NCBI GenBank assembly: GCA_905478415.1
Contig: CAJQIG010000001.1
Location: forward strand, 245,892-309,891
Direction of reading: 5' to 3'
DNA length: 64,000 nucleotides
DNA from: an uncultured Patescibacteria group bacterium
GTDB taxonomy: Bacteria; Patescibacteriota; Microgenomatia; UBA1400; PJMF01
Of this stretch, positions 1-64,000 are shown one piece after another (within the stretch, counting starts at the first letter, position 1; the number at the start of each line of letters is the position of its first letter). The translations under genes were made by a program, and so were the position numbers. Below the pieces are notes generated by a model. The model made no database searches. It worked only from the letters and a program-made list of their open reading frames with translations, and had not been told where the DNA came from.

Positions 1-556
1 TGATCACACCTATACTCCCCATTGAAGTACCAGCATCTGCAAAGATAGCGTCAGTACTAACTGCACTCCAATAGCCACCCGATGCTGCCATACCACTTAC
101 AAAACTGTAGACAGGCTTGCCTGTTGTTTCCCTGTAGGTTGCTACTCCATCCGCAATCGCTTTTGAGCCGAAAATAGTGCCTCCTGGCGAGTTTATATCG
201 AGTACAACTGCTTGAATTGAAGGATCTTGGGCAATTTCTTCTAAAGTTTCTTGTACTTCGTACCCATAGGTCACTCCAATGTCAGAAAAAACTTCTAGAA
301 ATTTTGTCTCTTCAGTCTTCTCACCTAAAATTAAACCGTGTACTTTGAGTACCATTATTTTTGCTTCTGCAGTTTCATCTCCGGCAAGGTGCTCAAAGGC
401 TCCAGCAGATGACAAAGAATCAGATCCAGAACTAGCACTGAGCACTAAAAGCACTATCAAAGCTACAAATAAGCCAAAAAGTCCTCCCATAACTGCAATG
501 TTTCCTAAAATAAATGTTTTAAAGGCAAGTTTTAAAAATGTGAGAACTTTTTTCAT
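1..556 (-). CDS. sppA: Signal peptide peptidase SppA (S49 family), 5'-partial in the window; the gene continues beyond coordinate 1
   Basis: Minus-strand translation from the ATG at 556-554 gives MKKVLTFLKLAFKTFILGNIAV, an N-terminal TM segment, then AVVLDINSPGG and GMAASGGYW. These are S49/ClpP-fold SppA motifs. The plus-strand ORF 279-569 is an antisense artefact. Confidence 0.85.
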   Translation of the reverse strand, partial: MKKVLTFLKLAFKTFILGNIAVMGGLFGLFVALIVLLVLSASSGSDSLSSAGAFEHLAGDETAEAKIMVLKVHGLILGEKTEETKFLEVFSDIGVTYGYEVQETLEEIAQDPSIQAVVLDINSPGGTIFGSKAIADGVATYRETTGKPVYSFVSGMAASGGYWSAVSTDAIFADAGTSMGSIGVI

Positions 557-574
557 AGGGTTAGTATAGCAGAA

Positions 575-598
575 TGGCGCCCGCAAAGCGGGCGCCAT
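575..598. terminator. GC-rich perfect hairpin (ATGGCGCCCGC-AAA-GCGGGCGCCAT), a putative transcription terminator downstream of the giant minus-strand gene; lies in the 5' region of sppA
   Basis: 11-bp perfect stem in an otherwise AT-rich intergenic region. No clear U-tract on either strand, so Rho-independent function is uncertain. Confidence 0.4.
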
Positions 599-627
599 CT
601 CAGATAATTCAATTAAAATATTTGAGC

Positions 628-3600
628 TTATGCTTCCTCAATAAAACCATATGCAATCAGTTTGGTGACTACACTCAGTAGAGCGGAAAGCCCAATAAAC
701 CATTTGCTGATAACCGCTAACCATGAGCCATCAACGTAACAACTTACATCTTTAAAGATGTAGAAGAGTCCAACAACGACAATGGTAATTCCAGCCACAA
801 CAATCAGTTTCAGTATGCCAGGTTCTCGGCGTAGTAGTTCAAAACCAACAATACTGAGTAGTTGTAAGACAAGTAAAATCAGAGGTAAGTAGTAAGCCCA
901 AGTGCTACATGTCGAAGCACCAAGGACTTCACCGTCTTCATCTTGAGGTTGCCCAGACTCTTCCGGTGATTGCTCGTCAGTAGTTTCATCAGTGGCATCA
1001 AGAGCGACTGTTCGTGCTCCGAGGACTCCACCCGTACCAAGGCCACCAGCTAGGTCTTCTGTGGCAGTGCCCAGGACCGCTCCATCATCTGGGGCTGGTC
1101 CGACTCTGAAGTCGACACTTGTTTGCGTGTAGTTACCAGCTGCATCAACTGCCTGGACCTTAAATGTCCAAAGACCGTCTTTCAGCTGATCAAGCTTCTG
1201 CTCAAAGGTATCTCGACTGACTGTGGTGCCATGCTCGGTACCATCTTCGTGTTTCCATGAAAGTCGGTAGTATGAGACGTCACCATCATCAGTTGGAGCT
1301 TCCCAGAGTCCATCAGCTTCTGTTGAAGTAATATTTTCAACTCTGACACTGAGTGGGTTGCCTTCTGGTTTGTCTGGATCATACTTAACTTCTTTGACTC
1401 CAACGTCTGAGACATTCCCAACAGTGTCGATTGAACGATAGTAAAGAATGTTTTGACCTTGAGATGGAGCAGTGAGCGCAGTTGAGTATGTTACCCAAGT
1501 GCCAGTAGTGCTATTCCATTGGTACTCAATGTGGTCAAGGCTGTAGTTATCACTCGCAGTGAGAGTCACCTTTGGTTCCACTGCTCGATACCAACCATTG
1601 TCACCATCAGCGACGGCTGGATCAATTGTTAAGACTACTTGTGGAATCGTTTTGTCATATACAATTTTAATAGTGTAGGTACTTTCCACGTTTCCAGATT
1701 TATCGACAGCATGAGAAGTTACGTTATAGATACCTTCTGGAACATCAGTCAGCTGATAGCTCCATGTGTCTGTACCAGTAGCTCTAAACGTAGATTCTGT
1801 AGCCACCCAAGCTGATGCCGTTGCATCCCAGTACTCGGTATCAACTTCATCGGCTCCGAAAGCTAGATGAGAGATCGAAAGGAGAACGTGATCAACTCCA
1901 GAGTTGTCATCTGTGGCTGTGCCTTCGATCAAACCACTAAAGGAAGCAGTTTCTACTTCACCACCATCGGCAAGATCATAGGTGGTGATAATGCTTTCTG
2001 GTTTGACGTTATCAACAGAAACGGTCAGCTCACTCTGAGCATAGTTTCCAGCTGCATCTTTACAAGCAGCTCTTAGCTTCCATTCTCCCGTCCAGTCGTA
2101 TGCAGACTGAATACTATCTTCGTTAGCAGTATCGAGATCCCAACTAAAGGTATTTCCTATTACGGTACCTCCATTGAGACTTGTTCTAGCAACTCGGTTG
2201 TACTGTTTTGGAGCACCATCTCGAGCATCGATAATTGTTTGACCTTCAGAAGCTTTCCACCACCAGAAGTTAACATAGGTAGACTCAGTGGTTCCGCCGT
2301 CACAGATTGCGGTCAGCGGCACAACCCCTTCTACTAAATCAGTATCCGCTGGGTTATCCCAAGTCACTACAGGAGCAGTAGTATCAAACACAACTGCATA
2401 GACGTAGGCACTATTTTCAACATTTCCTGCCACATCGGTACCAGCTGCCTTAATGTCATAGGTGCCCTCTGCACTTGGTGTCCAATGATAACTAAAGGTA
2501 TATGGTTCATCTCCAGCTGTATTAGTCAGAGTAGTAATTAATTGCCAGTTATCTGCTCCGGCAACACTGTAGTAAAGATTAACCTCAGCTACTTTGCTGT
2601 CATCGCTGGAAGAACCTTCAATTAAGATCTCAGAATTTGTTTGAGTATTATCTGTTGGAGATGTTAAGTTTGTCACCGGTACTGTCTTGTCATAGGTAAC
2701 TTCACAGAAGTTACTCCAATCAGAAAGAGGCTCACCTGTATCATACTTATTATTACTGTTTAGATCTGAGTAAGCTCTCACTCTTGTTTTATAAAGACCT
2801 TCGTTTCCACCAAATGTTCCCCATCCAGAGTAGAAATTATCATAATCATCTGAAAGTGTTGCTAATATTGACTCATTATTGGCATCACCGGAACTTGCTA
2901 ATGTTACTCTACTAGATTGACCAAGTAAAATATCATTAAGTCCACCAGGGCGTTGGTTATGTCGAATGTATTTAACATTCTCTGCAGATCCTGATACGTC
3001 AGTCCAAATTCCCGAGCTTTTCTTCGAACCATTAACGGCTACACCACAAGATAAGTATGGGGGTACTTCTGTGAGGGAACTAGTCCCCTGCTGATTAAAT
3101 CCCAAGTATTCAGGTGTACTTGGATTTGCATGAGTGAACCCAACTCCCAAATATGCTCCAGTATCATCATTTAATGTTGTTTCCCAACATGCTGAGAACT
3201 CATCTGTTGCAGATGAGGCATTGGTAACAATAACTGCATCTGAGTACTGTGAAGGAATAGCACCTCCATTAGTTTTAACTGGATGTTGTCCTAAAGCTGG
3301 CAGTGATTCAACATAACCAGTTCTCTGTACACCGCATACTCTGTAGGTGTTACCTTCATCGAGCAAGCCACTAAAGTAGTATTGACCAACTTTTGAAGTT
3401 GTTCGAGTTGTCTGTTCATCGAGGACATTCCAGCTAGAGTCATAGAGACGAACAGTAAAGTCATCTTCCATACCATCTGGATAATCTCCATCAGCGGTGA
3501 GCAACAAACCATTATTTGCTTTATCAATAAAGGTTCTACCTTGAATATATCCTAGGCAATCTCCTCCATAGGTTGGATTGTTAAGATCGCTGGTGGTTAG

Positions 3601-6600
3601 CCAAGGGCAGAATGCTGCATTTCCAGAAACTGTTTGTCCTGATCCTGGTCCATCTCCTGATGGGCCAGAAACATCTCCCCACCAATTTCGAACTGCTGTG
3701 ACTTCTTCCGTGACTGCTGAACCAACCCAAAGCCCATCTCCTCCAGCTAACTCAATACTGTTGCCAGAAACTGTTACACTTCTCGGTGGAGTACTTTCTG
3801 CACCAGAATATGTGTATACATCGACAGCATCACCTTCTATATTTGAAAATGAGTTACCCATGACATCAATACCAGTGGCTTCATTCGCAATTGCAAGCCC
3901 CCAGCTGTTGTTGTTCACAGTGTTATCTAAAATGGAAATATATGAAACAACACCGCTCCAAGCAGGTCCATAGATTGCTTCAGGAAAATCAACTACGCCA
4001 ATGGCTTGTTCATTTTCTTGAACCGTGTTGCCCCTTACTTCAACAGAACTTGTATCCACAATCAGGATTCCTGTTCCAGACCATGCTGATCCAGGCCAAC
4101 CATTTCCAGTAACCGTGTTACCTTCGACAATTCCAGTTGCACCATATCCAACTTGGATACCATTTGGAGCCCAAATAACTGAATGATCATTGGCTGGTCC
4201 AAAAACATTATTATTTCGAACTGATGCTGTTGGATCTGGAGCAGCTCCATTATCACCACTGATCGCGATACCACCGCGAGCATATTCAGTGACTGAGTTA
4301 TCAGTAATCTGTAAATCAGAAGCGCCGTATACCAGTATTCCGAATGTTTCATTTGAACCAACATGCATATTGTGAATGGTGTTTCCTGAGAGAGTACCCA
4401 AAGTATTGCGGGCTAAAACTGCAGTGGGTCGAACTCCACTTGCAGTTGATCTATCGTTTCCATCAACATCAAATCCATCAAAAGTTACCGAAATCTGATC
4501 CCCTCCAGTGACGGTGTCTCCACCCAATGTACCTCCATACATAAATACAATTGGCTCAAATGTCTTTGAAGATTCCGCAACTTTGTATCCCCTTGGAGAA
4601 TCAACACTCAAAATTTTTGGAGTTCCTGTTCCCAATAGTTCAAGGTTCTTTGCAATTACAACTTGTTCTTGATACGTACCAGCGTCAACATCAACGATAC
4701 CATCAGCACTGACTCCGTCGACAGCTCTCTGGATTTCCATCGTATCATAGACGTAGAAGTGATCACCTGCGATTGTTTCGATCGTAGAAGAAGTGTTTGG
4801 AATCCCAGCTGTTTGCAATGAAAGCGCAAAGGTCTTAGCTTCTGGCAATGTTTTTTGATAAAACACAAATTCGTCTCCACCCGGACGATGATCTGGATTT
4901 CGAACGATGTAATCAAATGCTTGAGCATCAATTCCAGTAATAGTCATTGCAAACTCATTTTGAGCATACAGAGGATTAGCTTCATTTTGAGTGAATGTAG
5001 CTCCAAGTAAAGTAATATCACTAGTTGGTCTGTTTGGTGAAGTATATTTGGAGTTATACAGAGCAATTCCACCCCAAGCATTATTTTGAGTTGTAATACC
5101 TTCAACAGTTAAATTTGATGAACCAGTGAGACTCATACCATTTCCTGAAGTTGTATTTGTCGCAGTTAAGTTTGTGAGAGTACCACCATCAACTCCGTGA
5201 ATATCAAATGGTGTTTTCTTGGCAGCATCAATTGTAATGTTTTCTAATGCTAAGTTTAAAACTAAACCTGGTGTACTGGAAACATGAATAGGATATGCAT
5301 TGCTAGGAGGTAATAATGTAAAGTTTTTCAAAGTTACATTATCAGCAGATGGGTGAATTCCATAAGAAGTTGTAAATGCTGATGCGTTTAAAACAACACC
5401 TGCTTCAGACTCACCATTTATTGTCACTGCTTTATTCACATTCAGTGTTGAAGGCAACACATACGTGCCATTCTTAACATCTACCATACCAGTTGCAGCA
5501 ACTGCAGCGAGTCCTGCTTCGACCGTTGCAAACGCATCATATCCCCAAACATGCCCATCATTAGGACCATTGAGAACATAGTCATCGTCAACCCAAACGT
5601 GGGTTGGAGCCGATGCCATATTAGTGAGCATAATTTCGTCAGCAATCACGTAGTCAGTGCCAGAAGTATTATCAACACCAGTCAGGACCATATTTGAAGA
5701 ACCATCAATACTGTACTCACCATAGTAGTACCAGTTTGACCATTGAGCTGAAGCTCCAGTGGTGGCTTGATCAGCAAGTTGTTCTTGGTTAATCACTCTA
5801 GCTTCAGTACTACTAGCGTGTGTTAAAACATACGGAGCTGCTGTAGTTCTATTTGAATGAGTAGACCAACTTATAAAAACTTTGTAGGTTCCTGGGGTAA
5901 CGGTTGTAAAATCCCAAGTAGCAGTCTCACCAGCCACAACATTAGTTGGATAGTGAACACCGGTGTTTAAGTAACCTTGAGTTGCATAGTCGATCCAAGG
6001 TGCAGAGTAAACTGCATCATCATCGGTAATAATAAAGAAAGTGAAGTGATTCAAATTTTCAGCAGTAGCTTTGCCGTCAGTTATAGATGAAGCTACTTCT
6101 CTGCCTTGTTCTAGACTTTCGATATCTTCAGCAAACACAACTTTAGCTTGTTTGTCTGTATCAGGTACCGGCAACGTCAAATCATACTCAAAACTACCAT
6201 TCTCCATAGAAGACGTAATATCATACGCAACATTGCTTAAGGCTCCAAGTGCTTCGACTTGCTCATCAGAAAGAATCACTTCTTGGATACTCAAAGTTCC
6301 AGGGTTTTCTGGAAGTGAGGTGAAGGTAACGGTAACTTGATCATTTTGTGGGGCCGTGTAGGTTACGTCTTCTGTGACAGAAGCCACCGTGAAGACACCG
6401 TTATGGTTTAGCCAGAGAGTTCCATTGGTAACGGCAAACTCAGCTGAGTAATCTGTCTGGGTAAATGTCAGAGTTCCGCGAGATACTTCATCGGGAACAC
6501 ATTCTTCTTTTGAACAAGTGCCAGCGTAGATGAGCTCTTCGAACTCACCGGTTGCGGTAGAACCAACCACAGCCTTTTCGACTGCATCATCATCAGAACC

Positions 6601-6834
6601 TTGGTACGTTAGGGTATAGTCAGCATCGTAGTTAGTCTGACCAGTCAGAGTAAATTCATGAGCATCTGCATCAAAGCCGAGAGCGATGTCAGAAACAATA
6701 ACTTCATGAGCGTCGGTAGCAGCGAACGCAGGGGTAGCAAAGAGAAAGGCGGGGGCGATGTTTTGAAACAGTACTAAGAGTATTGTCAAGATCGAGTGAA
6801 TTTTTCTCGATTTTTTTCTGAGCATTCTGAACAT
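628..6834 (-). CDS. Giant (about 2070 aa) secreted or cell-surface protein with right-handed parallel beta-helix repeats, Ig/FN3-like beta-sandwich regions and a C-terminal multi-TM anchor
   Basis: The ORF is open 628-6951; the probable start is the internal Met at 6834 (MFRMLRKKSRKIHSILTILLVLF..AFA, a signal peptide). Repeated N/G-rich beta-helix rungs occur (NNSWGLAIANEATGIDVMGNSF, ITDNSVTEYARGGIAISGDNG). The C-terminus carries hydrophobic helices (YLPLILLVLQLLSIVGF, LIVVAGITIVVVGLFYIF). Confidence 0.8.
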   Translation of the reverse strand: MFRMLRKKSRKIHSILTILLVLFQNIAPAFLFATPAFAATDAHEVIVSDIALGFDADAHEFTLTGQTNYDADYTLTYQGSDDDAVEKAVVGSTATGEFEELIYAGTCSKEECVPDEVSRGTLTFTQTDYSAEFAVTNGTLWLNHNGVFTVASVTEDVTYTAPQNDQVTVTFTSLPENPGTLSIQEVILSDEQVEALGALSNVAYDITSSMENGSFEYDLTLPVPDTDKQAKVVFAEDIESLEQGREVASSITDGKATAENLNHFTFFIITDDDAVYSAPWIDYATQGYLNTGVHYPTNVVAGETATWDFTTVTPGTYKVFISWSTHSNRTTAAPYVLTHASSTEARVINQEQLADQATTGASAQWSNWYYYGEYSIDGSSNMVLTGVDNTSGTDYVIADEIMLTNMASAPTHVWVDDDYVLNGPNDGHVWGYDAFATVEAGLAAVAATGMVDVKNGTYVLPSTLNVNKAVTINGESEAGVVLNASAFTTSYGIHPSADNVTLKNFTLLPPSNAYPIHVSSTPGLVLNLALENITIDAAKKTPFDIHGVDGGTLTNLTATNTTSGNGMSLTGSSNLTVEGITTQNNAWGGIALYNSKYTSPNRPTSDITLLGATFTQNEANPLYAQNEFAMTITGIDAQAFDYIVRNPDHRPGGDEFVFYQKTLPEAKTFALSLQTAGIPNTSSTIETIAGDHFYVYDTMEIQRAVDGVSADGIVDVDAGTYQEQVVIAKNLELLGTGTPKILSVDSPRGYKVAESSKTFEPIVFMYGGTLGGDTVTGGDQISVTFDGFDVDGNDRSTASGVRPTAVLARNTLGTLSGNTIHNMHVGSNETFGILVYGASDLQITDNSVTEYARGGIAISGDNGAAPDPTASVRNNNVFGPANDHSVIWAPNGIQVGYGATGIVEGNTVTGNGWPGSAWSGTGILIVDTSSVEVRGNTVQENEQAIGVVDFPEAIYGPAWSGVVSYISILDNTVNNNSWGLAIANEATGIDVMGNSFSNIEGDAVDVYTYSGAESTPPRSVTVSGNSIELAGGDGLWVGSAVTEEVTAVRNWWGDVSGPSGDGPGSGQTVSGNAAFCPWLTTSDLNNPTYGGDCLGYIQGRTFIDKANNGLLLTADGDYPDGMEDDFTVRLYDSSWNVLDEQTTRTTSKVGQYYFSGLLDEGNTYRVCGVQRTGYVESLPALGQHPVKTNGGAIPSQYSDAVIVTNASSATDEFSACWETTLNDDTGAYLGVGFTHANPSTPEYLGFNQQGTSSLTEVPPYLSCGVAVNGSKKSSGIWTDVSGSAENVKYIRHNQRPGGLNDILLGQSSRVTLASSGDANNESILATLSDDYDNFYSGWGTFGGNEGLYKTRVRAYSDLNSNNKYDTGEPLSDWSNFCEVTYDKTVPVTNLTSPTDNTQTNSEILIEGSSSDDSKVAEVNLYYSVAGADNWQLITTLTNTAGDEPYTFSYHWTPSAEGTYDIKAAGTDVAGNVENSAYVYAVVFDTTAPVVTWDNPADTDLVEGVVPLTAICDGGTTESTYVNFWWWKASEGQTIIDARDGAPKQYNRVARTSLNGGTVIGNTFSWDLDTANEDSIQSAYDWTGEWKLRAACKDAAGNYAQSELTVSVDNVKPESIITTYDLADGGEVETASFSGLIEGTATDDNSGVDHVLLSISHLAFGADEVDTEYWDATASAWVATESTFRATGTDTWSYQLTDVPEGIYNVTSHAVDKSGNVESTYTIKIVYDKTIPQVVLTIDPAVADGDNGWYRAVEPKVTLTASDNYSLDHIEYQWNSTTGTWVTYSTALTAPSQGQNILYYRSIDTVGNVSDVGVKEVKYDPDKPEGNPLSVRVENITSTEADGLWEAPTDDGDVSYYRLSWKHEDGTEHGTTVSRDTFEQKLDQLKDGLWTFKVQAVDAAGNYTQTSVDFRVGPAPDDGAVLGTATEDLAGGLGTGGVLGARTVALDATDETTDEQSPEESGQPQDEDGEVLGASTCSTWAYYLPLILLVLQLLSIVGFELLRREPGILKLIVVAGITIVVVGLFYIFKDVSCYVDGSWLAVISKWFIGLSALLSVVTKLIAYGFIEEA

Positions 6835-7011
6835 GCTGTCATTTCTAAGAACTCCTGCTACGGGTTCGTGTAATATGTTTAAAAAGTACGATAAGGCACA
6901 GTTTTCTCTGCCTTTGTTTTTGATCTTACTATATCGGAATAGTACGCGCAAGCTGCAAACACCTCGAGAATATGTATTAAATGTGTAAAAGGATATCTAA
7001 AGCCATCAAAA

Positions 7012-8205
7012 CTAGAAAAAACGCGCCTTCACTTTCTGCCAAACAGAGTCAGCTGGCAAATATCGCTGTACGATAACGTAGGCAATAAGAATGATTAAAG
7101 CACTAGAGATATATGGAGCATCCTTAGAAATAAGCGTAAATAACTCTCCTCCTAAAACTGGACCCAGGATTCTTCCAAGACTTGCTGATGACTGTAAAAA
7201 ACCGAGGGTGCCACCATACTCAGCTTTATCAACATTTTCTGAAGCAATTGATTGAATCGTAGGGTTAGCTAAACTATTTCCCAATACCAAGAATCCAGTG
7301 GCAATCAGTAACAACCCCACATGAGTAGAAAGTGGGATTCCCAACAAACCAATAGCTAACAGGGGTAAACTCATCTTGAAAACCGCCTTTTCACCAAATG
7401 CTTTGACTACTCTAGGCAAAACCTGCAGTTGAATAACCACTGACATGATACCAATGTAGGCAAATTGATAGCCTGTCTCAGTTGGTCCCCAACCAAACGT
7501 AGCTTGTGTCCAAAGCGCAAAAGTGCCCTGCATAGCCGAGAAAGCTAAATTGATAAGGAAAAAGACACCAATTAAAAGCCCAAGCACTGGAGTTCCCAGC
7601 GCTTCTTTGAGTTTATCTAAAGAGAAACTGGTTTGCTTTTTAGTGGCTGCTTTTTTAGTATCCACGGTCTCTTTTAAGAATAACCAAGTCGAGACTGCAG
7701 CTAGACTAGCAACAGCTGCTGCAAAGTAGGCTGGAACTGCAAACCCCCACTGTGACAAAAATCCACCAATAGCTGGACCAAAAATAAAACCAAGACCAAA
7801 GGCAGCTCCTAACATCCCCATACCCTTGGCGCGATCTTTCGGTTTCGTAACATCGGCAATATAAGCTTGAGCAATAGAAATATTTCCCCCAGTGATTCCA
7901 TCAATTATTCGAGAAAGAAAGAGCAGTGGCAAAGTATTGGCTACACCGAGTAAGAGAAAACCAGCAACAGTACCCAACTGTGAGATAAACAGTAGCTTCT
8001 TGCGACCAAATCTATCAGATAACCTACCCATAATTGGTGCGGAAATAAATTGAAAGAATGAGTATGCAGAAGCCAACATTCCAATTTGCAATGGCGTGGC
8101 ACTAAATCGTTCTGCAATGTACGGGAGCAACGGTAAAATTAATCCAAACCCAAGGAGGTCGATGAAGACTATTAGAAAGATCGTGAGTAAGCCTTTATTT
8201 TTCAT
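7012..8205 (-). CDS. MFS transporter (drug:H+ antiporter-like)
   Basis: 12 predicted TM segments. MFS motif A G-x-L-S-D-R-x-G-R-K (MGRLSDRFGRKKLL) follows TM2. Confidence 0.8.
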   Translation of the reverse strand: MKNKGLLTIFLIVFIDLLGFGLILPLLPYIAERFSATPLQIGMLASAYSFFQFISAPIMGRLSDRFGRKKLLFISQLGTVAGFLLLGVANTLPLLFLSRIIDGITGGNISIAQAYIADVTKPKDRAKGMGMLGAAFGLGFIFGPAIGGFLSQWGFAVPAYFAAAVASLAAVSTWLFLKETVDTKKAATKKQTSFSLDKLKEALGTPVLGLLIGVFFLINLAFSAMQGTFALWTQATFGWGPTETGYQFAYIGIMSVVIQLQVLPRVVKAFGEKAVFKMSLPLLAIGLLGIPLSTHVGLLLIATGFLVLGNSLANPTIQSIASENVDKAEYGGTLGFLQSSASLGRILGPVLGGELFTLISKDAPYISSALIILIAYVIVQRYLPADSVWQKVKARFF

Positions 8206-8323
8206 AAGAAGTTGTCAGTATACTCTCCGATTCTTTATTTTTCTAGCGTTTAAATATTCTCTCGTTGCTATCTCTGTTGATTACGGTACTATGTAAATCA
8301 CACCTATACACAGGAATTTTTTA

Positions 8324-8716
8324 ATGCATTACAATTCACTAACTCCAGAAGAAAAACAGGTCATTGTTGCTGCTGAAACCGAGTATCCCTACTCTGGCGA
8401 GTACGAAGATTTTTTTGAAGCTGGTACCTTTATCTGTAAACGCTGTAATAATCCATTGTACTCTTCCCAAGCAAAGTTCAATGCACATTGTGGCTGGCCA
8501 TCTTTTGAGAGTTGTTTTCCCGATGCCATTCTTGAAGAGCTCTCTGACGATGGCCGAACGGAGATAACCTGCGCCAACTGTACTGCCCACTTGGGTCATA
8601 TCTTTAGAGATGAAGGCTTCACCAAGGCTAACGTCCGCCACTGCACGAACTCTCTTTCCATTCGTTTTATTCCAACAGGTGAAGACCTCCCACCAACTAT
8701 TAATGAGAACCAGTAA
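8324..8716 (+). CDS. msrB: Peptide methionine-R-sulfoxide reductase MsrB (SelR), soluble form
   Basis: CxxC...CxxC zinc motifs (CKRCNNPL, CANCTAHLGH), CGWPSF, HLGHIF and the catalytic-region RHCTNS. This is the classic SelR signature. Confidence 0.85.
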   Translation: MHYNSLTPEEKQVIVAAETEYPYSGEYEDFFEAGTFICKRCNNPLYSSQAKFNAHCGWPSFESCFPDAILEELSDDGRTEITCANCTAHLGHIFRDEGFTKANVRHCTNSLSIRFIPTGEDLPPTINENQ

Positions 8717-8775
8717 ACAATCCCGAAGGCACCCCCAACAACCCATTGTGACTCAATTCGACAACCTCTCCCTTT

Positions 8776-9345
8776 TTGCTTTATCATGGAAATATGTCCA
8801 AAAACATCCTGTTTAATACATACTTTCTTGTTACTGTACTATTTATAGTACTTTTGATGAGTTTTTTTACTTACAGATCAGCTACAACTAATCTAACTGA
8901 CACAGTACCGACTAAAACTAATGATCTCTTAAAATCAAAACTCACCAAAATGCAGTACTACGTCACCCAAGAAAATGGGACTGAACCCGCTTTTCAAAAT
9001 AAGTACTTTGACAGTAAAAAACCAGGTATTTATGTTGATGTTGTTTCTGGCCAGCCACTCTTTTCTTCCACAGATAAATATGACTCAAGTACCGGCTGGC
9101 CGAGCTTTACCAAACCAATTGATCAAAGTGCGGTGACCCAACACAAAGATACTCTACTGGGTGTTGAACGAATTGAGATTAGATCGACGAAGGCTGACTC
9201 ACACCTTGGTCACCTCTTTGACGATGGGCCCGCCCCCAGCAATAACAGGTACTGCATTAACTCAGCGGCACTGCGCTTCGTTCCTAAAAATGAATTAGAG
9301 GCTGAAGGCTATAGTGAGTACCTCCAGCTCTTTGTAAACTCCTAG
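8776..9345 (+). CDS. msrB: Second MsrB paralogue with an N-terminal membrane anchor or signal (secreted or membrane-tethered MsrB)
   Basis: [16 protein letters not shown] and [11 protein letters not shown] motifs. N-terminal hydrophobic segment [20 protein letters not shown]. An alternative start at 8794 (MSKNIL) is possible. Confidence 0.8.
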
Positions 9346-9455
9346 CTGTTAACTACAAAAAACTGTACTCGAAACAACTTACTAATTTCCTGCTGATAAA
9401 ATAATAACCACTTGGTATAATGTGTCTTCTCGCAAACTCTTAACAGCGAGTACTT

Positions 9456-9527
9456 GGCCCCATCGTCTAGTGGTTAGGACATCAGGTTCTCATCCTGGTA
9501 ACCGCAGTTCGATTCTGCGTGGGGTCA
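9456..9527 (+). tRNA. tRNA-Glu (anticodon CUC), 72 nt plus a genomically encoded CC
   Basis: Hand-folded cloverleaf: acceptor GGCCCCA/TGGGGTC (one G-U pair); D-stem GTCT/GGAC; anticodon stem TCAGG/CCTGG with loop TTCTCAT (U33, anticodon CTC, A37); T-stem CGCAG/CTGCG with T-loop TTCGATT; discriminator A. Confidence 0.85.
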
Positions 9528-11047
9528 CCTAAAGCGACACCCTGTGTATTAAAGTTGAATATTGACTTATACATAGGGTTTATTTCAGGGTTCAATGTAC
9601 CGTTAAAGTCATACGTGATTCCATTTGGGAAGATTGAACCAATTAGGGCCTTTATCTGAGGCACTGTAGATCTTTTATAGGTAGCTCCTAAATCACCCAA
9701 TGTCTCTTTTATAAAATCTGAGAGCTTGTGAATGTCATATTTTTCAAGTGTTGAGTTTGATTTAGCAACGTGTGCCTTTTGAAGGTTCTTTTCAATCAAG
9801 GCGTTTTGCTCCATAAATATTTCATCCGTATAAACTCCCATCATATTTTTTTGTACGAGAACTTTTCTCATATCCTTAAGCCTTTCTATTTCACTATCTG
9901 CTACATTTTTAGCCTTCTTAAAATTTTTTAGTCGTTTCTCATATTCTTCAACTACATATTGTGAAAACAACTCTATACATTCTTTACTTGGAGATATTGT
10001 TTGTAATAATCTAACTACTTCTTCATCGAGTTTTTCTGCTCTAATTGATGCTGTATGGCACTTAGAGGAACATCGGTAGTATGGATAATCCTTACTTCTA
10101 CCTTTACTCCAACCAGCAGTTATTCCTTTTCCACATTCTGCACATTTAATAATTCTCCTTAAAGGAAAAACTTTATTATTTCGAACTCTTTTAATATTAA
10201 CTACAGGTTTGTTTACACATCTACCATCTAAAGCGTTCTGAACTTTGTAAAACTGCTCTAATGAAATCATTGGTCTGTGTTGCCCTTGAACTTCTTCTTT
10301 GTAAGTAGCTGAAGTTAAAACCCCTGCATAAAATTTATTTCTAAGCATTCTCTGAACTGTTGGAACTTTTAACTTTATTTCCTTGCCTTTATATATTGTA
10401 TGTAAACCCATCTCATTCATTATTTTTGTAATTTCAATAAGACTTGTATTTCCAATTGCCATCAAGTCCCACGCATGAATCATCTTGTCCCAACTTTCAG
10501 GATCTTCTATAGGAAATTTATTAGCATCCATTTTGTAACCAAGTGGAGGCTTTCTTGTAATTAAGCCTGATTTAAACCGAGCATACATACCATTTCTAGT
10601 TCTCTCACTACGTACGTCATTATCATGCTGGGCAAAACTTGCCATGATAGTTTCAAGCAAAGTATCAGTGGGAGACGTTCCAGTAGGCTCTGAGGCTGAA
10701 AGAAGCTTAATATCATAACTAATTAGGCTCTTACGTATTGATAGATAATCAGAAGTTTGGCGAGATAATCGATCAAGCCGATAAATGATTACTGACCCGA
10801 GTGTCCTTTTGTTTTTTTTACAATATTGAAGTAATTCAACTAAGACAGGTCTACCTGTAATTGTTTTAGCTGATTTACCTTCTTCTCTAAAGACTTTTAC
10901 AACACGATAGCCTTTTCTTATTGCCTCTTTTCGACATAAGTCTTCTTGAGTATCAAGTGAAAAATTATCTACCTGTTCTTCAGTGGAAACACGAAGATAA
11001 ATAATTGCATCTGTTTTAGTATTGTTGTCTTGATTTTTTCTAGTCAT
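9482..11047 (-). CDS. Large serine recombinase (integrase of the TnpX/TndX/phiC31 class)
   Basis: N-terminal resolvase catalytic domain (IYLRVSTEEQ, catalytic Ser, DRLSRQ), a recombinase domain, and a zinc ribbon CAECG...YRCSSKCH with a coiled-coil tail. The last roughly 15 codons overlap the tRNA-Glu 3' half (GDPTQNRTAVT is the reverse complement of the T-arm/acceptor). Confidence 0.9.
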   Translation of the reverse strand: MTRKNQDNNTKTDAIIYLRVSTEEQVDNFSLDTQEDLCRKEAIRKGYRVVKVFREEGKSAKTITGRPVLVELLQYCKKNKRTLGSVIIYRLDRLSRQTSDYLSIRKSLISYDIKLLSASEPTGTSPTDTLLETIMASFAQHDNDVRSERTRNGMYARFKSGLITRKPPLGYKMDANKFPIEDPESWDKMIHAWDLMAIGNTSLIEITKIMNEMGLHTIYKGKEIKLKVPTVQRMLRNKFYAGVLTSATYKEEVQGQHRPMISLEQFYKVQNALDGRCVNKPVVNIKRVRNNKVFPLRRIIKCAECGKGITAGWSKGRSKDYPYYRCSSKCHTASIRAEKLDEEVVRLLQTISPSKECIELFSQYVVEEYEKRLKNFKKAKNVADSEIERLKDMRKVLVQKNMMGVYTDEIFMEQNALIEKNLQKAHVAKSNSTLEKYDIHKLSDFIKETLGDLGATYKRSTVPQIKALIGSIFPNGITYDFNGTLNPEINPMYKSIFNFNTQGVALGDPTQNRTAVTRMRT

Positions 11048-11237
11048 AACTGCGTTGATTCAATAATTCATCAATCGTCTTACCTTCAAACATTTCTTTT
11101 TCAAAATCATCTAACCAGCTAGTTGCCAAAAACTTAATTTCAACAACAACATCTTGTAATACTTCTTGAGTAATTGGTGATTTATCACCTATCTGAGTAT
11201 GGGAGTTTTTCTGTAATTCTTCTCTATAATCTTGCAT
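11040..11237 (-). CDS. Small acidic protein (65 aa) translationally coupled to the serine recombinase; candidate recombination directionality factor or regulator
   Basis: ATG at 11237 with an AAGG 7 nt upstream. Its stop overlaps the recombinase ATG by 8 nt. No recognisable domain. The longer ORF call reaching 11300 has no SD and overlaps the promoter repeats. Confidence 0.4.
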   Translation of the reverse strand: MQDYREELQKNSHTQIGDKSPITQEVLQDVVVEIKFLATSWLDDFEKEMFEGKTIDELLNQRSYD

Positions 11238-11262
11238 TTTCAACCTTATTTCAACTATCCAT

Positions 11263-11294
11263 ATACGGTTAGTATATATACTAATACGGATAGT
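11263..11294. promoter_or_regulatory. Two direct repeats ATACGG(T/A)TAGT spaced 21 bp apart in the divergent int / T4CP intergenic region; candidate operator
   Basis: The 11-mer at 11263-11273 is repeated at 11284-11294 with a single mismatch, bracketing a TATATATAC -10-like element. Confidence 0.35.
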
Positions 11295-11310
11295 TGTCAA
11301 GGGTAATTTA

Positions 11311-11339
11311 TTGCTAAATACCAGAGGTTAGGGTATACT
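11311..11339 (+). promoter_or_regulatory. Sigma70-like promoter for the T4CP gene (TTGCTA - 17 nt - TATACT)
   Basis: -35 at 11311-11316 and -10 at 11334-11339 with a 17-nt spacer, about 35 nt upstream of the ATG at 11374. Confidence 0.45.
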
Positions 11340-11373
11340 CCAACTCAATTAGTCTGCCCAAAGAAAAAAGGGT

Positions 11374-13965
11374 ATGTCTATTGATTTAACCTCAATACAA
11401 TTAAAACTTCCTACCAAATACATTCCATCAGTTAATTGGTCTCTCATCTTATCGTTTTTAGTTCCCACCTTTTTAATATTATTTTTTATAGTAATTATTT
11501 TCCTTTCTATCAGGTCATACTTAATCTACCAAGTAATAAAATCTCCTCACACACTCCTAGAAATAAAACCTCCTAAAGAAACAGAGCAAAGTCCATACTC
11601 AACTCAACAACTTTTTAATTTATTCCATAGCATTGCTAATCAAAAATCTTTTATTGAGAGGTTATTTAAAATTAAACAGCCACTCTCATTTGAAATAGTA
11701 TCTACAAAAGAAGATGGAATTCGTTATGTAATCCGAGTCAAAAGTGATCTGGCTAGTTTAGTTAAAAACAGCTTAATATCTTATCTCTCAGGAATTGAAG
11801 TTAAAACTACCAGTGAGTATCTTGAATCAGATAATCTCAAGACAACCATTAGTGAACTAAGACTTTCAAATAATTTTGTTCTACCACTCAAAACTCATGA
11901 AACATTAGAAAAGAATGATCCTATTGCTTACCTCACTGGAAACATGACTAAATTAAAACCTAGTGATTTAATGGTTTATCAAGTTATAGTAGCTCCCGTT
12001 AGTAAAAAATCTATTCCAGAGGTTTCTAGAATTTCCAAACTTATTGCTTCTAAAAAAGATTTGAAATCAAACATAAATAAGCAATTTTCACTCTTTGGTT
12101 ACCTACATATTTTTATTGGTTTAGTTTTACAAATAGTACTTCTACCAATTGGCATACTAGTTTTTATTGCCACTGATGGCAAAGAAGGACCACTACTTTC
12201 ATTGCCACTAATAACTGAAAAAATAGGAAACTCTAATCCATATCAAAGTGAAATGGAAAGTCTAATAAAACAAAAACTAGATCAACAATTATTCTCAGTT
12301 TCAATCAGAGTGTTAACTCACTCTAAATCAAAGAAACGACATAAGGGTTTTCTTTCTTCACTAACTTCAATGACAAATACTCAGTATCAATCACTAAAGC
12401 TAATATTCAAGCCAAACATAAAAATAATCAAACAACTTAAGTTCTACTTATTCAGAAATAGATTTATACTCCCACTAAACAAAACCATTCTTTCCTCCTC
12501 AGAGCTTGGAGATCTATATCATTTTCCATTTACCAGAACTACCAAAACAGAAGACATGCAGAAACAATTTAGTAAAGAGCTTCCTGCACCTCTATCACTA
12601 AAGAAAGCTCATAAGTTAGATATTACTTTTGCTAAAAACACTTACGGAGGTGCTATTACAGCAATAGGACTAACTGAAGATGAACGAAGACGGCACATGT
12701 ACATCTTGGGAGCCACAGGAACAGGTAAATCTACCATGCTTCTATCTATGATTAACTCTGACCTTAAAAATAATAAAGGCTTAGCAGTACTTGATCCTCA
12801 TGGAGATTTAATTGAAGAAATTTTAAATATTATTCCAGAAAATAGAATCAAAGATGTTGTTTATTTTAACCCCGATGATATTGCTTATCCTATTGGAATC
12901 AACTTACTGGAATTATCTAAAGGCTTAAGTGATGATGAGGCTCTAAGAGAAAAAGAATTTGTAACTGAAAGTATTATTTCTCTATTTCATAAAGTATATG
13001 GTGAAAAATATTCTGGACCAAGATTAGAGTATATTTTAAGAAATGCTATTCATACAGCTTTTACAGTACCAGGTGCTACCTTATTTACTGTTAACAAACT
13101 TCTTATAAATACCAAGTTTAGAAAGTCAGTTGTTAAAAACTTAGATGATGAAAACTTAAAAGAATTCTGGAAACAAGAGTTTGCAAAAGCAGGTGACTAT
13201 CAAAAAGTTAAAATGATTCTGCCTATCACTAACAAAATTGGTAGGTTCTTATTTTCTCCAACTGCTAAAAGAATTTTAGAACAAGAAAAATCTACTATCG
13301 ACTTTGATGAAATAATGAACGAGGGTAAGATCTTACTTTGCAATTTATCTAAAGGAAAGATTGGAGAAGATAATTCTAAAGTACTTGGTATTGTTATTAT
13401 GGCAAAACTACAGTTAGCTTCTTTAAAACGAGCTAGAATACCTGCAGATAAAAGAAAAGATTTTTATCTCTATGTTGATGAATTTCAAAACTTTGCTACA
13501 GAATCATTTGCTCAAATACTCTCAGAAGCTAGAAAGTATAAGCTTGGTGCTATTCTGGCTCATCAAACAACTTCACAACTAGAAGATAAATCATTAGTTA
13601 ATGTGACATTGGCAAATACTGGTACAGTAATTTGTTTTAGAACTGCTAACCCTGAAGATGAAAAATTAATACTGCCCCAGTTTAGACCATATGTAGAACA
13701 AGGAGAGATTGCTAGTTTACCTTCGTACAGGTTCTACATGAGACTAGGTGCTCTTAATCCTGAAGCTCCTTTCTCTGGGATTACTATGCCTGTGGAAATT
13801 AAACAAAATAAAGAACTTGTTCAAAAGGTTGTTGAGTCTTCTAGAAAGAAATATGCTATTAAGTATGTTGAGCCAACTAAAAATCAAAAGAGTTATAGAT
13901 ATACACCAAATATTAAAAAAAATACTAAACTAAAAGAAAATACTGGATATTCTATATTACCCTAA
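11374..13965 (+). CDS. Type IV secretion coupling protein (VirD4/TraG/TraD-like P-loop ATPase) with an N-terminal membrane anchor
   Basis: N-terminal TM helices (LILSFLVPTFLILFFIVIIFLSI), Walker A YILGATGTGKST, and Walker B DFYLYVDEFQNF. Size is 863 aa. Confidence 0.8.
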   Translation: MSIDLTSIQLKLPTKYIPSVNWSLILSFLVPTFLILFFIVIIFLSIRSYLIYQVIKSPHTLLEIKPPKETEQSPYSTQQLFNLFHSIANQKSFIERLFKIKQPLSFEIVSTKEDGIRYVIRVKSDLASLVKNSLISYLSGIEVKTTSEYLESDNLKTTISELRLSNNFVLPLKTHETLEKNDPIAYLTGNMTKLKPSDLMVYQVIVAPVSKKSIPEVSRISKLIASKKDLKSNINKQFSLFGYLHIFIGLVLQIVLLPIGILVFIATDGKEGPLLSLPLITEKIGNSNPYQSEMESLIKQKLDQQLFSVSIRVLTHSKSKKRHKGFLSSLTSMTNTQYQSLKLIFKPNIKIIKQLKFYLFRNRFILPLNKTILSSSELGDLYHFPFTRTTKTEDMQKQFSKELPAPLSLKKAHKLDITFAKNTYGGAITAIGLTEDERRRHMYILGATGTGKSTMLLSMINSDLKNNKGLAVLDPHGDLIEEILNIIPENRIKDVVYFNPDDIAYPIGINLLELSKGLSDDEALREKEFVTESIISLFHKVYGEKYSGPRLEYILRNAIHTAFTVPGATLFTVNKLLINTKFRKSVVKNLDDENLKEFWKQEFAKAGDYQKVKMILPITNKIGRFLFSPTAKRILEQEKSTIDFDEIMNEGKILLCNLSKGKIGEDNSKVLGIVIMAKLQLASLKRARIPADKRKDFYLYVDEFQNFATESFAQILSEARKYKLGAILAHQTTSQLEDKSLVNVTLANTGTVICFRTANPEDEKLILPQFRPYVEQGEIASLPSYRFYMRLGALNPEAPFSGITMPVEIKQNKELVQKVVESSRKKYAIKYVEPTKNQKSYRYTPNIKKNTKLKENTGYSILP

Positions 13966-13979
13966 AAAATGTTTAGCTC

Positions 13980-14801
13980 TTAGTCATCACTCAAAGGATT
14001 TTTATATTCAATTCTCAACGTTAACTCATTCATAGCGTAGTGAACAAATTGTTGACCCAATCCAGTGAGTTCATACTGATCTTCATTATCAAATGCTGAT
14101 TTCATTGGTTTTGGTCCAGATCCTCTTGGTCTTCTAGCTGCCTTAGGTTTTGATACAAAATTCCCATAATAATCTGTTTCTCTGTGTTGTCTTACAATGC
14201 CGCCAGTACTTAAATCTCTAAATAACAATTTATACAAATCAGCATCTGCAGAATCTTCCCTTACCTCACCTTTTCCAATTTTTTCCCATATTTGACCTCT
14301 GGTAATTCCATTTGTGTTATAAATAGCACCAATTACCTTAAAATGTAACTCTGAGTAGTCATTGATCCAATCAATAAATAATCTAATAACATCATCACTA
14401 CTTAAATCAGTAGCTACAGCATTTGTTAAAATATTTCTTATTAATTTCCTTTTTTCTTCACTTTCAGCTCCAGACCATTCTCTGAATGTTTTTTTTACTA
14501 GAGATTGATATTCTTTACTCTTAACTCTTTCACTGATTTTTTCGTCTTGCAAATTAAGACGTGCCAATATTTCAATCATCGTTGCTTCTTTTTCCCTAAT
14601 CTCATCTCGAAGCATTTTTATCCAATACTCAAAAAACCTATTGGCTTCATCTTGCTCTTTATCTGACCAAGCACTAGCCATTGCTGAAAATATTCCCCCA
14701 ACGACAGGAACAGCTCCTCCTGTAATTTCTAAAGCTCCACGCGCTACTTTGCCCACCTTATCATTTTTAGGAAGTTCTGTTATTACTTGTTTGTCTGACA
14801 T
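13980..14801 (-). CDS. Hypothetical protein (273 aa), ICE-borne, no recognisable motif
   Basis: Long ORF with coding-like composition, convergent with the T4CP gene. Confidence 0.5.
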   Translation of the reverse strand: MSDKQVITELPKNDKVGKVARGALEITGGAVPVVGGIFSAMASAWSDKEQDEANRFFEYWIKMLRDEIREKEATMIEILARLNLQDEKISERVKSKEYQSLVKKTFREWSGAESEEKRKLIRNILTNAVATDLSSDDVIRLFIDWINDYSELHFKVIGAIYNTNGITRGQIWEKIGKGEVREDSADADLYKLLFRDLSTGGIVRQHRETDYYGNFVSKPKAARRPRGSGPKPMKSAFDNEDQYELTGLGQQFVHYAMNELTLRIEYKNPLSDD

Positions 14802-14902
14802 ATTTTGTAATTATACAATAGTTTTTTGCCCCAACCAGCTAGGACAATCTAAACTCTAAAAACACCCATACACCAATAAACACAAAAATATTCTTTACCT
14901 CT

Positions 14903-14930
14903 ATTCCCTTATATAATAAGGGGAGGGAAT
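14903..14930. promoter_or_regulatory. Nested palindrome ATTCCCTTATATAATAAGGGGAGGGAAT centred on a TATAAT box; operator/promoter candidate between divergent genes
   Basis: Outer arms ATTCCC/GGGAAT and inner arms CCCTTA/TAAGGG flank TATAA. It lies about 50 nt upstream of the Replic_Relax gene. Confidence 0.4.
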
Positions 14931-14980
14931 GATACAATAACCTCACAAAAGAAAAACAACCTGCCCATAGACTAATAACT

Positions 14981-15751
14981 ATGGATACTACAATCACTCC
15001 AAAACAACTTGAAATCCTCATACTCATATATCGTTTCCGTTTCCTAAACAGAACTCAAGTACAAACACTCCTTAATCATAAAGACCCCAAACGAATAAAT
15101 ACCTGGCTCAAAGATCTAACTGATAAAAATATCCTCGGTAGAATCTATTCAACAAAGATAAAAGAAAACACCAAGCCAGCGATATATTACCTTGCTACTA
15201 AATCTAGAAAAATATTACTAGAACAACCAAATACTCACGAAAAGACTTTAAACAGAGCCTACAGAGATAAAAATGCCTCTCAGAAACTAATAGAGCACTC
15301 TGTTTTTACAGCTTCAATCTATTTACTACTTAAACAACAAGCCAAAGAAACAGAAACTAAGCTTAACTTTTTTACAAAGACTGATCTAAAAACTCACTAC
15401 TATCTGCCATACAAAAGACCTGATGCTTATATTGCCCTTGAAAAAGATAATCAAATAAAAAGATATTTTCTTGAAATTATTGATGAGGGTACTCCTCGGT
15501 TTATGATTAGGAAAAAAATATCACAGTATATTGAGTACTTTGATGAAGAAATATGGACAAACAGAACTTTACACGATAACCCTTCCTTACTATTCATTTG
15601 CCCAAACCATAACACTAAAGTCTTTCTCTATAAACACATTGCACAAGTCTTGGAGGAAGAGACTTCAGATTTACAATTTTTTTTAAGTCTAAAGTCAGAC
15701 ATTCAAGCCGAGGGTATTACTGCTAATACTTGGAAACTTGTTATGGAATAA
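14981..15751 (+). CDS. Replication-relaxation (Replic_Relax) family protein; putative relaxase-like DNA-processing protein of the element
   Basis: Pattern LEILILIYRFRFLNRTQVQTLL...KRINTWLKDLTDKNIL...AIYYLATKSRKIL...HSVFTASIYL...PDAYIALE...YFLEI matches PF13814-type proteins found with monoderm T4SS. Confidence 0.55.
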   Translation: MDTTITPKQLEILILIYRFRFLNRTQVQTLLNHKDPKRINTWLKDLTDKNILGRIYSTKIKENTKPAIYYLATKSRKILLEQPNTHEKTLNRAYRDKNASQKLIEHSVFTASIYLLLKQQAKETETKLNFFTKTDLKTHYYLPYKRPDAYIALEKDNQIKRYFLEIIDEGTPRFMIRKKISQYIEYFDEEIWTNRTLHDNPSLLFICPNHNTKVFLYKHIAQVLEEETSDLQFFLSLKSDIQAEGITANTWKLVME

Positions 15752-15758
15752 CATCTCT

Positions 15759-16685
15759 TTACCAAAATTTCCCTAAAACTCTTTGATAAACTCTGTATGG
15801 TTTTGGACCTACTAAAGCTTTACCATTGATAAAGATTGTAGGTGTACCGTAGATTTCTGTAGCACGCACTTGTTCAAATTGGTCATCAACTATTTTTTGA
15901 GTTTCTTCACTAGCTACACATACTTGTAGTTTGTCAATATCAAGTCCCACTTCTACTGCAACTTTATCTACATATTCATTGTTAGCAACATCCTCCTTAC
16001 TTGAAACAAACAATTTGTCGTTGAACAGCCAAAGTTTTTCTGGATCCTGCAGGTTGGCGCAGTAAACGTAGTTGGATATATATGAGGTTTCCTCTTTAAC
16101 AGGGAAATGAATAAAAGTATAGTTAAATTCGTAGTTATCTTGCAATTTTTGTATCAACGGGTAGGCTTTGCGAGTATAGTCACAGTTATAACAACCAATA
16201 AATATTAAGCTATCTTCTGAGTTGACATCCTTGGTGGGGTATTCACTCAAGCTGAGAGCTGTTAAATCTAAGTTACTTTCTGAGGGAGGATTTAAACTAC
16301 AACTATCATCAACTTGAGAAATCTTGTTGTTTTCTCCACTAGGATCAAAGGCGCAAAAACCAGATTCATTCAATCCATTGCAACTGCCATACATATAAAA
16401 ATTATATCCTCCCCTTAACACCCAAAGGCTGCTACTCAAGAGTAGTATAAAGAAAACCCACGATACTATTTCAAAGTGTTTGTTGAGTAGCTTTGCCACA
16501 AACTCAGATCTATTTAATAGTTTGCCAATGATCTTTCCCTTTATCTTTGTATCAAAGCCTGTGTTACAAGGACGCAGTGTCACCCTTCTAAAAACACAGT
16601 CAAAAGCCTCTTTGGCCAGCTGTCTGTGACTAGCACTAAAGATGCCTAAAATAGAAAATACGATTAAAGCAAGTAGACAAAACAT
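15759..16685 (-). CDS. Membrane-anchored thioredoxin-fold protein, DsbA-like (CxxC = CYNC)
   Basis: N-terminal TM segments followed by a thioredoxin-like domain with IGCYNCDYTRKAYP and a cis-Pro region GTPTIFINGK. Confidence 0.55.
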   Translation of the reverse strand: MFCLLALIVFSILGIFSASHRQLAKEAFDCVFRRVTLRPCNTGFDTKIKGKIIGKLLNRSEFVAKLLNKHFEIVSWVFFILLLSSSLWVLRGGYNFYMYGSCNGLNESGFCAFDPSGENNKISQVDDSCSLNPPSESNLDLTALSLSEYPTKDVNSEDSLIFIGCYNCDYTRKAYPLIQKLQDNYEFNYTFIHFPVKEETSYISNYVYCANLQDPEKLWLFNDKLFVSSKEDVANNEYVDKVAVEVGLDIDKLQVCVASEETQKIVDDQFEQVRATEIYGTPTIFINGKALVGPKPYRVYQRVLGKFW

Positions 16686-16692
16686 AATTGAT

Positions 16693-17907
16693 TCAAGTTA
16701 AAAGCTTAACAGTCCTTTGTAAATTAGTAATAAACATTTCTACTTCCTCAAGAGTATTATAAAAATAAAATGATACTCTAGCTGAAGCTTGGATGTTGTG
16801 AGCATGAAACCAGGAATGAACACAGTGTTGACCAGAACGGATCATAATATTGGACGACTCATCTAAGATGAGAGCGATTTGGTGTGGGTCCACACCTTTA
16901 ACATAAAAAGACACTATCCCACCTCGTAAAGCAGGATCGCTGGGACCAATAATTGTGGTATTAGGCAGTTTTTCAATTTCCTTGGTGACAAACCTATTTA
17001 GTTTTTTCTCTTGCTTGGCTATATTCTCCAACCCGATTTTATCTAAATATTTAACGGCCGCTCCTAATCCAATAATCCCAGCGTAATTTTGTAGCCCCGC
17101 CTCAAACTTTTCTGGCAAAGGTAAAAATTTATGATCTTTGTAAGTGGAGTATTCCACTGTATCGCCACCTACCATAAATGGTTCCAACTCTTCTAAAAGT
17201 TTATATTTGCCATAAAGCACACCCGTACCTGATGGACCCAACATTTTGTGTCCAGAAAAAGCTAAAAAGTCTACATCTAGCTTTCTGACATTTATTTGTT
17301 GATGAGGTATTGCTTGAGCAGCATCTAACAAAACTTTACCACCATGTCTATGGGTAATCTTGATGATCTCTAAAGCGGGAATGGTTACTCCGTCTAAGTT
17401 TGAAGTCAAGACCATGGAAACGAGCTTTACTTTCTCATCTACCATCTCTGTAAAAGCCTCTAAGTCAAAGGTATTATCTTTTTTTGAAGGAACGATCTTG
17501 TGGATAATACCAATTTTTTGAGCTAGTCTCTGCCAAGGAACTAGGTTAGAGTTATGTTCTTTGTCGGTGGTAATAACTACATCGCCTGCTTTTAACCCCA
17601 AAGAGTGAGCAACTAAATTTATCCCCTCGGTGGTGTTTCTGGTAAAGATAATCTCCTCCCTCCTTTTAGCGCCAATAAAATCAGCAACTAGTTTTCTGGC
17701 TTCATCACATTTTTTAGTCACCAGCTCTCCCAGTTTATGCACACTCCGTCCAGCACAGGCCGGATACTCCCGGTAATACTGATTGACAGCCTCAATGACC
17801 GATAAAGGTCGTAGTGTCTGGCAGGCATTGTCAAAATAGACGACAGGCTTACCTTTTATGCCCTTTTGTAATAAAGGAAAATCTTGTTTAAATTTTTGAA
17901 TATCCAT
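16693..17907 (-). CDS. sufS: Cysteine desulfurase (class V aminotransferase, SufS/NifS family)
   Basis: PLP-lysine motif FSGHKMLGPSGTGVLYGK and the active-site Cys loop RSGQHCVHSWF. Confidence 0.8.
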   Translation of the reverse strand: MDIQKFKQDFPLLQKGIKGKPVVYFDNACQTLRPLSVIEAVNQYYREYPACAGRSVHKLGELVTKKCDEARKLVADFIGAKRREEIIFTRNTTEGINLVAHSLGLKAGDVVITTDKEHNSNLVPWQRLAQKIGIIHKIVPSKKDNTFDLEAFTEMVDEKVKLVSMVLTSNLDGVTIPALEIIKITHRHGGKVLLDAAQAIPHQQINVRKLDVDFLAFSGHKMLGPSGTGVLYGKYKLLEELEPFMVGGDTVEYSTYKDHKFLPLPEKFEAGLQNYAGIIGLGAAVKYLDKIGLENIAKQEKKLNRFVTKEIEKLPNTTIIGPSDPALRGGIVSFYVKGVDPHQIALILDESSNIMIRSGQHCVHSWFHAHNIQASARVSFYFYNTLEEVEMFITNLQRTVKLLT

Positions 17908-17913
17908 AATATT

Positions 17914-19878
17914 TTATCCTTTTTCAAAGTGAAACAGCCTTAAGCTATTCAAAACAACTAAAATAGCCACTCCTGAATCAGCGCCAATAGCATACTCTAG
18001 ATGAGTAAAGCCAAAAATAGCTAAAAGCAGAAAAACCGCCTTTACTCCCAAAGCGGCGGTGATATTTTGCTTAATGGTGGCCATAGTTTTTTTACCCAAA
18101 TTCAAGCTGTAGGGGATATTAAGAAGGTTGTTATTCATAAGGGCAATGTCGGCCGTTTCAATGGCTACATCAGCTCCATCAACACCAATAGCAATACCAA
18201 CAGTCGCTGTTGCCAGTGAAGGAGCGTCGTTGACACCATCACCGACCATAGCCACACTGCCAAACTCTTGTTTCATCTCTTCTATTTTGGTTAGTTTTTC
18301 GTCAGGTAAAAGCGAGGCATAAACCTTGTTTAGTCTTAGAGTTTTGGCAACGAAATCAGCTGCATATTGATTGTCTCCGGTCAGCATGACTGAGCGAATG
18401 CCCAATCTCTTTAATTTTTTAATAGTTTGACTTGCCTGTGGGCGGATCTTATCCGAAATAGCCAAAGCTCCCATGACTTGTTTACCTTCACTAATCAACA
18501 CCACTGTTTTACCTTCCTTCTCCAGACTTTCTGTTTTTTGTAGAATTTCCTTGGTAGAAACACCGTGATCTTCAATAAGTTTTAGATTACCAACACAATG
18601 TTCAATATCACTACAGACTAAGCAAGTGGCCTTACCGCCTTTGCCGGCTACGTTTTGAAAATTATCCATTGCATGTGGAGTGATTCCTTTTTCTTGGACA
18701 AAGTCTAAAATAGCTTTTGCCAAAGGGTGTGAAGAAAACTTTTCAATACCAGCAGCATCAGCTAAAACTTCCTCTTCAGAATAACCATTGAAAGTAACTA
18801 CATCGGAGACATAAGGCTCTCCTAGTGTCAGGGTTCTGGTTTTGTCAAAAGCCACTGCTTTGATTTTACTCAAGGCCTCCAAGAAGCGCCCACCTTTAAT
18901 CAGGACTCCTTTTTTGGACGCGCCACCAATGGCAGAGGCGATAGAAACAGGTGTGGAAATAACTAAAGCGCAAGGACAAGCAATCACTAACAACACCAAG
19001 GCTCGATATAACCAATCGTTAAAATCAGCACCAAAAAATAAAGGAGGGATTATGGTGATCATAATAGCTACCACCACTACAGTAGGAGTATAGTATTTGG
19101 CAAAACGGTCAATAAATTCCTGCGCTGGAGCACGAGAAGCTTGGGCTTGCTCAACTAATTTGACGATTTTAGCAAAAGTGGAATCGCGGCTAACTTTAGT
19201 AACTTTGATTTCCAAATAACCATTCTGATTGAGAGTACTGGCAAAAACTATGTCCCCCTTAAGTTTGTCTTTAGGTACAGATTCACCAGTAATCGTCGCT
19301 TCATCAACAGCTGAAGAACCTTTAATCACCACTCCATCAAGAGGGACTAAGTCACCTGGGCGAACAATCACCACATCATTAACTTTCACTTTTCCAACTG
19401 ATACTTTATTACCATTTTTCAAAATAGCAATTTGAGGAGATTTTTTGACCAAGGCTTCAAGAGCACGCCTGGAGCGTTCAATGCCAAAGTCCTCAAACAT
19501 CTCAGCCAAAGAAAAGAAAAACACAACCGCCGCCGCCTCAGCTAACTGATTGATATAAATAGCACCAAAAGCAGCAACAGTGACTAAAAAATTGATATTT
19601 AAAAACTTTTGACTAAAAAGCCCCTTAAGTGCATCTTTTAGAACAAAGTAGCCACCAGTGACAATAGAAAGATAGTAAAACCAAGTAGCAATATCTTTTT
19701 GCCCAAAAACCCAAACTAAAATCAAACCAATTAAAAAGCTAACTCCAGATGCTGTAGTCAAAACACGCTTATTACCACCAAATAAAGAAAATATCTCTTG
19801 GGATCGAGAAACTTGAGATTGTTTCTTATTCAAATCATCACAGTGATTACAGTTAGTTTTATGTTTTTGTTTTGCCAT
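17914..19878 (-). CDS. cadA: P1B-type heavy-metal ATPase (Cd/Zn/Pb-type, TM6 CPC motif)
   Basis: TGES, ACPCALVISTP, DKTRTLT, MLTGDN and VAMVGDGVNDAPSL motifs. No long HMA domain, only CNHCDD at the N-terminus. Confidence 0.85.
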   Translation of the reverse strand: MAKQKHKTNCNHCDDLNKKQSQVSRSQEIFSLFGGNKRVLTTASGVSFLIGLILVWVFGQKDIATWFYYLSIVTGGYFVLKDALKGLFSQKFLNINFLVTVAAFGAIYINQLAEAAAVVFFFSLAEMFEDFGIERSRRALEALVKKSPQIAILKNGNKVSVGKVKVNDVVIVRPGDLVPLDGVVIKGSSAVDEATITGESVPKDKLKGDIVFASTLNQNGYLEIKVTKVSRDSTFAKIVKLVEQAQASRAPAQEFIDRFAKYYTPTVVVVAIMITIIPPLFFGADFNDWLYRALVLLVIACPCALVISTPVSIASAIGGASKKGVLIKGGRFLEALSKIKAVAFDKTRTLTLGEPYVSDVVTFNGYSEEEVLADAAGIEKFSSHPLAKAILDFVQEKGITPHAMDNFQNVAGKGGKATCLVCSDIEHCVGNLKLIEDHGVSTKEILQKTESLEKEGKTVVLISEGKQVMGALAISDKIRPQASQTIKKLKRLGIRSVMLTGDNQYAADFVAKTLRLNKVYASLLPDEKLTKIEEMKQEFGSVAMVGDGVNDAPSLATATVGIAIGVDGADVAIETADIALMNNNLLNIPYSLNLGKKTMATIKQNITAALGVKAVFLLLAIFGFTHLEYAIGADSGVAILVVLNSLRLFHFEKG

Positions 19879-20254
19879 GTTTTAAGTGTTCTAAGGTTAC
19901 ATTAAAAAGAGTTTCTGTGTGCTGGTCGCTAAGGGAATATAAAATAGTTTTCCCAACTCTTTTGTATTTCACTAAATTCATATCTCTAAGAAGCCTCAGT
20001 TGATGAGAAGTGGCTGATTGACTCAGGCTAATTACTTCGGCTAGATCACACACACAAAGTTCCCCATTCAAAAGTGTACTAAAAATTTTAACTCTGGTGG
20101 GATCAGAAAGAGCTTTAAACACTCCCGCCAAGTCGCTTGCTACTTTTTGATCTACCAATTTACTTTTGGCTTGCTTTACTTTTTTCTTATCAACTACTGT
20201 GATTTCACAAATATCTTTATTCATAAGAGACAAATAACTAATACATATGAGCAA
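19859..20254 (-). CDS. cadC: ArsR/SmtB-family metalloregulator, CadC-like
   Basis: alpha3 metal site ELCVCDL plus the HTH LSQSATSHQLRLLRDMNLV. Overlaps the cadA start. The true start may be the ATG at 20224. Confidence 0.85.
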   Translation of the reverse strand: MLICISYLSLMNKDICEITVVDKKKVKQAKSKLVDQKVASDLAGVFKALSDPTRVKIFSTLLNGELCVCDLAEVISLSQSATSHQLRLLRDMNLVKYKRVGKTILYSLSDQHTETLFNVTLEHLKHGKTKT

Positions 20255-20345
20255 CTACTCATATGTATTTATGTTACTACAGCGTAGGGGAAGTGTCAAA
20301 CTAATATCGGGAGAGATAAGAAGTAGCCTTATTTCACACAAGTAA

Positions 20346-21086
20346 TTATTGGCTTAAAGCTCCCTCAACAAGCCTTTTTAGTTCTTCATAATCCCTTGGG
20401 TTTTGTAACTTTTTACCGTTTAAGAAAAGAGTAGGAGTAGAATTGACTCCAGCCTTTATGCCACTACTATAATCATTTCTAACTTTATTCTTTACTTCCT
20501 TTGATCTCACATCTGTTTTAAACTTTTCCATATCCAGATTGAGAGACTGGGCGTATTCGGCAAAAATATCTTTAGCATTTCTTTTCTCCGACCAATCTGC
20601 CTGTCCCTCAAAAATTAGGTCGTGCATTTCCCAAAATTTTCCCTGCATGCCAGCGGCTTCTGCCGCAAAAGCTGCAGGTTCAGCATTACGATGCGTCTGT
20701 TTTAAAGGAAAGTGTCGATATACAAACTGAACTCTATCACCAAATTCTTGATTTAATTGCTTAAGAAGTGGGTAATAACGACCACATGCCGAACACTGAA
20801 AGTCACCATATTCTACTACTAATATTTTTGATTCACCGTTGCCTTTAGTTTGGTCAGAAACAGCAACAGCATCAACTGCCAAAACAGGTTGATTTGGAGT
20901 TGAACTGTTACTTAGCCTGAAGGCAAAAATAACTGCAACAACTCCCAAGAGAATGGCCGACCAAAGACCAATTTTTTTAATTTGTTTTTGGCTCTCTCGT
21001 TTTTCGCGCGCCTCTTGTTTGAGTTGCTTTTTTAGCTCTCTACGCTCTCTTTTAGTAAGTTGTTGTGGTTGATTTAGTTCTTCCAT
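20346..21086 (-). CDS. Membrane-anchored DsbA-like thiol:disulfide oxidoreductase
   Basis: Single N-terminal TM, then a thioredoxin fold with EYGDFQCSACGRYYP (CxxC) and the cis-Pro region STPTLFLNGK. Confidence 0.7.
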   Translation of the reverse strand: MEELNQPQQLTKRERRELKKQLKQEAREKRESQKQIKKIGLWSAILLGVVAVIFAFRLSNSSTPNQPVLAVDAVAVSDQTKGNGESKILVVEYGDFQCSACGRYYPLLKQLNQEFGDRVQFVYRHFPLKQTHRNAEPAAFAAEAAGMQGKFWEMHDLIFEGQADWSEKRNAKDIFAEYAQSLNLDMEKFKTDVRSKEVKNKVRNDYSSGIKAGVNSTPTLFLNGKKLQNPRDYEELKRLVEGALSQ

Positions 21087-21088
21087 AA

Positions 21089-21301
21089 TTATCCTCTCTT
21101 ATTTGTGTATGCTATTAAATGTAAAACAAAATAAAATCCCAGCAATAGCCATCCTATGGCAACAGGAACAAACACATTTCCAACAATATAGTGCTGTAGA
21201 ACTATCACAAATCCTCCTCCTCCTGCAGCGTGTGCTAAATTGGCTAAAATGATATGTTTTGACCAAAACGAAATTGCTTGTTTAATCATGGTTATCACCA
21301 C
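21089..21301 (-). CDS. Small two-TM membrane protein (70 aa) upstream-coupled to the P-type ATPase
   Basis: Two hydrophobic helices and a GGGG linker. Overlaps the ATPase stop by 20 nt. Confidence 0.4.
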   Translation of the reverse strand: MVITMIKQAISFWSKHIILANLAHAAGGGGFVIVLQHYIVGNVFVPVAIGWLLLGFYFVLHLIAYTNKRG

Positions 21302-23198
21302 CTTTCCTTATACTACCTGATACTCTCAAACCATTTCCTATTGCAAGTAGTTCTCCTACCTCGTGAACAGTAACTGCAATAGCAATTGTCATAGCCCCAA
21401 TGAGTGCTGACGGAATGAGTACTACTAAAAGTAAAAGCGAGAATATGATATTTTGTCTGCTGATATTTCTTGCTTTTTTACCCAACTCAATTGCGTATGC
21501 AACTTTGCTTATATCATCACCCATTAGGGCAACGTCAGCGGCTTCAATAGCTGCGTCGGTTCCTGCAGTGCCCATTGCTATACCAACTGTTGCGGTAGCC
21601 AATGCAGGGGCATCATTAATGCCGTCTCCAACCATCACCACATCTTGATGTGTTTTTTTCAACTCATTGATGACCGCTATTTTATCTTCTGGTTTAAGAT
21701 TTGCTTTGATAGTATCAATACCTAACTCTTTGCCAATTGCTTTAGCTGTTACCTGATTGTCACCAGTAAGCATGGCTATCTTTATTCCCATTTTATGAAG
21801 TTTTTCTATGACTTGTTTTGCTTGAGGACGAATTTCATCTCTGACAGCAATAGCTCCTAGCAATGTATTCTTAGTTCCAACATAAATGACGGTTTTCCCA
21901 TCCTGACGTAACTTTTCAACTTTACTGACAAATACTTGATCTACTTCTGTAAATAATTCTTGCTTACCCACTTGAATAACCTGTTTTTCAATAGTTGCTA
22001 CGGCACCTGCTCCAGTTAAAGCTTTGAATTCTACAGCTTTTTTTATGATAACATTCATTTCTTTGGCTTTTGAAATAACTGCCTTGGCTAATGGATGTTC
22101 TGAATACTGTTCAACACTTGCTGCTAACTGAATTATTTCTACTTTTTTTCCTTTGACTGCTTCTATGTCTGTCACCACAGGTTTGCCAAGCGTTAATGTT
22201 CCTGTCTTATCAAAGGCTACTGCCCGAGTTTTTCCCAAGTTTTCTAAATGCATGCCGCCTTTAACCAGTACGCCATTTTTTCCAGCTGTTCCAATACCTG
22301 TAGCCACAGCAACAGGCGTGGACATTACAAGCGCACAAGGTGCAGCTGCAACCAGAAATACAATTGCTCTTACTGCCCATATAGAAAATGAAGCTCCAAA
22401 AAGTGAAGGAATAACTAGAAGGAGTAATCCAACTAAAAGCACAATCGGAGAATATTTTTTTCCAAATTTTTCTATAAATACCTGTGCTTTACCTTTTTTA
22501 TCCTGAGCTTTTTCAACCATGTGAACCATTTTTGAGAGAGTATTGTTTGCAAAAATTGCAGTTACTTTGATTTCCAAAACACCTTCTTGGTTAATCGTGG
22601 CCGAAAAAACTTTCATACCCGGATTCTTCTCAACAGGTATTGATTCTCCGGTAACAGGTGCTTCGTTAATACTGGAAGATCCTTTGACAATTACCCCATC
22701 GGTTGGTAATGATTCTCCTGGGCGTACAATGAATATATCGCCAATCTTTAGCTCTTGTGCTGAAACAGTAATTTCTTTTCCGCTTTTAAGTAACCGTGCC
22801 TCTTTAGGTGCAAGATCTAAAAGTTTTCGAATTGAAGAACGGGTTTTGGCGAAAGTATATCCTTCTAGGCCTTCTGCCGCACCGTAGATAAACACGAGAA
22901 GTGCCGCTTCTTCCCATAAACCTAAAACTCCTGCTCCAACTGCTGCGACCAACATCAAAAGCTCTATACCAATTTCTTTTTCTTGGATAAGCTCTTCGAG
23001 TCCCTCTCTGGCCCAAAAGAAACCACCTATTATGCCTGCTGTAATATAGAGAAGAGTTGTAAAGTATTCTGGGATAATACTAAAACGAGACAAAAGAAGC
23101 GAAGTGCCAATAATCGATCCTGCAACTAAGGCGTTGCGCATCTGCGGATAGGTGTACCATTTATACTCAGTAGTTATTTGTTTTTCGTCTTTTCCCAT
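21282..23198 (-). CDS. P1B-type heavy-metal ATPase (TM6 APC motif; Zn/Co/Cd-type candidate)
   Basis: TGES, AAPCALVMSTP, DKTGTLT, MLTGDN and GDGINDAPAL motifs. No N-terminal HMA domain. Confidence 0.85.
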   Translation of the reverse strand: MGKDEKQITTEYKWYTYPQMRNALVAGSIIGTSLLLSRFSIIPEYFTTLLYITAGIIGGFFWAREGLEELIQEKEIGIELLMLVAAVGAGVLGLWEEAALLVFIYGAAEGLEGYTFAKTRSSIRKLLDLAPKEARLLKSGKEITVSAQELKIGDIFIVRPGESLPTDGVIVKGSSSINEAPVTGESIPVEKNPGMKVFSATINQEGVLEIKVTAIFANNTLSKMVHMVEKAQDKKGKAQVFIEKFGKKYSPIVLLVGLLLLVIPSLFGASFSIWAVRAIVFLVAAAPCALVMSTPVAVATGIGTAGKNGVLVKGGMHLENLGKTRAVAFDKTGTLTLGKPVVTDIEAVKGKKVEIIQLAASVEQYSEHPLAKAVISKAKEMNVIIKKAVEFKALTGAGAVATIEKQVIQVGKQELFTEVDQVFVSKVEKLRQDGKTVIYVGTKNTLLGAIAVRDEIRPQAKQVIEKLHKMGIKIAMLTGDNQVTAKAIGKELGIDTIKANLKPEDKIAVINELKKTHQDVVMVGDGINDAPALATATVGIAMGTAGTDAAIEAADVALMGDDISKVAYAIELGKKARNISRQNIIFSLLLLVVLIPSALIGAMTIAIAVTVHEVGELLAIGNGLRVSGSIRKGGDNHD

Positions 23199-23201
23199 AA
23201 T

Positions 23202-23525
23202 TTAATACCTGGTACATTCAAACAGTTCTTTTGAATGTTGACTAATAATTTTTCTCGCTACTTCAATTACTTCCCCTACTTCCTCGCCCGAAAGTTGGTA
23301 AAAAATGTTTCGCCCATCTTTACGCTTTTTAACAAGTCCACAACCAAAAAGACATGATAAATGCATAGAAACGTTTGGTTGGGAAAATTCTGTTTCCTGA
23401 ACAATTTCGGACACAGTCTTTTCTTTCTCAGAAAGTAATTCTAAAATTGCCAGTCGTGAAGAATCACCAAAACTTTTGAAGAGCTTAGCTTCTAAATTTA
23501 ATTGAGTAAAATCTAATGACATCAT
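23202..23525 (-). CDS. ArsR/SmtB-family transcriptional repressor
   Basis: RLAILELL...TVSEIVQETEFSQPNVSMHLSCLFGCGLV, an HTH with Cys residues. Immediately upstream of the ATPase. Confidence 0.8.
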   Translation of the reverse strand: MMSLDFTQLNLEAKLFKSFGDSSRLAILELLSEKEKTVSEIVQETEFSQPNVSMHLSCLFGCGLVKKRKDGRNIFYQLSGEEVGEVIEVARKIISQHSKELFECTRY

Positions 23526-23640
23526 ATCAATATATCATTACTTACTGATATGATAAAGACTCAATAATTAGGTATATATATCTAAACCTAATAGATTCCA
23601 ATAAACTTATTGACCTAATTAAAGTTCATTAAGATAATTG

Positions 23641-23844
23641 CTACTCTTTTTGTTTGGGCGGACACTTACTATCTGCATACGAACAAAATACACAACAATC
23701 TCCTTGTTTTGGCTTGAGTATCTCCCCACAATGGATACATTTATAAAAATGTTGACAAGCATCAGTGGGCATACTAACTTCTTGAGATTTATTACAAAAA
23801 GGGCACTTCAGATTGGTTTTTATTTTTGTGTTTCTTCTAAGCAT
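23641..23844 (-). CDS. Cysteine-rich small protein (67 aa; four CxxC-type pairs), a zinc-ribbon-like metal-binding protein
   Basis: CPFC...CIHC...CCVFC...KCPP. Sits between the arsR-ATPase unit and the MCO gene. Confidence 0.5.
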   Translation of the reverse strand: MLRRNTKIKTNLKCPFCNKSQEVSMPTDACQHFYKCIHCGEILKPKQGDCCVFCSYADSKCPPKQKE

Positions 23845-23862
23845 TATTCCTCCTTATAGTTG

Positions 23863-25296
23863 TTACTTTTCTACTATAACAACCGTTAACATACCTGCTT
23901 CAGCATGCTCTAAAATATGACAGTGACTAACCCAAGTCCCTTCATCCAAGGGGACTACTCCTATATCAATAACCTCCTTCGATTTAATCAAAACAGTATC
24001 CCTCAAATATGGTTCATCTACTGGTTGACCATTTCTTGCAAGAACTTTAAAGAATTGTCCATGTAAATGCATAGGATGCAGCCTTGAAGAAACATTTGTA
24101 AAACGTATCACATTAAATTTACCTTTTTTAAGGGTAATTGGGTCGTAATCTGGATATGCCTTACCATTTATTGTCCATTCAATACCATATTTTCCACCTC
24201 TTCTAGCATCTAAAACATACTCGTGATCAATTTTTAGTGCATTAGTAGTACTACTCCAATCTGGGAACATAGCAGCTACAGGAATATTAAAGGACTTTAC
24301 TTCATTACTAACAGCTCCATCTACTAAAATATTAACTAGGTTATTAGTTTCTCTAGTAAAGGTATCACGAATACGATAGGTTTTTTTTTGAGATACTTGA
24401 GGAATTCTAATATCAACATCAACTCTGTTTCCAGGGGCAATTTCAAATCCTTGTACTGCAAACGGTTCTTTTGCAAGCATACCGTCTACTGCAAAGCCTT
24501 TTATATCTAAAGCACCAAAATCAAGTTTGTAAATTCGTGCATTTGAAGTATTAACAAATCTCAACCTCAATCTTTCACCTGCTTTAGCATCAATAGTGTA
24601 ATTCGGCATACCATTAACTGTAATAATATTACCCCAACGGCCATCATGCATTAAATCTCCACCAGTATTAAAACGTGGATCAATTTGTCCACTCTGGTCG
24701 ATTCTCCAATCATCCAACACTATAATTTTATCTTGGTCATATTTAGGCTCAGTAGGGTCTTCTACAACAATAGTTCCATACAAGCCTCTTTCTACCTGCT
24801 CACTCCCTCTAACATGAGGATGGTACCAAAAAGTACCAGCATCTTTAGGAGCAAACTCATAGACAAAACTTTCGCCTGGCTTAATAGGCTCTTGAGTTAC
24901 ACCGGGTACTCCATCCATTGCATTAGGAACCCTTATTCCGTGAAAATGTATTGTCGTCTCTTGTGGCAGATTATTTGTGAAGTTAATTTTAAGAGTATCT
25001 CCTTTTTCAACACGAAGTTCAGGTCCAGGCACTTGCCCATTATAAGTCCACACATCAAGATCATCACCTTCAAAAAAGTTTAATTTTCCTATCTCGGCAG
25101 ATAAAGTAAACTCTTTAACTACCCCTGTAGTTTCAATATCTTCTGGGTATGCTGCCCCAAAGTTTGGCAAATATCCTCCATTTATATTCTGATTAATGAC
25201 TTTTATTACAGTAAAAGATAGTAAAAATAAAGCAATTATCAAAAAACTGTATTTGAAAAATACTTTTATTGAATGTTTTTGACTGCTACCTATCAT
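23863..25296 (-). CDS. Multicopper oxidase (CueO/CopA/laccase family), copy 1
   Basis: All four MCO copper motifs are present: HFHG, YHPH, HPMHLHG and HCHILEHAEAGM. N-terminal signal/TM. Roughly 75% identical to the paralogue at 45705-47132 (estimated by eye). Confidence 0.9.
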   Translation of the reverse strand: MIGSSQKHSIKVFFKYSFLIIALFLLSFTVIKVINQNINGGYLPNFGAAYPEDIETTGVVKEFTLSAEIGKLNFFEGDDLDVWTYNGQVPGPELRVEKGDTLKINFTNNLPQETTIHFHGIRVPNAMDGVPGVTQEPIKPGESFVYEFAPKDAGTFWYHPHVRGSEQVERGLYGTIVVEDPTEPKYDQDKIIVLDDWRIDQSGQIDPRFNTGGDLMHDGRWGNIITVNGMPNYTIDAKAGERLRLRFVNTSNARIYKLDFGALDIKGFAVDGMLAKEPFAVQGFEIAPGNRVDVDIRIPQVSQKKTYRIRDTFTRETNNLVNILVDGAVSNEVKSFNIPVAAMFPDWSSTTNALKIDHEYVLDARRGGKYGIEWTINGKAYPDYDPITLKKGKFNVIRFTNVSSRLHPMHLHGQFFKVLARNGQPVDEPYLRDTVLIKSKEVIDIGVVPLDEGTWVSHCHILEHAEAGMLTVVIVEK

Positions 25297-25311
25297 TAAT
25301 TTTTACCCATC

Positions 25312-25743
25312 TTATTTTTCAAGTTCCTCTTTTAATAATTTCAGTTCTTTAGTGGTATTATTCAATGCTCTTAATAGTTTACTTTCAACTTCTATGGCAA
25401 TTTTGGAAATTTCTAAATTGCTTGAAAGAGTTAAAGCAGCAGTCGGCTTCATCATACTAATAAAAGTGCTTCCATTTTCTTCGTACAAAATTACATTACA
25501 CGGAAGTAGTAACCCTATCTCTTTTTCAGCTTGTAGTGCTTTATAAGCATTTGGAGGATTACATGCTCCTAGTATCATATACTTAGAATAATCAATATTT
25601 AGCTTTCTTTTCAGTGTTTCTTGAACATCAATTTGAGTAAGAATCCCAAAACCTTCTTGATTTAATGAATCAACTATTGATGCCAAAGCGCTAGAAAAAT
25701 CACCTTGGTATTTTTTTGTTATGTAATATGTTGCTTTTTTCAT
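25312..25743 (-). CDS. DUF302-domain protein (metal-resistance-associated), copy 1
   Basis: EGFGILTQIDVQETLKRKLN...MILGACNPPNAYKAL. Paralogue of 50437-50835. Confidence 0.6.
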   Translation of the reverse strand: MKKATYYITKKYQGDFSSALASIVDSLNQEGFGILTQIDVQETLKRKLNIDYSKYMILGACNPPNAYKALQAEKEIGLLLPCNVILYEENGSTFISMMKPTAALTLSSNLEISKIAIEVESKLLRALNNTTKELKLLKEELEK

Positions 25744-25803
25744 ATTTTTATTATCCTTTATATTTTATATTTTTCTGAGTCATCTTCAAAATGAATTCTA
25801 CAA

Positions 25804-25929
25804 TTATCTGAATAGAAATAGTATTTTTTGACTCAAGTGTTGAAATACCTCTCTGGCTGTACAGCTTTTTTGTTGCCAAACATAACTCACTACCCCTTGT
25901 TCAAGAGGTCTCAAAGAAATTTTTTTCAT
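25804..25929 (-). pseudogene. Truncated BlaI/CopY-family repressor remnant (N-terminal 41 codons only)
   Basis: MKKISLRPLEQGVVSYVWQQKSCTAREVFQHLSQ aligns with the N-terminus of the intact BlaI-like protein at 54433-54801 (MKKVSFGPLEQEIMNSIWKKKSSTARDIFQDLSK), then diverges and stops. Confidence 0.6.
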
Positions 25930-25930
25930 A

Positions 25931-25956
25931 CCTACGAGTGTAGGATGTACACTCTC
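25931..25956. promoter_or_regulatory. Palindromic operator candidate CCTACGAGTGTAGGATGTACACTC (CCTAC/GTAGG and GAGTGTA/TACACTC dyads; TACnnnnTGTA cop-box/BlaI-box-like)
   Basis: Lies immediately 5' of the blaI-remnant ATG. The CCTACGAGTGTAGG core is identical to the one at 54803-54816 upstream of the intact blaI-like gene. Confidence 0.5.
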
Positions 25957-26134
25957 AAAAAACAAGAGTTGTATTTTCTCTCTTGCCTAGATCCAGAGTA
26001 CTGATATAATCTGATACAATTTACTACCATAAGTAAATGTTATAACAAAGGCTGCCCACTTTAAGAGGTAGCTTTTTTTGTAACAACTGATATGCCTGCC
26101 AGCAATAAGATTAACATCGTTGAAAGGGTTGTAT

Positions 26135-26467
26135 ATGAAAAAATTAGTATTCCTCCAAAGTCTAGTACTCACTTCGTTAGTAATGGCTTCACCAGTCTTT
26201 GCTCAATCTGCAGAAGTTGGTCAAATTCAATCCTTTATCCAAGAAGTTATTCAAATTATGGTTACTCTCTCGGGATTCATTGCAGCTGGTTTTATTGTTT
26301 GGGGTGGAGTTGGATACATAACTAGTTCTGGAAATCCAGAAAGCTTAGAAAAATCTAAAAAAACAATTCTCTATTCAGCCATTGGTCTTACTTTAGTCTT
26401 GAGTGCTTTTGTGATTTCAAACATGGTTAGCCAAGTTGCAACAACAGCTTTTGGTTCAGGGATGTAA
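26135..26467 (+). CDS. VirB2/TrbC-like conjugative pilin (signal peptide plus two hydrophobic helices)
   Basis: MKKLVFLQSLVLTSLVMASPVFAQS signal, then IMVTLSGFIAAGFIVWGGVGYITSSGNPESLEKSKKTILYSAIGLTLVLSAFVI. An AAAGGG SD precedes the ATG at 26135. The 26120 call uses a TTG start. Confidence 0.55.
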   Translation: MKKLVFLQSLVLTSLVMASPVFAQSAEVGQIQSFIQEVIQIMVTLSGFIAAGFIVWGGVGYITSSGNPESLEKSKKTILYSAIGLTLVLSAFVISNMVSQVATTAFGSGM

Positions 26468-26495
26468 TTTAGATAAATAAGGGATAACAATATTG

Positions 26496-27794
26496 ATGAG
26501 CAAAGTACTTACAGGTATATGGACAGCTACACTTACATTCTTTCTATTTAGTTCTCCTGTTTTTGCTCAAAGTACCAACCCTGACATTATTCAATACACT
26601 ACAGATACATTACAAATAATAACTTTAATCGCGACCGCATCAGCGGTCTTTTTTTTAGTTAAAGCAGGCTATGTCTACATGACTTCTGCTGGAAAACCAG
26701 AAGCTTTAGAGTCAGCCAAAAAGACCATTAAAAACGCAGTTGTTGGACTCACTATCGTCTTAGCTGCTAATGTTGTTACCTCAGTATTCCAACACGCTTT
26801 TGACTCACAAAATAGTCTTGGTAGTGGCACACCTGTTGATCTGGTCACTATCCAAACTGTTGAGCCAAGTGAGGGTTTAACTCAGGTCTTGATTGACGCA
26901 GTAGCTGGATTTATCCAAAACATTGTTGAAAGCTCTACTGAACCAGTTGTAAATGGAGTATTTGGTTATCTAACAACCACACCAACTCTGCTTGATAACG
27001 AAGTAGTGCGTAATTTTTGGTTTATTACTGTTGGGATAGTGGATGCTTTATTTATCTTAGTTGTGGCTCTAATGGGACTACAAGTTATGAGTGCTAGTAC
27101 TTTTGGCTTTGAAGAAGTTGAAATTAAACAACTCCTGCCAAAACTAGGTATAACTTTTCTTGGTGCGAATATTTCTTTATTCCTGGCTGACTACGCCATC
27201 ATTACCTGTAACACCTTAGTGAAAGTAATTCTTGATTCCACAGGCGGACTCAATCACGCATGGATAGAAAGTGCTTTTAATCCTACTGCTGTCATTACTG
27301 GAACCACACCACTAATTATTTTAATCTTCATGGTTTTGTTTTTAATTGTCTCGATTGTATTACTCCTGATGTACATTAGTCGCCTTATTTTTATTTCCCT
27401 TGGTGCAGTTTTATCTCCATTTATCTTTTTACTCTCTGCTTTGCCTAAATTTTCAGACTTTGCATTTATTGCAGTAAAGACATACCTTGTGAGTGTTTTT
27501 ATAGTGTTTGTTCATGTGGTTATTATTCAATTGGCTAGCTCGTTTTTAACTCTTCCAGATCATAGCGAGAACTCGCTTATTTCTATTGCAGTGGGAATTG
27601 GATTGTTTATTACTTTACTCAAAACCCCAAACCTGATGATGCAAATGGTTATGTATACCTCAAATTCTGGAGCGATGAAAAAACTAGGAAACCAGATTAT
27701 TAATGTTATGACTACAGACAATGCATCTGTTGCTAGCAGAGCCCAGGCTCAAGGCACAGCCTCCAAATTAACAAGAAAGGCAATAAAACTATGA
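26496..27794 (+). CDS. Fusion protein: N-terminal VirB2-like pilin module joined to a VirB6/TrbL-like polytopic membrane domain
   Basis: Residues 1-100 are paralogous to the preceding pilin (KAGYVYMTSAGKPEALESAKKTIKNAVVGLTIVLAANVV versus GGVGYITSSGNPESLEKSKKTILYSAIGLTLVLSAFVI). The remaining 330 aa contain at least five TM helices, as in VirB6. Confidence 0.5.
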   Translation: MSKVLTGIWTATLTFFLFSSPVFAQSTNPDIIQYTTDTLQIITLIATASAVFFLVKAGYVYMTSAGKPEALESAKKTIKNAVVGLTIVLAANVVTSVFQHAFDSQNSLGSGTPVDLVTIQTVEPSEGLTQVLIDAVAGFIQNIVESSTEPVVNGVFGYLTTTPTLLDNEVVRNFWFITVGIVDALFILVVALMGLQVMSASTFGFEEVEIKQLLPKLGITFLGANISLFLADYAIITCNTLVKVILDSTGGLNHAWIESAFNPTAVITGTTPLIILIFMVLFLIVSIVLLLMYISRLIFISLGAVLSPFIFLLSALPKFSDFAFIAVKTYLVSVFIVFVHVVIIQLASSFLTLPDHSENSLISIAVGIGLFITLLKTPNLMMQMVMYTSNSGAMKKLGNQIINVMTTDNASVASRAQAQGTASKLTRKAIKL

Positions 27795-28303
27795 GAAGCC
27801 AAGTAATACCTGCTCAAATAACCACAGTGGAAGATAAGATTGCGGGTAATTTTAGTTTAACTCAAATAATGTTACTACTCTTACCAGTTTTAATTGCCTC
27901 GTTTATCTATGCTTTCCTACCTCCAAGTATGAACTTTGTAATCTACAAGCTTGTTTTAGCAGGAATCTTTGCTGTTTTGAGTATTACTTTAGCCATTCGA
28001 ATCAAAGGCAGAATTATTGCCAGCTGGCTAGTAGTTTTATTTCGATATAACCTGCGACCAAAGTACTATGTTTACAGCAAAAATTCAGTAACTCAAAGAA
28101 AAATCATCAAACCTAAACTAGAAAAAGTTGTAGAAGAGAAAGATTTTGATGTTATTGAAACTAACAAGACAAAAACTCTAACTCCAAGTCTTAAAGATCT
28201 TCTTCAAATCAACCATATTCTCAACACCACAGACTTTAATTTAATCTACCGAACTGGAAAGAAAGGAGGACTTAATGTGGCTTTTGAAAAAATCTCTAAA
28301 TAA
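27791..28303 (+). CDS. Small two-TM membrane protein, VirB3-like by position (immediately upstream of VirB4)
   Basis: Two hydrophobic helices (IMLLLLPVLIASFIYAFL, LVLAGIFAVLSITLAI). Overlaps the start of the VirB4 N-terminal ORF. Confidence 0.4.
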   Translation: MRSQVIPAQITTVEDKIAGNFSLTQIMLLLLPVLIASFIYAFLPPSMNFVIYKLVLAGIFAVLSITLAIRIKGRIIASWLVVLFRYNLRPKYYVYSKNSVTQRKIIKPKLEKVVEEKDFDVIETNKTKTLTPSLKDLLQINHILNTTDFNLIYRTGKKGGLNVAFEKISK

Positions 28304-28895
28304 AATTAGCTCTCGGAACCAAATTGCTATCAAAGAGGTACGTGATGGAATTTTAGTTTTACCTAACAACAAGCATCGTTTAATTATTGAAACCTCATCG
28401 GTAAACTTTGAGCTCAAAAGTGAGGTTGAACAAGATGTGCTGATTGATAGCTTTCAGACCTTTCTAAACTCATTGCCTAGCCAACTTCAAATCTTGATTC
28501 GTATTCGTGAAGTTGATATTGATCAGTATGTTGACTCTATCGAAATACTAAAACAAACAGAAAACAATCCCAAATATTTGGAACAAATTGATGACTACAC
28601 CCAGTTTATTAGGCAACTTGTATCTGGAAATAAAATATTATCTCGAAAATTCTATATTGTGCTCCCATATAAACCAAATAATAACAAAAACGCCTTTGAT
28701 CTTGCCAAAACACAACTAACTTTGACACAAGATATGGTGATAAAAGCTTTAGAAAAACTAGGCATGAAAGCTAGAACTCTAAGTAGTCTAGAAGTACTCA
28801 ACCTCTTCTATAGTTTTTATAACAAAGACCAAATCAAAACTCAGGAACTTAATCAAACAATTATGAAATCACTTTTACAACATAACTATGTTTAA
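28275..28895 (+). CDS. VirB4/TrbE-family ATPase, N-terminal segment (206 aa) as a separate ORF
   Basis: Perfect SD AAAGGAGGA 5 nt upstream. Sequence IKEVRDGILVLPNNKHRLIIETSSVNFELKSEVEQDVLIDSFQTFLNSL matches the N-terminal region of monoderm VirB4 (PrgJ/TraE-like). Ends with a TAA that overlaps the next ATG (ATGTTTAA). Confidence 0.6.
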   Translation: MWLLKKSLNKISSRNQIAIKEVRDGILVLPNNKHRLIIETSSVNFELKSEVEQDVLIDSFQTFLNSLPSQLQILIRIREVDIDQYVDSIEILKQTENNPKYLEQIDDYTQFIRQLVSGNKILSRKFYIVLPYKPNNNKNAFDLAKTQLTLTQDMVIKALEKLGMKARTLSSLEVLNLFYSFYNKDQIKTQELNQTIMKSLLQHNYV

Positions 28896-30702
28896 CACTA
28901 TTCAAATAAACTACCAAAACTTACAAAAATGGAAATCTAAACGCCTGCGAAAATATCGTGCAAAACAAGAAAAAAAACGTAGAGAAAAACTTTCTCTACA
29001 ATTTAGTTTTGGCGAACAAGACCAAGTGGATATGATTTCGTACTCAGGACTTATGGAAGAGTCTACCTATGTACAAATTGGCGATACCTTTGTAAGAACT
29101 CTATTTATTTCAGGCTATCCTTATGTAGCTAATGTTGGTTGGCTGAATATGTTGATCAACTTTAATCATGACCTTGATATTTCATACCATATTGAACATG
29201 TTGATCCCTTAATGGCTCTGCCTAAACTAAATCGCAAAATCACAGAACTTGAATCCACTAAAAGAACCATGCTTAAGGCAGGAAAAGTAATTGGTTCTGA
29301 GATCACAGACCCACTTGAGTCTGCCATGGAGCTAAAAGATAAAATCCAACGAGGCCAGGAGAAACTCTTTCAAATTTCCATCTACATGACTCTGAGTGCC
29401 ACAAGTTTTGAAGAACTGAACAAGACTACTCAAGTTTTGGAAACAATCATGGCTTCTAGAATGTTTTATATCAAGTCTGCCACCTTTCAACAGCTTGAAG
29501 GTCTGCAATCTATTCTGCCACGAGGAGAAAATTTACTTAATCAAAAAAGAAATCTAGATAGTTCAAGCGCTGCTTTAACTTTCCCATTTGTTTCATCAGA
29601 ACTAGTCCAAGAATCTGGTATTTTGTATGGCATTAACAAATCAAATAACTCGTTGGTTATTGTTGACAGATTTTCTCTCAATAATGCTAACTCAATTATC
29701 TTTGCTCAATCAGGGAGTGGTAAAAGCTACATTGCTAAAGTTGAGATTTTAAGACAACTCATGCAACAAACCAAAGTCATAGTGATTGACCCAGAGCGAG
29801 AATACAAACAGCTAGCAAAATCTATTGGTGGTACTTATATACGAATGTCAGCAACTTCAAAAGAAAAAATTAACCCTTTTGATTTTTCACTCAAGACTGT
29901 AACAGGACAAAATGGTCTTGCCGAACACATCCAAGATCTAACCGAGATTATTTCCCTGATGGCAGGCTCACTATCTGATGAAGAGCGAGCTGTGGTAGAT
30001 AAAGCCTTGATAAAAACATACAAACAGTTTGGCATCACCATGCGTAAACAAAAATATGAGGGGAAAATAAAATTTCCACTGTTAAAAGACTTTTATAAAA
30101 CGCTTAAAGCCATGAAACAAAAAGATCTATGCCACAGACTAGATAAGTTTGTGACTGGTTCACTATCTAGTGTATTTACCTCCCAAACCAACGTAGACCT
30201 CTCAAACCGACTTGTTGTCTTTGATATCAAAGATCTAGATGAATCCTTGAGACAAATCATGATTTTAGCCACTGCTAACTTTGTACACTCAGAGGTTAAA
30301 TCAAATCCTCAAAAACGAATCCTCGTGATCGATGAAGCTTGGTTGCTATTGCAACACGAAGAAAGTGCTCGGTTTTTAGCAGGCTTAGTAAGACGTGCTC
30401 GTAAACATTACTTAGGTGTCACTCTAATTTCCCAGCAAGCAAACGACTTTTTAAATCAAGAATATGGTAGAGCCATTGCCTCACAATCATCACTAAGAAT
30501 ATTGATGAAACAGGACACTACTTCTATCAAGAAAGTTGTCCAAGAGTTCAACTTAAGTGAATATGAACAGCAATTTTTACTAACCTGTGATCGAGGTGAG
30601 GCTCTAATTATTGCAGACCAAAATCATGTGGCGGTAAAAATTATAGCTTCTAAAAAAGAACACCCAATGCTTACCACTGATCCGAAAGACTTATACTTAT
30701 AA
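28888..30702 (+). CDS. VirB4/TrbE-family conjugation ATPase, C-terminal 604 aa with Walker A and B motifs
   Basis: Walker A FAQSGSGKSY and Walker B RILVIDEAWLL, plus the conserved middle region (FISGYPYVANVGWLNMLINFNHDLDISYHIE). No SD precedes this ATG, which suggests a frameshift or split within one VirB4 gene. Confidence 0.85.
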   Translation: MFNTIQINYQNLQKWKSKRLRKYRAKQEKKRREKLSLQFSFGEQDQVDMISYSGLMEESTYVQIGDTFVRTLFISGYPYVANVGWLNMLINFNHDLDISYHIEHVDPLMALPKLNRKITELESTKRTMLKAGKVIGSEITDPLESAMELKDKIQRGQEKLFQISIYMTLSATSFEELNKTTQVLETIMASRMFYIKSATFQQLEGLQSILPRGENLLNQKRNLDSSSAALTFPFVSSELVQESGILYGINKSNNSLVIVDRFSLNNANSIIFAQSGSGKSYIAKVEILRQLMQQTKVIVIDPEREYKQLAKSIGGTYIRMSATSKEKINPFDFSLKTVTGQNGLAEHIQDLTEIISLMAGSLSDEERAVVDKALIKTYKQFGITMRKQKYEGKIKFPLLKDFYKTLKAMKQKDLCHRLDKFVTGSLSSVFTSQTNVDLSNRLVVFDIKDLDESLRQIMILATANFVHSEVKSNPQKRILVIDEAWLLLQHEESARFLAGLVRRARKHYLGVTLISQQANDFLNQEYGRAIASQSSLRILMKQDTTSIKKVVQEFNLSEYEQQFLLTCDRGEALIIADQNHVAVKIIASKKEHPMLTTDPKDLYL

Positions 30703-31320
30703 ATGCATGCCATATTTACTGCACACACCATCTGGTCATTTAGAAAAGAACTTCAGTTTGTAGCTTTTGCCTTTTTAGTTTTAATTTCATTACCAATTAT
30801 TGCTGTAATTATTTTGACTCACACTGGAGTAAATATTGTTTCGGATGCTTTGATCGATGTTAATCCAGAATCTCAAACTATCCAAATTAAAAATCCAGCA
30901 GATGGAACAGTTGTAAAAGAAGTATCAAAGGAAGTGGCATGGCCAGTACAAGGTGTCACAACACTTGAGTTCGCCAAATCAAGTGGTTACCAAAAATTCC
31001 ATGCGGGAATAGATATTGCAAATTCACAAGGAAAAGTTGGTGATAAAATCACCCCATTTATGGAGGGAACTGTTATTTACGAAGGTGAAATATTTTGGGG
31101 TTATGGAAAACATGTGATTATTGATCATGGTGATAACATCACTTCTCTCTATGCTCATCTTAATAGAATTCAGGTTTTTAAAGGACAAAAAGTAAATGTG
31201 GGTGATACTATCGGAAATATGGGTAGCACTGGTTGGTCTACGGGGCCTCACTTGCATTTTGAGGTGAGGGTTTATGGGGTGCCGGTGAATCCGAAGGCGA
31301 TATTACAAGATACAAACTAG
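30703..31320 (+). CDS. M23-family (LytM-like) peptidoglycan endopeptidase with an N-terminal TM anchor; T4SS cell-wall hydrolase
   Basis: HAGIDIA ... GDTIGNMGSTGWSTGPHLHFEV, the HxxxD and HxH zinc motifs of peptidase M23. Confidence 0.85.
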   Translation: MHAIFTAHTIWSFRKELQFVAFAFLVLISLPIIAVIILTHTGVNIVSDALIDVNPESQTIQIKNPADGTVVKEVSKEVAWPVQGVTTLEFAKSSGYQKFHAGIDIANSQGKVGDKITPFMEGTVIYEGEIFWGYGKHVIIDHGDNITSLYAHLNRIQVFKGQKVNVGDTIGNMGSTGWSTGPHLHFEVRVYGVPVNPKAILQDTN

Positions 31321-31343
31321 CACTATATTGATAGAATGAACTT

Positions 31344-34300
31344 ATGGATTTAAAAAAAATTGATTTTAAACATTTAGCTCCAAAGACTGGGGATCAACGT
31401 ACTTCTTTTGAAGAATTATGTTGTCAGATTGCTTTGTATTCAGATAATGTACCCAAAGACAGTAAACCACATCGCCTAAGGGGTGATGGTGGTGATGGTG
31501 GTGTTGAATTTTACTGGGAGCTTCCGAATGGTGAAGAGTGGGGATGGCAAGCAAAATATGTGTTTGATTTAGGTAAGGTTAAAACTCAAGCTAAAAAATC
31601 GTTTGAGACTGCGATGGTAGTTCATCCAAGATTAACACGTTATTTTATTTGTATACCTTTTGATTTAACTGGAAATACAAAAAGGGGGAAAGGTGAAACG
31701 GAAAAGTGGGAGGAATTTAAAAAGGAATTAGAGCAACTAGCAAAAAATGAGAAACGAAAAATAGAGGTAGTGCTAGAACAACGTTTTGAGCTCCTTGATA
31801 AGTTGCTCCAAATGGATCCTTCTTTGGGAAGAATTAGATTCTGGTTCGAAAAAGATTTATTTAGTGAAAAGTGGTTTGGAGAGCATGTAGCAACCACAGT
31901 GAATAATATTCCTAGATACACTCCCAAACTTAAGGTTGATACGGATTTATTTAGAAAGCTAATGGCATTCACTCAGACTGGTGGTTGGGCGGATGGTTTA
32001 AAAAAGATTTATGAGGAATTTAAAGATAAAGCATATTATTGGTCTTCCACTGTGGAAACAAAAGATGACAAAGGTTGGGGTGCAAAATTTCCCGAAGAGT
32101 TGGTTGAGCGGGGAAAGGTTAGTGTTGATAAGGTCAATGTTGTTAAAAAGGTCATTGAGGACCTCTTGGTACAAGAGATAGTCCCCAGTGATGTCACTGC
32201 GTTGTTAAATCAAATTGACGACGCAACCACATATTTAAGGGAGCTTTCTAGAGATATTCGGGCTCAACTCGTGGAACAGCACGGTGAGGCTGCAGTTGAA
32301 TCAGCTAATTTTAGACAATGGAATGCTGAATGGATGGTGAGCTTTCCGATGGCTAATTTAGACTCAAGTAAAGATTTAATAAATCTACTAGAACAAGTAA
32401 GACTCTGGGTTAAAGAAAACTATATCGATTTATATAACTCAAAACTTCTTTTGCTAACTGGAGGATGGGGTGTGGGCAAAACTTTTGCTATTTGTGACTT
32501 GGCTGAACTGAGAAGAGTAAACAAGCAGCTAACTGTTTTGTTGTTTGGAGATGGCTTTATCGGTGGTACTGAGCCATGGGTCAAGATTCAAGAGCAGCTA
32601 GGGATTAATTTTGACTCCAAAGAAGCACTATTTGAGGCACTAGAGACAAGTGCAGAAACCTCAGGTTTTCCCTTATTGTTGTGCATTGACGCAATAAACG
32701 AAACAGAACCTAAAAGCTACTGGCAGAAAAAGTTGAGATTATTGGCAGCAGAGATAGAAAAGTATCCAAACTTAAATCTTTGTGTATCCTGTAGAACATC
32801 ATATAAGGATTATTTAGTTAGGGATGAGGTTGGTTTCATTGAAGCGAAGCATCCGGGATTCAAGGGAATTGAAAATGAAGCAGTCAATGCTTTTTTTAAT
32901 CATTTTGGCATCAAACCTCCATCGACGCCAATTATTCATCCTGAGTTTTCTAACCCATTGTTTCTAAAACTTGTCTGTCAAACTTTGCAGGCAAAAGGGC
33001 TGAAACAAATGCCAAAAGGCTGGCAGGGAATTAACACGGTAATACAGGCGTTTTTAGATAATAAAAATAGAGAATACGGTGAACAAAATGGGATAGATAA
33101 ACGGCATAAAATACCAGAGAAGGCACTCCAGTCTTTCGTTGGTGAGGCAAAGAGATTGCAAAAATCACTTCTTACTTGGGATGAAGCAAATACTGCAGTA
33201 GGTGCTGTATTGAAAGAGTCGGGAGTTGAAAATAGCACAAAAACCCCCTTGCTGGATTGGCTTATTGATGAGCATCTTTTGTTTGTTGATGCGGCACCTG
33301 CTGGTAGCAATAAGGAGAGAGAGCATGTCAGGATATCATTTGAAAGGTTGGGAGATCATCTGCTTGCATCCAGCTTTATTGAAGGCAAGGATGAATCAAA
33401 TTTAAAGAAGGATTTTTTGAGTGAAGGTGATTTAAATTTCCTTGTGGCTGATGCCAGCAGCATAGAGTCGAATCGGGGGCTATTAGAAGCTCTTTCGATT
33501 CAAATACCAGAAAGATTTAATTTGGAACTGAGCGATATTGTAGAAAATGATATTTTGGTTCAAATATCTGATCTGGTTATAGAACAACTTCACTGGCGAG
33601 ACCCTTCATATTTTGGCTCAAAAACTAAAATTCTAATTAATCGTGCTTTAAGAAATCAGAAGTCTTATCTAGCATTTGATGCACTTTTACTCAGTTCCTT
33701 TACTCCTTCTGACATAGATGCTTATTTCTTAGATGATTTGTTAAGAGCTAAGACAATGATTCAAAGGGACCCTTATTGGTGTGGTTATTTGTATTCGAGA
33801 TATGGTGACAATGAAGAGGGTAAAGATCTAGTCAAGAGAATACTTAACAACTCATTAAATCAAGAAATTCAGAATATACCTGAAGATCGTTTGGAAAGAT
33901 GGTGTATCACTTTAGGTTGGTTTTGTGCTGCAGCTGATAGAAGAATCAGAGATGGGGCAACCAAGGCATTAATCAATATAACTCAGACTAATCCAGCGAT
34001 ATGGGAAAAACTACTGAAACATTTTGGATCACTTGATGACGACTATATTATTGAAAGAACGTTAGCTGCAGCTTATGGCGTGTTACTTCTAACTAGACAT
34101 AAACCCACAGAAAAGAAACTAGCGAAAGTGGTAGACAATGTAATTTTTTCAAAAGTTGAAGTAATACACAACGCCGTTATAAGAGACTATGCTCGTTGTA
34201 TCATCGAATTGGCTATTTTGGATAAGGCAATGGCAAAAAAAGATGTCAAAAATGCCTTCTTAACTCCATATGCAAGTGATCCAAAACTGTTAAGAATCCC

Positions 34301-35552
34301 GAGTGATAAGGAAATTGAGGATGCTGAGCCGTTAGTGGAAAAGACAAAGCTGAAACTAAGTTGCTTTAGTGATGATTTTTTTAATTACACACTCGGATCG
34401 TTACGCCAATATGATCATTTTATGAATAAGAAAAATATGGCTAAGTGGGTTTTTATTCACATAGTGAACTTGGGTTATAGTAGGGCTAATTTTGAAAACT
34501 ATGAAGGTTACATGATGTTCACTCATGGTGGAGGGAGAGGTAAGCCAATTTGGGCTGAGAGAATAGGTAAGAAATACCAATGGATGGCTTTATTTAGATT
34601 GGCAGGCTTATTATCTGACAATGTAGAAATTAAGGCTGATAGTTGGGAACCGGAGCCATTGGTAACTCCACTTTCATTTGAGCGTGGTAGGCAGATTGAC
34701 CCATCAATACTAGTTAAAGAGCCTCAAACCCAAGCCTTTTACGATGACGACTTGTTTTGCAGATATAATTTTGATTTAAAAGAAAAATTATCTGATGAGG
34801 AATGGATTAAGTTTAAAGATGATCTGCCAACATTTGGCGATATTCAGAAAGATCACGGGGGAAAAGACCATATTCTGCTTAATGGACATATGGATCAGTC
34901 TAATAAAGGTGAGTTTGATAAATCAAACAGCAAACATCGAAGGTTTTGGATGTTAATTGATAGCTACCTCGTGAATCAGGATGATATAGAAAAAGCATGG
35001 AATTGGTTGTCTAAAAAGAACTTTATGGGAAGATGGATGCCAGATGGTGCAGAACATCATGATGGTTTCATAGGAGAATATCCATGGGGTACTCCCTTCA
35101 ATATCTACAAAGACTCCTATCTTAGCTATGGTCGGGACCCAGATAATGAAAAGTTTCCTTGTACTTTTTTTCCTACTGACGCAACTTTGCACTCGAGCGA
35201 AGAATATGATTCCTCAGGGCATAGCAATTTTGTTATAAAGGTTCCATCAAAGATTTTTTTTGAGAAAAGTAAACTTGAATGGAACAATGTTGACGGGTAT
35301 AAGTCTGGCAACAAACTTGTTTTTTTAGATCCTTCAATTTGCTCAAAAAGGAAAGGTGCACTTTTGGTGGAAAAAAAGTACTTAAGGAATTTTCTAGATA
35401 AAAATGGTTACGTTTTGATTTGGACTGTATTGGCTGAAAAATTAATAATGGGGATTGATAACAGCTTCATCCGACAAACATTTAACCAAATTCATTTGTT
35501 AAATAACAAAGGAGAATTTGAATCTTCAGTACCCAATATACTAGTAAAGTAA
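31344..35552 (+). CDS. 1402-aa NACHT/STAND-like P-loop NTPase with an N-terminal restriction-endonuclease-like (PD-D/ExK-type) domain and a roughly 950-aa C-terminal sensor-like region
   Basis: Walker A LLLLTGGWGVGKTF (about aa 370), Walker B LLLCIDAINE, and a sensor-like CVSCRTS. The N-terminus GDGGDGGVEFYWE...EEWGWQAKY resembles D...(E/Q)xK nuclease motifs. The long C-terminal region is helical with no recognisable repeats. Confidence 0.7.
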   Translation: MDLKKIDFKHLAPKTGDQRTSFEELCCQIALYSDNVPKDSKPHRLRGDGGDGGVEFYWELPNGEEWGWQAKYVFDLGKVKTQAKKSFETAMVVHPRLTRYFICIPFDLTGNTKRGKGETEKWEEFKKELEQLAKNEKRKIEVVLEQRFELLDKLLQMDPSLGRIRFWFEKDLFSEKWFGEHVATTVNNIPRYTPKLKVDTDLFRKLMAFTQTGGWADGLKKIYEEFKDKAYYWSSTVETKDDKGWGAKFPEELVERGKVSVDKVNVVKKVIEDLLVQEIVPSDVTALLNQIDDATTYLRELSRDIRAQLVEQHGEAAVESANFRQWNAEWMVSFPMANLDSSKDLINLLEQVRLWVKENYIDLYNSKLLLLTGGWGVGKTFAICDLAELRRVNKQLTVLLFGDGFIGGTEPWVKIQEQLGINFDSKEALFEALETSAETSGFPLLLCIDAINETEPKSYWQKKLRLLAAEIEKYPNLNLCVSCRTSYKDYLVRDEVGFIEAKHPGFKGIENEAVNAFFNHFGIKPPSTPIIHPEFSNPLFLKLVCQTLQAKGLKQMPKGWQGINTVIQAFLDNKNREYGEQNGIDKRHKIPEKALQSFVGEAKRLQKSLLTWDEANTAVGAVLKESGVENSTKTPLLDWLIDEHLLFVDAAPAGSNKEREHVRISFERLGDHLLASSFIEGKDESNLKKDFLSEGDLNFLVADASSIESNRGLLEALSIQIPERFNLELSDIVENDILVQISDLVIEQLHWRDPSYFGSKTKILINRALRNQKSYLAFDALLLSSFTPSDIDAYFLDDLLRAKTMIQRDPYWCGYLYSRYGDNEEGKDLVKRILNNSLNQEIQNIPEDRLERWCITLGWFCAAADRRIRDGATKALINITQTNPAIWEKLLKHFGSLDDDYIIERTLAAAYGVLLLTRHKPTEKKLAKVVDNVIFSKVEVIHNAVIRDYARCIIELAILDKAMAKKDVKNAFLTPYASDPKLLRIPSDKEIEDAEPLVEKTKLKLSCFSDDFFNYTLGSLRQYDHFMNKKNMAKWVFIHIVNLGYSRANFENYEGYMMFTHGGGRGKPIWAERIGKKYQWMALFRLAGLLSDNVEIKADSWEPEPLVTPLSFERGRQIDPSILVKEPQTQAFYDDDLFCRYNFDLKEKLSDEEWIKFKDDLPTFGDIQKDHGGKDHILLNGHMDQSNKGEFDKSNSKHRRFWMLIDSYLVNQDDIEKAWNWLSKKNFMGRWMPDGAEHHDGFIGEYPWGTPFNIYKDSYLSYGRDPDNEKFPCTFFPTDATLHSSEEYDSSGHSNFVIKVPSKIFFEKSKLEWNNVDGYKSGNKLVFLDPSICSKRKGALLVEKKYLRNFLDKNGYVLIWTVLAEKLIMGIDNSFIRQTFNQIHLLNNKGEFESSVPNILVK

Positions 35553-35564
35553 TATAATATTCTT

Positions 35565-35771
35565 ATGGCATCACAACAAAAATTCGGACAAAACTTAAGA
35601 GTAGCTAGAAAAAAAGCTAACCTTACCCAACAGCAAATAGCTGACAAAGCTAAAATGCATGTTAATTATTATGCTCGTATTGAGCGTGGTGGGGAAAATC
35701 CTTCTTATGAAGCTCTAGAAAAGATAATTAAGGCCTTAGGCATAAAATCTTCAGAAGTCTTACCATTCTAA
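35565..35771 (+). CDS. XRE-family helix-turn-helix transcriptional regulator (68 aa)
   Basis: LRVARKKANLTQQQIADKAKMHVNYYARIERGGENPSYEALEKIIKALGI is a canonical Cro/C1 HTH. Starts 12 nt after the STAND gene stop. Confidence 0.75.
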   Translation: MASQQKFGQNLRVARKKANLTQQQIADKAKMHVNYYARIERGGENPSYEALEKIIKALGIKSSEVLPF

Positions 35772-35974
35772 CTATCTCTAGTAACTTCACCATCATCAGA
35801 TACTTTTAATTTTCCTGACTTAAGGTCTTCATCTACTTTATCTACTAAAACACCAGCCAACTGCATTAAACCTTTGACTGTTTTGATAGCATTTTCACGA
35901 GTAGCTTTTTTTGGATCTTTTTCCTCAAGCATTTTTAATGCCTTTTGAATTTCTTCTTCTGTTGGTTTTCTCAT
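35768..35974 (-). CDS. Small charged hypothetical protein (68 aa)
   Basis: ORF convergent with the HTH gene, preceded by the palindrome at 35994-36006. Confidence 0.35.
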   Translation of the reverse strand: MRKPTEEEIQKALKMLEEKDPKKATRENAIKTVKGLMQLAGVLVDKVDEDLKSGKLKVSDDGEVTRDS

Positions 35975-35993
35975 TTTTTCTTTCTAAATGTGT

Positions 35994-36006
35994 TGATAGT
36001 CTATCA
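35994..36006. promoter_or_regulatory. Perfect 13-bp palindrome TGATAGTCTATCA; operator candidate
   Basis: TGATAG/CTATCA arms around a single T. Located 20 nt upstream of the minus-strand ATG at 35974 and downstream of the PLD gene. Confidence 0.35.
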
Positions 36007-36011
36007 TGAAA

Positions 36012-36467
36012 TTAAATAAATCTCTCGAGTTTTAGAAAATTAAACATCTTCTTAGCATGACCATCACCAATTATTCTACGCATAACTTCTTTACTATTAT
36101 TCTGTGAGAGTATATTTAAACTACCTTCCCACAAAACTTCTCTATCTATAATAGCTAACTTACGGTGATGATTATTTGTAGTTACAAAAACCTGCACACC
36201 AATTCTTTCAAAATATTCAATTACTTCTTCAGCTTGATACCTCATGTCTTTTAAATGTTTCTTTGGATCTCTGGTAATCACATATACCTTTACACCTTTA
36301 GAAATCAGTTTTTCAAAAACAGAACAAAGCTTGAGGGTTCTACCATTTGTAATAAATGGACTTTCAATCACGACTTCACGTTCTGCGTGAAGTAAATCTC
36401 TCTCAAACTGTTTATAAAAAGTTGTCTCGTCAAAAAGTGAAGTTTTAAACATTTTGTTTCTCCTCAT
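36012..36467 (-). CDS. Phospholipase-D-family nuclease (single HKD domain, Nuc/NucT-like endonuclease)
   Basis: HxK(x)4D motif in NNHHRKLAIIDREVLWEGSLN (H-R-K-L-A-I-I-D). Size is about 150 aa, like the pKM101 Nuc protein. Confidence 0.8.
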   Translation of the reverse strand: MRRNKMFKTSLFDETTFYKQFERDLLHAEREVVIESPFITNGRTLKLCSVFEKLISKGVKVYVITRDPKKHLKDMRYQAEEVIEYFERIGVQVFVTTNNHHRKLAIIDREVLWEGSLNILSQNNSKEVMRRIIGDGHAKKMFNFLKLERFI

Positions 36468-36485
36468 CTATCTTATCATTATATA

Positions 36486-36545
36486 TAAGACGCAGCCTCT
36501 CGAGGTTTTCAAGAAATGGTTCAAACTGAGTTACCTTAGGGTCAC
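36486..36545. repeat. 60-bp direct repeat, copy A (51/60 identical to copy B at 37803-37862); upstream element of the PLD nuclease gene
   Basis: TAAGACGCAGCCTCTCGAGGTTTTCAAGAAATGGTTCAAACTGAGTTACCTTAGGGTCAC. On the minus strand it carries a -35-like TTGAAA followed 18 nt later by TTATAT(ATAAT). Confidence 0.7.
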
Positions 36546-36594
36546 CAAAGGAGACCGTTCCAAAACTCAACAAATTAGATAAACGAGCAACTCT

Positions 36595-37653
36595 TTACTC
36601 AAAATGCTTTGTATAAAATTCAACTGTTCTCTGCATTGCTAAAGAAAAGCTAGGATCTTCTATATTGTGCCCACCATTTGGATATTCCCATAGTTCTATT
36701 TTAAGATTAGATTCTTTAGTTTTTTCTACTAAGTTTCTACTATATTCAATACTTACTACAGAGTCATTTACAGCATGATGAATCTGAATTGCGGAGTTGG
36801 AGTCTTTGAGGTATTCAATTGGCGACACTTCATTCCAGAATAAACTATCTGAAGAGAATGTTCCATGAATATCAAAAAGCCTTTCCCTTTCTTCTTTTTT
36901 ATTATAGTTAATATCTTGTTTAATATATGAACTATCATTGATAGCATAGTCTTTCATGTCTTGATATGTATACACTGCTCCAGCCCAAATAACACCAGTG
37001 GTAATTTCTGGTCTAGCTGCCATAGTTCTTGATACAATATTTCCGGCCATACTATGTCCCCACAAGCCAATTTTAGATGGATTTACAAAATCAGTTTGCT
37101 GTAAAGCAGTCTGAGCATTCATAACATCTCTAATATAGTCACTAGAATAATATGCTCCATGTGCGTCACCTTCAGATTCTCCATGACCACGCAAATCAAT
37201 TTTAAAAACTACAAAACCACTTCGTGCTAAATAATCAACGTACTCAACATATTTACTTAAAGTCTTATATTGATCTGGAGGAATGTATCCATGAATAAAA
37301 ATTATTGCAGGCCAACCATCACTGGGCTGTTCACCATCAGGAATCGTAAGCAATCCATCAATTTTAAAATCATCTGAAACATAGTTCGTTAAGTAACTAG
37401 TATACTTAGAATTTTGTGATATTTGGTCTAACTCTCCTAACTGACTCTCATAGTAGTACTTCCTCAGATAAGGAATCGTTAACTCCTCAAATGGAACAGT
37501 ATCTTGTACTAAATTTTGATTCGTAGTAAACTCAGTTTCACTTGATTTACTAGATATTTTAGAATTACTTTGATCAGTTCTTATAACAATCAAAAGAATT
37601 ATTGTAAAAATAAATAGAATAAAAATGAACATCAATACATATTTTTGTCTCAT
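36595..37653 (-). CDS. Membrane-anchored alpha/beta hydrolase (S9/dienelactone-hydrolase-like esterase or peptidase)
   Basis: N-terminal TM (LMFIFILFIFTIILLIVI). Nucleophile elbow GLWGHSMAGN (GxSxG), IIFIHGY, and Asp/His downstream (HHAVNDSV...GGHN). Confidence 0.75.
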   Translation of the reverse strand: MRQKYVLMFIFILFIFTIILLIVIRTDQSNSKISSKSSETEFTTNQNLVQDTVPFEELTIPYLRKYYYESQLGELDQISQNSKYTSYLTNYVSDDFKIDGLLTIPDGEQPSDGWPAIIFIHGYIPPDQYKTLSKYVEYVDYLARSGFVVFKIDLRGHGESEGDAHGAYYSSDYIRDVMNAQTALQQTDFVNPSKIGLWGHSMAGNIVSRTMAARPEITTGVIWAGAVYTYQDMKDYAINDSSYIKQDINYNKKEERERLFDIHGTFSSDSLFWNEVSPIEYLKDSNSAIQIHHAVNDSVVSIEYSRNLVEKTKESNLKIELWEYPNGGHNIEDPSFSLAMQRTVEFYTKHFE

Positions 37654-37802
37654 AATACATATTCTATAGTAATAGCATGAGAAATTACTGAGAACATCAT
37701 TGCTCTAGATACTATTTACAAACCTTTTCTATCATTAAAAAAACTTAACAATTAATAATTACTTGGAAAATAAAAATTTATTTGAATTTTTTTCACAATA
37801 TC

Positions 37803-37862
37803 TAAGACGTAGCTCCTCGAGTTTTTCTAAAAATGGTTCAAGCTGAGTTGCTTTAGGGTCAC
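37803..37862. repeat. 60-bp direct repeat, copy B; upstream element of the alpha/beta-hydrolase gene
   Basis: TAAGACGTAGCTCCTCGAGTTTTTCTAAAAATGGTTCAAGCTGAGTTGCTTTAGGGTCAC. 85% identical to copy A, in the same orientation and the same position relative to the downstream gene. Confidence 0.7.
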
Positions 37863-37871
37863 ACAATAAAA

Positions 37872-37897
37872 ATACACGCTACATGCGTGTTTTTTTA
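37872..37897. terminator. Bidirectional Rho-independent terminator-like hairpin (A-tract, ACACGC-TACAT-GCGTGT stem-loop, T7 tract)
   Basis: 6-bp GC-containing stem with a 5-nt loop, flanked by AAAAAT and TTTTTTT. Sits between the attR-side repeat and the hydrolase promoter. Confidence 0.5.
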
Positions 37898-38028
37898 TTG
37901 TTTGTTCTTGCAGTGGAAATTAATCACTGAACGTAGTGAAGTAGTTCTGCCACATGGTGAGTGACACCTGTCACGAACCAGGTTAATGCATGTGAGCGTC
38001 ATCAAGTAGATATAGATTGCAAATCGTA

Positions 38029-38051
38029 GATTCTGCGTGGAGTCACATAAA
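38029..38051 (+). repeat. attR-side direct repeat of the tRNA-Glu 3' end (displaced or decayed copy)
   Basis: See the mobile_element entry. The one mismatch would break acceptor-stem pairing, consistent with a non-functional remnant. Confidence 0.65.
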
Positions 38052-38298
38052 TCCCCTAACTTAATATTATTGTTTAATTGAATTTAGGAAGTCGCGAATT
38101 TCAGAAGGAAGAGTTTCAATAAGCTGCAGGTTTTCCTAATCATTTAAAATGTAATGAGTTTACTTATCGGAAGACTTTGAGAGTAATTGTAAAATTTTCA
38201 TTTTAATGATTACGTATTAATATACACATAAATGTTATTAAGTATATTATACTCTCAATAGAGTAAGACAAATTTCATGGAGAGCTATAATACTGAAT

Positions 38299-39582
38299 AT
38301 GGAAGAAAAGTTTAAAAAACAATTATGTTTAATGCCTGAGACACACAATCGCCTAAACCAAGCTTTTGTACTTTTTCAAGGTATTAAAGATAACTATCAC
38401 GATGAACTATTATTTACATCCAATTTAAATAATATAATCCAAGCACTGAGAAATGTTACTTTTGTAATGCAAAAAGAGCTTGCGCATACAGAGGGATTTG
38501 AAAACTGGTACAAAAAGAAACAAGATGAAATGCGAGAAGACAAATATCTTAGATGGTCTGTTAAAGCAAGAAACCATGTCGTAAAAGAAGGAGACTTAAA
38601 AAAATTTAGCTACACAAAAGTCAGATTGAAAAACCATTTTGACACAGAACTTTTTGGGGATAGATTAGATCATAAAATATCATTAGGGCATATAGCTGAT
38701 TGGTTTAGACAAAAAGTAAAAATTCCCAAAGAAATTAAGGACTACGCAATAATTGAGGCCGAGCGTATATGGATAATTGAAGACTTTCCTGAATCAGAAG
38801 TTATTGACATAATCATTTACTGCTTTGGATTACTTACTAACCTGGTTTACTTAGCCCATGAAGAGGTACTAGGTATTAATTCACTAGCATGTGAGAAGAA
38901 TACCTATGTTTCTGCTGACGAGGATTATATGGTGAAACTACACAACACCATTGCTGAAGGAAGAATCAATCAAATCTCATATAGTTCTGGTGCAATAATG
39001 ACTAGATCAAGCTTACGAATCACCCTCGCTGAAGATTCATTTAATGAGGTATATAAGAGGTATTCAAAACTTGAAGCAATATTAGAACTAAGTAAAGTAG
39101 AAGCTGGAGACTTACCATTCAACAAAATTCCATACCATATTGAGACCGCAAAACACTTCCTAGAAGTGGATGGTAGTATAATGCCCACTGTTTTTCTTTA
39201 CTTCACAGATAAGCCACCCATAATTCAGGCTTTAGGTTTTAGTCGGCCTACCGACAGGTATTTAATTGCTGAAGATATAGCAAAAAAGATTACGGAGACA
39301 CAATGTGCCGCTGTTGTGTTGGTCACTGAGACTTGGCATGGCAAAATGCCAAAAAATGGAGAAAAATATATTCCTGCATCAGTACAGAAAGCAGGCGAAA
39401 GTATTAGTGTATTCGCTTCATCACCAAAAAGATTAGACAGGTACTCGGTCGAAATCTTACGTGATAAAAATAATAAATCTATAATTGGCGAAGAGAACCA
39501 CAGTAAAAATATGAATCCTGACAACGTACCCTTTTTTAATCGTATCTATGATGTTTGGGCAGATGTAGAGTGGGCAAAATAA
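38299..39582 (+). CDS. Hypothetical cytosolic protein (427 aa), a lone gene in the islet between att-like repeats
   Basis: Long ORF with no TM segments and no recognisable motif. Upstream palindrome TACTCTCAATAGAGTA at about 38255-38270. Confidence 0.5.
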   Translation: MEEKFKKQLCLMPETHNRLNQAFVLFQGIKDNYHDELLFTSNLNNIIQALRNVTFVMQKELAHTEGFENWYKKKQDEMREDKYLRWSVKARNHVVKEGDLKKFSYTKVRLKNHFDTELFGDRLDHKISLGHIADWFRQKVKIPKEIKDYAIIEAERIWIIEDFPESEVIDIIIYCFGLLTNLVYLAHEEVLGINSLACEKNTYVSADEDYMVKLHNTIAEGRINQISYSSGAIMTRSSLRITLAEDSFNEVYKRYSKLEAILELSKVEAGDLPFNKIPYHIETAKHFLEVDGSIMPTVFLYFTDKPPIIQALGFSRPTDRYLIAEDIAKKITETQCAAVVLVTETWHGKMPKNGEKYIPASVQKAGESISVFASSPKRLDRYSVEILRDKNNKSIIGEENHSKNMNPDNVPFFNRIYDVWADVEWAK

Positions 39583-39826
39583 GTTAATTATTTTATGGTA
39601 AGGGTGCATTCTTACGTTGAGTGAAAACTAGACATTTTATATAAAATTTGTTCTCATCACATTAGCCTTATACTCAGTATTTACTTGTTCAAATCCCTAA
39701 ACAGAGTCGTTAAACCCGAGTTACTTGATATCTATTATAAAAGTATCGAACAGATCAACTAAATTAGAAATAACAGAGTTCGGATTCGTGAAGGTTAGGC
39801 TCACCTTGAGGTAATTTTCTCACCTT

Positions 39827-40399
39827 TTATTTTTTATCCGAATTAACTTTGTTTAACTCCATAAGATAAGTGTCTTCTGTATCACCATCCAGCCTTACCG
39901 TCTTAATATACTTAAATCCGACCTTTTCATAAACATGAATAGCTCTTGTATTGCTTGGTTCAGGACCAATCACACACAATTTAATTTTTGGATCAACAAA
40001 AACAACCTGATTCAAAAATTCTGAAAGCATCAAAGATCCAAAACCTTTACCTATATAGCTTTTATCACCTAAAAATAAATCTATGCTTTCAACACTATCA
40101 TCGTAATCTAATATGTTAGACCAATCCTCCCAATCTTTTATAAAGTACTTTTGTATATAACCAACTGGTTTGTTATCATACAAAACATAAAAACAATCAG
40201 TTGGTTTCTCACCTTTAATCTTAGGTAAATATCTTCTTGAAACATTATCTAAAGTAATTTCTTTATCTTTATCATAGAACTCATGAACATGAGAGCTGCG
40301 AAGCCATTTGAAAAGAAGCTTGAGATCTCCAGCAACTAAAGGTCTAAATGTAATTTTTTGTTTATCAAAATGATTGTTCATATATATTGATCTTATCAC
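39827..40399 (-). CDS. GNAT acetyltransferase with AAC(6')-type aminoglycoside N-acetyltransferase motifs
   Basis: Motif blocks recalled from AAC(6')-Ie: LKLLFKWLRSSHVHEFY, PVGYIQKY, FLGDKSYIGKGFGSLMLSEFL, GPEPSNTRAIHVYEKVGFKYI, EDTYLMEL. The probable true start is the ATG at 40381 (MNNHF); 40399 is a GTG. Confidence 0.65.
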   Translation of the reverse strand: MIRSIYMNNHFDKQKITFRPLVAGDLKLLFKWLRSSHVHEFYDKDKEITLDNVSRRYLPKIKGEKPTDCFYVLYDNKPVGYIQKYFIKDWEDWSNILDYDDSVESIDLFLGDKSYIGKGFGSLMLSEFLNQVVFVDPKIKLCVIGPEPSNTRAIHVYEKVGFKYIKTVRLDGDTEDTYLMELNKVNSDKK

Positions 40400-40701
40400 T
40401 ATAATATGTAAAAGGTTTATTGTTCAATTACTGGTAGGAATGTATGTAGTTGGCAGGATACTACAGGTTATTCACATCTGGAGCAAAGATTGTTAAGTAC
40501 TCAACCAGATCAGCTATTACTCTGTTCGGATTCTGGATCTCTAGGGTCTCAAAGCAATTAAGTATTAAGAATATTATATTTTTTATGTATTCTGTTACTT
40601 CTGGCGACATTATATACAATTTTTTGTTAAATTTATAAGAAATTAGTGCGATAATGTATTTGAGCTCCATATTTCATATCTTTTTGCTAAAATGTACCTA
40701 A

Positions 40702-41445
40702 ATGCTTACAAACATCTCACACACTGCTTTTTTATCAGCTCCACTTATTTCTCTCTTAGATGACAATCTAAAGGCAAAAAAGAAAGAACATCAAGATCAT
40801 CACCAATTCTATGCTCGAATTGTTCAGATAGCAGCGCAACACCAAGTCTCTGTCTATGAACCTTCAAAGTATATGGATCCAGACCTGCATGATTATATTC
40901 GTCCAGAACAAATCTATCAAAAAAATAGGGATATCATCCGTACTAGTGATCTACTTATTGCTTATGTGGGAAAAGTATCTGCAGGAGTTGGAATGGAAAT
41001 TGAAATTGCAAATTCTTTTCGTATACCTGTTATTTTGCTCTATGAAAATGATTCATATAATAAAGTAAGCAGAATGGTATTAGGTTGTAGAATGGCAAAA
41101 CATCAAATTTCAGCTAATTCACTTTTAGAACTAAGTACTTCATTTGAAAATAAATTCCCTTCAATACTTTCTGAGATTGAAGAAGAGAGAATGTATGTAC
41201 TTACTCCTAAAAAAACAAATCTAATCAAACAACTAGTTGCTATTCATAACGCTTCATCCCTCAGCATTGGACAAGTAGCAATAAGAGCAAGCATAGACAA
41301 AAGTTATATTTCTCGTTTACTCAACGAAAAAATCAGTAATCCTGGTAGGGATCAAATAATTAGACTTTGTGCCTGGGGTTGGAAAATTGACTTTGCTCGC
41401 ACCAATGAATTACTACACGATGCAGGGTATGAACAACTCTGGTAA
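40702..41445 (+). CDS. Fusion protein: N-terminal nucleoside-2-deoxyribosyltransferase-like (NDT/SLOG-fold) domain plus C-terminal XRE-type HTH
   Basis: NDT-like core SDLLIAYVGKVSAGVGMEIEIANSFRIPVILLYE. C-terminal HTH SIGQVAIRASIDKSYISRLLNEK. Confidence 0.5.
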   Translation: MLTNISHTAFLSAPLISLLDDNLKAKKKEHQDHHQFYARIVQIAAQHQVSVYEPSKYMDPDLHDYIRPEQIYQKNRDIIRTSDLLIAYVGKVSAGVGMEIEIANSFRIPVILLYENDSYNKVSRMVLGCRMAKHQISANSLLELSTSFENKFPSILSEIEEERMYVLTPKKTNLIKQLVAIHNASSLSIGQVAIRASIDKSYISRLLNEKISNPGRDQIIRLCAWGWKIDFARTNELLHDAGYEQLW

Positions 41446-41525
41446 GGTTGTTTTTTATTGTTCATGCAACGGTCTTCAACAGATTTTCTAGAATCATGCT
41501 GTTATTATTCTTTCAACGCTAAAGT

Positions 41526-42305
41526 TTGGAGAAAAATATGTGCTTAGAAAACAAATCACAATGCCCACACATGAATGCTGTACAAGAAAAACTTACACAA
41601 CATACAGAGTACGATACTGTCCATACTAACGCAGACTTAAATGAGGATGATAAAACTATATCAATACAAAACCTTTGGCATAAAAAAGGGTATAACGGCT
41701 GTATCTTTTCACAAGTTATTGCGCAGTCTCCCTCAGAATATGAATGGCAGGCTTCTGTGGTTCATAACTTAGATAGTACTAGTGGTCAAGAAATAGATAG
41801 CTTAATTAACCAAGCAATTGAAAACCCCGCAGTGCGATTATTAAGTATCATTTTTCCTACAGTTCAAACACAAGAAGATCTTACTAGATTAGTCGAAATT
41901 TTATGCTATGAAACAGCCAGTATGCACCTTCTTAATGACGAATCATTAAATAGCTTTGTTGCATTATCTTTCAGAGTAGCATTAGAAAATGATGAGGTAT
42001 TAGCATGGGTCATGGGATTTGGCCCACACGAATCTTTTGCTAAAACTAGACAATCACCATATACTGAAATTGTAATTCCAGTTAAACCAAAACCTGATGA
42101 TACGTATCATAGGCACAATAATGATAAAAGCTCTGCTCATGTTGCAGATCAACATATTGATCTTGATGAGAAAGTAATGGATCGACTTTGGGATAATACT
42201 TACAAAAAAACTAGAAAAGTATTAGGTCACGAACCAGATCTTTTTTCCGGAGCAAGAACTACATTTACTATACCTGAAAATGATTGGGTAAAAATTAAAC
42301 GCTAA
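41526..42305 (+). CDS. Hypothetical protein (259 aa); possible YqcI/YcgG-like family member
   Basis: Conserved-looking KGYNGCIFSQ and WVMGFGPHESF blocks. Family assignment is from memory only. Confidence 0.35.
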   Translation: MEKNMCLENKSQCPHMNAVQEKLTQHTEYDTVHTNADLNEDDKTISIQNLWHKKGYNGCIFSQVIAQSPSEYEWQASVVHNLDSTSGQEIDSLINQAIENPAVRLLSIIFPTVQTQEDLTRLVEILCYETASMHLLNDESLNSFVALSFRVALENDEVLAWVMGFGPHESFAKTRQSPYTEIVIPVKPKPDDTYHRHNNDKSSAHVADQHIDLDEKVMDRLWDNTYKKTRKVLGHEPDLFSGARTTFTIPENDWVKIKR

Positions 42306-42313
42306 AGGAAAAT

Positions 42314-42829
42314 ATGTCAGTAGAAAGAAACTTTAAATTATCAGAGTATGATCTCAAAACCTACACTCTCATTTATCTAATAAGTCAGGGCATGATCTTA
42401 CTCTTGCAAAGAGATGATGGCAAATCAGATATGGCTGGAAAAATCACAGGCCTTGGTGGAAAAATTGAGCAAGGTGAATCACTACTAGACTCTGCAAAAA
42501 GAGAATTTTATGAAGAAAGTGGTTTACACATTCACGACCCAGAGTTAAAAGGCACCTTTCAATGGTTAGATGAATCTAAAAAGATATGCATGACACACAT
42601 CATATTTGCACGCCAATATTCTGGAGAATTACTAGAAGAAAATCGAGAGGGAATCTTAGCTTGGTATCTTATAGCAAAACTACAAGAAATTGAAACATTG
42701 GCACAATACCAAATGATGTTTTTACCTTATCTTCTGGAAGATAGTAACCATTTTTACTCTGGCATAGGGGAATTTAGAAATGAAGAATTGATAGATTATA
42801 TTGATTCAAAAGGAGGAAAGAATGTCTGA
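42314..42829 (+). CDS. NUDIX hydrolase
   Basis: Nudix box GGKIEQGESLLDSAKREFYEESGL (Gx5Ex7REUxEExGU). Confidence 0.85.
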   Translation: MSVERNFKLSEYDLKTYTLIYLISQGMILLLQRDDGKSDMAGKITGLGGKIEQGESLLDSAKREFYEESGLHIHDPELKGTFQWLDESKKICMTHIIFARQYSGELLEENREGILAWYLIAKLQEIETLAQYQMMFLPYLLEDSNHFYSGIGEFRNEELIDYIDSKGGKNV

Positions 42830-43226
42830 GAAAATTACTATTTGTGGTTCGATGCAATTTGCGAAAGAAATGATTCATCTTAAACATCAACTGGAAGATT
42901 TAGGCTGGATTGTCCTTACACCAGATTTTTCAGAAAAATCATCTACATATGAAAGTCTTCCATCCGACGAAAAAATAGAAGTAAAAAAGGAAATGATTAG
43001 TAACCACTTTAGTCGTATCAAACAATCAACAGCAATTCTTGTAGCAAATTATGATAAAAAAGGAATTAAGGGATATACTGGCTCAAATACACTTATGGAA
43101 ATTGCGGTAGCCCATGTTCTACAGATAGAAATTTATGTTCTCAACACACTTGGTGAACAAGTATGTCAAGAAGAAGTAACTGCTCTTACAACTAGATTTC
43201 TCGATGGTAACTTAAAAAATATCTAA
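42822..43226 (+). CDS. Nucleoside-2-deoxyribosyltransferase-like (NDT/YtoQ/SLOG-fold) protein, 134 aa
   Basis: Perfect SD AGGAGGA 4 nt before the ATG at 42822. Pattern KITICGSMQF...GWIVLTPD...AILVANYDKKGIKGYTGSNTLMEIAVAH matches NDT-fold proteins. Confidence 0.5.
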   Translation: MSEKITICGSMQFAKEMIHLKHQLEDLGWIVLTPDFSEKSSTYESLPSDEKIEVKKEMISNHFSRIKQSTAILVANYDKKGIKGYTGSNTLMEIAVAHVLQIEIYVLNTLGEQVCQEEVTALTTRFLDGNLKNI

Positions 43227-43236
43227 ACATCTTACA

Positions 43237-43932
43237 ATGAAAACTCCTGAAATCTACAATCAGTCTTCAGTATCACATAATGAGCAGGGAAAACCTTACA
43301 TTAGAGTGAATTTAGCCGGTCAAGAAGTTGATCTACCTATGCAGACCGTTATCACTAACTCGTCCGAGTTACTACTTGCATGGGTTGATGCAAAACGAGA
43401 AGAAATAACAACCTATGGAGCTTTAGCACTATCTAAGTTGCTTGATGAAGTTAATCCAAGCATTGTCATATCACCATTTTCATCAAAATCTATCCCAATG
43501 GCGGTTCAAGCAGTGAATGATTGGAATAAAAGACAGAATAATGATGTGCCTCTACTTATACTCAGTGGCGGAAAAGATGAAAAATTAGTAAAATCTCAGA
43601 CTGGTAGTGATGGTTTTTCCATGAACTATAATCCCGTCACCTCAACCCAGCAAGCAAAATATATTGGCTTATCTCAGCAGCATGCACAATTAATTCAAAA
43701 TGTAATTTCAGCTGGAAATAAAGTTGCAATAATTGATGATGTATATGGAACTGGGGCAACTGTAAATGCCGTAAGAAAAATTATTGAAGTAGCAACACAA
43801 CGTAAAATTGAAGATTCTCAACTCCCTATAATAGTCGTAGCGCGTGAGGTAGAAGGTAAGTATGAAGAACAACTTATTCATTCTGTCTTAGCCTCAATAA
43901 TAATTCCAATTATTAGAGTTATTTCTGAATAA
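43237..43932 (+). CDS. Type I phosphoribosyltransferase-domain protein (PRPP-binding motif near the C-terminus; ComF/APRT-like)
   Basis: PRT motif VAIIDDVYGTGATVNAV preceded by an uncharacterised N-terminal region of about 160 aa. Confidence 0.65.
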   Translation: MKTPEIYNQSSVSHNEQGKPYIRVNLAGQEVDLPMQTVITNSSELLLAWVDAKREEITTYGALALSKLLDEVNPSIVISPFSSKSIPMAVQAVNDWNKRQNNDVPLLILSGGKDEKLVKSQTGSDGFSMNYNPVTSTQQAKYIGLSQQHAQLIQNVISAGNKVAIIDDVYGTGATVNAVRKIIEVATQRKIEDSQLPIIVVAREVEGKYEEQLIHSVLASIIIPIIRVISE

Positions 43933-43933
43933 G

Positions 43934-44239
43934 TTAGGTATTAAAAATAAAGTAATCGTACAAGAACATCGCCAACCAAATAAAGAAAATCGAGGTAATA
44001 GTATACGCAAGTTTTCTATTCCATCCCCACCTTAACTGCACCAAAGAACCAACTAAAAAAATAAATTCAAAAGGATACGTAATTATGTCACAGTAGCTAC
44101 TGCACCAATTTTTTTCCATGGTTACAACTTCTGTTGCAAAACTAGTAAATCCTAAAGTTTGCTGCAGATCTCGGACAATATGAAAGAGTGAAAAAAACAC
44201 TAGAAAACTAAAAAAGTATTTATATGAATTCTTTTTCAT
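43934..44239 (-). CDS. Small membrane protein (101 aa, 3 TM)
   Basis: Hydrophobic helices (FFSFLVFFSLFHIV, FIFLVGSLVQL, IFFIWLAMFLY). Confidence 0.4.
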   Translation of the reverse strand: MKKNSYKYFFSFLVFFSLFHIVRDLQQTLGFTSFATEVVTMEKNWCSSYCDIITYPFEFIFLVGSLVQLRWGWNRKLAYTITSIFFIWLAMFLYDYFIFNT

Positions 44240-44636
44240 ATTATCTATAGTATAACTTCTACAGGATTTCCTTCTATCTCAATTGTACTAACACTACCAA
44301 ATGAAAACACAAGGCCCATCTCTAAGAACAGTGCATTTGTATTTTGATCTCAATAACTCAGATATAACATCCGTAATAAATATGCATAGTCTCTAACATT
44401 GGGTGTTCCTACTTCTAGTTTTTCAAATAAAGCATCTCGTTTAGTGGAAACGTACCAACTTTTCAACTCATCCATGTCCTTAATAAAAAGGAAAGGATCT
44501 AGATACTCAGAATCAACTTGTCTATATGTGGGATCAGTGCTTACCTTATCATTAGTGGGAGGTACCCCCAGCTGTCTAAACTAACACTGTTTCCTTCTTG
44601 TACTTAGAGTCAATCTCTTTAGTTAGCAACAACAAC

Positions 44637-45662
44637 TCAACTATCCTCTAAGTGTCTAAAAAATGGGCTATGACGTGTGAAGGGATTGATTGAATATTCG
44701 GTAGAGTGGAATTTTCCCAGCGGGGCATGAGCCGGAAACCTTGTGGGATCAATCGTCACAACTGGCAAAGTAAAACTTCGATACGTATCAAGGTTATTCC
44801 AAAAATCTAAAATTGTAAATATTTTTCCAAGTCTCTCACCCAATAATGAGTCTTCTTTGGGATGAACAACATCACCTCTCAGCGGCTCGTCTCTCACTTT
44901 CCCGCCACGGCTAAATCCAATCATTTTTACCCCTACCCCTCGCTGTCGGTATTCCCACATATTTTTCTGAAACCTGTCAAAAACTACTTCGTCAGGTAAC
45001 CTATTAATTTGATTTGGTTCATCAAGAAAAAGAAATAGCTCATTAAAATCTTTGTACCACTGTGCGCTTATTTGTTCTAGTAATTCGTATACACCCAAAT
45101 ACAATGGGTAATCACCAACCGGAATGCCCCCTACATACGTACACATGTTATTTTCTTCAGCTGCTTTTTTTTGTGCTGCAATGAATTGAATATTTTTTGA
45201 AAAGCTGACAATATATGCAGGATTGATATACTCGATTAATTTTTTTTGTAGTTCAACACCCCTCCCCTTACCAGCATGCTTTGGGTCAATATATAAGGTG
45301 TTAATATATAAAACACTCGTCCCCACACACATTTTATGGTGTCGTTTATTCCATTTTTCTTTTAAAACATTCTCTTCAAAATCATCTAAGATAGCACCTT
45401 TTGGCCTGATTCCCACCATTCTCTGTGTGTACTCAGCTGCGCCAATAACTTCACCGTTACTCTCAAGAGTCATTATATGTGTGTTTCCAGCTAGCCACTT
45501 TCTATAATCTTCTTCTTTATTTGGTGGTCTCCCAAATGCGTTGGCATTTACCAACCAAACTTTTTCTAGTAAAGAGCTTTTCCTAACGTTGGTTAACAAC
45601 TCTTCAACTTCATGAATTGAGATGCGAGGAATCTTAAGGTATTCGTATTGCTCTGGTTTCAT
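44637..45662 (-). CDS. Hypothetical protein with a GNAT-like acetyltransferase motif in the central region
   Basis: YIDPKHAGKGRGVELQKKLIEY resembles GNAT motif A. The remainder is unassigned. Confidence 0.4.
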   Translation of the reverse strand: MKPEQYEYLKIPRISIHEVEELLTNVRKSSLLEKVWLVNANAFGRPPNKEEDYRKWLAGNTHIMTLESNGEVIGAAEYTQRMVGIRPKGAILDDFEENVLKEKWNKRHHKMCVGTSVLYINTLYIDPKHAGKGRGVELQKKLIEYINPAYIVSFSKNIQFIAAQKKAAEENNMCTYVGGIPVGDYPLYLGVYELLEQISAQWYKDFNELFLFLDEPNQINRLPDEVVFDRFQKNMWEYRQRGVGVKMIGFSRGGKVRDEPLRGDVVHPKEDSLLGERLGKIFTILDFWNNLDTYRSFTLPVVTIDPTRFPAHAPLGKFHSTEYSINPFTRHSPFFRHLEDS

Positions 45663-45704
45663 ATCCCATATTATATCAGAACCTTATCTTAATTAGGAAA
45701 TTTA

Positions 45705-47132
45705 CTATTCAACCTTAATAACTGTCAACATACCTGCTTCAGCATGCTCTAAGACATGACAATGACTGACCCACGTGCCCTCATCGAGCGGAATCACTCC
45801 AATATCAATAACTTCTTTTGATTTTACTAAAACAGTGTCACGAAGATATGGTTCATCTACTGGTTCTCCATTTCTTGATAAAACTTTAAAAAATTGTCCA
45901 TGTAAATGCATTGGGTGTAATCTAGATGAGGCATTTGTGAAACGTATCACAGTAAACTCACCTTTTTTTAATATAATTGGGTCGTAATCTGGGTACGCTT
46001 TGCCATTAATTGTCCATTCAATGCCATATTGACCACCTCTTCTAGCATCAAGCACATACTCTTGGTTAATTTGCAAAGTATTTGTAGCATTCCAATCAGG
46101 AAATATTTGGGCTGTTGGAGTGGTAAACTCTTGAGCTTCAATAACTGTTCCATCAATTAAGATGCGAACCAAGCTATTTGTCTCTCGCGTAAAGATATCC
46201 CTGATAGAATACTGTTTTCTCTGAGATTCTAAAGGAATAGTGATATCAACATCTATTCTATTTCCGGGTGATAACTCAAATCCACTTGCAGAAAACGGTT
46301 CTTTTGAGAGCATGCCATCAACAGCAAAGCCTTTTACATCTAAACCACCAAAATCAAGTTGATACACTCTAGCATTCGATGTATTTACAAATCGCAGTCT
46401 TACTCGCTCTCCCGCCTTAGCATTCAGCGTATAGTCTGACAAACCATTAACGGTAACAATGTTCCCCCAGCGACCATCATGCATTAAGTCATGTCCAGTA
46501 TTAAAGCGTGAATCAATTTGGCCAGTTTGATCAATTCTCCAATCGTCAAGGATGACAACTTTGTCTTGATCATAGGTTGGTTCCTCAGGATCTTCTACAA
46601 CAATGGTTCCATATAACCCTCGTTCCACTTGTTCGCTTCCTCTAACATGTGGGTGGTACCAAAAAGTACCAGCATCTTTAGGAACAAATTCATAAATAAA
46701 TTTTTCACCTGGCTTTATCGGCTCTTGAGTTACTCCAGGAACACCATCCATAGCATTAGGGACTCTGATACCATGAAAATGAATTGTTGTTTCTTGAGGA
46801 AGGTTATTTTCAAAGTTAATTTTAAGCGTATCACCTTTTGAAACTCTGATTTCGGGACCTGGAACTTGTCCATTGTATGTCCAGACATCAATTGGGTTGC
46901 TCGCAAATAAATCTAGCGTTGCTTTTTTAGCAACCAAAGTAAATTCTTTGGTCACTCCGTTAGGTTCAATATCTTCTAGGTATGCGTTTTCATATATAGA
47001 AGAAGAGTTGGTCTGCAGATTTTTTTTCAGATATTTGGTTATAAAAAAAGACAGGAGCAATAAAAAAAAGAGTAAAAATACAAATTTTAATTGGGTACTT
47101 TTCGAATATATTGGGTTATTCTTATCTATCAT
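45705..47132 (-). CDS. Multicopper oxidase (CueO/CopA/laccase family), copy 2
   Basis: HFHG, YHPH, HPMHLHG and HCHVLEHAEAGM copper motifs. Paralogue of 23863-25296. Confidence 0.9.
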   Translation of the reverse strand: MIDKNNPIYSKSTQLKFVFLLFFLLLLSFFITKYLKKNLQTNSSSIYENAYLEDIEPNGVTKEFTLVAKKATLDLFASNPIDVWTYNGQVPGPEIRVSKGDTLKINFENNLPQETTIHFHGIRVPNAMDGVPGVTQEPIKPGEKFIYEFVPKDAGTFWYHPHVRGSEQVERGLYGTIVVEDPEEPTYDQDKVVILDDWRIDQTGQIDSRFNTGHDLMHDGRWGNIVTVNGLSDYTLNAKAGERVRLRFVNTSNARVYQLDFGGLDVKGFAVDGMLSKEPFSASGFELSPGNRIDVDITIPLESQRKQYSIRDIFTRETNSLVRILIDGTVIEAQEFTTPTAQIFPDWNATNTLQINQEYVLDARRGGQYGIEWTINGKAYPDYDPIILKKGEFTVIRFTNASSRLHPMHLHGQFFKVLSRNGEPVDEPYLRDTVLVKSKEVIDIGVIPLDEGTWVSHCHVLEHAEAGMLTVIKVE

Positions 47133-47147
47133 TACTATCTAGATTTG

Positions 47148-47636
47148 CTATTTTTCAAGTTGTTCTTTAAAAAACTTTAGTTCTTTATAGGTGTGGTTAT
47201 ATACAGCTTTTTCACCTTTAAATACACTCACAAAAAACCAGTGGATCACCTTACCAAAAACTGAGTCTGGAAAATCCATAAAAACATTATGATTTAAGTG
47301 TGTGCCATCTTCTTTTTCTTCGAGTGTGAGCAAACCACCTTCTGGAATTCTTATCTTAAAAAATAAAATTGGATATACAGCAACACCTGTCCATACCAAT
47401 ACTTTAGGACGATCTGCATACATTATTTGACCCTTTAAATCTGCATAAAAATTTGCGACTGTCTCTTTCTGATGAAACGTCACTTCGGTGTGCGGTCTAT
47501 TGTCTCTACTATTAAAAACCAAGCCCAAGTGCTCCTCTGGATTTGAAGCAGTCCAGTTCACAGGATCATGTGCATAATCCCAAATTTTTTCTGGTGAATT
47601 TTTAATGGTTATGTTGGTATTTTGTTTTAATAACAT
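47148..47636 (-). CDS. SRPBCC (START/Bet v1-like) superfamily protein
   Basis: Length and pattern KIWDYAHDPVNW...TFHQKETVANFYADLKG are typical of polyketide-cyclase/AHSA1-like folds. Low specificity. Confidence 0.4.
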   Translation of the reverse strand: MLLKQNTNITIKNSPEKIWDYAHDPVNWTASNPEEHLGLVFNSRDNRPHTEVTFHQKETVANFYADLKGQIMYADRPKVLVWTGVAVYPILFFKIRIPEGGLLTLEEKEDGTHLNHNVFMDFPDSVFGKVIHWFFVSVFKGEKAVYNHTYKELKFFKEQLEK

Positions 47637-47642
47637 AGTAAT

Positions 47643-49793
47643 TTAGAGTTTTAGCTCAACCTTTCTAAGTGTCATTGCATTAATAACTACTACCACGCTT
47701 GAGAGACTCATAAGCAACGCTCCCACAGCAGGACTGAGGCGAAACCCAAAAGGAATAAATAGTCCTGCAGCCGCGGGAATAGCAACTAGATTATATCCAA
47801 GAGCCCACCAAAGATTTTGCAACATCTTTGAGTATACTTTTCTTGATAAGAGTATGAGTCTCACAAGGTGTTGTGGATTACTTTGAGTAAGAATAATATC
47901 TCCGGCTTCAACCGCTACATCCGTACCTGCTCCAATAGCAACTCCCACGTCTGCCTGTGTTAAAGCTGGGGCATCATTGACACCATCTCCAGCCATAATG
48001 ACCACATTGCCTTGCTCCTGAAGTTGCTTAATATGCTTATATTTGTCTTCTGGCAGTACTTCTGCAAATACTAGATCTATTTCCAGTTCTTTTGCAACTG
48101 GCTGGGCAGCTGACTTAATATCACCTGTTAACATTGCAACTTTCACTCCAAGTTTATGTAGTTCTTGCACTGCTTGTTTTGATTCTTCTTTGATTTCATC
48201 ACTGAGTGCAATTACTCCCAATATTTCAGAATCACTAGAAATGAAAACAGGAGTTTTACCTTTACTCGCCAATTGATCTAGAGCTTCTTGAGATGTTTTA
48301 GTCCAAACTTTTCTTTCTTCCATTAATCGCTGGTTTCCTAAAAAGTATTCTTTCTTTTCAAAATATCCTTGCATACCTCTGCCTGCTAGATTTTTAACCT
48401 TAGTTGCTTCACTGAAAGTAATCTTTTTCTCTTGTAAGTAATCAAGAATAGACAAACCAATGACATGAGAAGAGTGTGATTCTATAGCTCCAGCAACTTT
48501 GAGTAGTTGGTCTTCTTCTCCAGAAATCACTACCACGTCAGTTACGCCGAACTCTCCTTTTGTCAACGTTCCCGTTTTATCAAAAACTACGTAATCAGTG
48601 CTTTTTACAATCTCAATTTTTCCCATATCTTTAATAAATACTCCATTTTTGACAGCTAGCCTGGTTGCAATAGTTGAAACAGTCGGTATAGCCAAACCCA
48701 AAGCATGAGGACAAGCAATCACTAATACGGTAATTGCTAGTGTTGCAGAAAAAACTAAGGGTTGTCCAATTACTACTGACCAAATAAATAACGATGAAAA
48801 CGATACAGCTATAGCAAAAAATGTAAGCCATTTCGAGGCCTTATCAGCTAATTTTTGAGCAGAAGGTTTTGTCTGCTTAGCTTGAGAAATAAGGCTTTGA
48901 ATTTGACCGATGGTAGATGAATCTCCAACACGTAATAATTTAATTTCAACAGAACCATCAATACTAATTGCCCCAGCTACAACTTCTGAGCCCACATCTT
49001 TCTTAACTGGCTTTGACTCTCCTGTAATATGTGATTCATTAAAACTTCCACTACCTTTAATAATTTCTCCATCAGCTGGAGCTTTTTCCCCTGGTTTAAC
49101 AATAACAATGTCGCCTTCTTTCAGTCTTGAAATCTCAACCTCTGTTACACCTGACTCCGTTTTAAGATGTGCTTCCTTTGGAAGTAATTTTGCTACTTCT
49201 TGCAGTGCATCTCCAGCTGCTGTAGATGATTTTGCTTCTAAAAAATGTCCAAAAAGCAGCACCCAAATAAGAGTAGCTATTTCTAAATAAAATTCAACTT
49301 GAAGAGCCGGTATAAAGGTGGATAGTGCTGAAAATATGTATCCAGAACCAACTCCAAGCGAAACCAGCGTCATCATGCCATATTGTCTTGCCATAATTTC
49401 ATGGCGTGCATGGTCAAAAAAAACCAAGCCAAAATAAAAGATTATAGAAGCAATGCCAAACTCAAGTAATGACCTCAAAGCAAAGTCTGGGACACCTAAA
49501 AATTTTACAGCTGGCTCAGAAAAGATAGCTAGAGGAACCAGGAGAACGGTAACAATATAAAATCTTCTTAAAAATTCATGAGCTGCTTCTGGAGTTGCCA
49601 TCATGCTAGCGTGATCATGTTTGTCATGTCCACCACCCATCTCACTTTTTTTAACTAATTCCATACCACACTTGGAACATTCCCCAGGATGGTCCTGGTG
49701 TATTTCTGGGTGCATGGGACAGGTATAATAATCAGCTTGGTGGTTATGTGCTACATGTTGCATATTTTTCTTACTGTGATGTGAGTGTTTCAT
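47643..49793 (-). CDS. copB: CopB-type copper P1B-3 ATPase (TM6 CPH motif) with a His-rich N-terminus and a CPMHPE...CxxCGM heavy-metal-binding domain
   Basis: MKHSHHSKKNMQHVAHNHQ; YTCPMHPEIHQDHPGECSKCGMEL; TGES; ACPHALGLAIP; DKTGTLT; MLTGD; GDGVNDAPAL. Confidence 0.85.
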   Translation of the reverse strand: MKHSHHSKKNMQHVAHNHQADYYTCPMHPEIHQDHPGECSKCGMELVKKSEMGGGHDKHDHASMMATPEAAHEFLRRFYIVTVLLVPLAIFSEPAVKFLGVPDFALRSLLEFGIASIIFYFGLVFFDHARHEIMARQYGMMTLVSLGVGSGYIFSALSTFIPALQVEFYLEIATLIWVLLFGHFLEAKSSTAAGDALQEVAKLLPKEAHLKTESGVTEVEISRLKEGDIVIVKPGEKAPADGEIIKGSGSFNESHITGESKPVKKDVGSEVVAGAISIDGSVEIKLLRVGDSSTIGQIQSLISQAKQTKPSAQKLADKASKWLTFFAIAVSFSSLFIWSVVIGQPLVFSATLAITVLVIACPHALGLAIPTVSTIATRLAVKNGVFIKDMGKIEIVKSTDYVVFDKTGTLTKGEFGVTDVVVISGEEDQLLKVAGAIESHSSHVIGLSILDYLQEKKITFSEATKVKNLAGRGMQGYFEKKEYFLGNQRLMEERKVWTKTSQEALDQLASKGKTPVFISSDSEILGVIALSDEIKEESKQAVQELHKLGVKVAMLTGDIKSAAQPVAKELEIDLVFAEVLPEDKYKHIKQLQEQGNVVIMAGDGVNDAPALTQADVGVAIGAGTDVAVEAGDIILTQSNPQHLVRLILLSRKVYSKMLQNLWWALGYNLVAIPAAAGLFIPFGFRLSPAVGALLMSLSSVVVVINAMTLRKVELKL

Positions 49794-49841
49794 ACCTTCA
49801 TTATGACGATACTACTGATTGCTGTCATCACCAATGTTTTG

Positions 49842-50423
49842 TTATTTATTGCTTGCTTTTTTTATAAAAAAATATATTCCTGATAATAAAAATGAAATAA
49901 ATGCAAACCAGGTTAATCCTGATTGAATTCCAAACAAATTACCACCCCAACCCATCATTGACATGTCCCTTGGGTAAAAATTATTTGATTCATTATCTCT
50001 GAGTCCCATCATGGAGCCCCCCGTCATCATTCCTTGTGAATAACTGGTTCCACAACCCAAGTACCTACTTCCCATACGTATATGTACTTGTCTTAATGAT
50101 TCTGACCCTTCGCCACCCATCATTCGATCCATAACTTCATGAGCCTCTCCAGGGTGCTGTTGTTCCATCACCGCATCTCCAAGTTGCTCTAGGTCATCTT
50201 CACTTATTTCGTCACAACTTACCTCTTGAATAGTAGTACTACCTTGCTTCTCGAGTATTGCTTGTAAGACAGTTTCAATGGACTCTCCATGTTGAGTTGT
50301 TTCTGTATCACTGCTTTCAACTTCATTTAAACCCATCATTCCCCCTTGAGCTTGAGCTATTTTAGTATGAAAAAACAACAGATTCAAAAAAAGAAAAAAA
50401 ACTACAAATAGAAAACGTTTCAT
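49842..50423 (-). CDS. Methionine-rich secreted or membrane-anchored protein (putative Cu(I)-binding; MMG/MxxM clusters)
   Basis: Signal peptide, then MMGLNEV..MDRMMGGEG..SQGMMTGGSMMGLRD..DMSMMGWGG, and a C-terminal TM. Met-rich motifs as in CopB/PcoB/CusF-type copper binders. Confidence 0.55.
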   Translation of the reverse strand: MKRFLFVVFFLFLNLLFFHTKIAQAQGGMMGLNEVESSDTETTQHGESIETVLQAILEKQGSTTIQEVSCDEISEDDLEQLGDAVMEQQHPGEAHEVMDRMMGGEGSESLRQVHIRMGSRYLGCGTSYSQGMMTGGSMMGLRDNESNNFYPRDMSMMGWGGNLFGIQSGLTWFAFISFLLSGIYFFIKKASNK

Positions 50424-50436
50424 ATCAACCCTCCTG

Positions 50437-50835
50437 TTACTTTGTAGCAGTATTCAAGGCACTTATCAGTTTACTCTCCACATCTTCAGCAATCACAGCA
50501 ACATCCGGATTACTTGATAATGTCAGAGCAACAGAAGGCTTCATTACACTTATAAAAACACGAGTATCTTCTTCATAGACAATTACATTACAAGGAAGAA
50601 GAAGCCCTATCTCTCTTTCAGCTTGCAATGCCTTATATGCATTTGGTGGGTTACATGCACCAAGTATCATGTATTTTGAATAATGAGTATTTAATTTTCT
50701 TTTAAGTGTTTCTTGAACATCAATCTGAGTCAAAATCCCAAAACCTTCTCTATTCAAAGAATCAATTATATCTAACACAGCATCTGAGAACTTTCCTTCA
50801 TACTGTTTTGTGACTGCATATTTTACTGTATTCAT
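50437..50835 (-). CDS. DUF302-domain protein, copy 2
   Basis: Roughly 80% identical to 25312-25743 (estimated by eye). Confidence 0.6.
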   Translation of the reverse strand: MNTVKYAVTKQYEGKFSDAVLDIIDSLNREGFGILTQIDVQETLKRKLNTHYSKYMILGACNPPNAYKALQAEREIGLLLPCNVIVYEEDTRVFISVMKPSVALTLSSNPDVAVIAEDVESKLISALNTATK

Positions 50836-50838
50836 ACG

Positions 50839-51093
50839 TTACCCTCCAATATATTTCTCTGGATCATCTCTAAAATGAGTTTTGCAGTGATCAGAACAAA
50901 AAAAATATGTCGTATCTTTGTATTGCAGACTATATCTGGATTTTTGAGATACATCCATCCCACATACTAAGTCAATGTCACCAACACTGGGCTCAATATG
51001 CATTCCCAGTTTAGACAATTCTTTATCAGTTACTGTTACCATAAGAACTTCCTTAAAATACTTTTTATTGACTTGCTTCTTACATACTAACAA
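50839..51093 (-). CDS. YHS/TRASH-domain metal-binding protein (84 aa)
   Basis: VCGMDVSQKSRYSLQYKDTTYFFCSDHCKTHF: a CGM...FCS..C YHS domain. Confidence 0.7.
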   Translation of the reverse strand: MLVCKKQVNKKYFKEVLMVTVTDKELSKLGMHIEPSVGDIDLVCGMDVSQKSRYSLQYKDTTYFFCSDHCKTHFRDDPEKYIGG

Positions 51094-51126
51094 AGAGCAG
51101 ATGAAGCGAAGATGAAATCTTGCTCT

Positions 51127-51759
51127 TTATCTTGCGATCTGTTCTGGTGAATTATTTTTATTTGTATTAATGTACTTCTGAATCAAAACCTCATCCACAC
51201 TTTCCAACTCCATCATTTTTCCCCATGAAGCAACTACTACATTTGAATCATTTTTTGACCGAGGGGACACTATGACACTTTGTGGATTGTCTTTACCAAT
51301 ATTCCTCAACTTTTCTATTGATTCATCATCAATATTTTTGTATGAAATCCAAATTCCTCCATGTTCTAAACCATGCACAGCTGCTTTATCTTCAATTTCT
51401 TCTTTATATACCCCCCAGTTTTCTGCCAAAGATAGGTGATCGCCTGAAGTTGGAGGATTTGTTTGGTACTCTACAACTGCTTGAGAGGAAATATGCTCTC
51501 TTCCTTCAATCTCAAACTCAGTCACCTTGCCATCCAACGAAACTTCTTTAACCTCTTCTTCAAACTCAATCTGTTTTGGTGTCTTTTTTGTAATCTGTTT
51601 GTAACTAACAACTACTACTAGTAAAACTAGTAGTGTAAGAAAGGTCTTTTTCGTCTTTTGAAATACAGCCGTGCTCTTTTTTTGATTTCTCTTTAATTCC
51701 TTGATTTTTCTTCTTCGCTCATGTTTAGGCAACTGATTCCATTCTTCTGGATATTGCAT
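51127..51759 (-). CDS. DUF3105-family membrane-anchored protein
   Basis: PPTSGDH...HGLEHGGIWISY conserved blocks. Single TM after a basic N-terminus. Confidence 0.5.
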   Translation of the reverse strand: MQYPEEWNQLPKHERRRKIKELKRNQKKSTAVFQKTKKTFLTLLVLLVVVVSYKQITKKTPKQIEFEEEVKEVSLDGKVTEFEIEGREHISSQAVVEYQTNPPTSGDHLSLAENWGVYKEEIEDKAAVHGLEHGGIWISYKNIDDESIEKLRNIGKDNPQSVIVSPRSKNDSNVVVASWGKMMELESVDEVLIQKYINTNKNNSPEQIAR

Positions 51760-51782
51760 AACTGTCCCCTCATTACATTATT

Positions 51783-52532
51783 TTATACTGCCAACGTATT
51801 CAAATTAAAAAACTGAAGTAATTTTATAGAAACTAACTCAACTCTTCCGAGTATTAGTAGTACCCCCATCAAAAGTATCACTAAAGCAGCGAGTATATTT
51901 AGATATTTCCCCACTTTTTTTGTTACTGAAAGTTTCGTAGCTATTTGTTCAAAGAATAGTGCCACTACTAGAAATGGCAGACCTAAACCAACTCCATATG
52001 CTAGTAAAAGACTAACCCCCTTGAATAAACTTTCAGCCTGAGCTGACCAAAAAAGAATGACTGCTAACACAGGCCCTATACATGGTGTCCATGCAAAACC
52101 AAAAGTTAAGCCTACTAGAAACGAGTTCAGTTTTCGAAATCGAGTAGGTGAGAGGGGTAACGAAATTTTTCTTTCACGATATAGAAAAGTTGGTTTAAGT
52201 ACTTTTAACATAAATAAACCCATGAGAATAAACAGAGCCCCACCAGCTTTCTGAATAAATGGTTTATAGACACCCAACATTCTTCCCAAGGTATTGGTTG
52301 TAGCTCCCAATAAGACAAAAACAAATATAAAACCAAGAGTAAAGATAAGTCCATTTAAGAAGATATCTCGTTTGTAGATTACTTTACCCAGGTCGTTCTC
52401 TGTTCTAGAAACGGTGAGCCCTGAAAGGTAGGCAATATATGTTGGAACTAGTGGGAGCAAACAAGAGGCGAAAAAAGTTATAATCCCACCTATAAAAGCA
52501 ATTAAGAGGTTTACTTGTGATCCATCAAACAT
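51783..52532 (-). CDS. ccdA: Cytochrome c biogenesis / thiol-disulfide electron transporter CcdA (DsbD family)
   Basis: SCLLPLVPTYIAYLSG (CxxP..P) in TM1 and a second Cys motif WTPCIGP. Six TM helices. Confidence 0.8.
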   Translation of the reverse strand: MFDGSQVNLLIAFIGGIITFFASCLLPLVPTYIAYLSGLTVSRTENDLGKVIYKRDIFLNGLIFTLGFIFVFVLLGATTNTLGRMLGVYKPFIQKAGGALFILMGLFMLKVLKPTFLYRERKISLPLSPTRFRKLNSFLVGLTFGFAWTPCIGPVLAVILFWSAQAESLFKGVSLLLAYGVGLGLPFLVVALFFEQIATKLSVTKKVGKYLNILAALVILLMGVLLILGRVELVSIKLLQFFNLNTLAV

Positions 52533-52600
52533 ATACTTTTTTTCTAATCAAACTTATAAAAAAGCAGGCAATCTTATAATTGATTGCCTGCTCACACCTC

Positions 52601-53464
52601 TTATAAATATTTTTCGATCGCTTGCTTCACCTGTTCATAAGGTAAGGCTCCTGGAATTAGCTCTTGAACTCCATCATCTGTGACGATAAATGTCCCCGGA
52701 GTTCCTGTGACTCCTGCTGCGCTGCCAGTTGTAAACTGATCTTGGACTCTTTGTGCCATTTCATCACTATCTAAACAGTTCTGAACTGCGGCTTGATCTG
52801 CACCAGCTTCAGCTCCCAGTGCTGCTAAGTCTGATAATGGAAATCCTGTTCCATTTGAACTTGTCCTTTCAAAGTAAAGATCTCCGAACTTCCAAAAGGC
52901 ATCATTACCGGCCAAACTTCCAACACACTCAGCTGCCTCAGCTGCCTTTTGGGCGTTAGCATGAAAATTCAACGGATAATGCCTATAAACCCATGCTATC
53001 TCATCTCCATATTCCTCCAGGATTTGTTGCATTGTTGGGTGAAAACGCTGACAAAATGGACACTCAAAATCTGAGTACTCTACAAGAGTAATCTTTGGAT
53101 TCTTTGCCCCTCTTTTATACTCATTAGCCTCAACAGGTGGTAAATCCCCCAGTTGAGCATCTGTTGGCCCAGAAGGGGCATTAGGCACAGTTGGAGGTTG
53201 TGCAACACCCACTGGACCAGTATTACTGGCACCCTTATTTGACCCATTGGCTAACATTTGATTTTCGGTCCACAATGAACCAATAAAAAAACCACCAATA
53301 GAAAATAAACCAATAATAATGAATAAAACAAAATTACTGTTTATAAAACCCAAAAATGATTGTAAAGAATACGACTGCGATCCTTGCATATGTAACTTCC
53401 TATACTGAATATAACTAATACCTCCTACAACTGTAGGAGGTATTGACAATAATGTCAATTGCAA
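52601..53464 (-). CDS. Membrane-anchored DsbA-like thioredoxin-fold oxidoreductase
   Basis: EYSDFECPFCQRFHP (CxxC) and the cis-Pro region GTPGTFIV. TM anchor, then a Pro/Gly-rich linker. Confidence 0.75.
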   Translation of the reverse strand: MQLTLLSIPPTVVGGISYIQYRKLHMQGSQSYSLQSFLGFINSNFVLFIIIGLFSIGGFFIGSLWTENQMLANGSNKGASNTGPVGVAQPPTVPNAPSGPTDAQLGDLPPVEANEYKRGAKNPKITLVEYSDFECPFCQRFHPTMQQILEEYGDEIAWVYRHYPLNFHANAQKAAEAAECVGSLAGNDAFWKFGDLYFERTSSNGTGFPLSDLAALGAEAGADQAAVQNCLDSDEMAQRVQDQFTTGSAAGVTGTPGTFIVTDDGVQELIPGALPYEQVKQAIEKYL

Positions 53465-53467
53465 TTG

Positions 53468-54436
53468 TTATTCTCGAGGAGAAAAAAGTATGGCAGGAGA
53501 AAAATTAATCTTATCTGATTCATAATGGCTCACACAGTCATTTGTCTGACATTCCCTACTATCACTACAAACTAAGTCGCGAAGATCTGCATTTATTCTT
53601 GAAGGATTAAAAACAAACAATAGAAACATACTAGTAACCGTCACTACACTTACTGTCATTTTCTTCAAATCAATTTTATTTGAGTCAATGCTCCCAGAAA
53701 CTAAGTATTCTATCCTTTGAGTAATTGGTGGTGTAGCAAACTGAAGAGCAACCCCATCTTCAAACGTAAGGCTTAATGCTAAAGATGAGCATAGATGGCT
53801 CTTAGTTCTTTGAGTTTCTATTACAAAAGCATCAGCGGCCAACTCAAATTCCAGTATTAGTTTTTGAACTAATACTTCTATTACTGGAACAAAAAAAAGG
53901 AGTGAACTAATTAACTTTGAGAATAACAATAACCACATGTGGAAATGTCTAACATGATAGGACTCATGGAGTACAACCGCCTCAAGTTGCTTAAAAGAAA
54001 ATGTATCTATCATACGGTTAGATACAATAATTTTTGGCTTAAAAAAACCAATGGTATATGCTGTTGAATCAACTGAATCAATAATTGAAAAAGAAATATA
54101 CTCCAAATCATGCTTTCTAATAATTGAGTTTAATTTTTGAGAAATTGATTTTGATTTCAAGTGAGATCCAAGCTTTCTGTAAGAGAACAGAAAGACTACT
54201 AAACGCCTCAGCATTAAAAGTAAACCCAAAATACCAGTTGCTAAAACAAGCAATGATAAAAGAGTGTAAAAATTAAAATGAACATGTTCCTGAAGATCAC
54301 TCAAAACATTAGTACACACTGTGATTAGAGAGTTCGCTATAAATTGGATGTTAATTTCTAATAAAGTAAATCCTAAAACAAGTATGCTCGCTGATATAAA
54401 AAATATGCTCAGTGGGGTTACTACTCTAAAATTCAT
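53468..54436 (-). CDS. BlaR1/MecR1-like M56 zinc metalloprotease (signal transducer) lacking the penicillin-binding sensor domain; Cys-rich C-terminal tail
   Basis: Four N-terminal TM helices, an HEXXH site (LHESYHVRHFHMW), and C-terminal CSDSRECQTNDC. The start overlaps the blaI-like stop by 4 nt. Confidence 0.7.
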   Translation of the reverse strand: MNFRVVTPLSIFFISASILVLGFTLLEINIQFIANSLITVCTNVLSDLQEHVHFNFYTLLSLLVLATGILGLLLMLRRLVVFLFSYRKLGSHLKSKSISQKLNSIIRKHDLEYISFSIIDSVDSTAYTIGFFKPKIIVSNRMIDTFSFKQLEAVVLHESYHVRHFHMWLLLFSKLISSLLFFVPVIEVLVQKLILEFELAADAFVIETQRTKSHLCSSLALSLTFEDGVALQFATPPITQRIEYLVSGSIDSNKIDLKKMTVSVVTVTSMFLLFVFNPSRINADLRDLVCSDSRECQTNDCVSHYESDKINFSPAILFSPRE

Positions 54437-54801
54437 TTTTTTTGAAGTGTGTCTATCATCTTTTTTCTCGTTTCTTCAGATAATTCATCGATACCATTAA
54501 CAAATGCTAGTAAAGCCTCATCTCCAAACTGACGGACAAAATTGTCCATGCTCTGACTCACAATTTTTTGAATAACATTCTTTTTCTTATCTTTTGATGT
54601 ATACACATGTGTTTTACCTTCTAACATTCTTTCAAGCACTCCTTTATCAACAAGTCTAGTCATTACTGTTTGAACGGTATTATAGGCAATTCGTTTATTT
54701 TTACTTAAATCTTGAAAAATATCTCTAGCTGTTGAACTTTTTTTCTTCCATATAGAGTTCATTATTTCCTGTTCAAGGGGTCCAAAAGAAACTTTTTTCA
54801 T
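54433..54801 (-). CDS. BlaI/MecI/CopY-family winged-helix repressor (no CopY-type C-terminal Cys cluster)
   Basis: N-terminus MKKVSFGPLEQEIMNSIWKKKSSTARDIF...YNTVQTVMTRLVDKGVL matches BlaI. Operator-like palindrome directly 5' of the ATG. Confidence 0.8.
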   Translation of the reverse strand: MKKVSFGPLEQEIMNSIWKKKSSTARDIFQDLSKNKRIAYNTVQTVMTRLVDKGVLERMLEGKTHVYTSKDKKKNVIQKIVSQSMDNFVRQFGDEALLAFVNGIDELSEETRKKMIDTLQKK

Positions 54802-54802
54802 A

Positions 54803-54816
54803 CCTACGAGTGTAGG
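54803..54816. promoter_or_regulatory. Palindromic operator candidate CCTACGAGTGTAGG (contains TACGAGTGTA, a TACAnnTGTA-like cop/Bla box) abutting the blaI-like start
   Basis: Identical core to 25931-25944; 5-bp arms CCTAC/GTAGG. Confidence 0.5.
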
Positions 54817-54847
54817 ACATCAAACTTAAAAAAACAAGCATAGTATC

Positions 54848-55756
54848 TTAGTGATTTTCACAACAACTCTTAGAATTCGATGTGTTTTCTTTATCAGTAC
54901 TTTCACTTTTAACTTGTTTATATATATAAACAACAAATAGTAGTACAAATACAACAAATAACACATTAACAAATGGAACCTGAGCAGTTACATTTGTAAC
55001 ATTCATGGCAACTTGGTTAATTGATTTTGTAATTGATTCATCTCCTGAAGACATAGAGACCTTACCCGTAAGTGTAATTACTATCATTAGAATACCTGAT
55101 AAAAAAAACACAACTGATCCAGCCAAAGTAGAGACAGTAACGTTTCTTTGTTTGTCTAAAAATGTAAATTGGGCTAAAGATTTTCTAAATACTGGATTAC
55201 TCAAGATATTTCTTTTATTTATGAATAAAGATGCTAAATAGAGAGGAAATACCATTCCGAGCACATAACTAAAGCCTATTAATAATGAGAATAGTATTGA
55301 AGGACTAAACGAGCTGAGGGTAATTACCCCAATTAAGACTGGGGCACAACAAGATGATGTAACCCCAGAAACAACTCCTAACATAAAGGTAGATGCTATA
55401 TCTGAGCCATTTTTTCCACCGCTATTCTTTTTAGAGTTTCCAATTTTCAAATTAATCATTGAAAATTTAAAACCAATGAGGGTTAAAAATGAAGCAATAA
55501 TCATAATAAAACCACCAATGAGGTATGTTTTATCATGAAAGTCCATGAAGAACTCAGTTAAAATCTTTGCACCTAACACAATTGGCATCATCACCACAAA
55601 AATACCTAGAGAATAAATAAAAGTCATAAACAAGACTTTTTCTTTCTCTTTGAAAATATTTCCTATATATGCAGGAAATAGATAAGAAATACAACATGGA
55701 GCAAATAATGCCACCATACCTGCAACAAAGGCAGCTATTAAAGATATTTGAATCAT
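54848..55756 (-). CDS. Polytopic membrane protein with vicinal Cys pairs (TM1 FAPCCISYLFP and C-terminal SKSCCENH); DsbD/MerT-like thiol or metal transfer candidate
   Basis: Eight or more TM helices. CC in the first helix and CC in the cytoplasmic tail are reminiscent of MerT Cys pairs. Confidence 0.45.
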   Translation of the reverse strand: MIQISLIAAFVAGMVALFAPCCISYLFPAYIGNIFKEKEKVLFMTFIYSLGIFVVMMPIVLGAKILTEFFMDFHDKTYLIGGFIMIIASFLTLIGFKFSMINLKIGNSKKNSGGKNGSDIASTFMLGVVSGVTSSCCAPVLIGVITLSSFSPSILFSLLIGFSYVLGMVFPLYLASLFINKRNILSNPVFRKSLAQFTFLDKQRNVTVSTLAGSVVFFLSGILMIVITLTGKVSMSSGDESITKSINQVAMNVTNVTAQVPFVNVLFVVFVLLFVVYIYKQVKSESTDKENTSNSKSCCENH

Positions 55757-55808
55757 GTAAGCAAGTTTACATGAATGAAGATGAACAGAAGATGAAAATT
55801 GTTATCTA

Positions 55809-56069
55809 TTACTTTTGAGTAATCATAGTATAAACAGTAGCAAAAGAATAAACTAAAAGAAAGCTTATCACTCCTGCTTCAATCATTCCACTCACTAATC
55901 CAATTACTGTTAAGTTAAAAAACATGTGCCATTTTGACATCTGTTCCGCAGCAGAAACATAGAGCCCCATATTGGCTAATAACCAAATAACCAGCATTAA
56001 CAGTGCTGACCAAACTGCAGCTGCTAAAGCAATTGAGCTGGTGTTAAGTTTGTTTTTTTTGTTCATCAT
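55809..56069 (-). CDS. Small membrane protein (86 aa, 2 TM)
   Basis: Two hydrophobic helices. Within the co-directional array. Confidence 0.4.
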   Translation of the reverse strand: MMNKKNKLNTSSIALAAAVWSALLMLVIWLLANMGLYVSAAEQMSKWHMFFNLTVIGLVSGMIEAGVISFLLVYSFATVYTMITQK

Positions 56070-56089
56070 ACATATATCCTTTTATTAAC

Positions 56090-56551
56090 TTATAGTTTCC
56101 AATTAAAAGAACCTGATTGATTATCAATTCCTTCTATCTCAATAGTAACTGAAGTTACAGTATCTTTCAATTCTGCAAAGACAACCTGACCTGATAAGTG
56201 ATGGCCACCAGCTTCACCTGTCCATTCTTTGACTAAGTACTCATCTCGATTTTGATCATACATTTTAATAATCTTTGTATAATCGTAATCTAGTTCAACC
56301 GAGTGTGTATTCAATTCTAAGTTAAATAGGACCTCTTTATTCGTCTCTAGCTGCACTGGAGTTAACTCTAATGTAACTGCTCCCATTTCCTTTAATTGGG
56401 ATTGTAAACCGGAGTTCTCAGCAACCTTACTGACTACTTCTTGCTCCTTAGCTTTACCCAATACTTTCTTTTCTGTCTTTCCTCCAAATGATTGTATTAC
56501 TATAAAACTTAAAACTAATACCGAAAAAATAAACACTAACTTTCTTTTCAT
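56090..56551 (-). CDS. Secreted or lipoprotein-like protein (153 aa) with a GGHH motif
   Basis: Signal peptide MKRKLVFIFSVLVLSFIVIQS. No Cys. EWTGEAGGHHLSGQ may bind metal. Confidence 0.4.
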   Translation of the reverse strand: MKRKLVFIFSVLVLSFIVIQSFGGKTEKKVLGKAKEQEVVSKVAENSGLQSQLKEMGAVTLELTPVQLETNKEVLFNLELNTHSVELDYDYTKIIKMYDQNRDEYLVKEWTGEAGGHHLSGQVVFAELKDTVTSVTIEIEGIDNQSGSFNWKL

Positions 56552-57075
56552 ACGACCTTTCTCACATGTACTTTAAAATACTTTTTTATATCTCTTATTT
56601 TTGGTTTTTCAAAAATAAACCATAACATCATAAACATGCCAATAAAATTAGCAATAACTCCTAAGATAAGTAACTCTTCTTGATACTCTGTTAGAAATAC
56701 TGCAGCAGCAGAAAGCCCAAGTATAGGTAAAACATCAACAACATGATGTGCGCAGCAAGCAACCATGGCCATTCCAGATACTGCAGTACCAGTCCCAACT
56801 GCTAAGTTAGCATCACTTTTATCTCTCAAACTAAAAAAAACACCATTTTTCATCAGCCAATACAAACCCATTTGTATGGAAAAACCTAATAGCAACAGAC
56901 CCATCCATGGCTGAGAAAGCACAAACTGTTGAAATGGATGAGATACGTCTTTAGTAACTAGAAACAATAATAGATAATAGAAACTACTCAGTGAAACAAG
57001 GCCAATAAAGAATCCTTTAAAAAAAATAGTTATATTTTTGTCTCTAAGTAAACTTTTTTTAAACATAGAACCCAT
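56548..57075 (-). CDS. Four-TM membrane protein with an intramembrane ACCAHH motif
   Basis: MAMVACCAHHVVDVLPILGL within TM3. Start overlaps the upstream stop. Confidence 0.45.
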   Translation of the reverse strand: MGSMFKKSLLRDKNITIFFKGFFIGLVSLSSFYYLLLFLVTKDVSHPFQQFVLSQPWMGLLLLGFSIQMGLYWLMKNGVFFSLRDKSDANLAVGTGTAVSGMAMVACCAHHVVDVLPILGLSAAAVFLTEYQEELLILGVIANFIGMFMMLWFIFEKPKIRDIKKYFKVHVRKVV

Positions 57076-57243
57076 TTAACAACAGCCCTTGGGAGCTTGT
57101 TCGCTCTTCTTTGCTTTCTCATTTTCTGCTTTACCAATTTTCCAAAACAATCTTTTAATAAAATTCTTTGGTTGAGTACTCTCATTTTCTTCACTGGTAG
57201 TTTCTAAAACGTTCATCTTTGGCTTACCACAACAATCACTCAT
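57076..57243 (-). CDS. Unannotated small protein (55 aa) with N-terminal and C-terminal vicinal Cys pairs (MSDCCGKP...KGCC); candidate thiophilic-metal or sulfur carrier
   Basis: Perfect SD TAAGGAGG 4 nt upstream of the ATG at 57243. Stop abuts the next ATG. Below the 60-aa ORF-track cut-off. Hydrophilic body with a Cys doublet at each end. Confidence 0.55.
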   Translation of the reverse strand: MSDCCGKPKMNVLETTSEENESTQPKNFIKRLFWKIGKAENEKAKKSEQAPKGCC

Positions 57244-57252
57244 AAAGCCTCC

Positions 57253-58023
57253 TTACTCTTTTATTACATTTGCAGTAATGACTGCTTCTAATTCTTTATA
57301 GTCATCTCTATCTGTTTCAATATAAATGGTTCTAGAGAGCTCACCTAAGTCAGTATCGTCTTTATGTACCGCCGGATCAAAACTCACGCTTACTGTAGTA
57401 CTTTCATAAGGGCCAAGCTCTTCATTTTCAACAGTTGCCTTAGTACAGCCACATGAAGTTGATACTCTGGTTATTTTTATAGGTAATGGCATATAATTAG
57501 TAAACGTAAACTCTGTAGTTGCTACATCACCATAAACAACTGTCCCCAATGCTCTTTTTTCAGGTAATAGACTCACTGAAACTTGTTGTTCTTTATATGC
57601 ATTCGTTCCACCATCCAAATCGTAAACGCTTTCATATCCTAGTTCGCTCAACTCTTTTGAAGCTCTTGCACTCATACTGCCAGACCTACAATAGACTGCA
57701 ATAGGTGTAGACTTATCCTCAGGCAATTGCTCTAAATACTGAGGAATTTGATCAAACGGAATCAAAGCATCTGTTCCAGGAATATGAGTCTGCTCGGGTG
57801 TGTGAACGTCTACAACAAAGACAGTATCATCTGCAATTAGTTGATTAAATTCTTCTGAGTTAACCAATATAACACCACTTTCATTTTCTACTATCTCTTG
57901 TGAAGAAATAAACGATGTTACATATGACTGCAATTGATTTCTAAATGTAAACCAAACGGTCACAATCAATAATAAAAAAAGACCAATTAACAAACTTTTA
58001 ACATTAATAGTATTATTTTTCAT
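57253..58023 (-). CDS. Membrane-anchored rhodanese (sulfurtransferase) domain fused to a DUF1573 beta-sandwich domain
   Basis: Rhodanese active-site loop VYCRSGSMSARA. C-terminal DUF1573-like TFTNYMPLPIKITRVSTSCGCTKA. N-terminal TM. Confidence 0.7.
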   Translation of the reverse strand: MKNNTINVKSLLIGLFLLLIVTVWFTFRNQLQSYVTSFISSQEIVENESGVILVNSEEFNQLIADDTVFVVDVHTPEQTHIPGTDALIPFDQIPQYLEQLPEDKSTPIAVYCRSGSMSARASKELSELGYESVYDLDGGTNAYKEQQVSVSLLPEKRALGTVVYGDVATTEFTFTNYMPLPIKITRVSTSCGCTKATVENEELGPYESTTVSVSFDPAVHKDDTDLGELSRTIYIETDRDDYKELEAVITANVIKE

Positions 58024-58025
58024 AG

Positions 58026-58517
58026 CTACTTCCTTACTTCACCAAACATTTTGAATGATAATTTTGGATTTGATGCATCATTTGTATCAACAGTTATCTC
58101 TCTGTTAATTGAACCAACTCCACTTGGACCATGAAATAATGGGTCAAAAACAGCCTTAATAATAACAGACTCACCTGGTTGTACTTCATAAACGTACTTT
58201 GATTTAGAATGCATACCGAATTCCGGTGATTCTTTTTCTCCAGAAACAAATCTGGCATTCGTACAACTACATGAAGTTATTAAATTATAAAACTGTAATA
58301 CATCAGAACCCTCATTAATAACCTCATACTCTGCAGTTATTTTTCCATCATTAATTCCAACTTCACCAAAATCATGAAGTGCATTCTGGACAGATGCTTT
58401 TGCATTTGAAGTTGCAACTACCTGCACTTGAGAATCATCAGATAGCGCAAATACAGCTCCCCCAAAAAGTATTACCGTAATAGCAATAATAGAAATTACC
58501 ACAATATTATTTTTCAT
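58026..58517 (-). CDS. DUF1573-domain protein (membrane-anchored), paralogue 1
   Basis: FYNLITSCSCTNARF...VFDPLFHGPS motif set shared with 57253 (C-terminal half) and 60675. Confidence 0.6.
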   Translation of the reverse strand: MKNNIVVISIIAITVILFGGAVFALSDDSQVQVVATSNAKASVQNALHDFGEVGINDGKITAEYEVINEGSDVLQFYNLITSCSCTNARFVSGEKESPEFGMHSKSKYVYEVQPGESVIIKAVFDPLFHGPSGVGSINREITVDTNDASNPKLSFKMFGEVRK

Positions 58518-58573
58518 ACACTTCCTTTATTACTCATCTTTATATGTTGATTATATTCAATTTTTCGAATATA

Positions 58574-58610
58574 TTACACTTAACTTACAATCATAATAAC
58601 CTAAGTTACA
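58574..58610. promoter_or_regulatory. Phased TTACA direct repeats (offsets 0, 11 and 32 bp) in the divergent promoter region; candidate OmpR-family response-regulator binding sites
   Basis: TTACA at 58574, 58585 and 58606 lies between the minus-strand array and the plus-strand two-component operon. Confidence 0.35.
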
Positions 58611-58620
58611 TGAAAAGAAG

Positions 58621-59301
58621 ATGAAAATACTATTAGTAGAAGATGACAAGACTCTTTCAAGTACAATTAAAGAAACTTTAGAAAGTCAAACATTTGCTGT
58701 TGATTTGGTTTCAACAATAGATGCTGCACAATTTCAAATAGAAGAGTTCACCAAAGAGTATGATTGTATCGTTCTAGATATCAATCTCCCTGATGGTAAT
58801 GGCTTTGACCTATGTAAAGACATTCGTAATAAAAAAATCACGACACCTATCATCATGATGACAGCCAGGGATACTCTTGAAGAAAAAATTAAAGGACTCA
58901 ACATCGGAGCTGATGATTACATCACTAAACCATTCTCAATTCAGGAATTAATTGCCAGAATAAAATCAATTATAAGAAGAAGTAGTAAAGAACCTTTGCC
59001 AATAATTACAGTCGGAAGACTAGAGGTTAATCCACAGACGATGAGAGTCTTAAATAATAAAAAACCAATCAATTTATCCTCTAGAGAATTTTCAGTTTTA
59101 GAAATCTTAGCAAGACATAGTGATGAAGTTGTTACCAGAAGTATGTTAATGGAACATGTCTGGGGAAGTGACTTTGAATCATTCTCAAACGTAATAGATG
59201 TCTATATAAAAAACCTAAGAAAAAAAATCGATGCTGGTCAACAAAATAAGTTACTACACACAATCAGAGGTAGCGGATATAGCTTATCTAATAAAAGATG
59301 A
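58621..59301 (+). CDS. OmpR-family response regulator (receiver plus winged-helix)
   Basis: Receiver motifs LVEDD, VLDINLPDG, MMTARD. C-terminal wHTH RLEVNPQT...SREFSVLEIL...VYIKNLRKKID. Confidence 0.85.
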   Translation: MKILLVEDDKTLSSTIKETLESQTFAVDLVSTIDAAQFQIEEFTKEYDCIVLDINLPDGNGFDLCKDIRNKKITTPIIMMTARDTLEEKIKGLNIGADDYITKPFSIQELIARIKSIIRRSSKEPLPIITVGRLEVNPQTMRVLNNKKPINLSSREFSVLEILARHSDEVVTRSMLMEHVWGSDFESFSNVIDVYIKNLRKKIDAGQQNKLLHTIRGSGYSLSNKR

Positions 59302-60650
59302 TATTTTTTAAAACACTCCGCGGGAAACTAACCATTATATTTTTTGTTTCAACAGTTACTATTACTATTCTAACTTTTTTTCTATTAATCTTTACTACTC
59401 AAAAACTAATTTTTGATCAAGTAAATCATCATCTACATATTGTCATAAACGAAGCTAAGAAAATTGTTGAAGAAAATCATGAAGTTGATAATATCGAACC
59501 ACTAAAAAACTTGGTAAGTGCTCAAGGCATGACTGTTATTTTATTATCAAGTGATGGATCTCCAATCCTACAAACAAATAGTTTTGATGTGGCAGACGTA
59601 ACAGAACATCAAATGCAACAAATTGTATTCTCAAGTACCAATAAAGAAGAACCACAACACTTTAGTGTTAATCAAATGCAGTTTGCTACTGTTCCCGTAA
59701 GTATATACGGTTATCAAGATGGAATATTAGCAGTTGGATTCTCTACAAAGATTATTAACAACACAATAAAAGAAATAACTACTATTATTATTTTTGTACT
59801 TCTACTAAGTATTACTGTCGTCAGTATAGTATGGCAAACAATCATTAAACATTATCTTTTACCTTTAGAAAAGATTTCTCAGTCTGCTTTACAAATTAAA
59901 AAATCATCTGACCTAAATAAAAAAGTTAAAACAAATACCACTACAATTGAACTCAAAAACATCACAGCATCTTTTAATAATTTACTAGAGAAATTAAAAC
60001 AAGTTTTTGAAGAGGAACATCTATTTTTTTCTGATACTGCGCATAGCTTAAAAACACCTCTAGCCGTTATTAGATCATACATTGAAACACTACCCAGACA
60101 ACAAAACAAAAAGAAAAATGAAATTCTAAATTATATAGATTCCTTAAATGAAACAATTCAAGACTTATTAATTATTTCTAAAATTAACACTAGTTATCCG
60201 AAAAACAGTAAGCAAATTAATTTTTCAGAAATAGTTAGTACGATTGCTGAACTAACTCAGACAATAGGGTTAGAAAAAAATATTACGGTTAATCAAGTTA
60301 TTGAAAAAAATATTTTTATTAATGCAGATGAACAGCTGTTAACCAAAGCTATATTAAATGTAATAAAAAATGCTGTTGATCATGAAAGTCAGAATGGCAC
60401 AATTACAATCAGTTTGAATAAAAAAAATAATATTTCGGAGCTTTTAATTAAAGACACTGGTGTAGGGATTAGTAGCAAAGATCTCAAAAGTATCTTTAAT
60501 AGATTTTACCAAAGTAAAAATTCTCAATCAAAAAAGGGTAATGGACTTGGCCTCTCTATATCCAAAGCTATTATTGAAAGATTTGAAGGAAAAATAACTA
60601 TTTCATCTAAAATTAAAAAGGGGACTTCAGTTTTCATCTTCTTTTCATAA
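59298..60650 (+). CDS. Sensor histidine kinase (two TM helices, HAMP-like, HisKA, HATPase)
   Basis: H-box FFSDTAHSLKTPLAVI. N box and G boxes NAVDHES, IKDTGVGIS, GNGLGLSI. Confidence 0.85.
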   Translation: MIFFKTLRGKLTIIFFVSTVTITILTFFLLIFTTQKLIFDQVNHHLHIVINEAKKIVEENHEVDNIEPLKNLVSAQGMTVILLSSDGSPILQTNSFDVADVTEHQMQQIVFSSTNKEEPQHFSVNQMQFATVPVSIYGYQDGILAVGFSTKIINNTIKEITTIIIFVLLLSITVVSIVWQTIIKHYLLPLEKISQSALQIKKSSDLNKKVKTNTTTIELKNITASFNNLLEKLKQVFEEEHLFFSDTAHSLKTPLAVIRSYIETLPRQQNKKKNEILNYIDSLNETIQDLLIISKINTSYPKNSKQINFSEIVSTIAELTQTIGLEKNITVNQVIEKNIFINADEQLLTKAILNVIKNAVDHESQNGTITISLNKKNNISELLIKDTGVGISSKDLKSIFNRFYQSKNSQSKKGNGLGLSISKAIIERFEGKITISSKIKKGTSVFIFFS

Positions 60651-60674
60651 TAGCCTAAGTATACTCACGGCTAT

Positions 60675-61184
60675 ATGCAAGATATTTTAAAAAAACACAA
60701 GTTCTCAATTATAGCAATTTTTCTAACTTTTTCTGTCCTGGTGATGATATTTGCATTCCTTAAAAATAATTTTGGAATTAGAGCTAATGGAAGCTTAAGT
60801 GATAATCAAACATTACAGGATTTGGGAGAAATTCCCATGTCTGAGGGAATTAAAAAAGTTACCTATTCTTACACAAATTATTCTGAAGAAACCTTTCAAT
60901 TAAATAACTTGTACACAACTTGTATGTGTACAAAAGCTAAAATTTCAATTAACGGTACTCAATCTTCTTTTGCAGGTATGAAGGGTCATAGCGCTGGACT
61001 GAAACCAATTAACCCAAATATGACTCTTAAACCTGGGGAAACTGTCACTGTCTTTGCAGAGTTCGATCCAAATGCACATGGACCAGAAGCAACTGGACCA
61101 ATTACAAGATCAATACTTCTAGATACCAATAGTAATGAATTACCACAAATTGAATTTAAATTTTCAGGAGTAGTTACAAAGTAA
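60675..61184 (+). CDS. DUF1573-domain protein (membrane-anchored), paralogue 2
   Basis: LNNLYTTCMCTKAKIS...EFDPNAHGPE motifs. Confidence 0.6.
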   Translation: MQDILKKHKFSIIAIFLTFSVLVMIFAFLKNNFGIRANGSLSDNQTLQDLGEIPMSEGIKKVTYSYTNYSEETFQLNNLYTTCMCTKAKISINGTQSSFAGMKGHSAGLKPINPNMTLKPGETVTVFAEFDPNAHGPEATGPITRSILLDTNSNELPQIEFKFSGVVTK

Positions 61185-61204
61185 TAAAAGTAATAAAGGG
61201 AAAA

Positions 61205-62140
61205 ATGGTAAGTGATAAAAAACTTTCAAAAATAATCATAGGTTCAGCTTTAATAGTTGTAGCTATTATTGCAATCAACCAAATAGTATTAGTTGATCTG
61301 AATATAGAACCAAGATATAAATTTTACAAGAAAGGTGAAGCGATATCTGTTGTCGAGTCCGGAAGTGAAAAAGTAAATATTGATGCACTTCACGCACAAG
61401 TTGTACCAGCACAAGGAGTAACTCTTCCAATTGAATGGGGTGATTTGGGCAAAAAAATGGTAGATGACGGGGTAATTGATGAAACTAAATTTAGACAATT
61501 ATTTCAAAATGGTTTAAGTAATCAAGAAGAAGAAATACTATCAGGCTGGTGGACAGAACCAATTGTTTTAGACCAAGAAAATAGTAGGTTTTTACTTGAT
61601 GTCCTCTGGGCATTTGGACTAGCAAATAAAAATGAGATTTTAACGAATGGTGAAATGACTGATCCTCAGTATGGAGGCGAAGCAGGTAATTTTGCGGCTA
61701 CTGGTGGTTGGAGCCTATCAACTGGAAAGCCAATGGATCACTACAGTATGCATTCATATGTAACTTTAAATAAAGAACAACAAGATCGTGTTGATTCAGT
61801 ATCTAGAGGAATCTACAGACCATGTTGCGGAAATTCAACACATTTTCCAGACTGTAACCATGGAATGGCAATGCTAGGATTGTTACAATTAATGGCAGCA
61901 AACAACGCTACAGAAAAAGAAATGTATGAAGTTGCTCTCAGAGTAAACTCGTACTGGTTCCCACAAACATATGTTGACCTTGCAACATACTTTAAAGAAC
62001 AAGGAACTGAGTGGAAGGATGTGGATCCGCAACTAGTTCTAGGTAAAGAATATTCAAGTTCAGCAGGATATGCTCAAACTAGATCTCAAATTAAATCTAT
62101 TCCACAAGAAGTAAATGGAGGTGGTGGCTGTGGAGCATAA
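61205..62140 (+). CDS. Hypothetical membrane-anchored protein (311 aa) with a Gly-rich C-terminal tail ending in GGGGCGA
   Basis: N-terminal TM (IIIGSALIVVAIIAI). Conserved-looking CCGNSTHFPDCNHGMAML cysteine cluster. Confidence 0.45.
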   Translation: MVSDKKLSKIIIGSALIVVAIIAINQIVLVDLNIEPRYKFYKKGEAISVVESGSEKVNIDALHAQVVPAQGVTLPIEWGDLGKKMVDDGVIDETKFRQLFQNGLSNQEEEILSGWWTEPIVLDQENSRFLLDVLWAFGLANKNEILTNGEMTDPQYGGEAGNFAATGGWSLSTGKPMDHYSMHSYVTLNKEQQDRVDSVSRGIYRPCCGNSTHFPDCNHGMAMLGLLQLMAANNATEKEMYEVALRVNSYWFPQTYVDLATYFKEQGTEWKDVDPQLVLGKEYSSSAGYAQTRSQIKSIPQEVNGGGGCGA

Positions 62141-62170
62141 ATAGGTTAAAAATCGCTGAGCGTAATAGTA

Positions 62171-62205
62171 AAAAAACCCCTTGTTTCTAAATAAGGGGTT
62201 TTTTA
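62171..62205. terminator. Bidirectional Rho-independent terminator (A-tract, CCCCTT...AAGGGG stem, T-tract) between convergent genes
   Basis: AAAAAACCCCTTGTTTCTAAATAAGGGGTTTTTTATTTT. The stem overlaps the last codons of the minus-strand gene. Confidence 0.7.
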
Positions 62206-63032
62206 TTTTGCAAAACTTTATACAACAATAATCCCGTCACTGTTCCTGTGATTGTATAGAGACCGGCCAACAGTCTAAACCTTTTTTTTGCATCCACTTG
62301 GGTCTGATCGTCTAAGTGATGTGTGCCTTCATCACTGTGCTGTGCTTGTCTAATAGTTTTCAGTCGACCAAGTGTGGTTTTTGTTGTCGCAGCTGCACTG
62401 ACTCCATCAATAACCGCTTGACCACTTACCCCTCGAACTTTCGGAGCAGGTAGAAATCGCGTAATTGAAGTCGCAAAACGTCCGCCGCGAGTTCCTAAAA
62501 ACTCAAATGCATTCGTACCACTTTCTGGAACAACTACTCCTTGGGACTCTGCCCAAGCTCTCACCAAACTACTCAGTGGATTCGTTAAAGCGGTAAGCGT
62601 GGCAGTTAATAACCACAACTTATCTCCTTGTTCAGCTGCCCGATACATAGCTAACCAAGCTAAAAAAGCTTCTTGTACCCTGTCAGAAAGCGAATCCACC
62701 CACTGTCCAACTCTTGAATCATGAGAAGTATCTCCGTTTTCCCTTTGATATCGAGCTAAAGCCCCATCCAAAGCATCAGTACCCGAGAGTGCAAAAAATG
62801 CTCCAACCAGTGAAAGTGCTGACTTAAAGTCGATGGCACCATCTTTTTCTTGTTGAGATGTATACAGTACTAATGCTCCCACACCAGCTGTTCCTAAGAA
62901 AGTAATCTCATTCGGTGTAAGCCAAGGAAATGCTTTTGAGAGTAACTCAACGATTTTTGTCGTTGGCTTTGCTATCATTTCTCTAACCGCTGAGTTTCGT
63001 GGAGTTTGGATTTCAGTTTCTGGTTTCGCCAT
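62187..63032 (-). CDS. CDP-alcohol phosphatidyltransferase family protein (PgsA-like)
   Basis: D-G-x2-A-R...G-x3-D-x3-D motif: SGTDALDGALARYQRENG...GQWVDSLSDRVQE. Higher GC content than the island. Confidence 0.7.
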   Translation of the reverse strand: MAKPETEIQTPRNSAVREMIAKPTTKIVELLSKAFPWLTPNEITFLGTAGVGALVLYTSQQEKDGAIDFKSALSLVGAFFALSGTDALDGALARYQRENGDTSHDSRVGQWVDSLSDRVQEAFLAWLAMYRAAEQGDKLWLLTATLTALTNPLSSLVRAWAESQGVVVPESGTNAFEFLGTRGGRFATSITRFLPAPKVRGVSGQAVIDGVSAAATTKTTLGRLKTIRQAQHSDEGTHHLDDQTQVDAKKRFRLLAGLYTITGTVTGLLLYKVLQNKKPLI

Positions 63033-63277
63033 AAGAGGACTGATTATACCAAGATGCCGTTAAAAAGAAACACTACTGAAATTTCACTACATGCCAAATG
63101 ATACCAATAAAAAAAGATCGATGCATACCCATTAATCCTATAATATTTACAAAAGGCCTTACATAAGCTATAATGAAGGGTGGCTATGTATATACCTGGG
63201 TACGCACTACCCTCTGTATAAAGATAGTACTTCTTTAATAACGTTTTTTCTCACCTACTATCCCACTGGAGGATCCC

Positions 63278-63874
63278 TTGAGAACTTTTATTCTTAGTGT
63301 TATATTATTTGGAACATTCTTGGGTCTGGTAGGTTGTACTCCTCCCCAAGAGCCAGAAGAGCAAGTGCAGGAAGCCCAGGTGGCAGAAATACAAGAAGTC
63401 ACCTATACCCTAAACATGCTCCTCTCATATCATAAGAGGACCTACTACCTACAGCCTGACGACACGCTTTTGACTGTTGCCAATATGATTGCAGAGCATA
63501 CGAGATATGATGAATCAGTAGCTGCTGAAGCTCTGATTCAGTTGAACCCGGGAAACATTGCTTATAATAGCAATGGGTTGGCAAATTTTGCCAACAACAC
63601 TGTTCTTGACCCTATCTGGATTCCGGAAGCTCCCGGGATCCCTAGCAATAGAGAGCTGGGGATTCAAAATCCCCAAGAAATCCCCATGTTTCATAAAGTT
63701 CAGAGTGGTGACACTCTGTATGCTTTGGCTCAACAGTATGGTTTCATTACATACCAAGAGTTTGCAGCAAAAACTGGTATCACTAACCCTGATACATTTA
63801 TCTTGCAACCTGACCAGGTCCTGCATTGGACCATTCAGGAACCAGCAAAGCTCATTGAGTCATCAACAAATTGA
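63278..63874 (+). CDS. LysM-domain lipoprotein
   Basis: Lipobox LVGC after the signal peptide. LysM motifs YYLQPDDTLLTVANMI and HKVQSGDTLYALAQQYG. Confidence 0.7.
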   Translation: MRTFILSVILFGTFLGLVGCTPPQEPEEQVQEAQVAEIQEVTYTLNMLLSYHKRTYYLQPDDTLLTVANMIAEHTRYDESVAAEALIQLNPGNIAYNSNGLANFANNTVLDPIWIPEAPGIPSNRELGIQNPQEIPMFHKVQSGDTLYALAQQYGFITYQEFAAKTGITNPDTFILQPDQVLHWTIQEPAKLIESSTN

Positions 63875-64000
63875 AAAATTGTAGAGAAAAAAATCGTTTG
63901 AAAAAAGACCGTCAGCAATGATGGTCTTTTTCTATAGGTAAACTATTTAAAATAAAATAACCCCACATCATTAAAACTAATGTGTACAACAAAAGGCTAC

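Follow-up and report, generated by a model that had tools for sequence, protein, structure and literature searches.

A cysteine-rich gene array in a Patescibacteria genome encodes a founding member of an undescribed small membrane protein family with a putative role in copper homeostasis

The gene array and its cysteine motifs

The stretch analyzed here, 64,000 nucleotides of a CPR/Patescibacteria genome that we refer to as the window, includes an island-like, low-GC region with recombinase and conjugation genes, in which genes for cysteine-rich proteins are arrayed next to copper and redox genes. The following features are considered:

45705–53464, minus strand: copper/redox genes for a DsbA-like protein, CcdA, DUF3105, YHS, DUF302, a Met-rich protein, a Cu P-type ATPase, an SRPBCC-like protein and a multicopper oxidase
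51101–51116, minus strand: copy of box TTCATCTTCTTTTCAT, 5' of the run of YHS, DUF302, Met-rich protein, Cu-ATPase and multicopper oxidase genes
53468–54801, minus strand: genes for a BlaI-type repressor and for an M56 protease of BlaR1 type whose outer tail is rich in Cys (Pfam)
54848–55756, minus strand: CC/CC CcdA/DsbD-type protein of module A, 302 residues (DsbD_TM, 33.5 bits, cutoff 27.1)
55781–55796, minus strand: copy of box TTCATCTTCTTTTCAT, 5' of the gene for the CC/CC CcdA-type protein
55809–56069, minus strand: membrane protein of 86 residues, two helices by hydropathy, Cys-free
56090–56551, minus strand: tri-His β-sandwich of 153 residues, membrane-anchored and extracytoplasmic, with invariant H83, H117 and H118
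56548–57075, minus strand: CC-x-HH protein of module B, 175 residues, four helices with MVACCAHH on helix 3
57076–57243, minus strand: 55-residue peptide MSDCC...KGCC, hydrophilic and putatively cytoplasmic, CC at both ends
57253–58023, minus strand: rhodanese-DUF1573 protein of module A (PF00581 and PF07610), with a CRSGSMS loop and SCGCT
58026–58517, minus strand: DUF1573 Ig-like protein of module A (PF07610, 43.7 bits), its only cysteines in S-C-S-C-T
58610–58625, minus strand: direct-repeat box TTCATCTTCTTTTCAT, 5' of the DUF1573 operon, a proposed response-regulator site
58621–60650, plus strand: divergent genes for a response regulator of OmpR type and a sensor kinase (matches to cztR_silR_copR and TIGR01386, respectively)
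60633–60648, plus strand: copy of box TTCATCTTCTTTTCAT, 5' of the genes for the third DUF1573 protein and the 311-residue CC protein
60675–62140, plus strand: third DUF1573 CxC protein (TCMCT) and 311-residue CC protein, from homologues and neighbours

The preliminary description had read the minus-strand genes as four adjacent products with Cys doublets. All the motifs that it quoted were found in place on that strand, but only three products carry CC, the two upstream proteins being CxC proteins, and two Cys-free genes (56551–56090, 153 residues; 56069–55809, 86 residues) separate the ACCAHH protein from the polytopic one. The latter holds a third, previously unlisted pair (SSCCAP, residues 136–137), and a fourth CC protein (61205–62140, RPCCGN..FPDCNHG) lies just beyond positions 54848–58517. 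CC dipeptides are strongly enriched in the window, above chance, with 8 observed against 1.36 expected from 70 non-overlapping ORFs (20,247 residues, 0.82% Cys); seven of the eight fall between 54848 and 62140. The CC and CxC proteins of the locus have all their cysteines within these motifs.

A widespread family of CC-x-HH membrane proteins

The CC-x-HH protein matched no entry in Pfam, NCBIfam or the PDB. It founds a family of small membrane proteins that is widespread yet undescribed, with 278 close homologues, 867 clusters in bacteria and archaea and more than 536 genome loci. The motif is near-invariant (144 of 150 representative clusters), and Q68, S100, M104, D/E114, P117, N143 and M150 are kept in 83–99% of the 150 clusters. 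The AF2 model (pLDDT 88.8) shows four helices and found no meaningful neighbour in a structural search, so that a transport function is not transferable from any relative.

Natural fusions and the charge distribution place both termini in the cytoplasm and the β-sandwich outside. The fusions at the N-terminus are HMA (10 clusters), YHS plus HMBD (2 clusters) and short CC tags (3 clusters), and one of these last three, P0160, resembles the 55-residue peptide in having CC at either terminus. Helix periodicity alone predicts a one-sided stripe on helix 3 composed, from the cytoplasmic to the outer side, of Ser100, Met104, Cys107, Cys108, His110/His111 and Asp114. A Cys2His2 set is also a classic zinc site. 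At one distant locus, L040, a fused CC-x-HH protein lies beside CcdA and apparent cytochrome c maturation genes, as judged by eye.

The tri-His β-sandwich is the constant partner. It is fused to the CC-x-HH protein after an extra helix in 51 of the 150 clusters and, where it is a separate gene, lies directly downstream in 50 of 54 loci. Its β-sandwich match is at the fold level only (5% identity), and Ig-like folds are very common. The neighbouring 86-residue protein is kept in the closest relatives only, with tblastn matches in four loci and in L081.

The 55-residue peptide has an AAGGAGG Shine-Dalgarno sequence 4 nt 5' of its ATG, and gene calling picked up its ORF on 34 contig blocks. No TM segment was found by hydropathy. 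Its dN/dS of 0.15 lies within the range of the neighbouring genes (0.08–0.22). The peptide occurs only in this species and one sister species, the single relative being 71% identical with both CC pairs retained. We propose it as a free-standing, lineage-specific counterpart of the fused N-terminal tags, by analogy because only one relative exists.

An outward-facing thiol module

Module A combines a CcdA-type protein with CxC proteins. The former has seven TM segments, doubled active-site cysteines (FAPCC and SSCCAP) and a cytoplasmic tail, SKSCCENH. Aligned with Thermus thermophilus CcdA (5vkv), the first Cys of each pair coincides with a catalytic Cys. Among homologues, APCC is kept in 78 of 79 and CC[AT]P in 80 of 80, the latter count being biased because one of the two search patterns contained CCAP. 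The CC pairs are thus family-defining in both membrane proteins, with the exception of the CC tail, which only this species and a single sister species (L081) possess.

The DUF1573 protein is anchored by one N-terminal TM segment (residues 5–23) and the rhodanese-DUF1573 protein by another (residues 8–26). The [ST]SCxCT motif is retained in 18 of 18 and 66 of 66 homologues and YCRSGxMS in relatives of the rhodanese protein; some DUF1573 forms are selenoproteins with UGC at the CxC site. In other loci the CC/CC gene usually shares its operon with genes for the third DUF1573 protein and the 311-residue protein, the latter of which is anchored and bears an invariant RPCC[GD]N..FPDCNHG and a C-terminal GGxCG.

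Synteny and copper context

The CC genes recur together in hundreds of loci and in several gene orders, as two conserved modules and not as a single ancestral unit. Module B, made up of the peptide, the CC-x-HH protein, the tri-His β-sandwich and the 86-residue protein, sits within module A only here and in L081, and gene order varies among relatives. Of 80 CC-x-HH-anchored loci, 56 hold a copper marker (35 of the 43 loci of at least 12 kb) and 33 a Cu-type ATPase, within 100 nt in seven. The 80 CC/CC-anchored loci contain DUF1573 in 59, the 311-residue CC protein in 57, a Cu-ATPase in 43 and a rhodanese domain in only 20. Module A often lies directly upstream of a copper P-type ATPase, which follows the CC/CC gene by no more than 90 nt in 13 loci, six of them with overlapping aligned segments. 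The reported continuation into CcdA, DsbA, Cu-ATPase and multicopper oxidase genes was confirmed; the ATPase scores 555.8 bits against TIGR01511 (cutoff 397).

Regulation

The direct-repeat box has four identical matches in the window against 0.38 expected, and none of 100 shuffles reached four. It is also found in related loci. Two of the four boxes lie in front of the transcription units of module A on either side of module B. For the sensor kinase, the best match was TIGR01386, a model of heavy-metal sensor kinases (171 bits, below cutoff), and the response regulator matched cztR_silR_copR (200 bits, below cutoff). The boxes support the suggested control by this divergent two-component system, which, on this sequence evidence, probably switches the island on. 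The other suggested switch, BlaI, finds no support for the CC genes, as the BlaI-type palindromes CCTACnnnnGTAGG (54803–54816 and within 53417–53444) precede blaI and dsbA.

A proposed copper relay and its alternatives

From the motifs, their conservation, synteny, the fusions, topology and the shared box, we infer a metal relay, its metal and its ligands, with transfer that may run in either direction. On balance, we favour a reading in which the stretch, with its two interleaved modules, forms the thiol-rich core of an island for copper (soft-metal) homeostasis. Cu(I) would be handed along the helix 3 stripe of the CC-x-HH protein. Its inner end would meet a cytoplasmic metal-binding module, namely the fused HMA, YHS plus HMBD or CC tag in relatives and the separate CC...CC peptide in this lineage, and its outer end the anchored β-sandwich with three invariant His. 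Module A would face outward as a thiol system linked to the copper ATPase. In it, the CC/CC protein most likely supplies the CxC proteins with reducing equivalents, much as ScsB supplies ScsC; alternatively, it may itself bind metal between its four membrane cysteines. Genomic context and domain fusions thus sustain the soft-metal part of the earlier proposal, a relay between cytoplasm, membrane and outside, although copper is most likely its metal, not mercury. The label "periplasm" is not strictly applicable because CPR bacteria have a single membrane.

HMA, YHS/TRASH and HMBD domains also occur at the N-termini of P1B-type ATPases, and here they likewise occupy the cytoplasmic N-terminus. 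The peptide would resemble CopZ as a free chaperone but has neither the HMA fold nor CxxC, being a short Lys/Glu-rich chain with CC at each end and a single known relative. The arrangement of an outer β-sandwich gene beside or fused to a membrane protein gene, in copper-resistance operons with a multicopper oxidase, recalls CopC/CopD (PcoC/PcoD, YcnJ). However, module B matches neither Pfam CopC nor CopD, CopD, with its eight helices, lacks a CC motif, and the His ligand positions differ from those of CopC at 5% sequence identity.

The cysteines might instead all be redox-active and not metal ligands, in a Dsb/Scs-like repair system that keeps the thiols of outer-face proteins in the reduced state during copper or oxidative stress, with the CC-x-HH protein as a small oxidoreductase like DsbB/VKOR. 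The DsbD_TM membership and aligned catalytic Cys of the polytopic protein are in line with this, as are the DsbA-like and ordinary CcdA genes that come next, the UGC forms of DUF1573 (a usual mark of redox catalysis) and the neighbourhood of L040, again by eye. The precedent is the DsbD-like Scs system, which links copper with thiol redox through a copper-induced operon for a membrane reductase and outer-face thiol proteins. Unlike CcdA/DsbD and ScsB, the 302-residue protein has each catalytic Cys doubled, a seventh helix, the lineage-specific cytoplasmic CC tail and often a Cu-ATPase gene directly after its own; it is partnered by a CC...C...H protein and by Ig-like CxC proteins of the DUF1573 type instead of thioredoxin folds. 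Pure thiol-disulfide maintenance seems unlikely to us, given that the tri-His partner is Cys-free and cannot serve as a thiol substrate, that the fused N-terminal domains are metal binders and not thioredoxin folds, and that the conserved Met, His and Asp near the CC pair suit metal ligation.

Nearer to the mercury analogy drawn before is a Mer-like uptake of Hg(II), Ag(I), Cd(II) or Zn(II). MerE requires a Cys pair and adjacent His in TM1 for Hg(II) uptake, the vicinal CC of MerT is likewise needed for it, and MerT, MerE and MerF share with the CC-x-HH protein a small size and a vicinal or near-vicinal (CxC in MerE) Cys pair in a transmembrane helix. The mer relay (MerT/MerP/NmerA) has a metal-binding partner outside and a cytoplasmic Cys-pair acceptor, with ATP-free ligand exchange proposed, and the relay envisaged for module B would be built likewise. 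Two ATPases of Zn/Cd/Pb type and a GDCCVxC protein are also encoded on the island, related loci (L048, L050, L070) encode MerF-like small CC membrane proteins, and the Cys2His2 site would suit zinc. Against such a system, which we regard as quite unlikely, the CC-x-HH protein has no sequence relationship or Pfam match to any Mer transporter, its motif lies on helix 3 of four instead of helix 1, and its outer partner is a His3 β-sandwich instead of an HMA CxxC protein. The window holds no flavoprotein ORF of merA size, as had been stated, and no merR was seen in a non-exhaustive look. The recurrent neighbours are the Cu-type ATPase, multicopper oxidase, YHS and Met-rich proteins.

A persulfide or sulfane-sulfur relay, also raised before, in which rhodanese loads sulfur onto the CC/CxC cysteines, for instance to make or detoxify sulfide at the surface, finds little support and is improbable. 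It would fit the rhodanese with a conserved catalytic Cys fused to DUF1573, the weak similarity of the CcdA-type proteins to the rhodanese/DsbD fusion selenoprotein TsoB (NCBIfam) and the cysteine desulfurase of the island (16693–17907). Nevertheless, rhodanese is a minority partner of the CC/CC protein compared with the near-constant DUF1573 and 311-residue proteins, it is extracellular and apart from the desulfurase, genes for sulfur oxidation or sulfur carriers were not seen, and the copper context is left unexplained. Least probable is a chance gathering of Cys-rich genes on a mobile island, which the variable gene order and the conjugative character of the region might suggest, but which the repeated co-occurrence in hundreds of loci, the natural fusions and the one box common to four transcription units contradict.

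With four helices and no energy-coupling domain, the CC-x-HH protein may be a relay or sensor instead of a transporter, and its family looks designed for the passage of copper across the membrane.

A tightly spaced array with paired cysteines

Seven tightly spaced genes run along the minus strand from 58517 to 54848 and encode the following products:

(-), DUF1573 protein, 163 aa, with SCSCT
(-), rhodanese and DUF1573 protein, 256 aa, with CRSGSMS and SCGCT
57076..57243 (-), peptide, 55 aa, with MSDCC...KGCC, preceded by an AAGGAGG Shine-Dalgarno sequence
56548..57075 (-), CC-x-HH membrane protein, 175 aa, with MVACCAHH
56090..56551 (-), tri-His protein, 153 aa, without cysteine
(-), membrane protein, 86 aa, without cysteine
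54848..55756 (-), polytopic CC/CC protein, 302 aa, with FAPCC, SSCCAP and the tail SKSCCENH

Pfam matches in the array comprise rhodanese, DUF1573 and DsbD_TM, and the peptide and the 175-, 153- and 86-aa products matched no Pfam entry. None of these proteins is named in the sources. All cysteines of the array's proteins fall inside the listed motifs. The enrichment in CC dipeptides is real, with eight observed against 1.36 expected in 70 ORFs and seven of the eight lying between 54848 and 62140. The preliminary description had observed a cluster of Cys-doublet proteins with rhodanese and DUF1573, which we confirm as a whole, and every motif quoted there is correct. However, only three products carry CC pairs instead of the four adjacent ones counted there, two Cys-free genes lie between them, and the polytopic protein has a third pair (SSCCAP), which had been overlooked beside the two quoted.

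Distribution and conservation of the CC-x-HH family

The CC-x-HH protein is the main discovery of this analysis. It has 278 close homologues, none of them with a Pfam domain, and a profile search yielded 867 clusters at 50% identity, while a scan of species-representative genomes located more than 536 loci. The hosts include CPR bacteria, Woesearchaeota, Methanoperedenaceae, Methanosarcinales, Nitrospirota, Chloroflexota, Bacteroidota and Spirochaetes. Close relatives of the array's genes were found in assemblies of Pacebacteria, WWE3, Parcubacteria, Chisholmbacteria, Beckwithbacteria and Roizmanbacteria, which places the window, part of a 584-kb metagenome scaffold, in a CPR/Patescibacteria genome. 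No Pfam or NCBIfam family matched the protein, no relative by sequence was found in the PDB, and full-text literature searches for the motif CCAHH found nothing relevant. The CC-x-HH and tri-His proteins of the window were each modeled separately with AF2; structural matches to the model of the former (pLDDT 88.8) were generic helical bundles only.

Among 150 representative clusters, the CC pair is kept in 149 and the complete CC-x-HH motif in 144. The conservation of Q68, S100, M104, D/E114, P117, G120, N143, G146 and M150 ranges from 83 to 99%, and Y131 and Q132 are kept in 90% and 82% of the clusters, respectively. C107 and C108 reside on helix 86-115 of the AF2 model, forming a Cys pair within a transmembrane helix. 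Judging from helix periodicity, residues 100, 104, 107, 108, 111 and 114 of this helix should fall within an arc of ~120 degrees and would line up along the helix as a single stripe that starts at its cytoplasmic end and reaches the outer one.

Another membrane family, bearing the motif GC[PA]SCG, was considered as a homologue of the CC-x-HH protein and is unsupported as such (hhalign probability 2.8%). Its genes are located directly upstream of the CC-x-HH gene in three related loci (L011:7439-7933, L014:1738-2283 and L023:7245-7805). In the locus L050, a GC[PA]SCG segment is fused to the N-terminus of a homologue of the 311-aa protein described below, a build like that of the CC-x-HH/tri-His fusions.

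Domain fusions and membrane topology

In 51 of the 150 clusters, the CC-x-HH protein continues via an extra helix into the tri-His domain, and where the domain is encoded by a gene of its own, this gene directly follows the CC-x-HH gene in 50 of 54 loci. The tri-His protein is composed of a signal-anchor helix and a β-sandwich (AF2 pLDDT 86.6), and the Cys-free domain contains H83, H117 and H118, which are invariant in 52 sequences. N-terminal fusions of the CC-x-HH protein comprise an HMA domain in ten clusters and YHS plus HMBD in two, none with signal peptides; short CC tags occur in three clusters (MDCCKN, GASCCD and, in the cluster P0160, N-terminal NTNCC together with C-terminal REGCCQ). 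The same metal-binding domains are found on copper ATPases, including the one in the window, which has YYTCPMHPE...CSKCG at its N-terminus. The fusions, together with the charge distribution, fix the topology of the CC-x-HH protein, placing its N- and C-termini on the cytoplasmic side of the membrane and the tri-His domain on the outer side.

Other arrangements were observed around CC-x-HH genes. The cluster P0258 has a PEMT/ICMT-type membrane methyltransferase domain at the N-terminus of the CC-x-HH protein, and in several CPR loci (L008:7235-7930, L048:6595-7254 and L070:7256-7918) the CC-x-HH gene is closely preceded by a gene of 220-230 aa that resembles this domain by eye. Copper loci of Roizmanbacteria contain a membrane family of 115-117 aa (L048:1250-1600, L050:7351-7704 and L070:782-1129) bearing H..CCGALL within helix 1 and GRCC.KK.HK behind helix 2, a MerF-like pattern. 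In a Thermodesulfovibrio locus (L040:6069-12534), a fused CC-x-HH/tri-His gene is next to a CcdA gene on one side, and on the other side to genes resembling, by eye only, those for CcmH, a thioredoxin-like protein, CcmE and CcmF, unlike the copper pattern.

The 55-residue peptide

The peptide is encoded by a real gene. It was called as a gene on 34 contig blocks, and its sole relative, in the sister species (L081), shows 71% identity, retains both CC pairs and gives a dN/dS of 0.15, compared with 0.08-0.22 for the neighbours. The conservation of this ORF, on which the preliminary description had made its reading depend, is borne out by that relative but is confined to two species: a search for relatives beyond the sister species yielded only the peptide itself and one other protein among 5.8 billion, and the CC-x-HH genes of other loci have no homologous ORF upstream. 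Hydrophilic peptides or tags that contain CC...CC(G) but are unrelated to it occur in some other loci. By analogy with the fused cytoplasmic tags, we read the peptide as their presumably detached and rapidly evolving counterpart. At 57073-57078, the TAA of the peptide directly adjoins the ATG of the CC-x-HH gene and both ORFs share one frame, so that they are one stop codon apart, a layout reminiscent of the relatives in which a CC tag is fused; in L081, the two genes are 4 nt apart and lie in different frames.

A CcdA-type protein with doubled cysteines and its partners

The CC/CC protein matched PF02683 (DsbD_TM/CcdA) over residues 5-177 with 33.5 bits against a cutoff of 27.1, and phmmer aligned it with the CcdA from T. 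thermophilus (5vkv, E 1.4e-5). C21 and C136, the first Cys of each pair, align with the catalytic CcdA cysteines, with P20 and P139 also conserved; the catalytic cysteines in TM1 and TM4, each beside a proline, are present, and each is followed by a second Cys. The hydropathy indicates seven helices, an outward-facing N-terminus and a tail inside the cell. Anchoring on this protein located more than 522 loci, and 80 metagenome loci served as an independent sample, in which APCC is kept in 78 of 79 homologues and CC[AT]P in 80 of 80, the latter motif having been included in one of the two patterns used to retrieve the homologues.

Upstream of the CC/CC gene, a CxC DUF1573 gene was found in 59 of the 80 loci. 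In addition, 57 loci encode the 311-aa protein with RPCC[GD]N..FPDCNHG, 43 a Cu-type ATPase and 20 the CC-x-HH protein. The Cu-ATPase gene follows the CC/CC gene within 90 nt in 13 loci, with the aligned segments overlapping in six. The usual order is YHS, DUF1573, 311-aa protein, (rhodanese-DUF1573), CC/CC protein, ATPase, (CC-x-HH protein, tri-His protein); the conserved neighbours of the CC/CC protein are DUF1573 CxC proteins and the 311-aa protein, with no thioredoxin folds.

The rhodanese belongs to PF00581 (50.3 bits, cutoff 22.2) and its loop YCRSGxMS is kept in 10/11 and 18/20 relatives, with one more having YCKSGRMS. The three DUF1573 copies belong to PF07610 (43.7, 55.9 and 34.9 bits), and [ST]SCxCT is kept in all DUF1573 homologues, with CxC at the position of the UGC motif of the selenoprotein form, which is listed in PMC9312934. 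The 311-aa protein (61205-62140) is anchored, has a match in neither Pfam nor NCBIfam, carries the invariant motifs YRPCC[GD]N..FPDCNHGMA and, at the C-terminus, GGxCG[AV], and is among the most constant partners of the CC/CC protein. The cytoplasmic CC tail of the CC/CC protein is as narrowly distributed as the peptide, and apparent CC tails in L001, L039 and L009 were artefacts of tblastn alignments running through stop codons. A high-GC eukaryote-like ORF is joined to the last 48 residues of a rhodanese-DUF1573 protein in L084:366-1583, a contig that is probably a chimeric assembly.

Gene arrangement and regulation

In the closest named relatives (L001, L002, L007 and L039), the genes are arranged in two convergent units, the first composed of DUF1573, rhodanese-DUF1573 and the CC/CC protein, and the second of the ATPase (plus a multicopper oxidase in L001) and the CC-x-HH, tri-His and 86-aa proteins. 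Only in the window and L081 does the second unit, here led by the peptide, reside between the rhodanese-DUF1573 and CC/CC genes. The array is therefore a lineage-specific arrangement of widely co-occurring parts, and what was initially described as a single array is not one ancestral unit.

Four copies of TTCATCTTCnnTTCAT occur in the window against 0.38 expected, a number reached in 0 of 100 shuffles. Each copy is upstream of a transcription unit, namely the DUF1573 operon, the CC/CC gene, the run from YHS to the multicopper oxidase, and the third DUF1573 gene with the 311-aa gene. This box, a direct repeat of the kind to which OmpR-family regulators bind, recurs in related loci having the same two-component system. 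The heavy-metal sensor kinase model TIGR01386 was the best match of the sensor kinase with 171.5 bits, below the cutoff of 292.6, and the corresponding heavy-metal regulator model TIGR01387 the third-best match of the response regulator with 200.2 bits, below the cutoff of 279.2.

The BlaI/BlaR1 pair belongs to the Penicillinase_R (86.5 bits) and M56 peptidase (63.7 bits) families. CopY carries a C-terminal Cys motif, which is absent from the BlaI-type repressor of the window, and the CopY model scored below its cutoff on this repressor. The palindromes CCTACnnnnGTAGG occur directly at the blaI start and in the stretch separating blaR1 from dsbA, and a strong terminator follows dsbA. From this placement of the palindromes, BlaI probably controls itself and dsbA, and not the CC genes as had been proposed. 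The BlaR1-type protease is devoid of a penicillin-binding sensor domain and has a Cys-rich C-terminal tail, CSDSRECQTNDCVSH (window 53468-53600), which could be a metal or redox sensor.

A multi-metal island

The G+C content is lower at ~9.5 to 62 kb than at the window ends. This stretch (window 9456-62140) starts at a tRNA-Glu and a large serine recombinase and also encodes a type IV coupling protein, a T4SS pilin and a TraG/VirB4-type ATPase. With its recombinase, conjugation and metal genes, it looks like a conjugative metal-resistance island (an integrative conjugative element) in a CPR genome, on which our finding appears to sit. The search for attachment-site repeats of the tRNA-Glu end yielded chance-level 12-mers only.

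The copper P1B ATPase (47643-49793) scored 555.8 bits on TIGR01511, above the cutoff of 397. Another small copper cluster, at 23641-25944 (-), encodes DUF302, a second multicopper oxidase and a 67-aa GDCCVxC protein (NF041374, 92 bits), a motif for which a literature search found nothing relevant. Ahead of this cluster lie CCTACGAGTGTAGG, identical to the palindrome next to blaI, and what appear to be the first codons of a blaI copy (MKKISLRPLEQ...). The region 15759-23198 contains two Zn/Cd/Pb-type P1B ATPases, two further DsbA-like thioredoxin lipoproteins and a class-V aminotransferase of the cysteine desulfurase type. The island is multi-metal and not copper-only.

Possible paths for copper

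The Cys pair within a transmembrane helix is common to the CC-x-HH protein and the Mer transporters, which is an analogy only: none of the 175-, 302- and 55-aa products matched Pfam or NCBIfam models of MerT, MerC, MerF or MerE at E <=0.1. The window contains no merA-sized flavoprotein ORF, in agreement with the preliminary description, and a merA/merR(/merP) operon was not seen; CopC (PF04234) and CopD (PF05425) gave no profile match.

The conserved ligand-type residues, the topology, the fusions, the synteny with copper genes and the common box were established by the comparisons described here, and for the mechanism of both modules, the CxC DUF1573 proteins with the CC/CC protein and the peptide-led unit, we reason by analogy. 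In the reading that we consider most likely, Cu(I) would travel the stripe of helix 3 by ligand exchange, which would link a binder in the cytoplasm with the tri-His domain outside. Import to a cytoplasmic acceptor, as in MerT or CopCD, and export toward the multicopper oxidase would be equally possible. MerE, in which a Cys pair and an adjacent His in a helix are required for soft-metal uptake, is a precedent. The CC/CC module would give reducing power, or thiol ligands, to the anchored CxC proteins, as ScsB supplies ScsC; these proteins would deal with copper at the cell surface. We tentatively propose a further reading, while considering it rather doubtful in its joint form: the CC-x-HH proteins would be a widespread and unrecognised family of small ATP-independent conduits for copper or another soft metal in bacteria and archaea, and the CC/CC CcdA would provide a second thiol-lined metal path. 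Cu(I) would then move along the Ser-Met-Cys-Cys-His-His-Asp stripe of a single helix, with a cytoplasmic chaperone-type domain or the CC...CC peptide at its inner end and the tri-His β-sandwich at its outer end. Doubling both catalytic cysteines of CcdA would have created the second metal path, working with the copper ATPase.

A purely redox function fits the CcdA-type module, and one distant locus adjoins what appear by eye to be cytochrome c maturation genes, but the Cys-free His3 partner and the HMA/YHS fusions would be unexplained. Mercury or zinc are possible as the metal, although the recurrent neighbours are copper genes and merA is absent. The persulfide sulfur relay suggested in the preliminary description is weakened by the patchy presence of rhodanese, of which a copy occurs in only 20 of the 80 CC/CC loci. 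Synteny, fusions and the shared box exclude a chance juxtaposition of the genes. The initial interpretation as a relay was partly right. As a system, a metal relay encoded by a resistance operon has known counterparts. The novelty is at the family level and concerns the CC-x-HH protein, together with the tri-His protein, and the CcdA variant whose catalytic cysteines are doubled.

How proteobacteria and firmicutes handle copper has been described well; to our knowledge, hardly any such description exists for CPR bacteria and DPANN archaea. The fusions and neighbours of the CC-x-HH family (~870 clusters at 50% identity) point to copper, which makes the family directly annotatable and testable. 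If Cu(I) crosses the membrane without ATP, these proteins would represent a new small-transporter design beside CopD and the MerT-type proteins, and the CC/CC CcdA would show an electron-transfer fold adapted to metal stress.

What the first reader, a model, noticed from the sequence alone, without database searches (positions are those of the whole stretch)
57076..57243. Unannotated 55-aa ORF with a perfect Shine-Dalgarno and terminal CC motifs
This ORF falls below the ORF-track length cut-off. It is preceded by TAAGGAGG at 4-nt spacing and packed exactly between two genes (its stop abuts the next ATG). Its sequence is MSDCCGKPKMNVLETTSEENESTQPKNFIKRLFWKIGKAENEKAKKSEQAPKGCC.

The strong RBS and tight operon fit argue it is real. 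Cys doublets at both ends suggest metal or persulfide carrier function.
Basis: seen in the sequence. Interest (0 to 1): 0.6.

Follow-up and report, generated by a model that had tools for sequence, protein, structure and literature searches.

The report
Tiny cysteine-armed copper-island protein
The 55-residue ORF is a real, conserved gene for a rare small protein with a Cys-Cys pair on each flexible end, always found inside copper-resistance gene clusters of ultra-small (CPR) bacteria, where it most likely binds and hands over copper in place of the usual CopZ chaperone.

Summary
A 55-codon ORF lies on the minus strand at 57076-57243, with TAAGGAGG 4 nt before the ATG and its stop directly followed by the next ATG. 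It is a real gene: dN/dS is 0.15-0.19 in frame against about 0.8-1.1 out of frame. Eight diverged full-length homologs (40-71% identity) keep MS.CC, an amphipathic FWKIG helix and a K.CC tail. It is not truly unannotated, because public gene calls already hold it, unnamed, on 27 contigs. All nine family clusters lie in a metal-resistance island. In four type A loci, including the window, it lies between a rhodanese-DUF1573 gene and a novel membrane protein with an invariant CCAHH motif. In type B loci (five, plus a duplicate contig) it is the first gene after a promoter carrying a CsoR-box-like palindrome and is followed by an x-C-H-H CsoR and, where the contig extends far enough, a heavy-metal P-type ATPase. 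That is the slot CopZ usually holds, and no HMA-type CopZ is present. One relative is a fusion of a heavy-metal-binding domain (HMBD) with the whole peptide module. Best reading: a cytoplasmic, membrane-surface Cu(I) thiolate carrier or buffer (confidence 0.55). Metal binding itself is untested, and Hg(II) or thiol-redox roles remain possible. I rate it a new variant of a known kind, of moderate interest.

The parts
57076..57243 (-). 55-aa small protein with MSDCC at the N-terminus, a central amphipathic helix (FIKRLFWKIGK) and KGCC at the C-terminus. This is the finding.
   Evidence: Sequence. dN/dS 0.15 in frame against 0.8-1.1 in shifted frames. Family alignments A4 and A6. AF2 predicts a single helix at 28-48 with low-confidence tails. 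Hydrophobic moment 0.78 and no TM segment.
57248..57255 (-). Shine-Dalgarno TAAGGAGG, 4 nt before the ATG. It overlaps the stop codon of the upstream gene.
   Evidence: It is the strongest SD among the starts checked. SD-like sequences are kept in L011, L094 and L100.
56548..57075 (-). 175-aa (or 172-aa) four-helix membrane protein with an invariant AMVACCAHH..D.LPILG motif. It is the downstream neighbour of the peptide in type A loci. It is an unnamed family.
   Evidence: 278 homologs and 387 loci among species-representative genomes. Invariant motif in A3. AF2 pLDDT 79. No PDB sequence or fold relative. No Pfam or NCBIfam match.
56090..56551 (-). 153-aa protein with an N-terminal hydrophobic segment (a predicted anchor or signal peptide) and near-invariant NTHS and GGHH motifs. 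It is DUF5643-like and is the conserved partner directly downstream of the CCAHH gene across phyla.
   Evidence: Alignment A8 of 45 +1 neighbours. 14 of 45 match PF18705 DUF5643.
55809..56069 (-). 86-aa small membrane protein of the same operon.
   Evidence: Conserved position in L011 and L094. No family match passes a curated cut-off.
54848..55756 (-). 302-aa DsbD_TM-like membrane protein with vicinal Cys pairs in TM1 (APCCISY), in TM4 (SSCCAPV) and in a C-terminal KSCCENH tail that resembles the peptide's tail.
   Evidence: Pfam PF02683. Alignment A10 shows all three CC pairs conserved in L011 and L094.
57253..58023 (-). 256-aa rhodanese + DUF1573 protein with an N-terminal membrane anchor. 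It is the upstream neighbour of the peptide in type A loci.
   Evidence: Pfam. Same position in L011, L094 and L100.
58026..58517 (-). 163-aa DUF1573 protein, the first gene of the type A operon.
   Evidence: Pfam. Synteny.
58553..58572 (.). Conserved palindrome ATATTCGAAAAATTGAATAT overlapping a TATAAT box (58550-58555) in the divergent promoter region of the type A operon. It is a candidate operator whose regulator is unknown.
   Evidence: It is conserved in L011 and L094 while the flanks diverge.
58621..60650 (+). Divergently transcribed OmpR-type response regulator (58621-59301) and histidine kinase (59298-60650).
   Evidence: The heavy-metal response-regulator model TIGR01387 is among the top NCBIfam hits but scores below its cut-off.
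53468..54801 (-). BlaI/CopY-like repressor (54433-54801) and BlaR1-like M56 sensor-protease (53468-54436).
   Evidence: Pfam. The best NCBIfam hit of the repressor is CopY/TcrY, below cut-off.
45705..53464 (-). The rest of the copper island: multicopper oxidase (45705-47132), a 162-aa protein, an HMBD/His-rich CPH-motif P1B ATPase (47643-49793), a Met-rich 193-aa protein, DUF302, YHS, DUF3105, CcdA and a DsbA-like protein.
   Evidence: Pfam. The ATPase passes the TIGR01511 copper-ATPase cut-off. CPH/YN/MSLSS motifs.

Best explanation
The ORF encodes a cytoplasmic small protein that binds a soft, thiophilic metal, most likely Cu(I). It binds through two vicinal Cys-Cys pairs carried on flexible N- and C-terminal arms. 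Its conserved cationic and aromatic amphipathic helix (FIKRLFWKIGK) keeps it at the inner membrane surface or on a partner protein. It is made in stoichiometric amounts together with copper-resistance genes. It acts as a CopZ-like carrier or buffer that picks up cytoplasmic Cu(I) and passes it to a membrane exporter or relay. Candidate acceptors are the CPH-type (CopB-like) ATPase with its HMBD, and in type A loci the CCAHH membrane protein and the Cys-Cys variant of DsbD_TM.

Shown here: the gene is real and under purifying selection; its anatomy; its strict linkage to copper or metal islands; in type B relatives, a position directly behind a CsoR-box promoter; and a fusion of the module to an HMBD.

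Inferred, not shown: metal binding itself, the identity of the metal, membrane association, the direction of transfer and the partner.
For: (1) It is a real protein. dN/dS is 0.15 (window vs L011) and 0.19 (L096 vs L098) in frame, against 0.80 and 1.08 in the shifted frames, which also contain 3-9 stop codons. The core has 7 synonymous changes and 1 non-synonymous.

(2) The family has eight full-length members of 54-69 aa at 40-71% identity, with invariant M1, S2, C4, C5, P25, N27, W34, K35, I36, G37, K52, C54 and C55. Some members add extra Cys or His, or a second CC, in the N-terminal arm (P0128, P0130, P0131).

(3) Context is a metal island in every case. Type A is rhodanese-DUF1573, peptide, CCAHH (window, L011, L094, L100). 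Type B is peptide, CsoR (PF02583), then (YHS), DUF302 and an HMBD P1B ATPase (L093, L097, L098, L101; L096 has a 90-aa CsoR homolog at the contig end, 71% identical to the L093 CsoR in A7).

(4) Type B promoters read TTGACA, then A(T/G)ACCC-N3-4-AGGGGTG, then TA..GT. The element occurs once per locus, about 50 nt before the peptide ATG, and only 8 times in 1.57 Mb of fetched loci. It matches the published CsoR boxes ATACCCCnnnGGGGTAT (PMC5057107) and ATATACCCCTNAGGGGTATAT (PMC3902906).

(5) The adjacent CsoR has Cys35/His60/His64, the x-C-H-H motif of the T. thermophilus-type Cu(I) sensors. csoR genes of the Cu-sensor clusters normally neighbour CopA and CopZ (PMC8643695). The Thermus cso operon contains copZ, csoR and copA (PMC10318464).

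(6) No GMxCxxC (HMA-type) CopZ is found in the window or in any family locus. Only a MerP-like GMWCSSC protein is present, in the mer operon of L097.

(7) The L020 protein is an HMBD (PF19335, E 1.6e-15) fused to the whole peptide module (hhalign probability 93.6%, E 2e-7). L017 is an HMBD plus a KHKGGCC tail. YHS proteins with the same CC tail occur in L038 and L042.

(8) The window island is a copper island. Its ATPase passes the TIGR01511 cut-off (556 vs 397 bits) and has CPH/YN/MSLSS motifs and a His-rich N-terminus. A multicopper oxidase, a Met-rich protein, YHS and DUF302 are also present.

(9) The SD is the strongest of the starts checked, which suits an abundant carrier.

(10) AF2 predicts one helix at 28-48 with low-confidence tails. 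Hydrophobic moment is 0.78 at residues 29-39, and there is no TM segment or signal peptide.
Against: - No biochemical evidence exists. Metal binding is inferred from motifs and neighbours only.
- Each protein has only four Cys, so capacity is low.
- Vicinal Cys pairs are reported to favour Hg(II) over other metals (PMC5500634, citing DeSilva 2002), whereas classical Cu(I) chaperones use CxxC.
- The window itself has no CsoR and no CsoR box, so copper induction of this particular copy is unproven. No cop box was found either.
- The family is rare, about 9 clusters among 5.8 billion proteins, so it is not a general CopZ replacement.
- Most CCAHH loci lack it, and L093 has the peptide but no CCAHH within 8 kb on either side. 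No single obligate partner emerges.
- P0132 (L097) lacks the C-terminal CC pair.
- By the positive-inside rule (my inference), the CCAHH motif lies toward the outer half of the membrane. Direct hand-over from a cytoplasmic peptide is therefore uncertain.
- The AF2 model has low overall confidence (pLDDT 60.7).
Confidence: 0.55

Rival explanations
1. It is a carrier for Hg(II), or a broad thiophilic-metal carrier (Hg, Ag, Cd), rather than a copper carrier. The vicinal Cys pairs of the peptide, the CCAHH protein and the Cys-Cys DsbD_TM variant would then form a Mer-like thiolate relay. In Mer systems MerT and MerF use vicinal -CC- pairs and MerA uses a C-terminal vicinal pair.
For: Vicinal -CC- pairs are the hallmark of MerT and MerF and are said to give selectivity for Hg(II) (PMC5500634). 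MerA uses a C-terminal vicinal pair (PMC3466566). The type A operon carries six vicinal pairs across three proteins. In L097 the peptide lies directly after an ArsR, MerT, MerP-like, MerA-like cluster. T. thermophilus CsoR responds to several metals in vitro (PMC5057107).
Against: No MerA is found in the window or in L093, L094 or L098. In L097 the peptide lies behind its own CsoR-box promoter with csoR and the ATPase, not within the mer operon. The associated ATPase passes the copper-ATPase model, and the island holds multicopper oxidases, a Met-rich protein and YHS.
Confidence: 0.15
2. It is a thiol-disulfide or persulfide relay protein. In this reading the peptide is a cytoplasmic redox or sulfane-sulfur carrier serving the neighbouring rhodanese-DUF1573 proteins or the DsbD/CcdA-like membrane proteins.
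For: It is directly downstream of a rhodanese-domain gene in all four type A loci. DsbD_TM-like, CcdA and DsbA-like genes lie in the same island. The CsoR superfamily includes persulfide sensors (PMC8643695).
Against: The rhodanese and DUF1573 proteins have N-terminal membrane anchors, so they are probably extracytoplasmic, whereas the peptide has no signal peptide or TM segment. Type B loci have no rhodanese. The adjacent regulators carry the x-C-H-H motif assigned to Cu sensors, with His rather than Cys at the last ligand position, so they lack the dithiol of CstR-type persulfide sensors (PMC8643695). The HMBD fusion points to metal, not sulfur. Vicinal disulfides are strained (my own knowledge).
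Confidence: 0.1
3. It is a small regulatory protein. In this reading the Cys arms sense metal and the helix binds a partner, so that the peptide modulates the ATPase, the CCAHH transporter or CsoR rather than carrying metal. Small membrane-associated modulators of transporters, such as MntS for manganese, are the analogy (my own knowledge).
For: The most conserved part is the amphipathic helix, not the arms, which suits a protein or membrane interface. It is the first gene of the csoR operon in type B loci. Its immediate neighbour varies between CCAHH and CsoR.
Against: The very strong SD suggests high copy number. The fusion to an HMBD, and the YHS and HMBD proteins with the same tail, fit a metal-handling module better. 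All four Cys are invariant in the eight full-length members.
Confidence: 0.12
4. It is the precursor of a ribosomally synthesised, modified peptide (RiPP), or a spurious or decaying ORF.
For: It is small and carries Cys residues. One family member (P0132) is truncated.
Against: No radical-SAM, YcaO, lanthipeptide or other maturation enzyme, and no export protease, appears in any of the contexts examined. There is strong in-frame purifying selection. The exact sequence is present on 27 contigs.
Confidence: 0.03

Closest known systems
CopZ / Atx1-type Cu(I) metallochaperones (HMA domain, PF00403)
   Same: It is a small cytoplasmic protein encoded next to csoR and a copper P1B ATPase, and it binds through thiolates. 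In type B loci it occupies the position that CopZ has in the Thermus cso operon, which contains copZ, csoR and copA (PMC10318464), and that CopZ has near most Cu-sensing csoR genes (PMC8643695).
   Different: There is no HMA fold and no GMxCxxC motif. It is predicted to be one helix with disordered arms. It uses two vicinal CC pairs instead of one CxxC. There is no sequence similarity.
Vicinal-cysteine metal hand-over elements of the mer system (MerF, MerT, and the C-terminal CC of MerA)
   Same: Vicinal Cys-Cys pairs sit on flexible or terminal segments and pass a soft metal from one thiol pair to the next (PMC5500634, PMC3466566). Membrane proteins with intramembrane CC pairs are encoded in the same operon.
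   Different: The peptide has no transmembrane helix. It has no homology to Mer proteins. No MerA is encoded in the window. The genetic context is copper, not mercury.
MymT, the small copper-binding metallothionein of Mycobacterium tuberculosis, controlled by the CsoR-family repressor RicR (from my own knowledge, not checked here)
   Same: It is a cytoplasmic Cys-containing peptide of about 50 residues, and its type B relatives lie behind a CsoR-family operator.
   Different: MymT is Cys- and His-rich and binds several Cu(I) ions in a cluster. This family has only 4 Cys in 55 residues (7%), at the termini, and a conserved amphipathic helix. That suits transfer better than storage.
HMBD (PF19335) and YHS/TRASH (PF04945) small metal-binding proteins with C-terminal ...GCC(H/G) tails, found in CCAHH loci
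   Same: They have the same K/G-rich tail ending in CC and the same neighbourhoods. L020 fuses an HMBD to a complete peptide-like module.
   Different: The window's peptide has no folded metal-binding domain. An N-terminal MS.CC arm takes the place of the HMBD or YHS domain.
GDCCVxC domain (seleno)proteins (NF041374)
   Same: This is another small Cys-Cys-containing protein family. One member lies in the same window (23641-23844), among metal-resistance genes, with the same perfect TAAGGAGG and 4-nt spacer.
   Different: There is no sequence relationship: the peptide gave no NCBIfam hit. GDCCVxC proteins appear, by eye, to combine zinc-ribbon-like CxxC pairs with one internal CC.

Membership tests
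CopZ / HMA-domain metallochaperone | HMA (ferredoxin-like beta-alpha-beta-beta-alpha-beta) domain detectable by PF00403 | tested here: not met
   There is no Pfam or NCBIfam hit for the peptide even at lenient thresholds. AF2 predicts a single helix.
CopZ / HMA-domain metallochaperone | GMxCxxC metal-binding loop | tested here: not met
   The sequence has CC pairs only and no CxxC. A motif scan found none in the window or in the family loci.
CopZ / HMA-domain metallochaperone | Cu(I) binding and transfer to the ATPase | not testable with these tools
   This needs biochemistry.
CsoR regulon member | G-tract pseudopalindromic CsoR box overlapping the promoter | tested here: inconclusive
   The feature is met for the type B relatives L093, L096, L097, L098 and L101. 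It is not met for the window copy, which has no box and no CsoR in 64 kb.
Metallothionein (for example MymT or SmtA) | High Cys content with clustered C-x-C or C-x-x-C motifs that form a multinuclear metal cluster | tested here: not met
   The protein has 4 Cys in 55 residues, present only as two terminal CC pairs.
MerT / MerF / MerC mercury transporters | Transmembrane helices carrying the vicinal Cys pair | tested here: not met
   The maximum 19-residue Kyte-Doolittle hydropathy is -0.71, so there is no TM segment. There is no PF02411 hit.
GDCCVxC domain (seleno)protein, NF041374 | Match to the NF041374 model | tested here: not met
   NCBIfam gave 0 families for the peptide. The model does hit the 67-aa protein at 23641-23844.
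RiPP precursor peptide | Co-located maturation enzyme, such as a radical SAM, YcaO or LanM enzyme, or an export protease | tested here: not met
   None is present among the called genes of the contexts examined, nor among the window island proteins scanned.
New small-protein family defined here (MS.CC ... FWKIG ... K.CC) | N-terminal MS.CC, a P.N..[KE][RK][LF][FL]WKIG core helix, a C-terminal K[SG]CC with up to 6 residues after it, and a length of 54-69 aa | tested here: met
   The window protein is the first row of A4 and A6. The invariant columns are listed. Profile search E-values are 1e-18 to 1e-23 for the core members.
New small-protein family defined here (MS.CC ... FWKIG ... K.CC) | Location inside a copper or heavy-metal resistance gene cluster | tested here: met
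   All nine clusters are so located. The window island is described.

The most novel reading that the evidence does not exclude
The peptide may be one of several interchangeable cytoplasmic donor arms. The others are HMBD, YHS or single-TM His-rich small proteins that all end in ...GCC(H/G). Together they would serve a previously unrecognised thiolate-relay system for moving Cu(I), or another soft metal, across the membrane. The relay would be built from the uncharacterised CCAHH four-helix membrane protein (387 species-level loci in Patescibacteria, Nitrospirota, Chloroflexota, DPANN archaea and others), its DUF5643-like partner with NTHS and GGHH motifs, and in some lineages a DsbD_TM variant with Cys-Cys pairs. 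In effect this would be a Mer-like relay working for copper, independent of or feeding the P-type ATPase.
Probability: 0.2. Interest if true: 0.8.

Novelty: new variant of a known kind. Interest (0 to 1): 0.55.

Why it matters
CPR/Patescibacteria have tiny genomes, and how they handle toxic metals is almost unexplored. If this protein carries Cu(I), it shows that the near-universal HMA-type CopZ can be replaced. The replacement would be a roughly 55-residue, largely disordered protein that uses two vicinal Cys pairs and an amphipathic helix. That is chemistry so far associated with mercury hand-over rather than copper.

It also gives a first functional handle on two larger uncharacterised families that travel with copper genes in many phyla. 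These are the CCAHH membrane protein and its DUF5643-like partner. A recurring C-terminal ...GCC tail on small metal-binding proteins becomes testable in the same way.

The peptide is short enough to synthesise, so the central claim can be tested directly and cheaply.

Tried and rejected
- Pfam and NCBIfam scans of the peptide gave nothing.
- A profile search of PDB sequences gave only chance hits, NSD3 at E about 1.
- P0125, a 522-aa repeat protein, matched only on the word RLFWK and was discarded as spurious.
- The metagenome-contig scan returned two loci, L091 and L092. These are chance LFWKIGK words inside unrelated ORFs and were discarded.
- I searched for the peptide directly upstream of the CCAHH gene in 79 loci from species-representative genomes. 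It is absent there, so it is not an obligate partner of CCAHH.
- The CsoR box and the CopY cop box (TACAnnTGTA) were sought in the window. There is no CsoR box. The two cop-box matches are inside genes and at chance level.
- I looked for MerA in the window. The 477-aa ORF at 23863-25296 is a second multicopper oxidase, not MerA.
- The 146-nt spacer after the peptide in L094 and L100 is not conserved and has no convincing structure.
- tblastn of the peptide and of CCAHH against plasmid records found no match.
- Literature searches for CPR copper resistance, and for DUF5643/DUF5676/DUF302/YHS together, found nothing describing this family.
- I looked for an att repeat of the tRNA-Glu 3' end at the far end of the island and found none.
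- The RiPP-precursor reading was rejected because no maturation enzymes are present.
- The lipoprotein or secreted reading was rejected because there is no signal peptide or lipobox.
Full report
**1. Observation**

The ORF is present exactly as described, but on the minus strand (57076-57243). The sequence AGTAAGGAGGCTTTATG places TAAGGAGG 4 nt before the ATG. The TAA inside it is the stop codon of the upstream rhodanese-DUF1573 gene. The peptide's own TAA is followed immediately by ATG.

TAAGGAGG occurs three times in the window against 1.5 expected, so its occurrence alone is not significant. However, among 24 starts examined it is the strongest SD, equalled only by another small Cys-rich gene. 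The starts examined were 22 island genes, an alternative start for the CCAHH gene, and the GDCCVxC gene outside the island.

The identical protein (P0001) is already a called but unnamed gene on 27 public contigs, the longest 584 kb.

**2. The gene is real**

A 71%-identical homolog (P0002, L011) lies in the same syntenic slot. An exhaustive profile search of 1.84 billion representatives, plus a word-indexed profile search, recovered P0126-P0132. That gives eight full-length proteins of 54-69 aa at 40-71% identity, and one truncated member.

The invariant positions are M1, S2, C4, C5, P25, N27, W34, K35, I36, G37, K52, C54 and C55.

| Comparison | dN/dS |
|---|---|
| window vs L011, annotated frame | 0.15 |
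| L096 vs L098, annotated frame | 0.19 |
| window vs L011, +1 shifted frame | 0.80 |
| window vs L011, +2 shifted frame | 1.08 |

The shifted frames also contain 3-9 stop codons. The conserved core shows 7 synonymous changes and 1 non-synonymous.

SD-like sequences are retained in the type A homologs: TAAGGAGA, AAAGGAGA and TAAGGAGG.

**3. Anatomy**

The protein has no signal peptide and no TM segment; the maximum hydropathy is -0.71. AF2 with the family alignment predicts one helix at residues 28-48 (pLDDT about 75) with low-confidence N- and C-terminal tails that carry the two Cys-Cys pairs. The invariant part of the helix, FIKRLFWKIGK, is strongly amphipathic, cationic and aromatic, with a hydrophobic moment of 0.78.

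The N-terminal arm varies in length. In some members it gains extra Cys or His, or a second CC pair (P0128, P0130, P0131).

**4. Genomic context**

There are two recurrent arrangements.

- **Type A** (window, L011, L094/L095, L100): DUF1573, rhodanese-DUF1573, peptide, a 172-176-aa membrane protein, a 153-aa protein, an 86-aa membrane protein, DsbD_TM-like, BlaI-like, BlaR1-like, DsbA-like, CcdA, DUF3105, YHS, DUF302, a Met-rich protein and a P1B ATPase. A response regulator and histidine kinase are transcribed divergently.
- **Type B** (L093, L096, L097, L098/L099, L101): peptide, a 91-aa CsoR-family repressor, then (YHS), DUF302 and an HMBD P1B ATPase.

The window's island is a copper island. 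Its ATPase passes the curated copper-ATPase cut-off (TIGR01511, 556 vs 397 bits). It has CPH/YN/MSLSS transmembrane motifs plus a His-rich N-terminus and an HMBD. P1B-3/CopB-type pumps are copper-specific (PMC9433437). Assigning CPH to that subclass is from my own knowledge. A multicopper oxidase, a Met-rich protein, YHS and DUF302 accompany the ATPase.

**5. Regulation in type B loci**

Upstream of every type B peptide gene lies the same promoter. It reads TTGAC(A/T), a spacer containing A(T/G)ACCC-N3-4-AGGGGT(G/A), and then a TA..GT box. This element occurs once per locus, about 50 nt before the ATG, and only 8 times in 1.57 Mb of all fetched loci.

It matches published CsoR operators, which are described as G-tract pseudopalindromes:
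- ATACCCCnnnGGGGTAT in C. glutamicum (PMC5057107);
- ATATACCCCTNAGGGGTATAT in Streptomyces (PMC3902906).

The neighbouring repressors have Cys35, His60 and His64. That is the x-C-H-H motif of the T. thermophilus-type cluster assigned as Cu(I) sensors. [quoted passage not shown] The Thermus cso operon contains copZ, csoR and copA (PMC10318464).

The peptide therefore sits where CopZ normally sits. No GMxCxxC CopZ is encoded in the window or in any family locus. The only HMA-like protein is a MerP-like one in the mer operon of L097.

The window copy is regulated differently. It has no CsoR and no CsoR box, and no cop box. A conserved palindrome, ATATTCGAAAAATTGAATAT, overlaps a TATAAT box in the divergent promoter region.

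**6. Domain-fusion evidence**

In L020, a Patescibacteria MAG, a 104-aa protein joins a bona fide HMBD (PF19335, E 1.6e-15) to a segment that aligns with the whole peptide profile. In that segment MSHGCGC replaces MS.CC, FIGRYLYNLGK replaces FIKRLFWKIGK, and the protein ends in GGCC (hhalign probability 93.6%, E 2e-7).

Other proteins near CCAHH genes carry the same tail:
- L017 encodes an HMBD plus a KHKGGCC tail;
- L038 and L042 encode YHS domains with HSCCG and HGCC tails;
- several Nitrospirota loci encode a single-TM, His-rich protein ending in GCCH or GCCG directly after the DUF5643-like gene.

Small ORFs with CC tails are enriched on the CCAHH strand within 3 kb: 29 of 2006 against 17 of 2743 on the opposite strand (odds ratio 2.35, p = 0.006).

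**7. The type A partners**

The 175-aa neighbour belongs to a large unnamed family. It has 278 homologs and 387 loci in species-representative genomes from Patescibacteria, Nitrospirota, Chloroflexota, DPANN archaea and others. It carries an invariant AMVACCAHH..D.LPILG motif. It gives a reasonably confident four-helix model (pLDDT 79) but has no PDB sequence or fold relative.

Its conserved downstream partner, the 153-aa protein in the window, is DUF5643-like with near-invariant NTHS and GGHH motifs. In other phyla the upstream neighbours include HMBD ATPases, cupredoxins, a multicopper oxidase, CsoR and YHS.

The DsbD_TM-like protein of the operon has vicinal CC pairs in TM1 and TM4 and a KSCC(E/D)(N/S)H tail. 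The operon thus encodes six vicinal Cys pairs on three proteins.

Vicinal pairs are the hand-over elements of MerT, MerF and MerA (PMC5500634, PMC3466566).

Linkage between the peptide and CCAHH is not obligatory. Most CCAHH loci lack the peptide. L097 has both, but they are not adjacent. L093 has the peptide without CCAHH within 8 kb on either side.

**8. Interpretation**

The best-supported reading is a cytoplasmic, abundant thiolate carrier or buffer for Cu(I) positioned at the membrane surface, functionally analogous to CopZ. It would hand metal to the CopB-type ATPase or its HMBD, and in type A loci possibly to a Cys-Cys relay formed by CCAHH and DsbD_TM-CC.

Shown: the gene is real, the conserved anatomy, the strict linkage to metal islands, the CsoR-box promoter in relatives, and the HMBD fusion.

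Inferred: metal binding, the identity of the metal, membrane association and the partner.

The main rival is Hg(II) or a broad range of soft metals, because vicinal Cys pairs are reported to favour Hg(II). Against it, no MerA is present in the window, and in L097 the peptide belongs to the csoR operon rather than the mer operon.

That gene is absent from type B loci, and its product appears to be extracytoplasmic.

A small regulatory protein is also possible. The RiPP and spurious-ORF readings are rejected.

**9. Comparison and novelty**

The peptide fails the defining features of the following families (see the membership table):
- HMA-type CopZ;
- metallothioneins;
- Mer transporters;
- GDCCVxC proteins;
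- RiPP precursors.

It is best described as a new, rare small-protein family, about 9 clusters among 5.8 billion proteins. It fills a known functional niche, the small copper-operon metal carrier, with an unusual architecture. I therefore rate it a new variant of a known kind.

The more novel possibility is that the peptide, the other proteins with CC tails, CCAHH and the DUF5643-like partner form an unrecognised thiolate relay for copper. This is not excluded. I give it about 0.2.

Noticed in passing
window 9456-62140: The whole metal-resistance region looks like an integrative conjugative element in a CPR genome. A tRNA-Glu gene (9456-9529) abuts a large serine recombinase (9482-11047). There is a T4SS coupling protein (11374-13965), a Replic_Relax protein (14981-15751) and a T4SS block (26120-35552). 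GC content is 0.31-0.39 inside and 0.41-0.44 outside. In L094 the same T4SS block lies directly beside the copper island. No att repeat was found.
   Followed up: partly
window 23641-23844 (-): A second small Cys-rich gene (67 aa) has the same perfect TAAGGAGG with a 4-nt spacer. It matches NCBIfam NF041374, 'GDCCVxC domain-containing (seleno)protein' (E 1.8e-26). It lies between an ArsR-like regulator and a second multicopper oxidase.
   Followed up: partly
window 17914-25743: There is a second metal-resistance cluster. It holds a CPC-motif P1B ATPase with a CadC/ArsR-like regulator, a DsbA-like protein, an APC-motif P1B ATPase with an ArsR-like regulator, a second multicopper oxidase (23863-25296) and a second DUF302 (25312-25743).
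   Followed up: partly
window 56548-57075 (-) and loci L012-L090: The CCAHH membrane-protein family (invariant AMVACCAHH..D.LPILG) occurs in 387 species-level loci across bacterial and archaeal phyla. It has no Pfam or NCBIfam model and no PDB fold relative. It is nearly always followed by a DUF5643-like protein with NTHS and GGHH motifs, and often lies next to copper genes.
   Followed up: partly
window 54848-55756 (-); L011 5741-6649; L094 9623-10510: This DsbD_TM-like protein has vicinal CC pairs (APCC, SSCC) where, as far as I know, CcdA/DsbD have single cysteines in TM1 and TM4. A cytoplasmic-type C-terminal KSCC(E/D)(N/S)H tail mimics the peptide's tail. The type B homolog in L093 lacks all three pairs.
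   Followed up: partly
L017 3183-3350; L020 7098-7412; L033 3524-3694; L035 1613-1771; L036 2338-2538; L037 6045-6248; L038 616-951 and 4848-5033; L042 2802-3194; L043 4666-4848; L051 6629-6838; L056 1011-1175; L077 5404-5583; L087 5631-5909: Small HMBD, YHS/TRASH-like or single-TM His-rich proteins that all end in ...G(G/H/S)CC(H/G/-) recur next to CCAHH modules in Patescibacteria, Nitrospirota, Chloroflexota and Woesearchaeota. A 48-aa Woesearchaeota ORF (L031 4045-4191) has a weak match to the peptide core and tail (hhalign probability 63%).
   Followed up: partly
L097 4319-4501: Family member P0132 lacks the C-terminal CC. Compared with L098, about 50 nt appear to be deleted, so that the peptide reading frame runs into the start of csoR. 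This is either a decaying copy or an assembly artefact.
   Followed up: partly
window 58550-58572: The palindrome ATATTCGAAAAATTGAATAT overlaps a TATAAT box in the divergent promoter region between the response-regulator gene and the type A operon. It is conserved in L011 and L094 while the flanking sequence diverges. TGTAA(C/G)TTA(G/A)G repeats lie upstream of it in the window and in L011 only.
   Followed up: partly
window 54803-54816 (-): The inverted repeat CCTAC-ACTC-GTAGG ends 1 nt before the ATG of the BlaI/CopY-like repressor gene. It may be an autoregulatory site or a translational hairpin.
   Followed up: no
window 49842-50423 (-); L093 8896-9447: A conserved secreted or membrane-anchored Met-rich protein (MMGGEG, GMMTGGSMMG, MSMMGWGG) with no family assignment lies between DUF302 and the copper ATPase in both type A and type B islands.
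   Followed up: no
L002 366-1583: On one contig that carries the identical peptide, the upstream gene is called as a 405-aa protein with no Pfam hit, instead of the 256-aa rhodanese-DUF1573 protein.
   Followed up: no
upstream neighbours of the CCAHH gene in four loci of alignment A9: ICMT/PEMT-family membrane methyltransferases are the gene directly upstream of CCAHH in 4 of 59 loci. This is curious because C-terminal -CC and -CCX motifs resemble eukaryotic prenylation and carboxymethylation signals. It is probably a coincidence.
   Followed up: no
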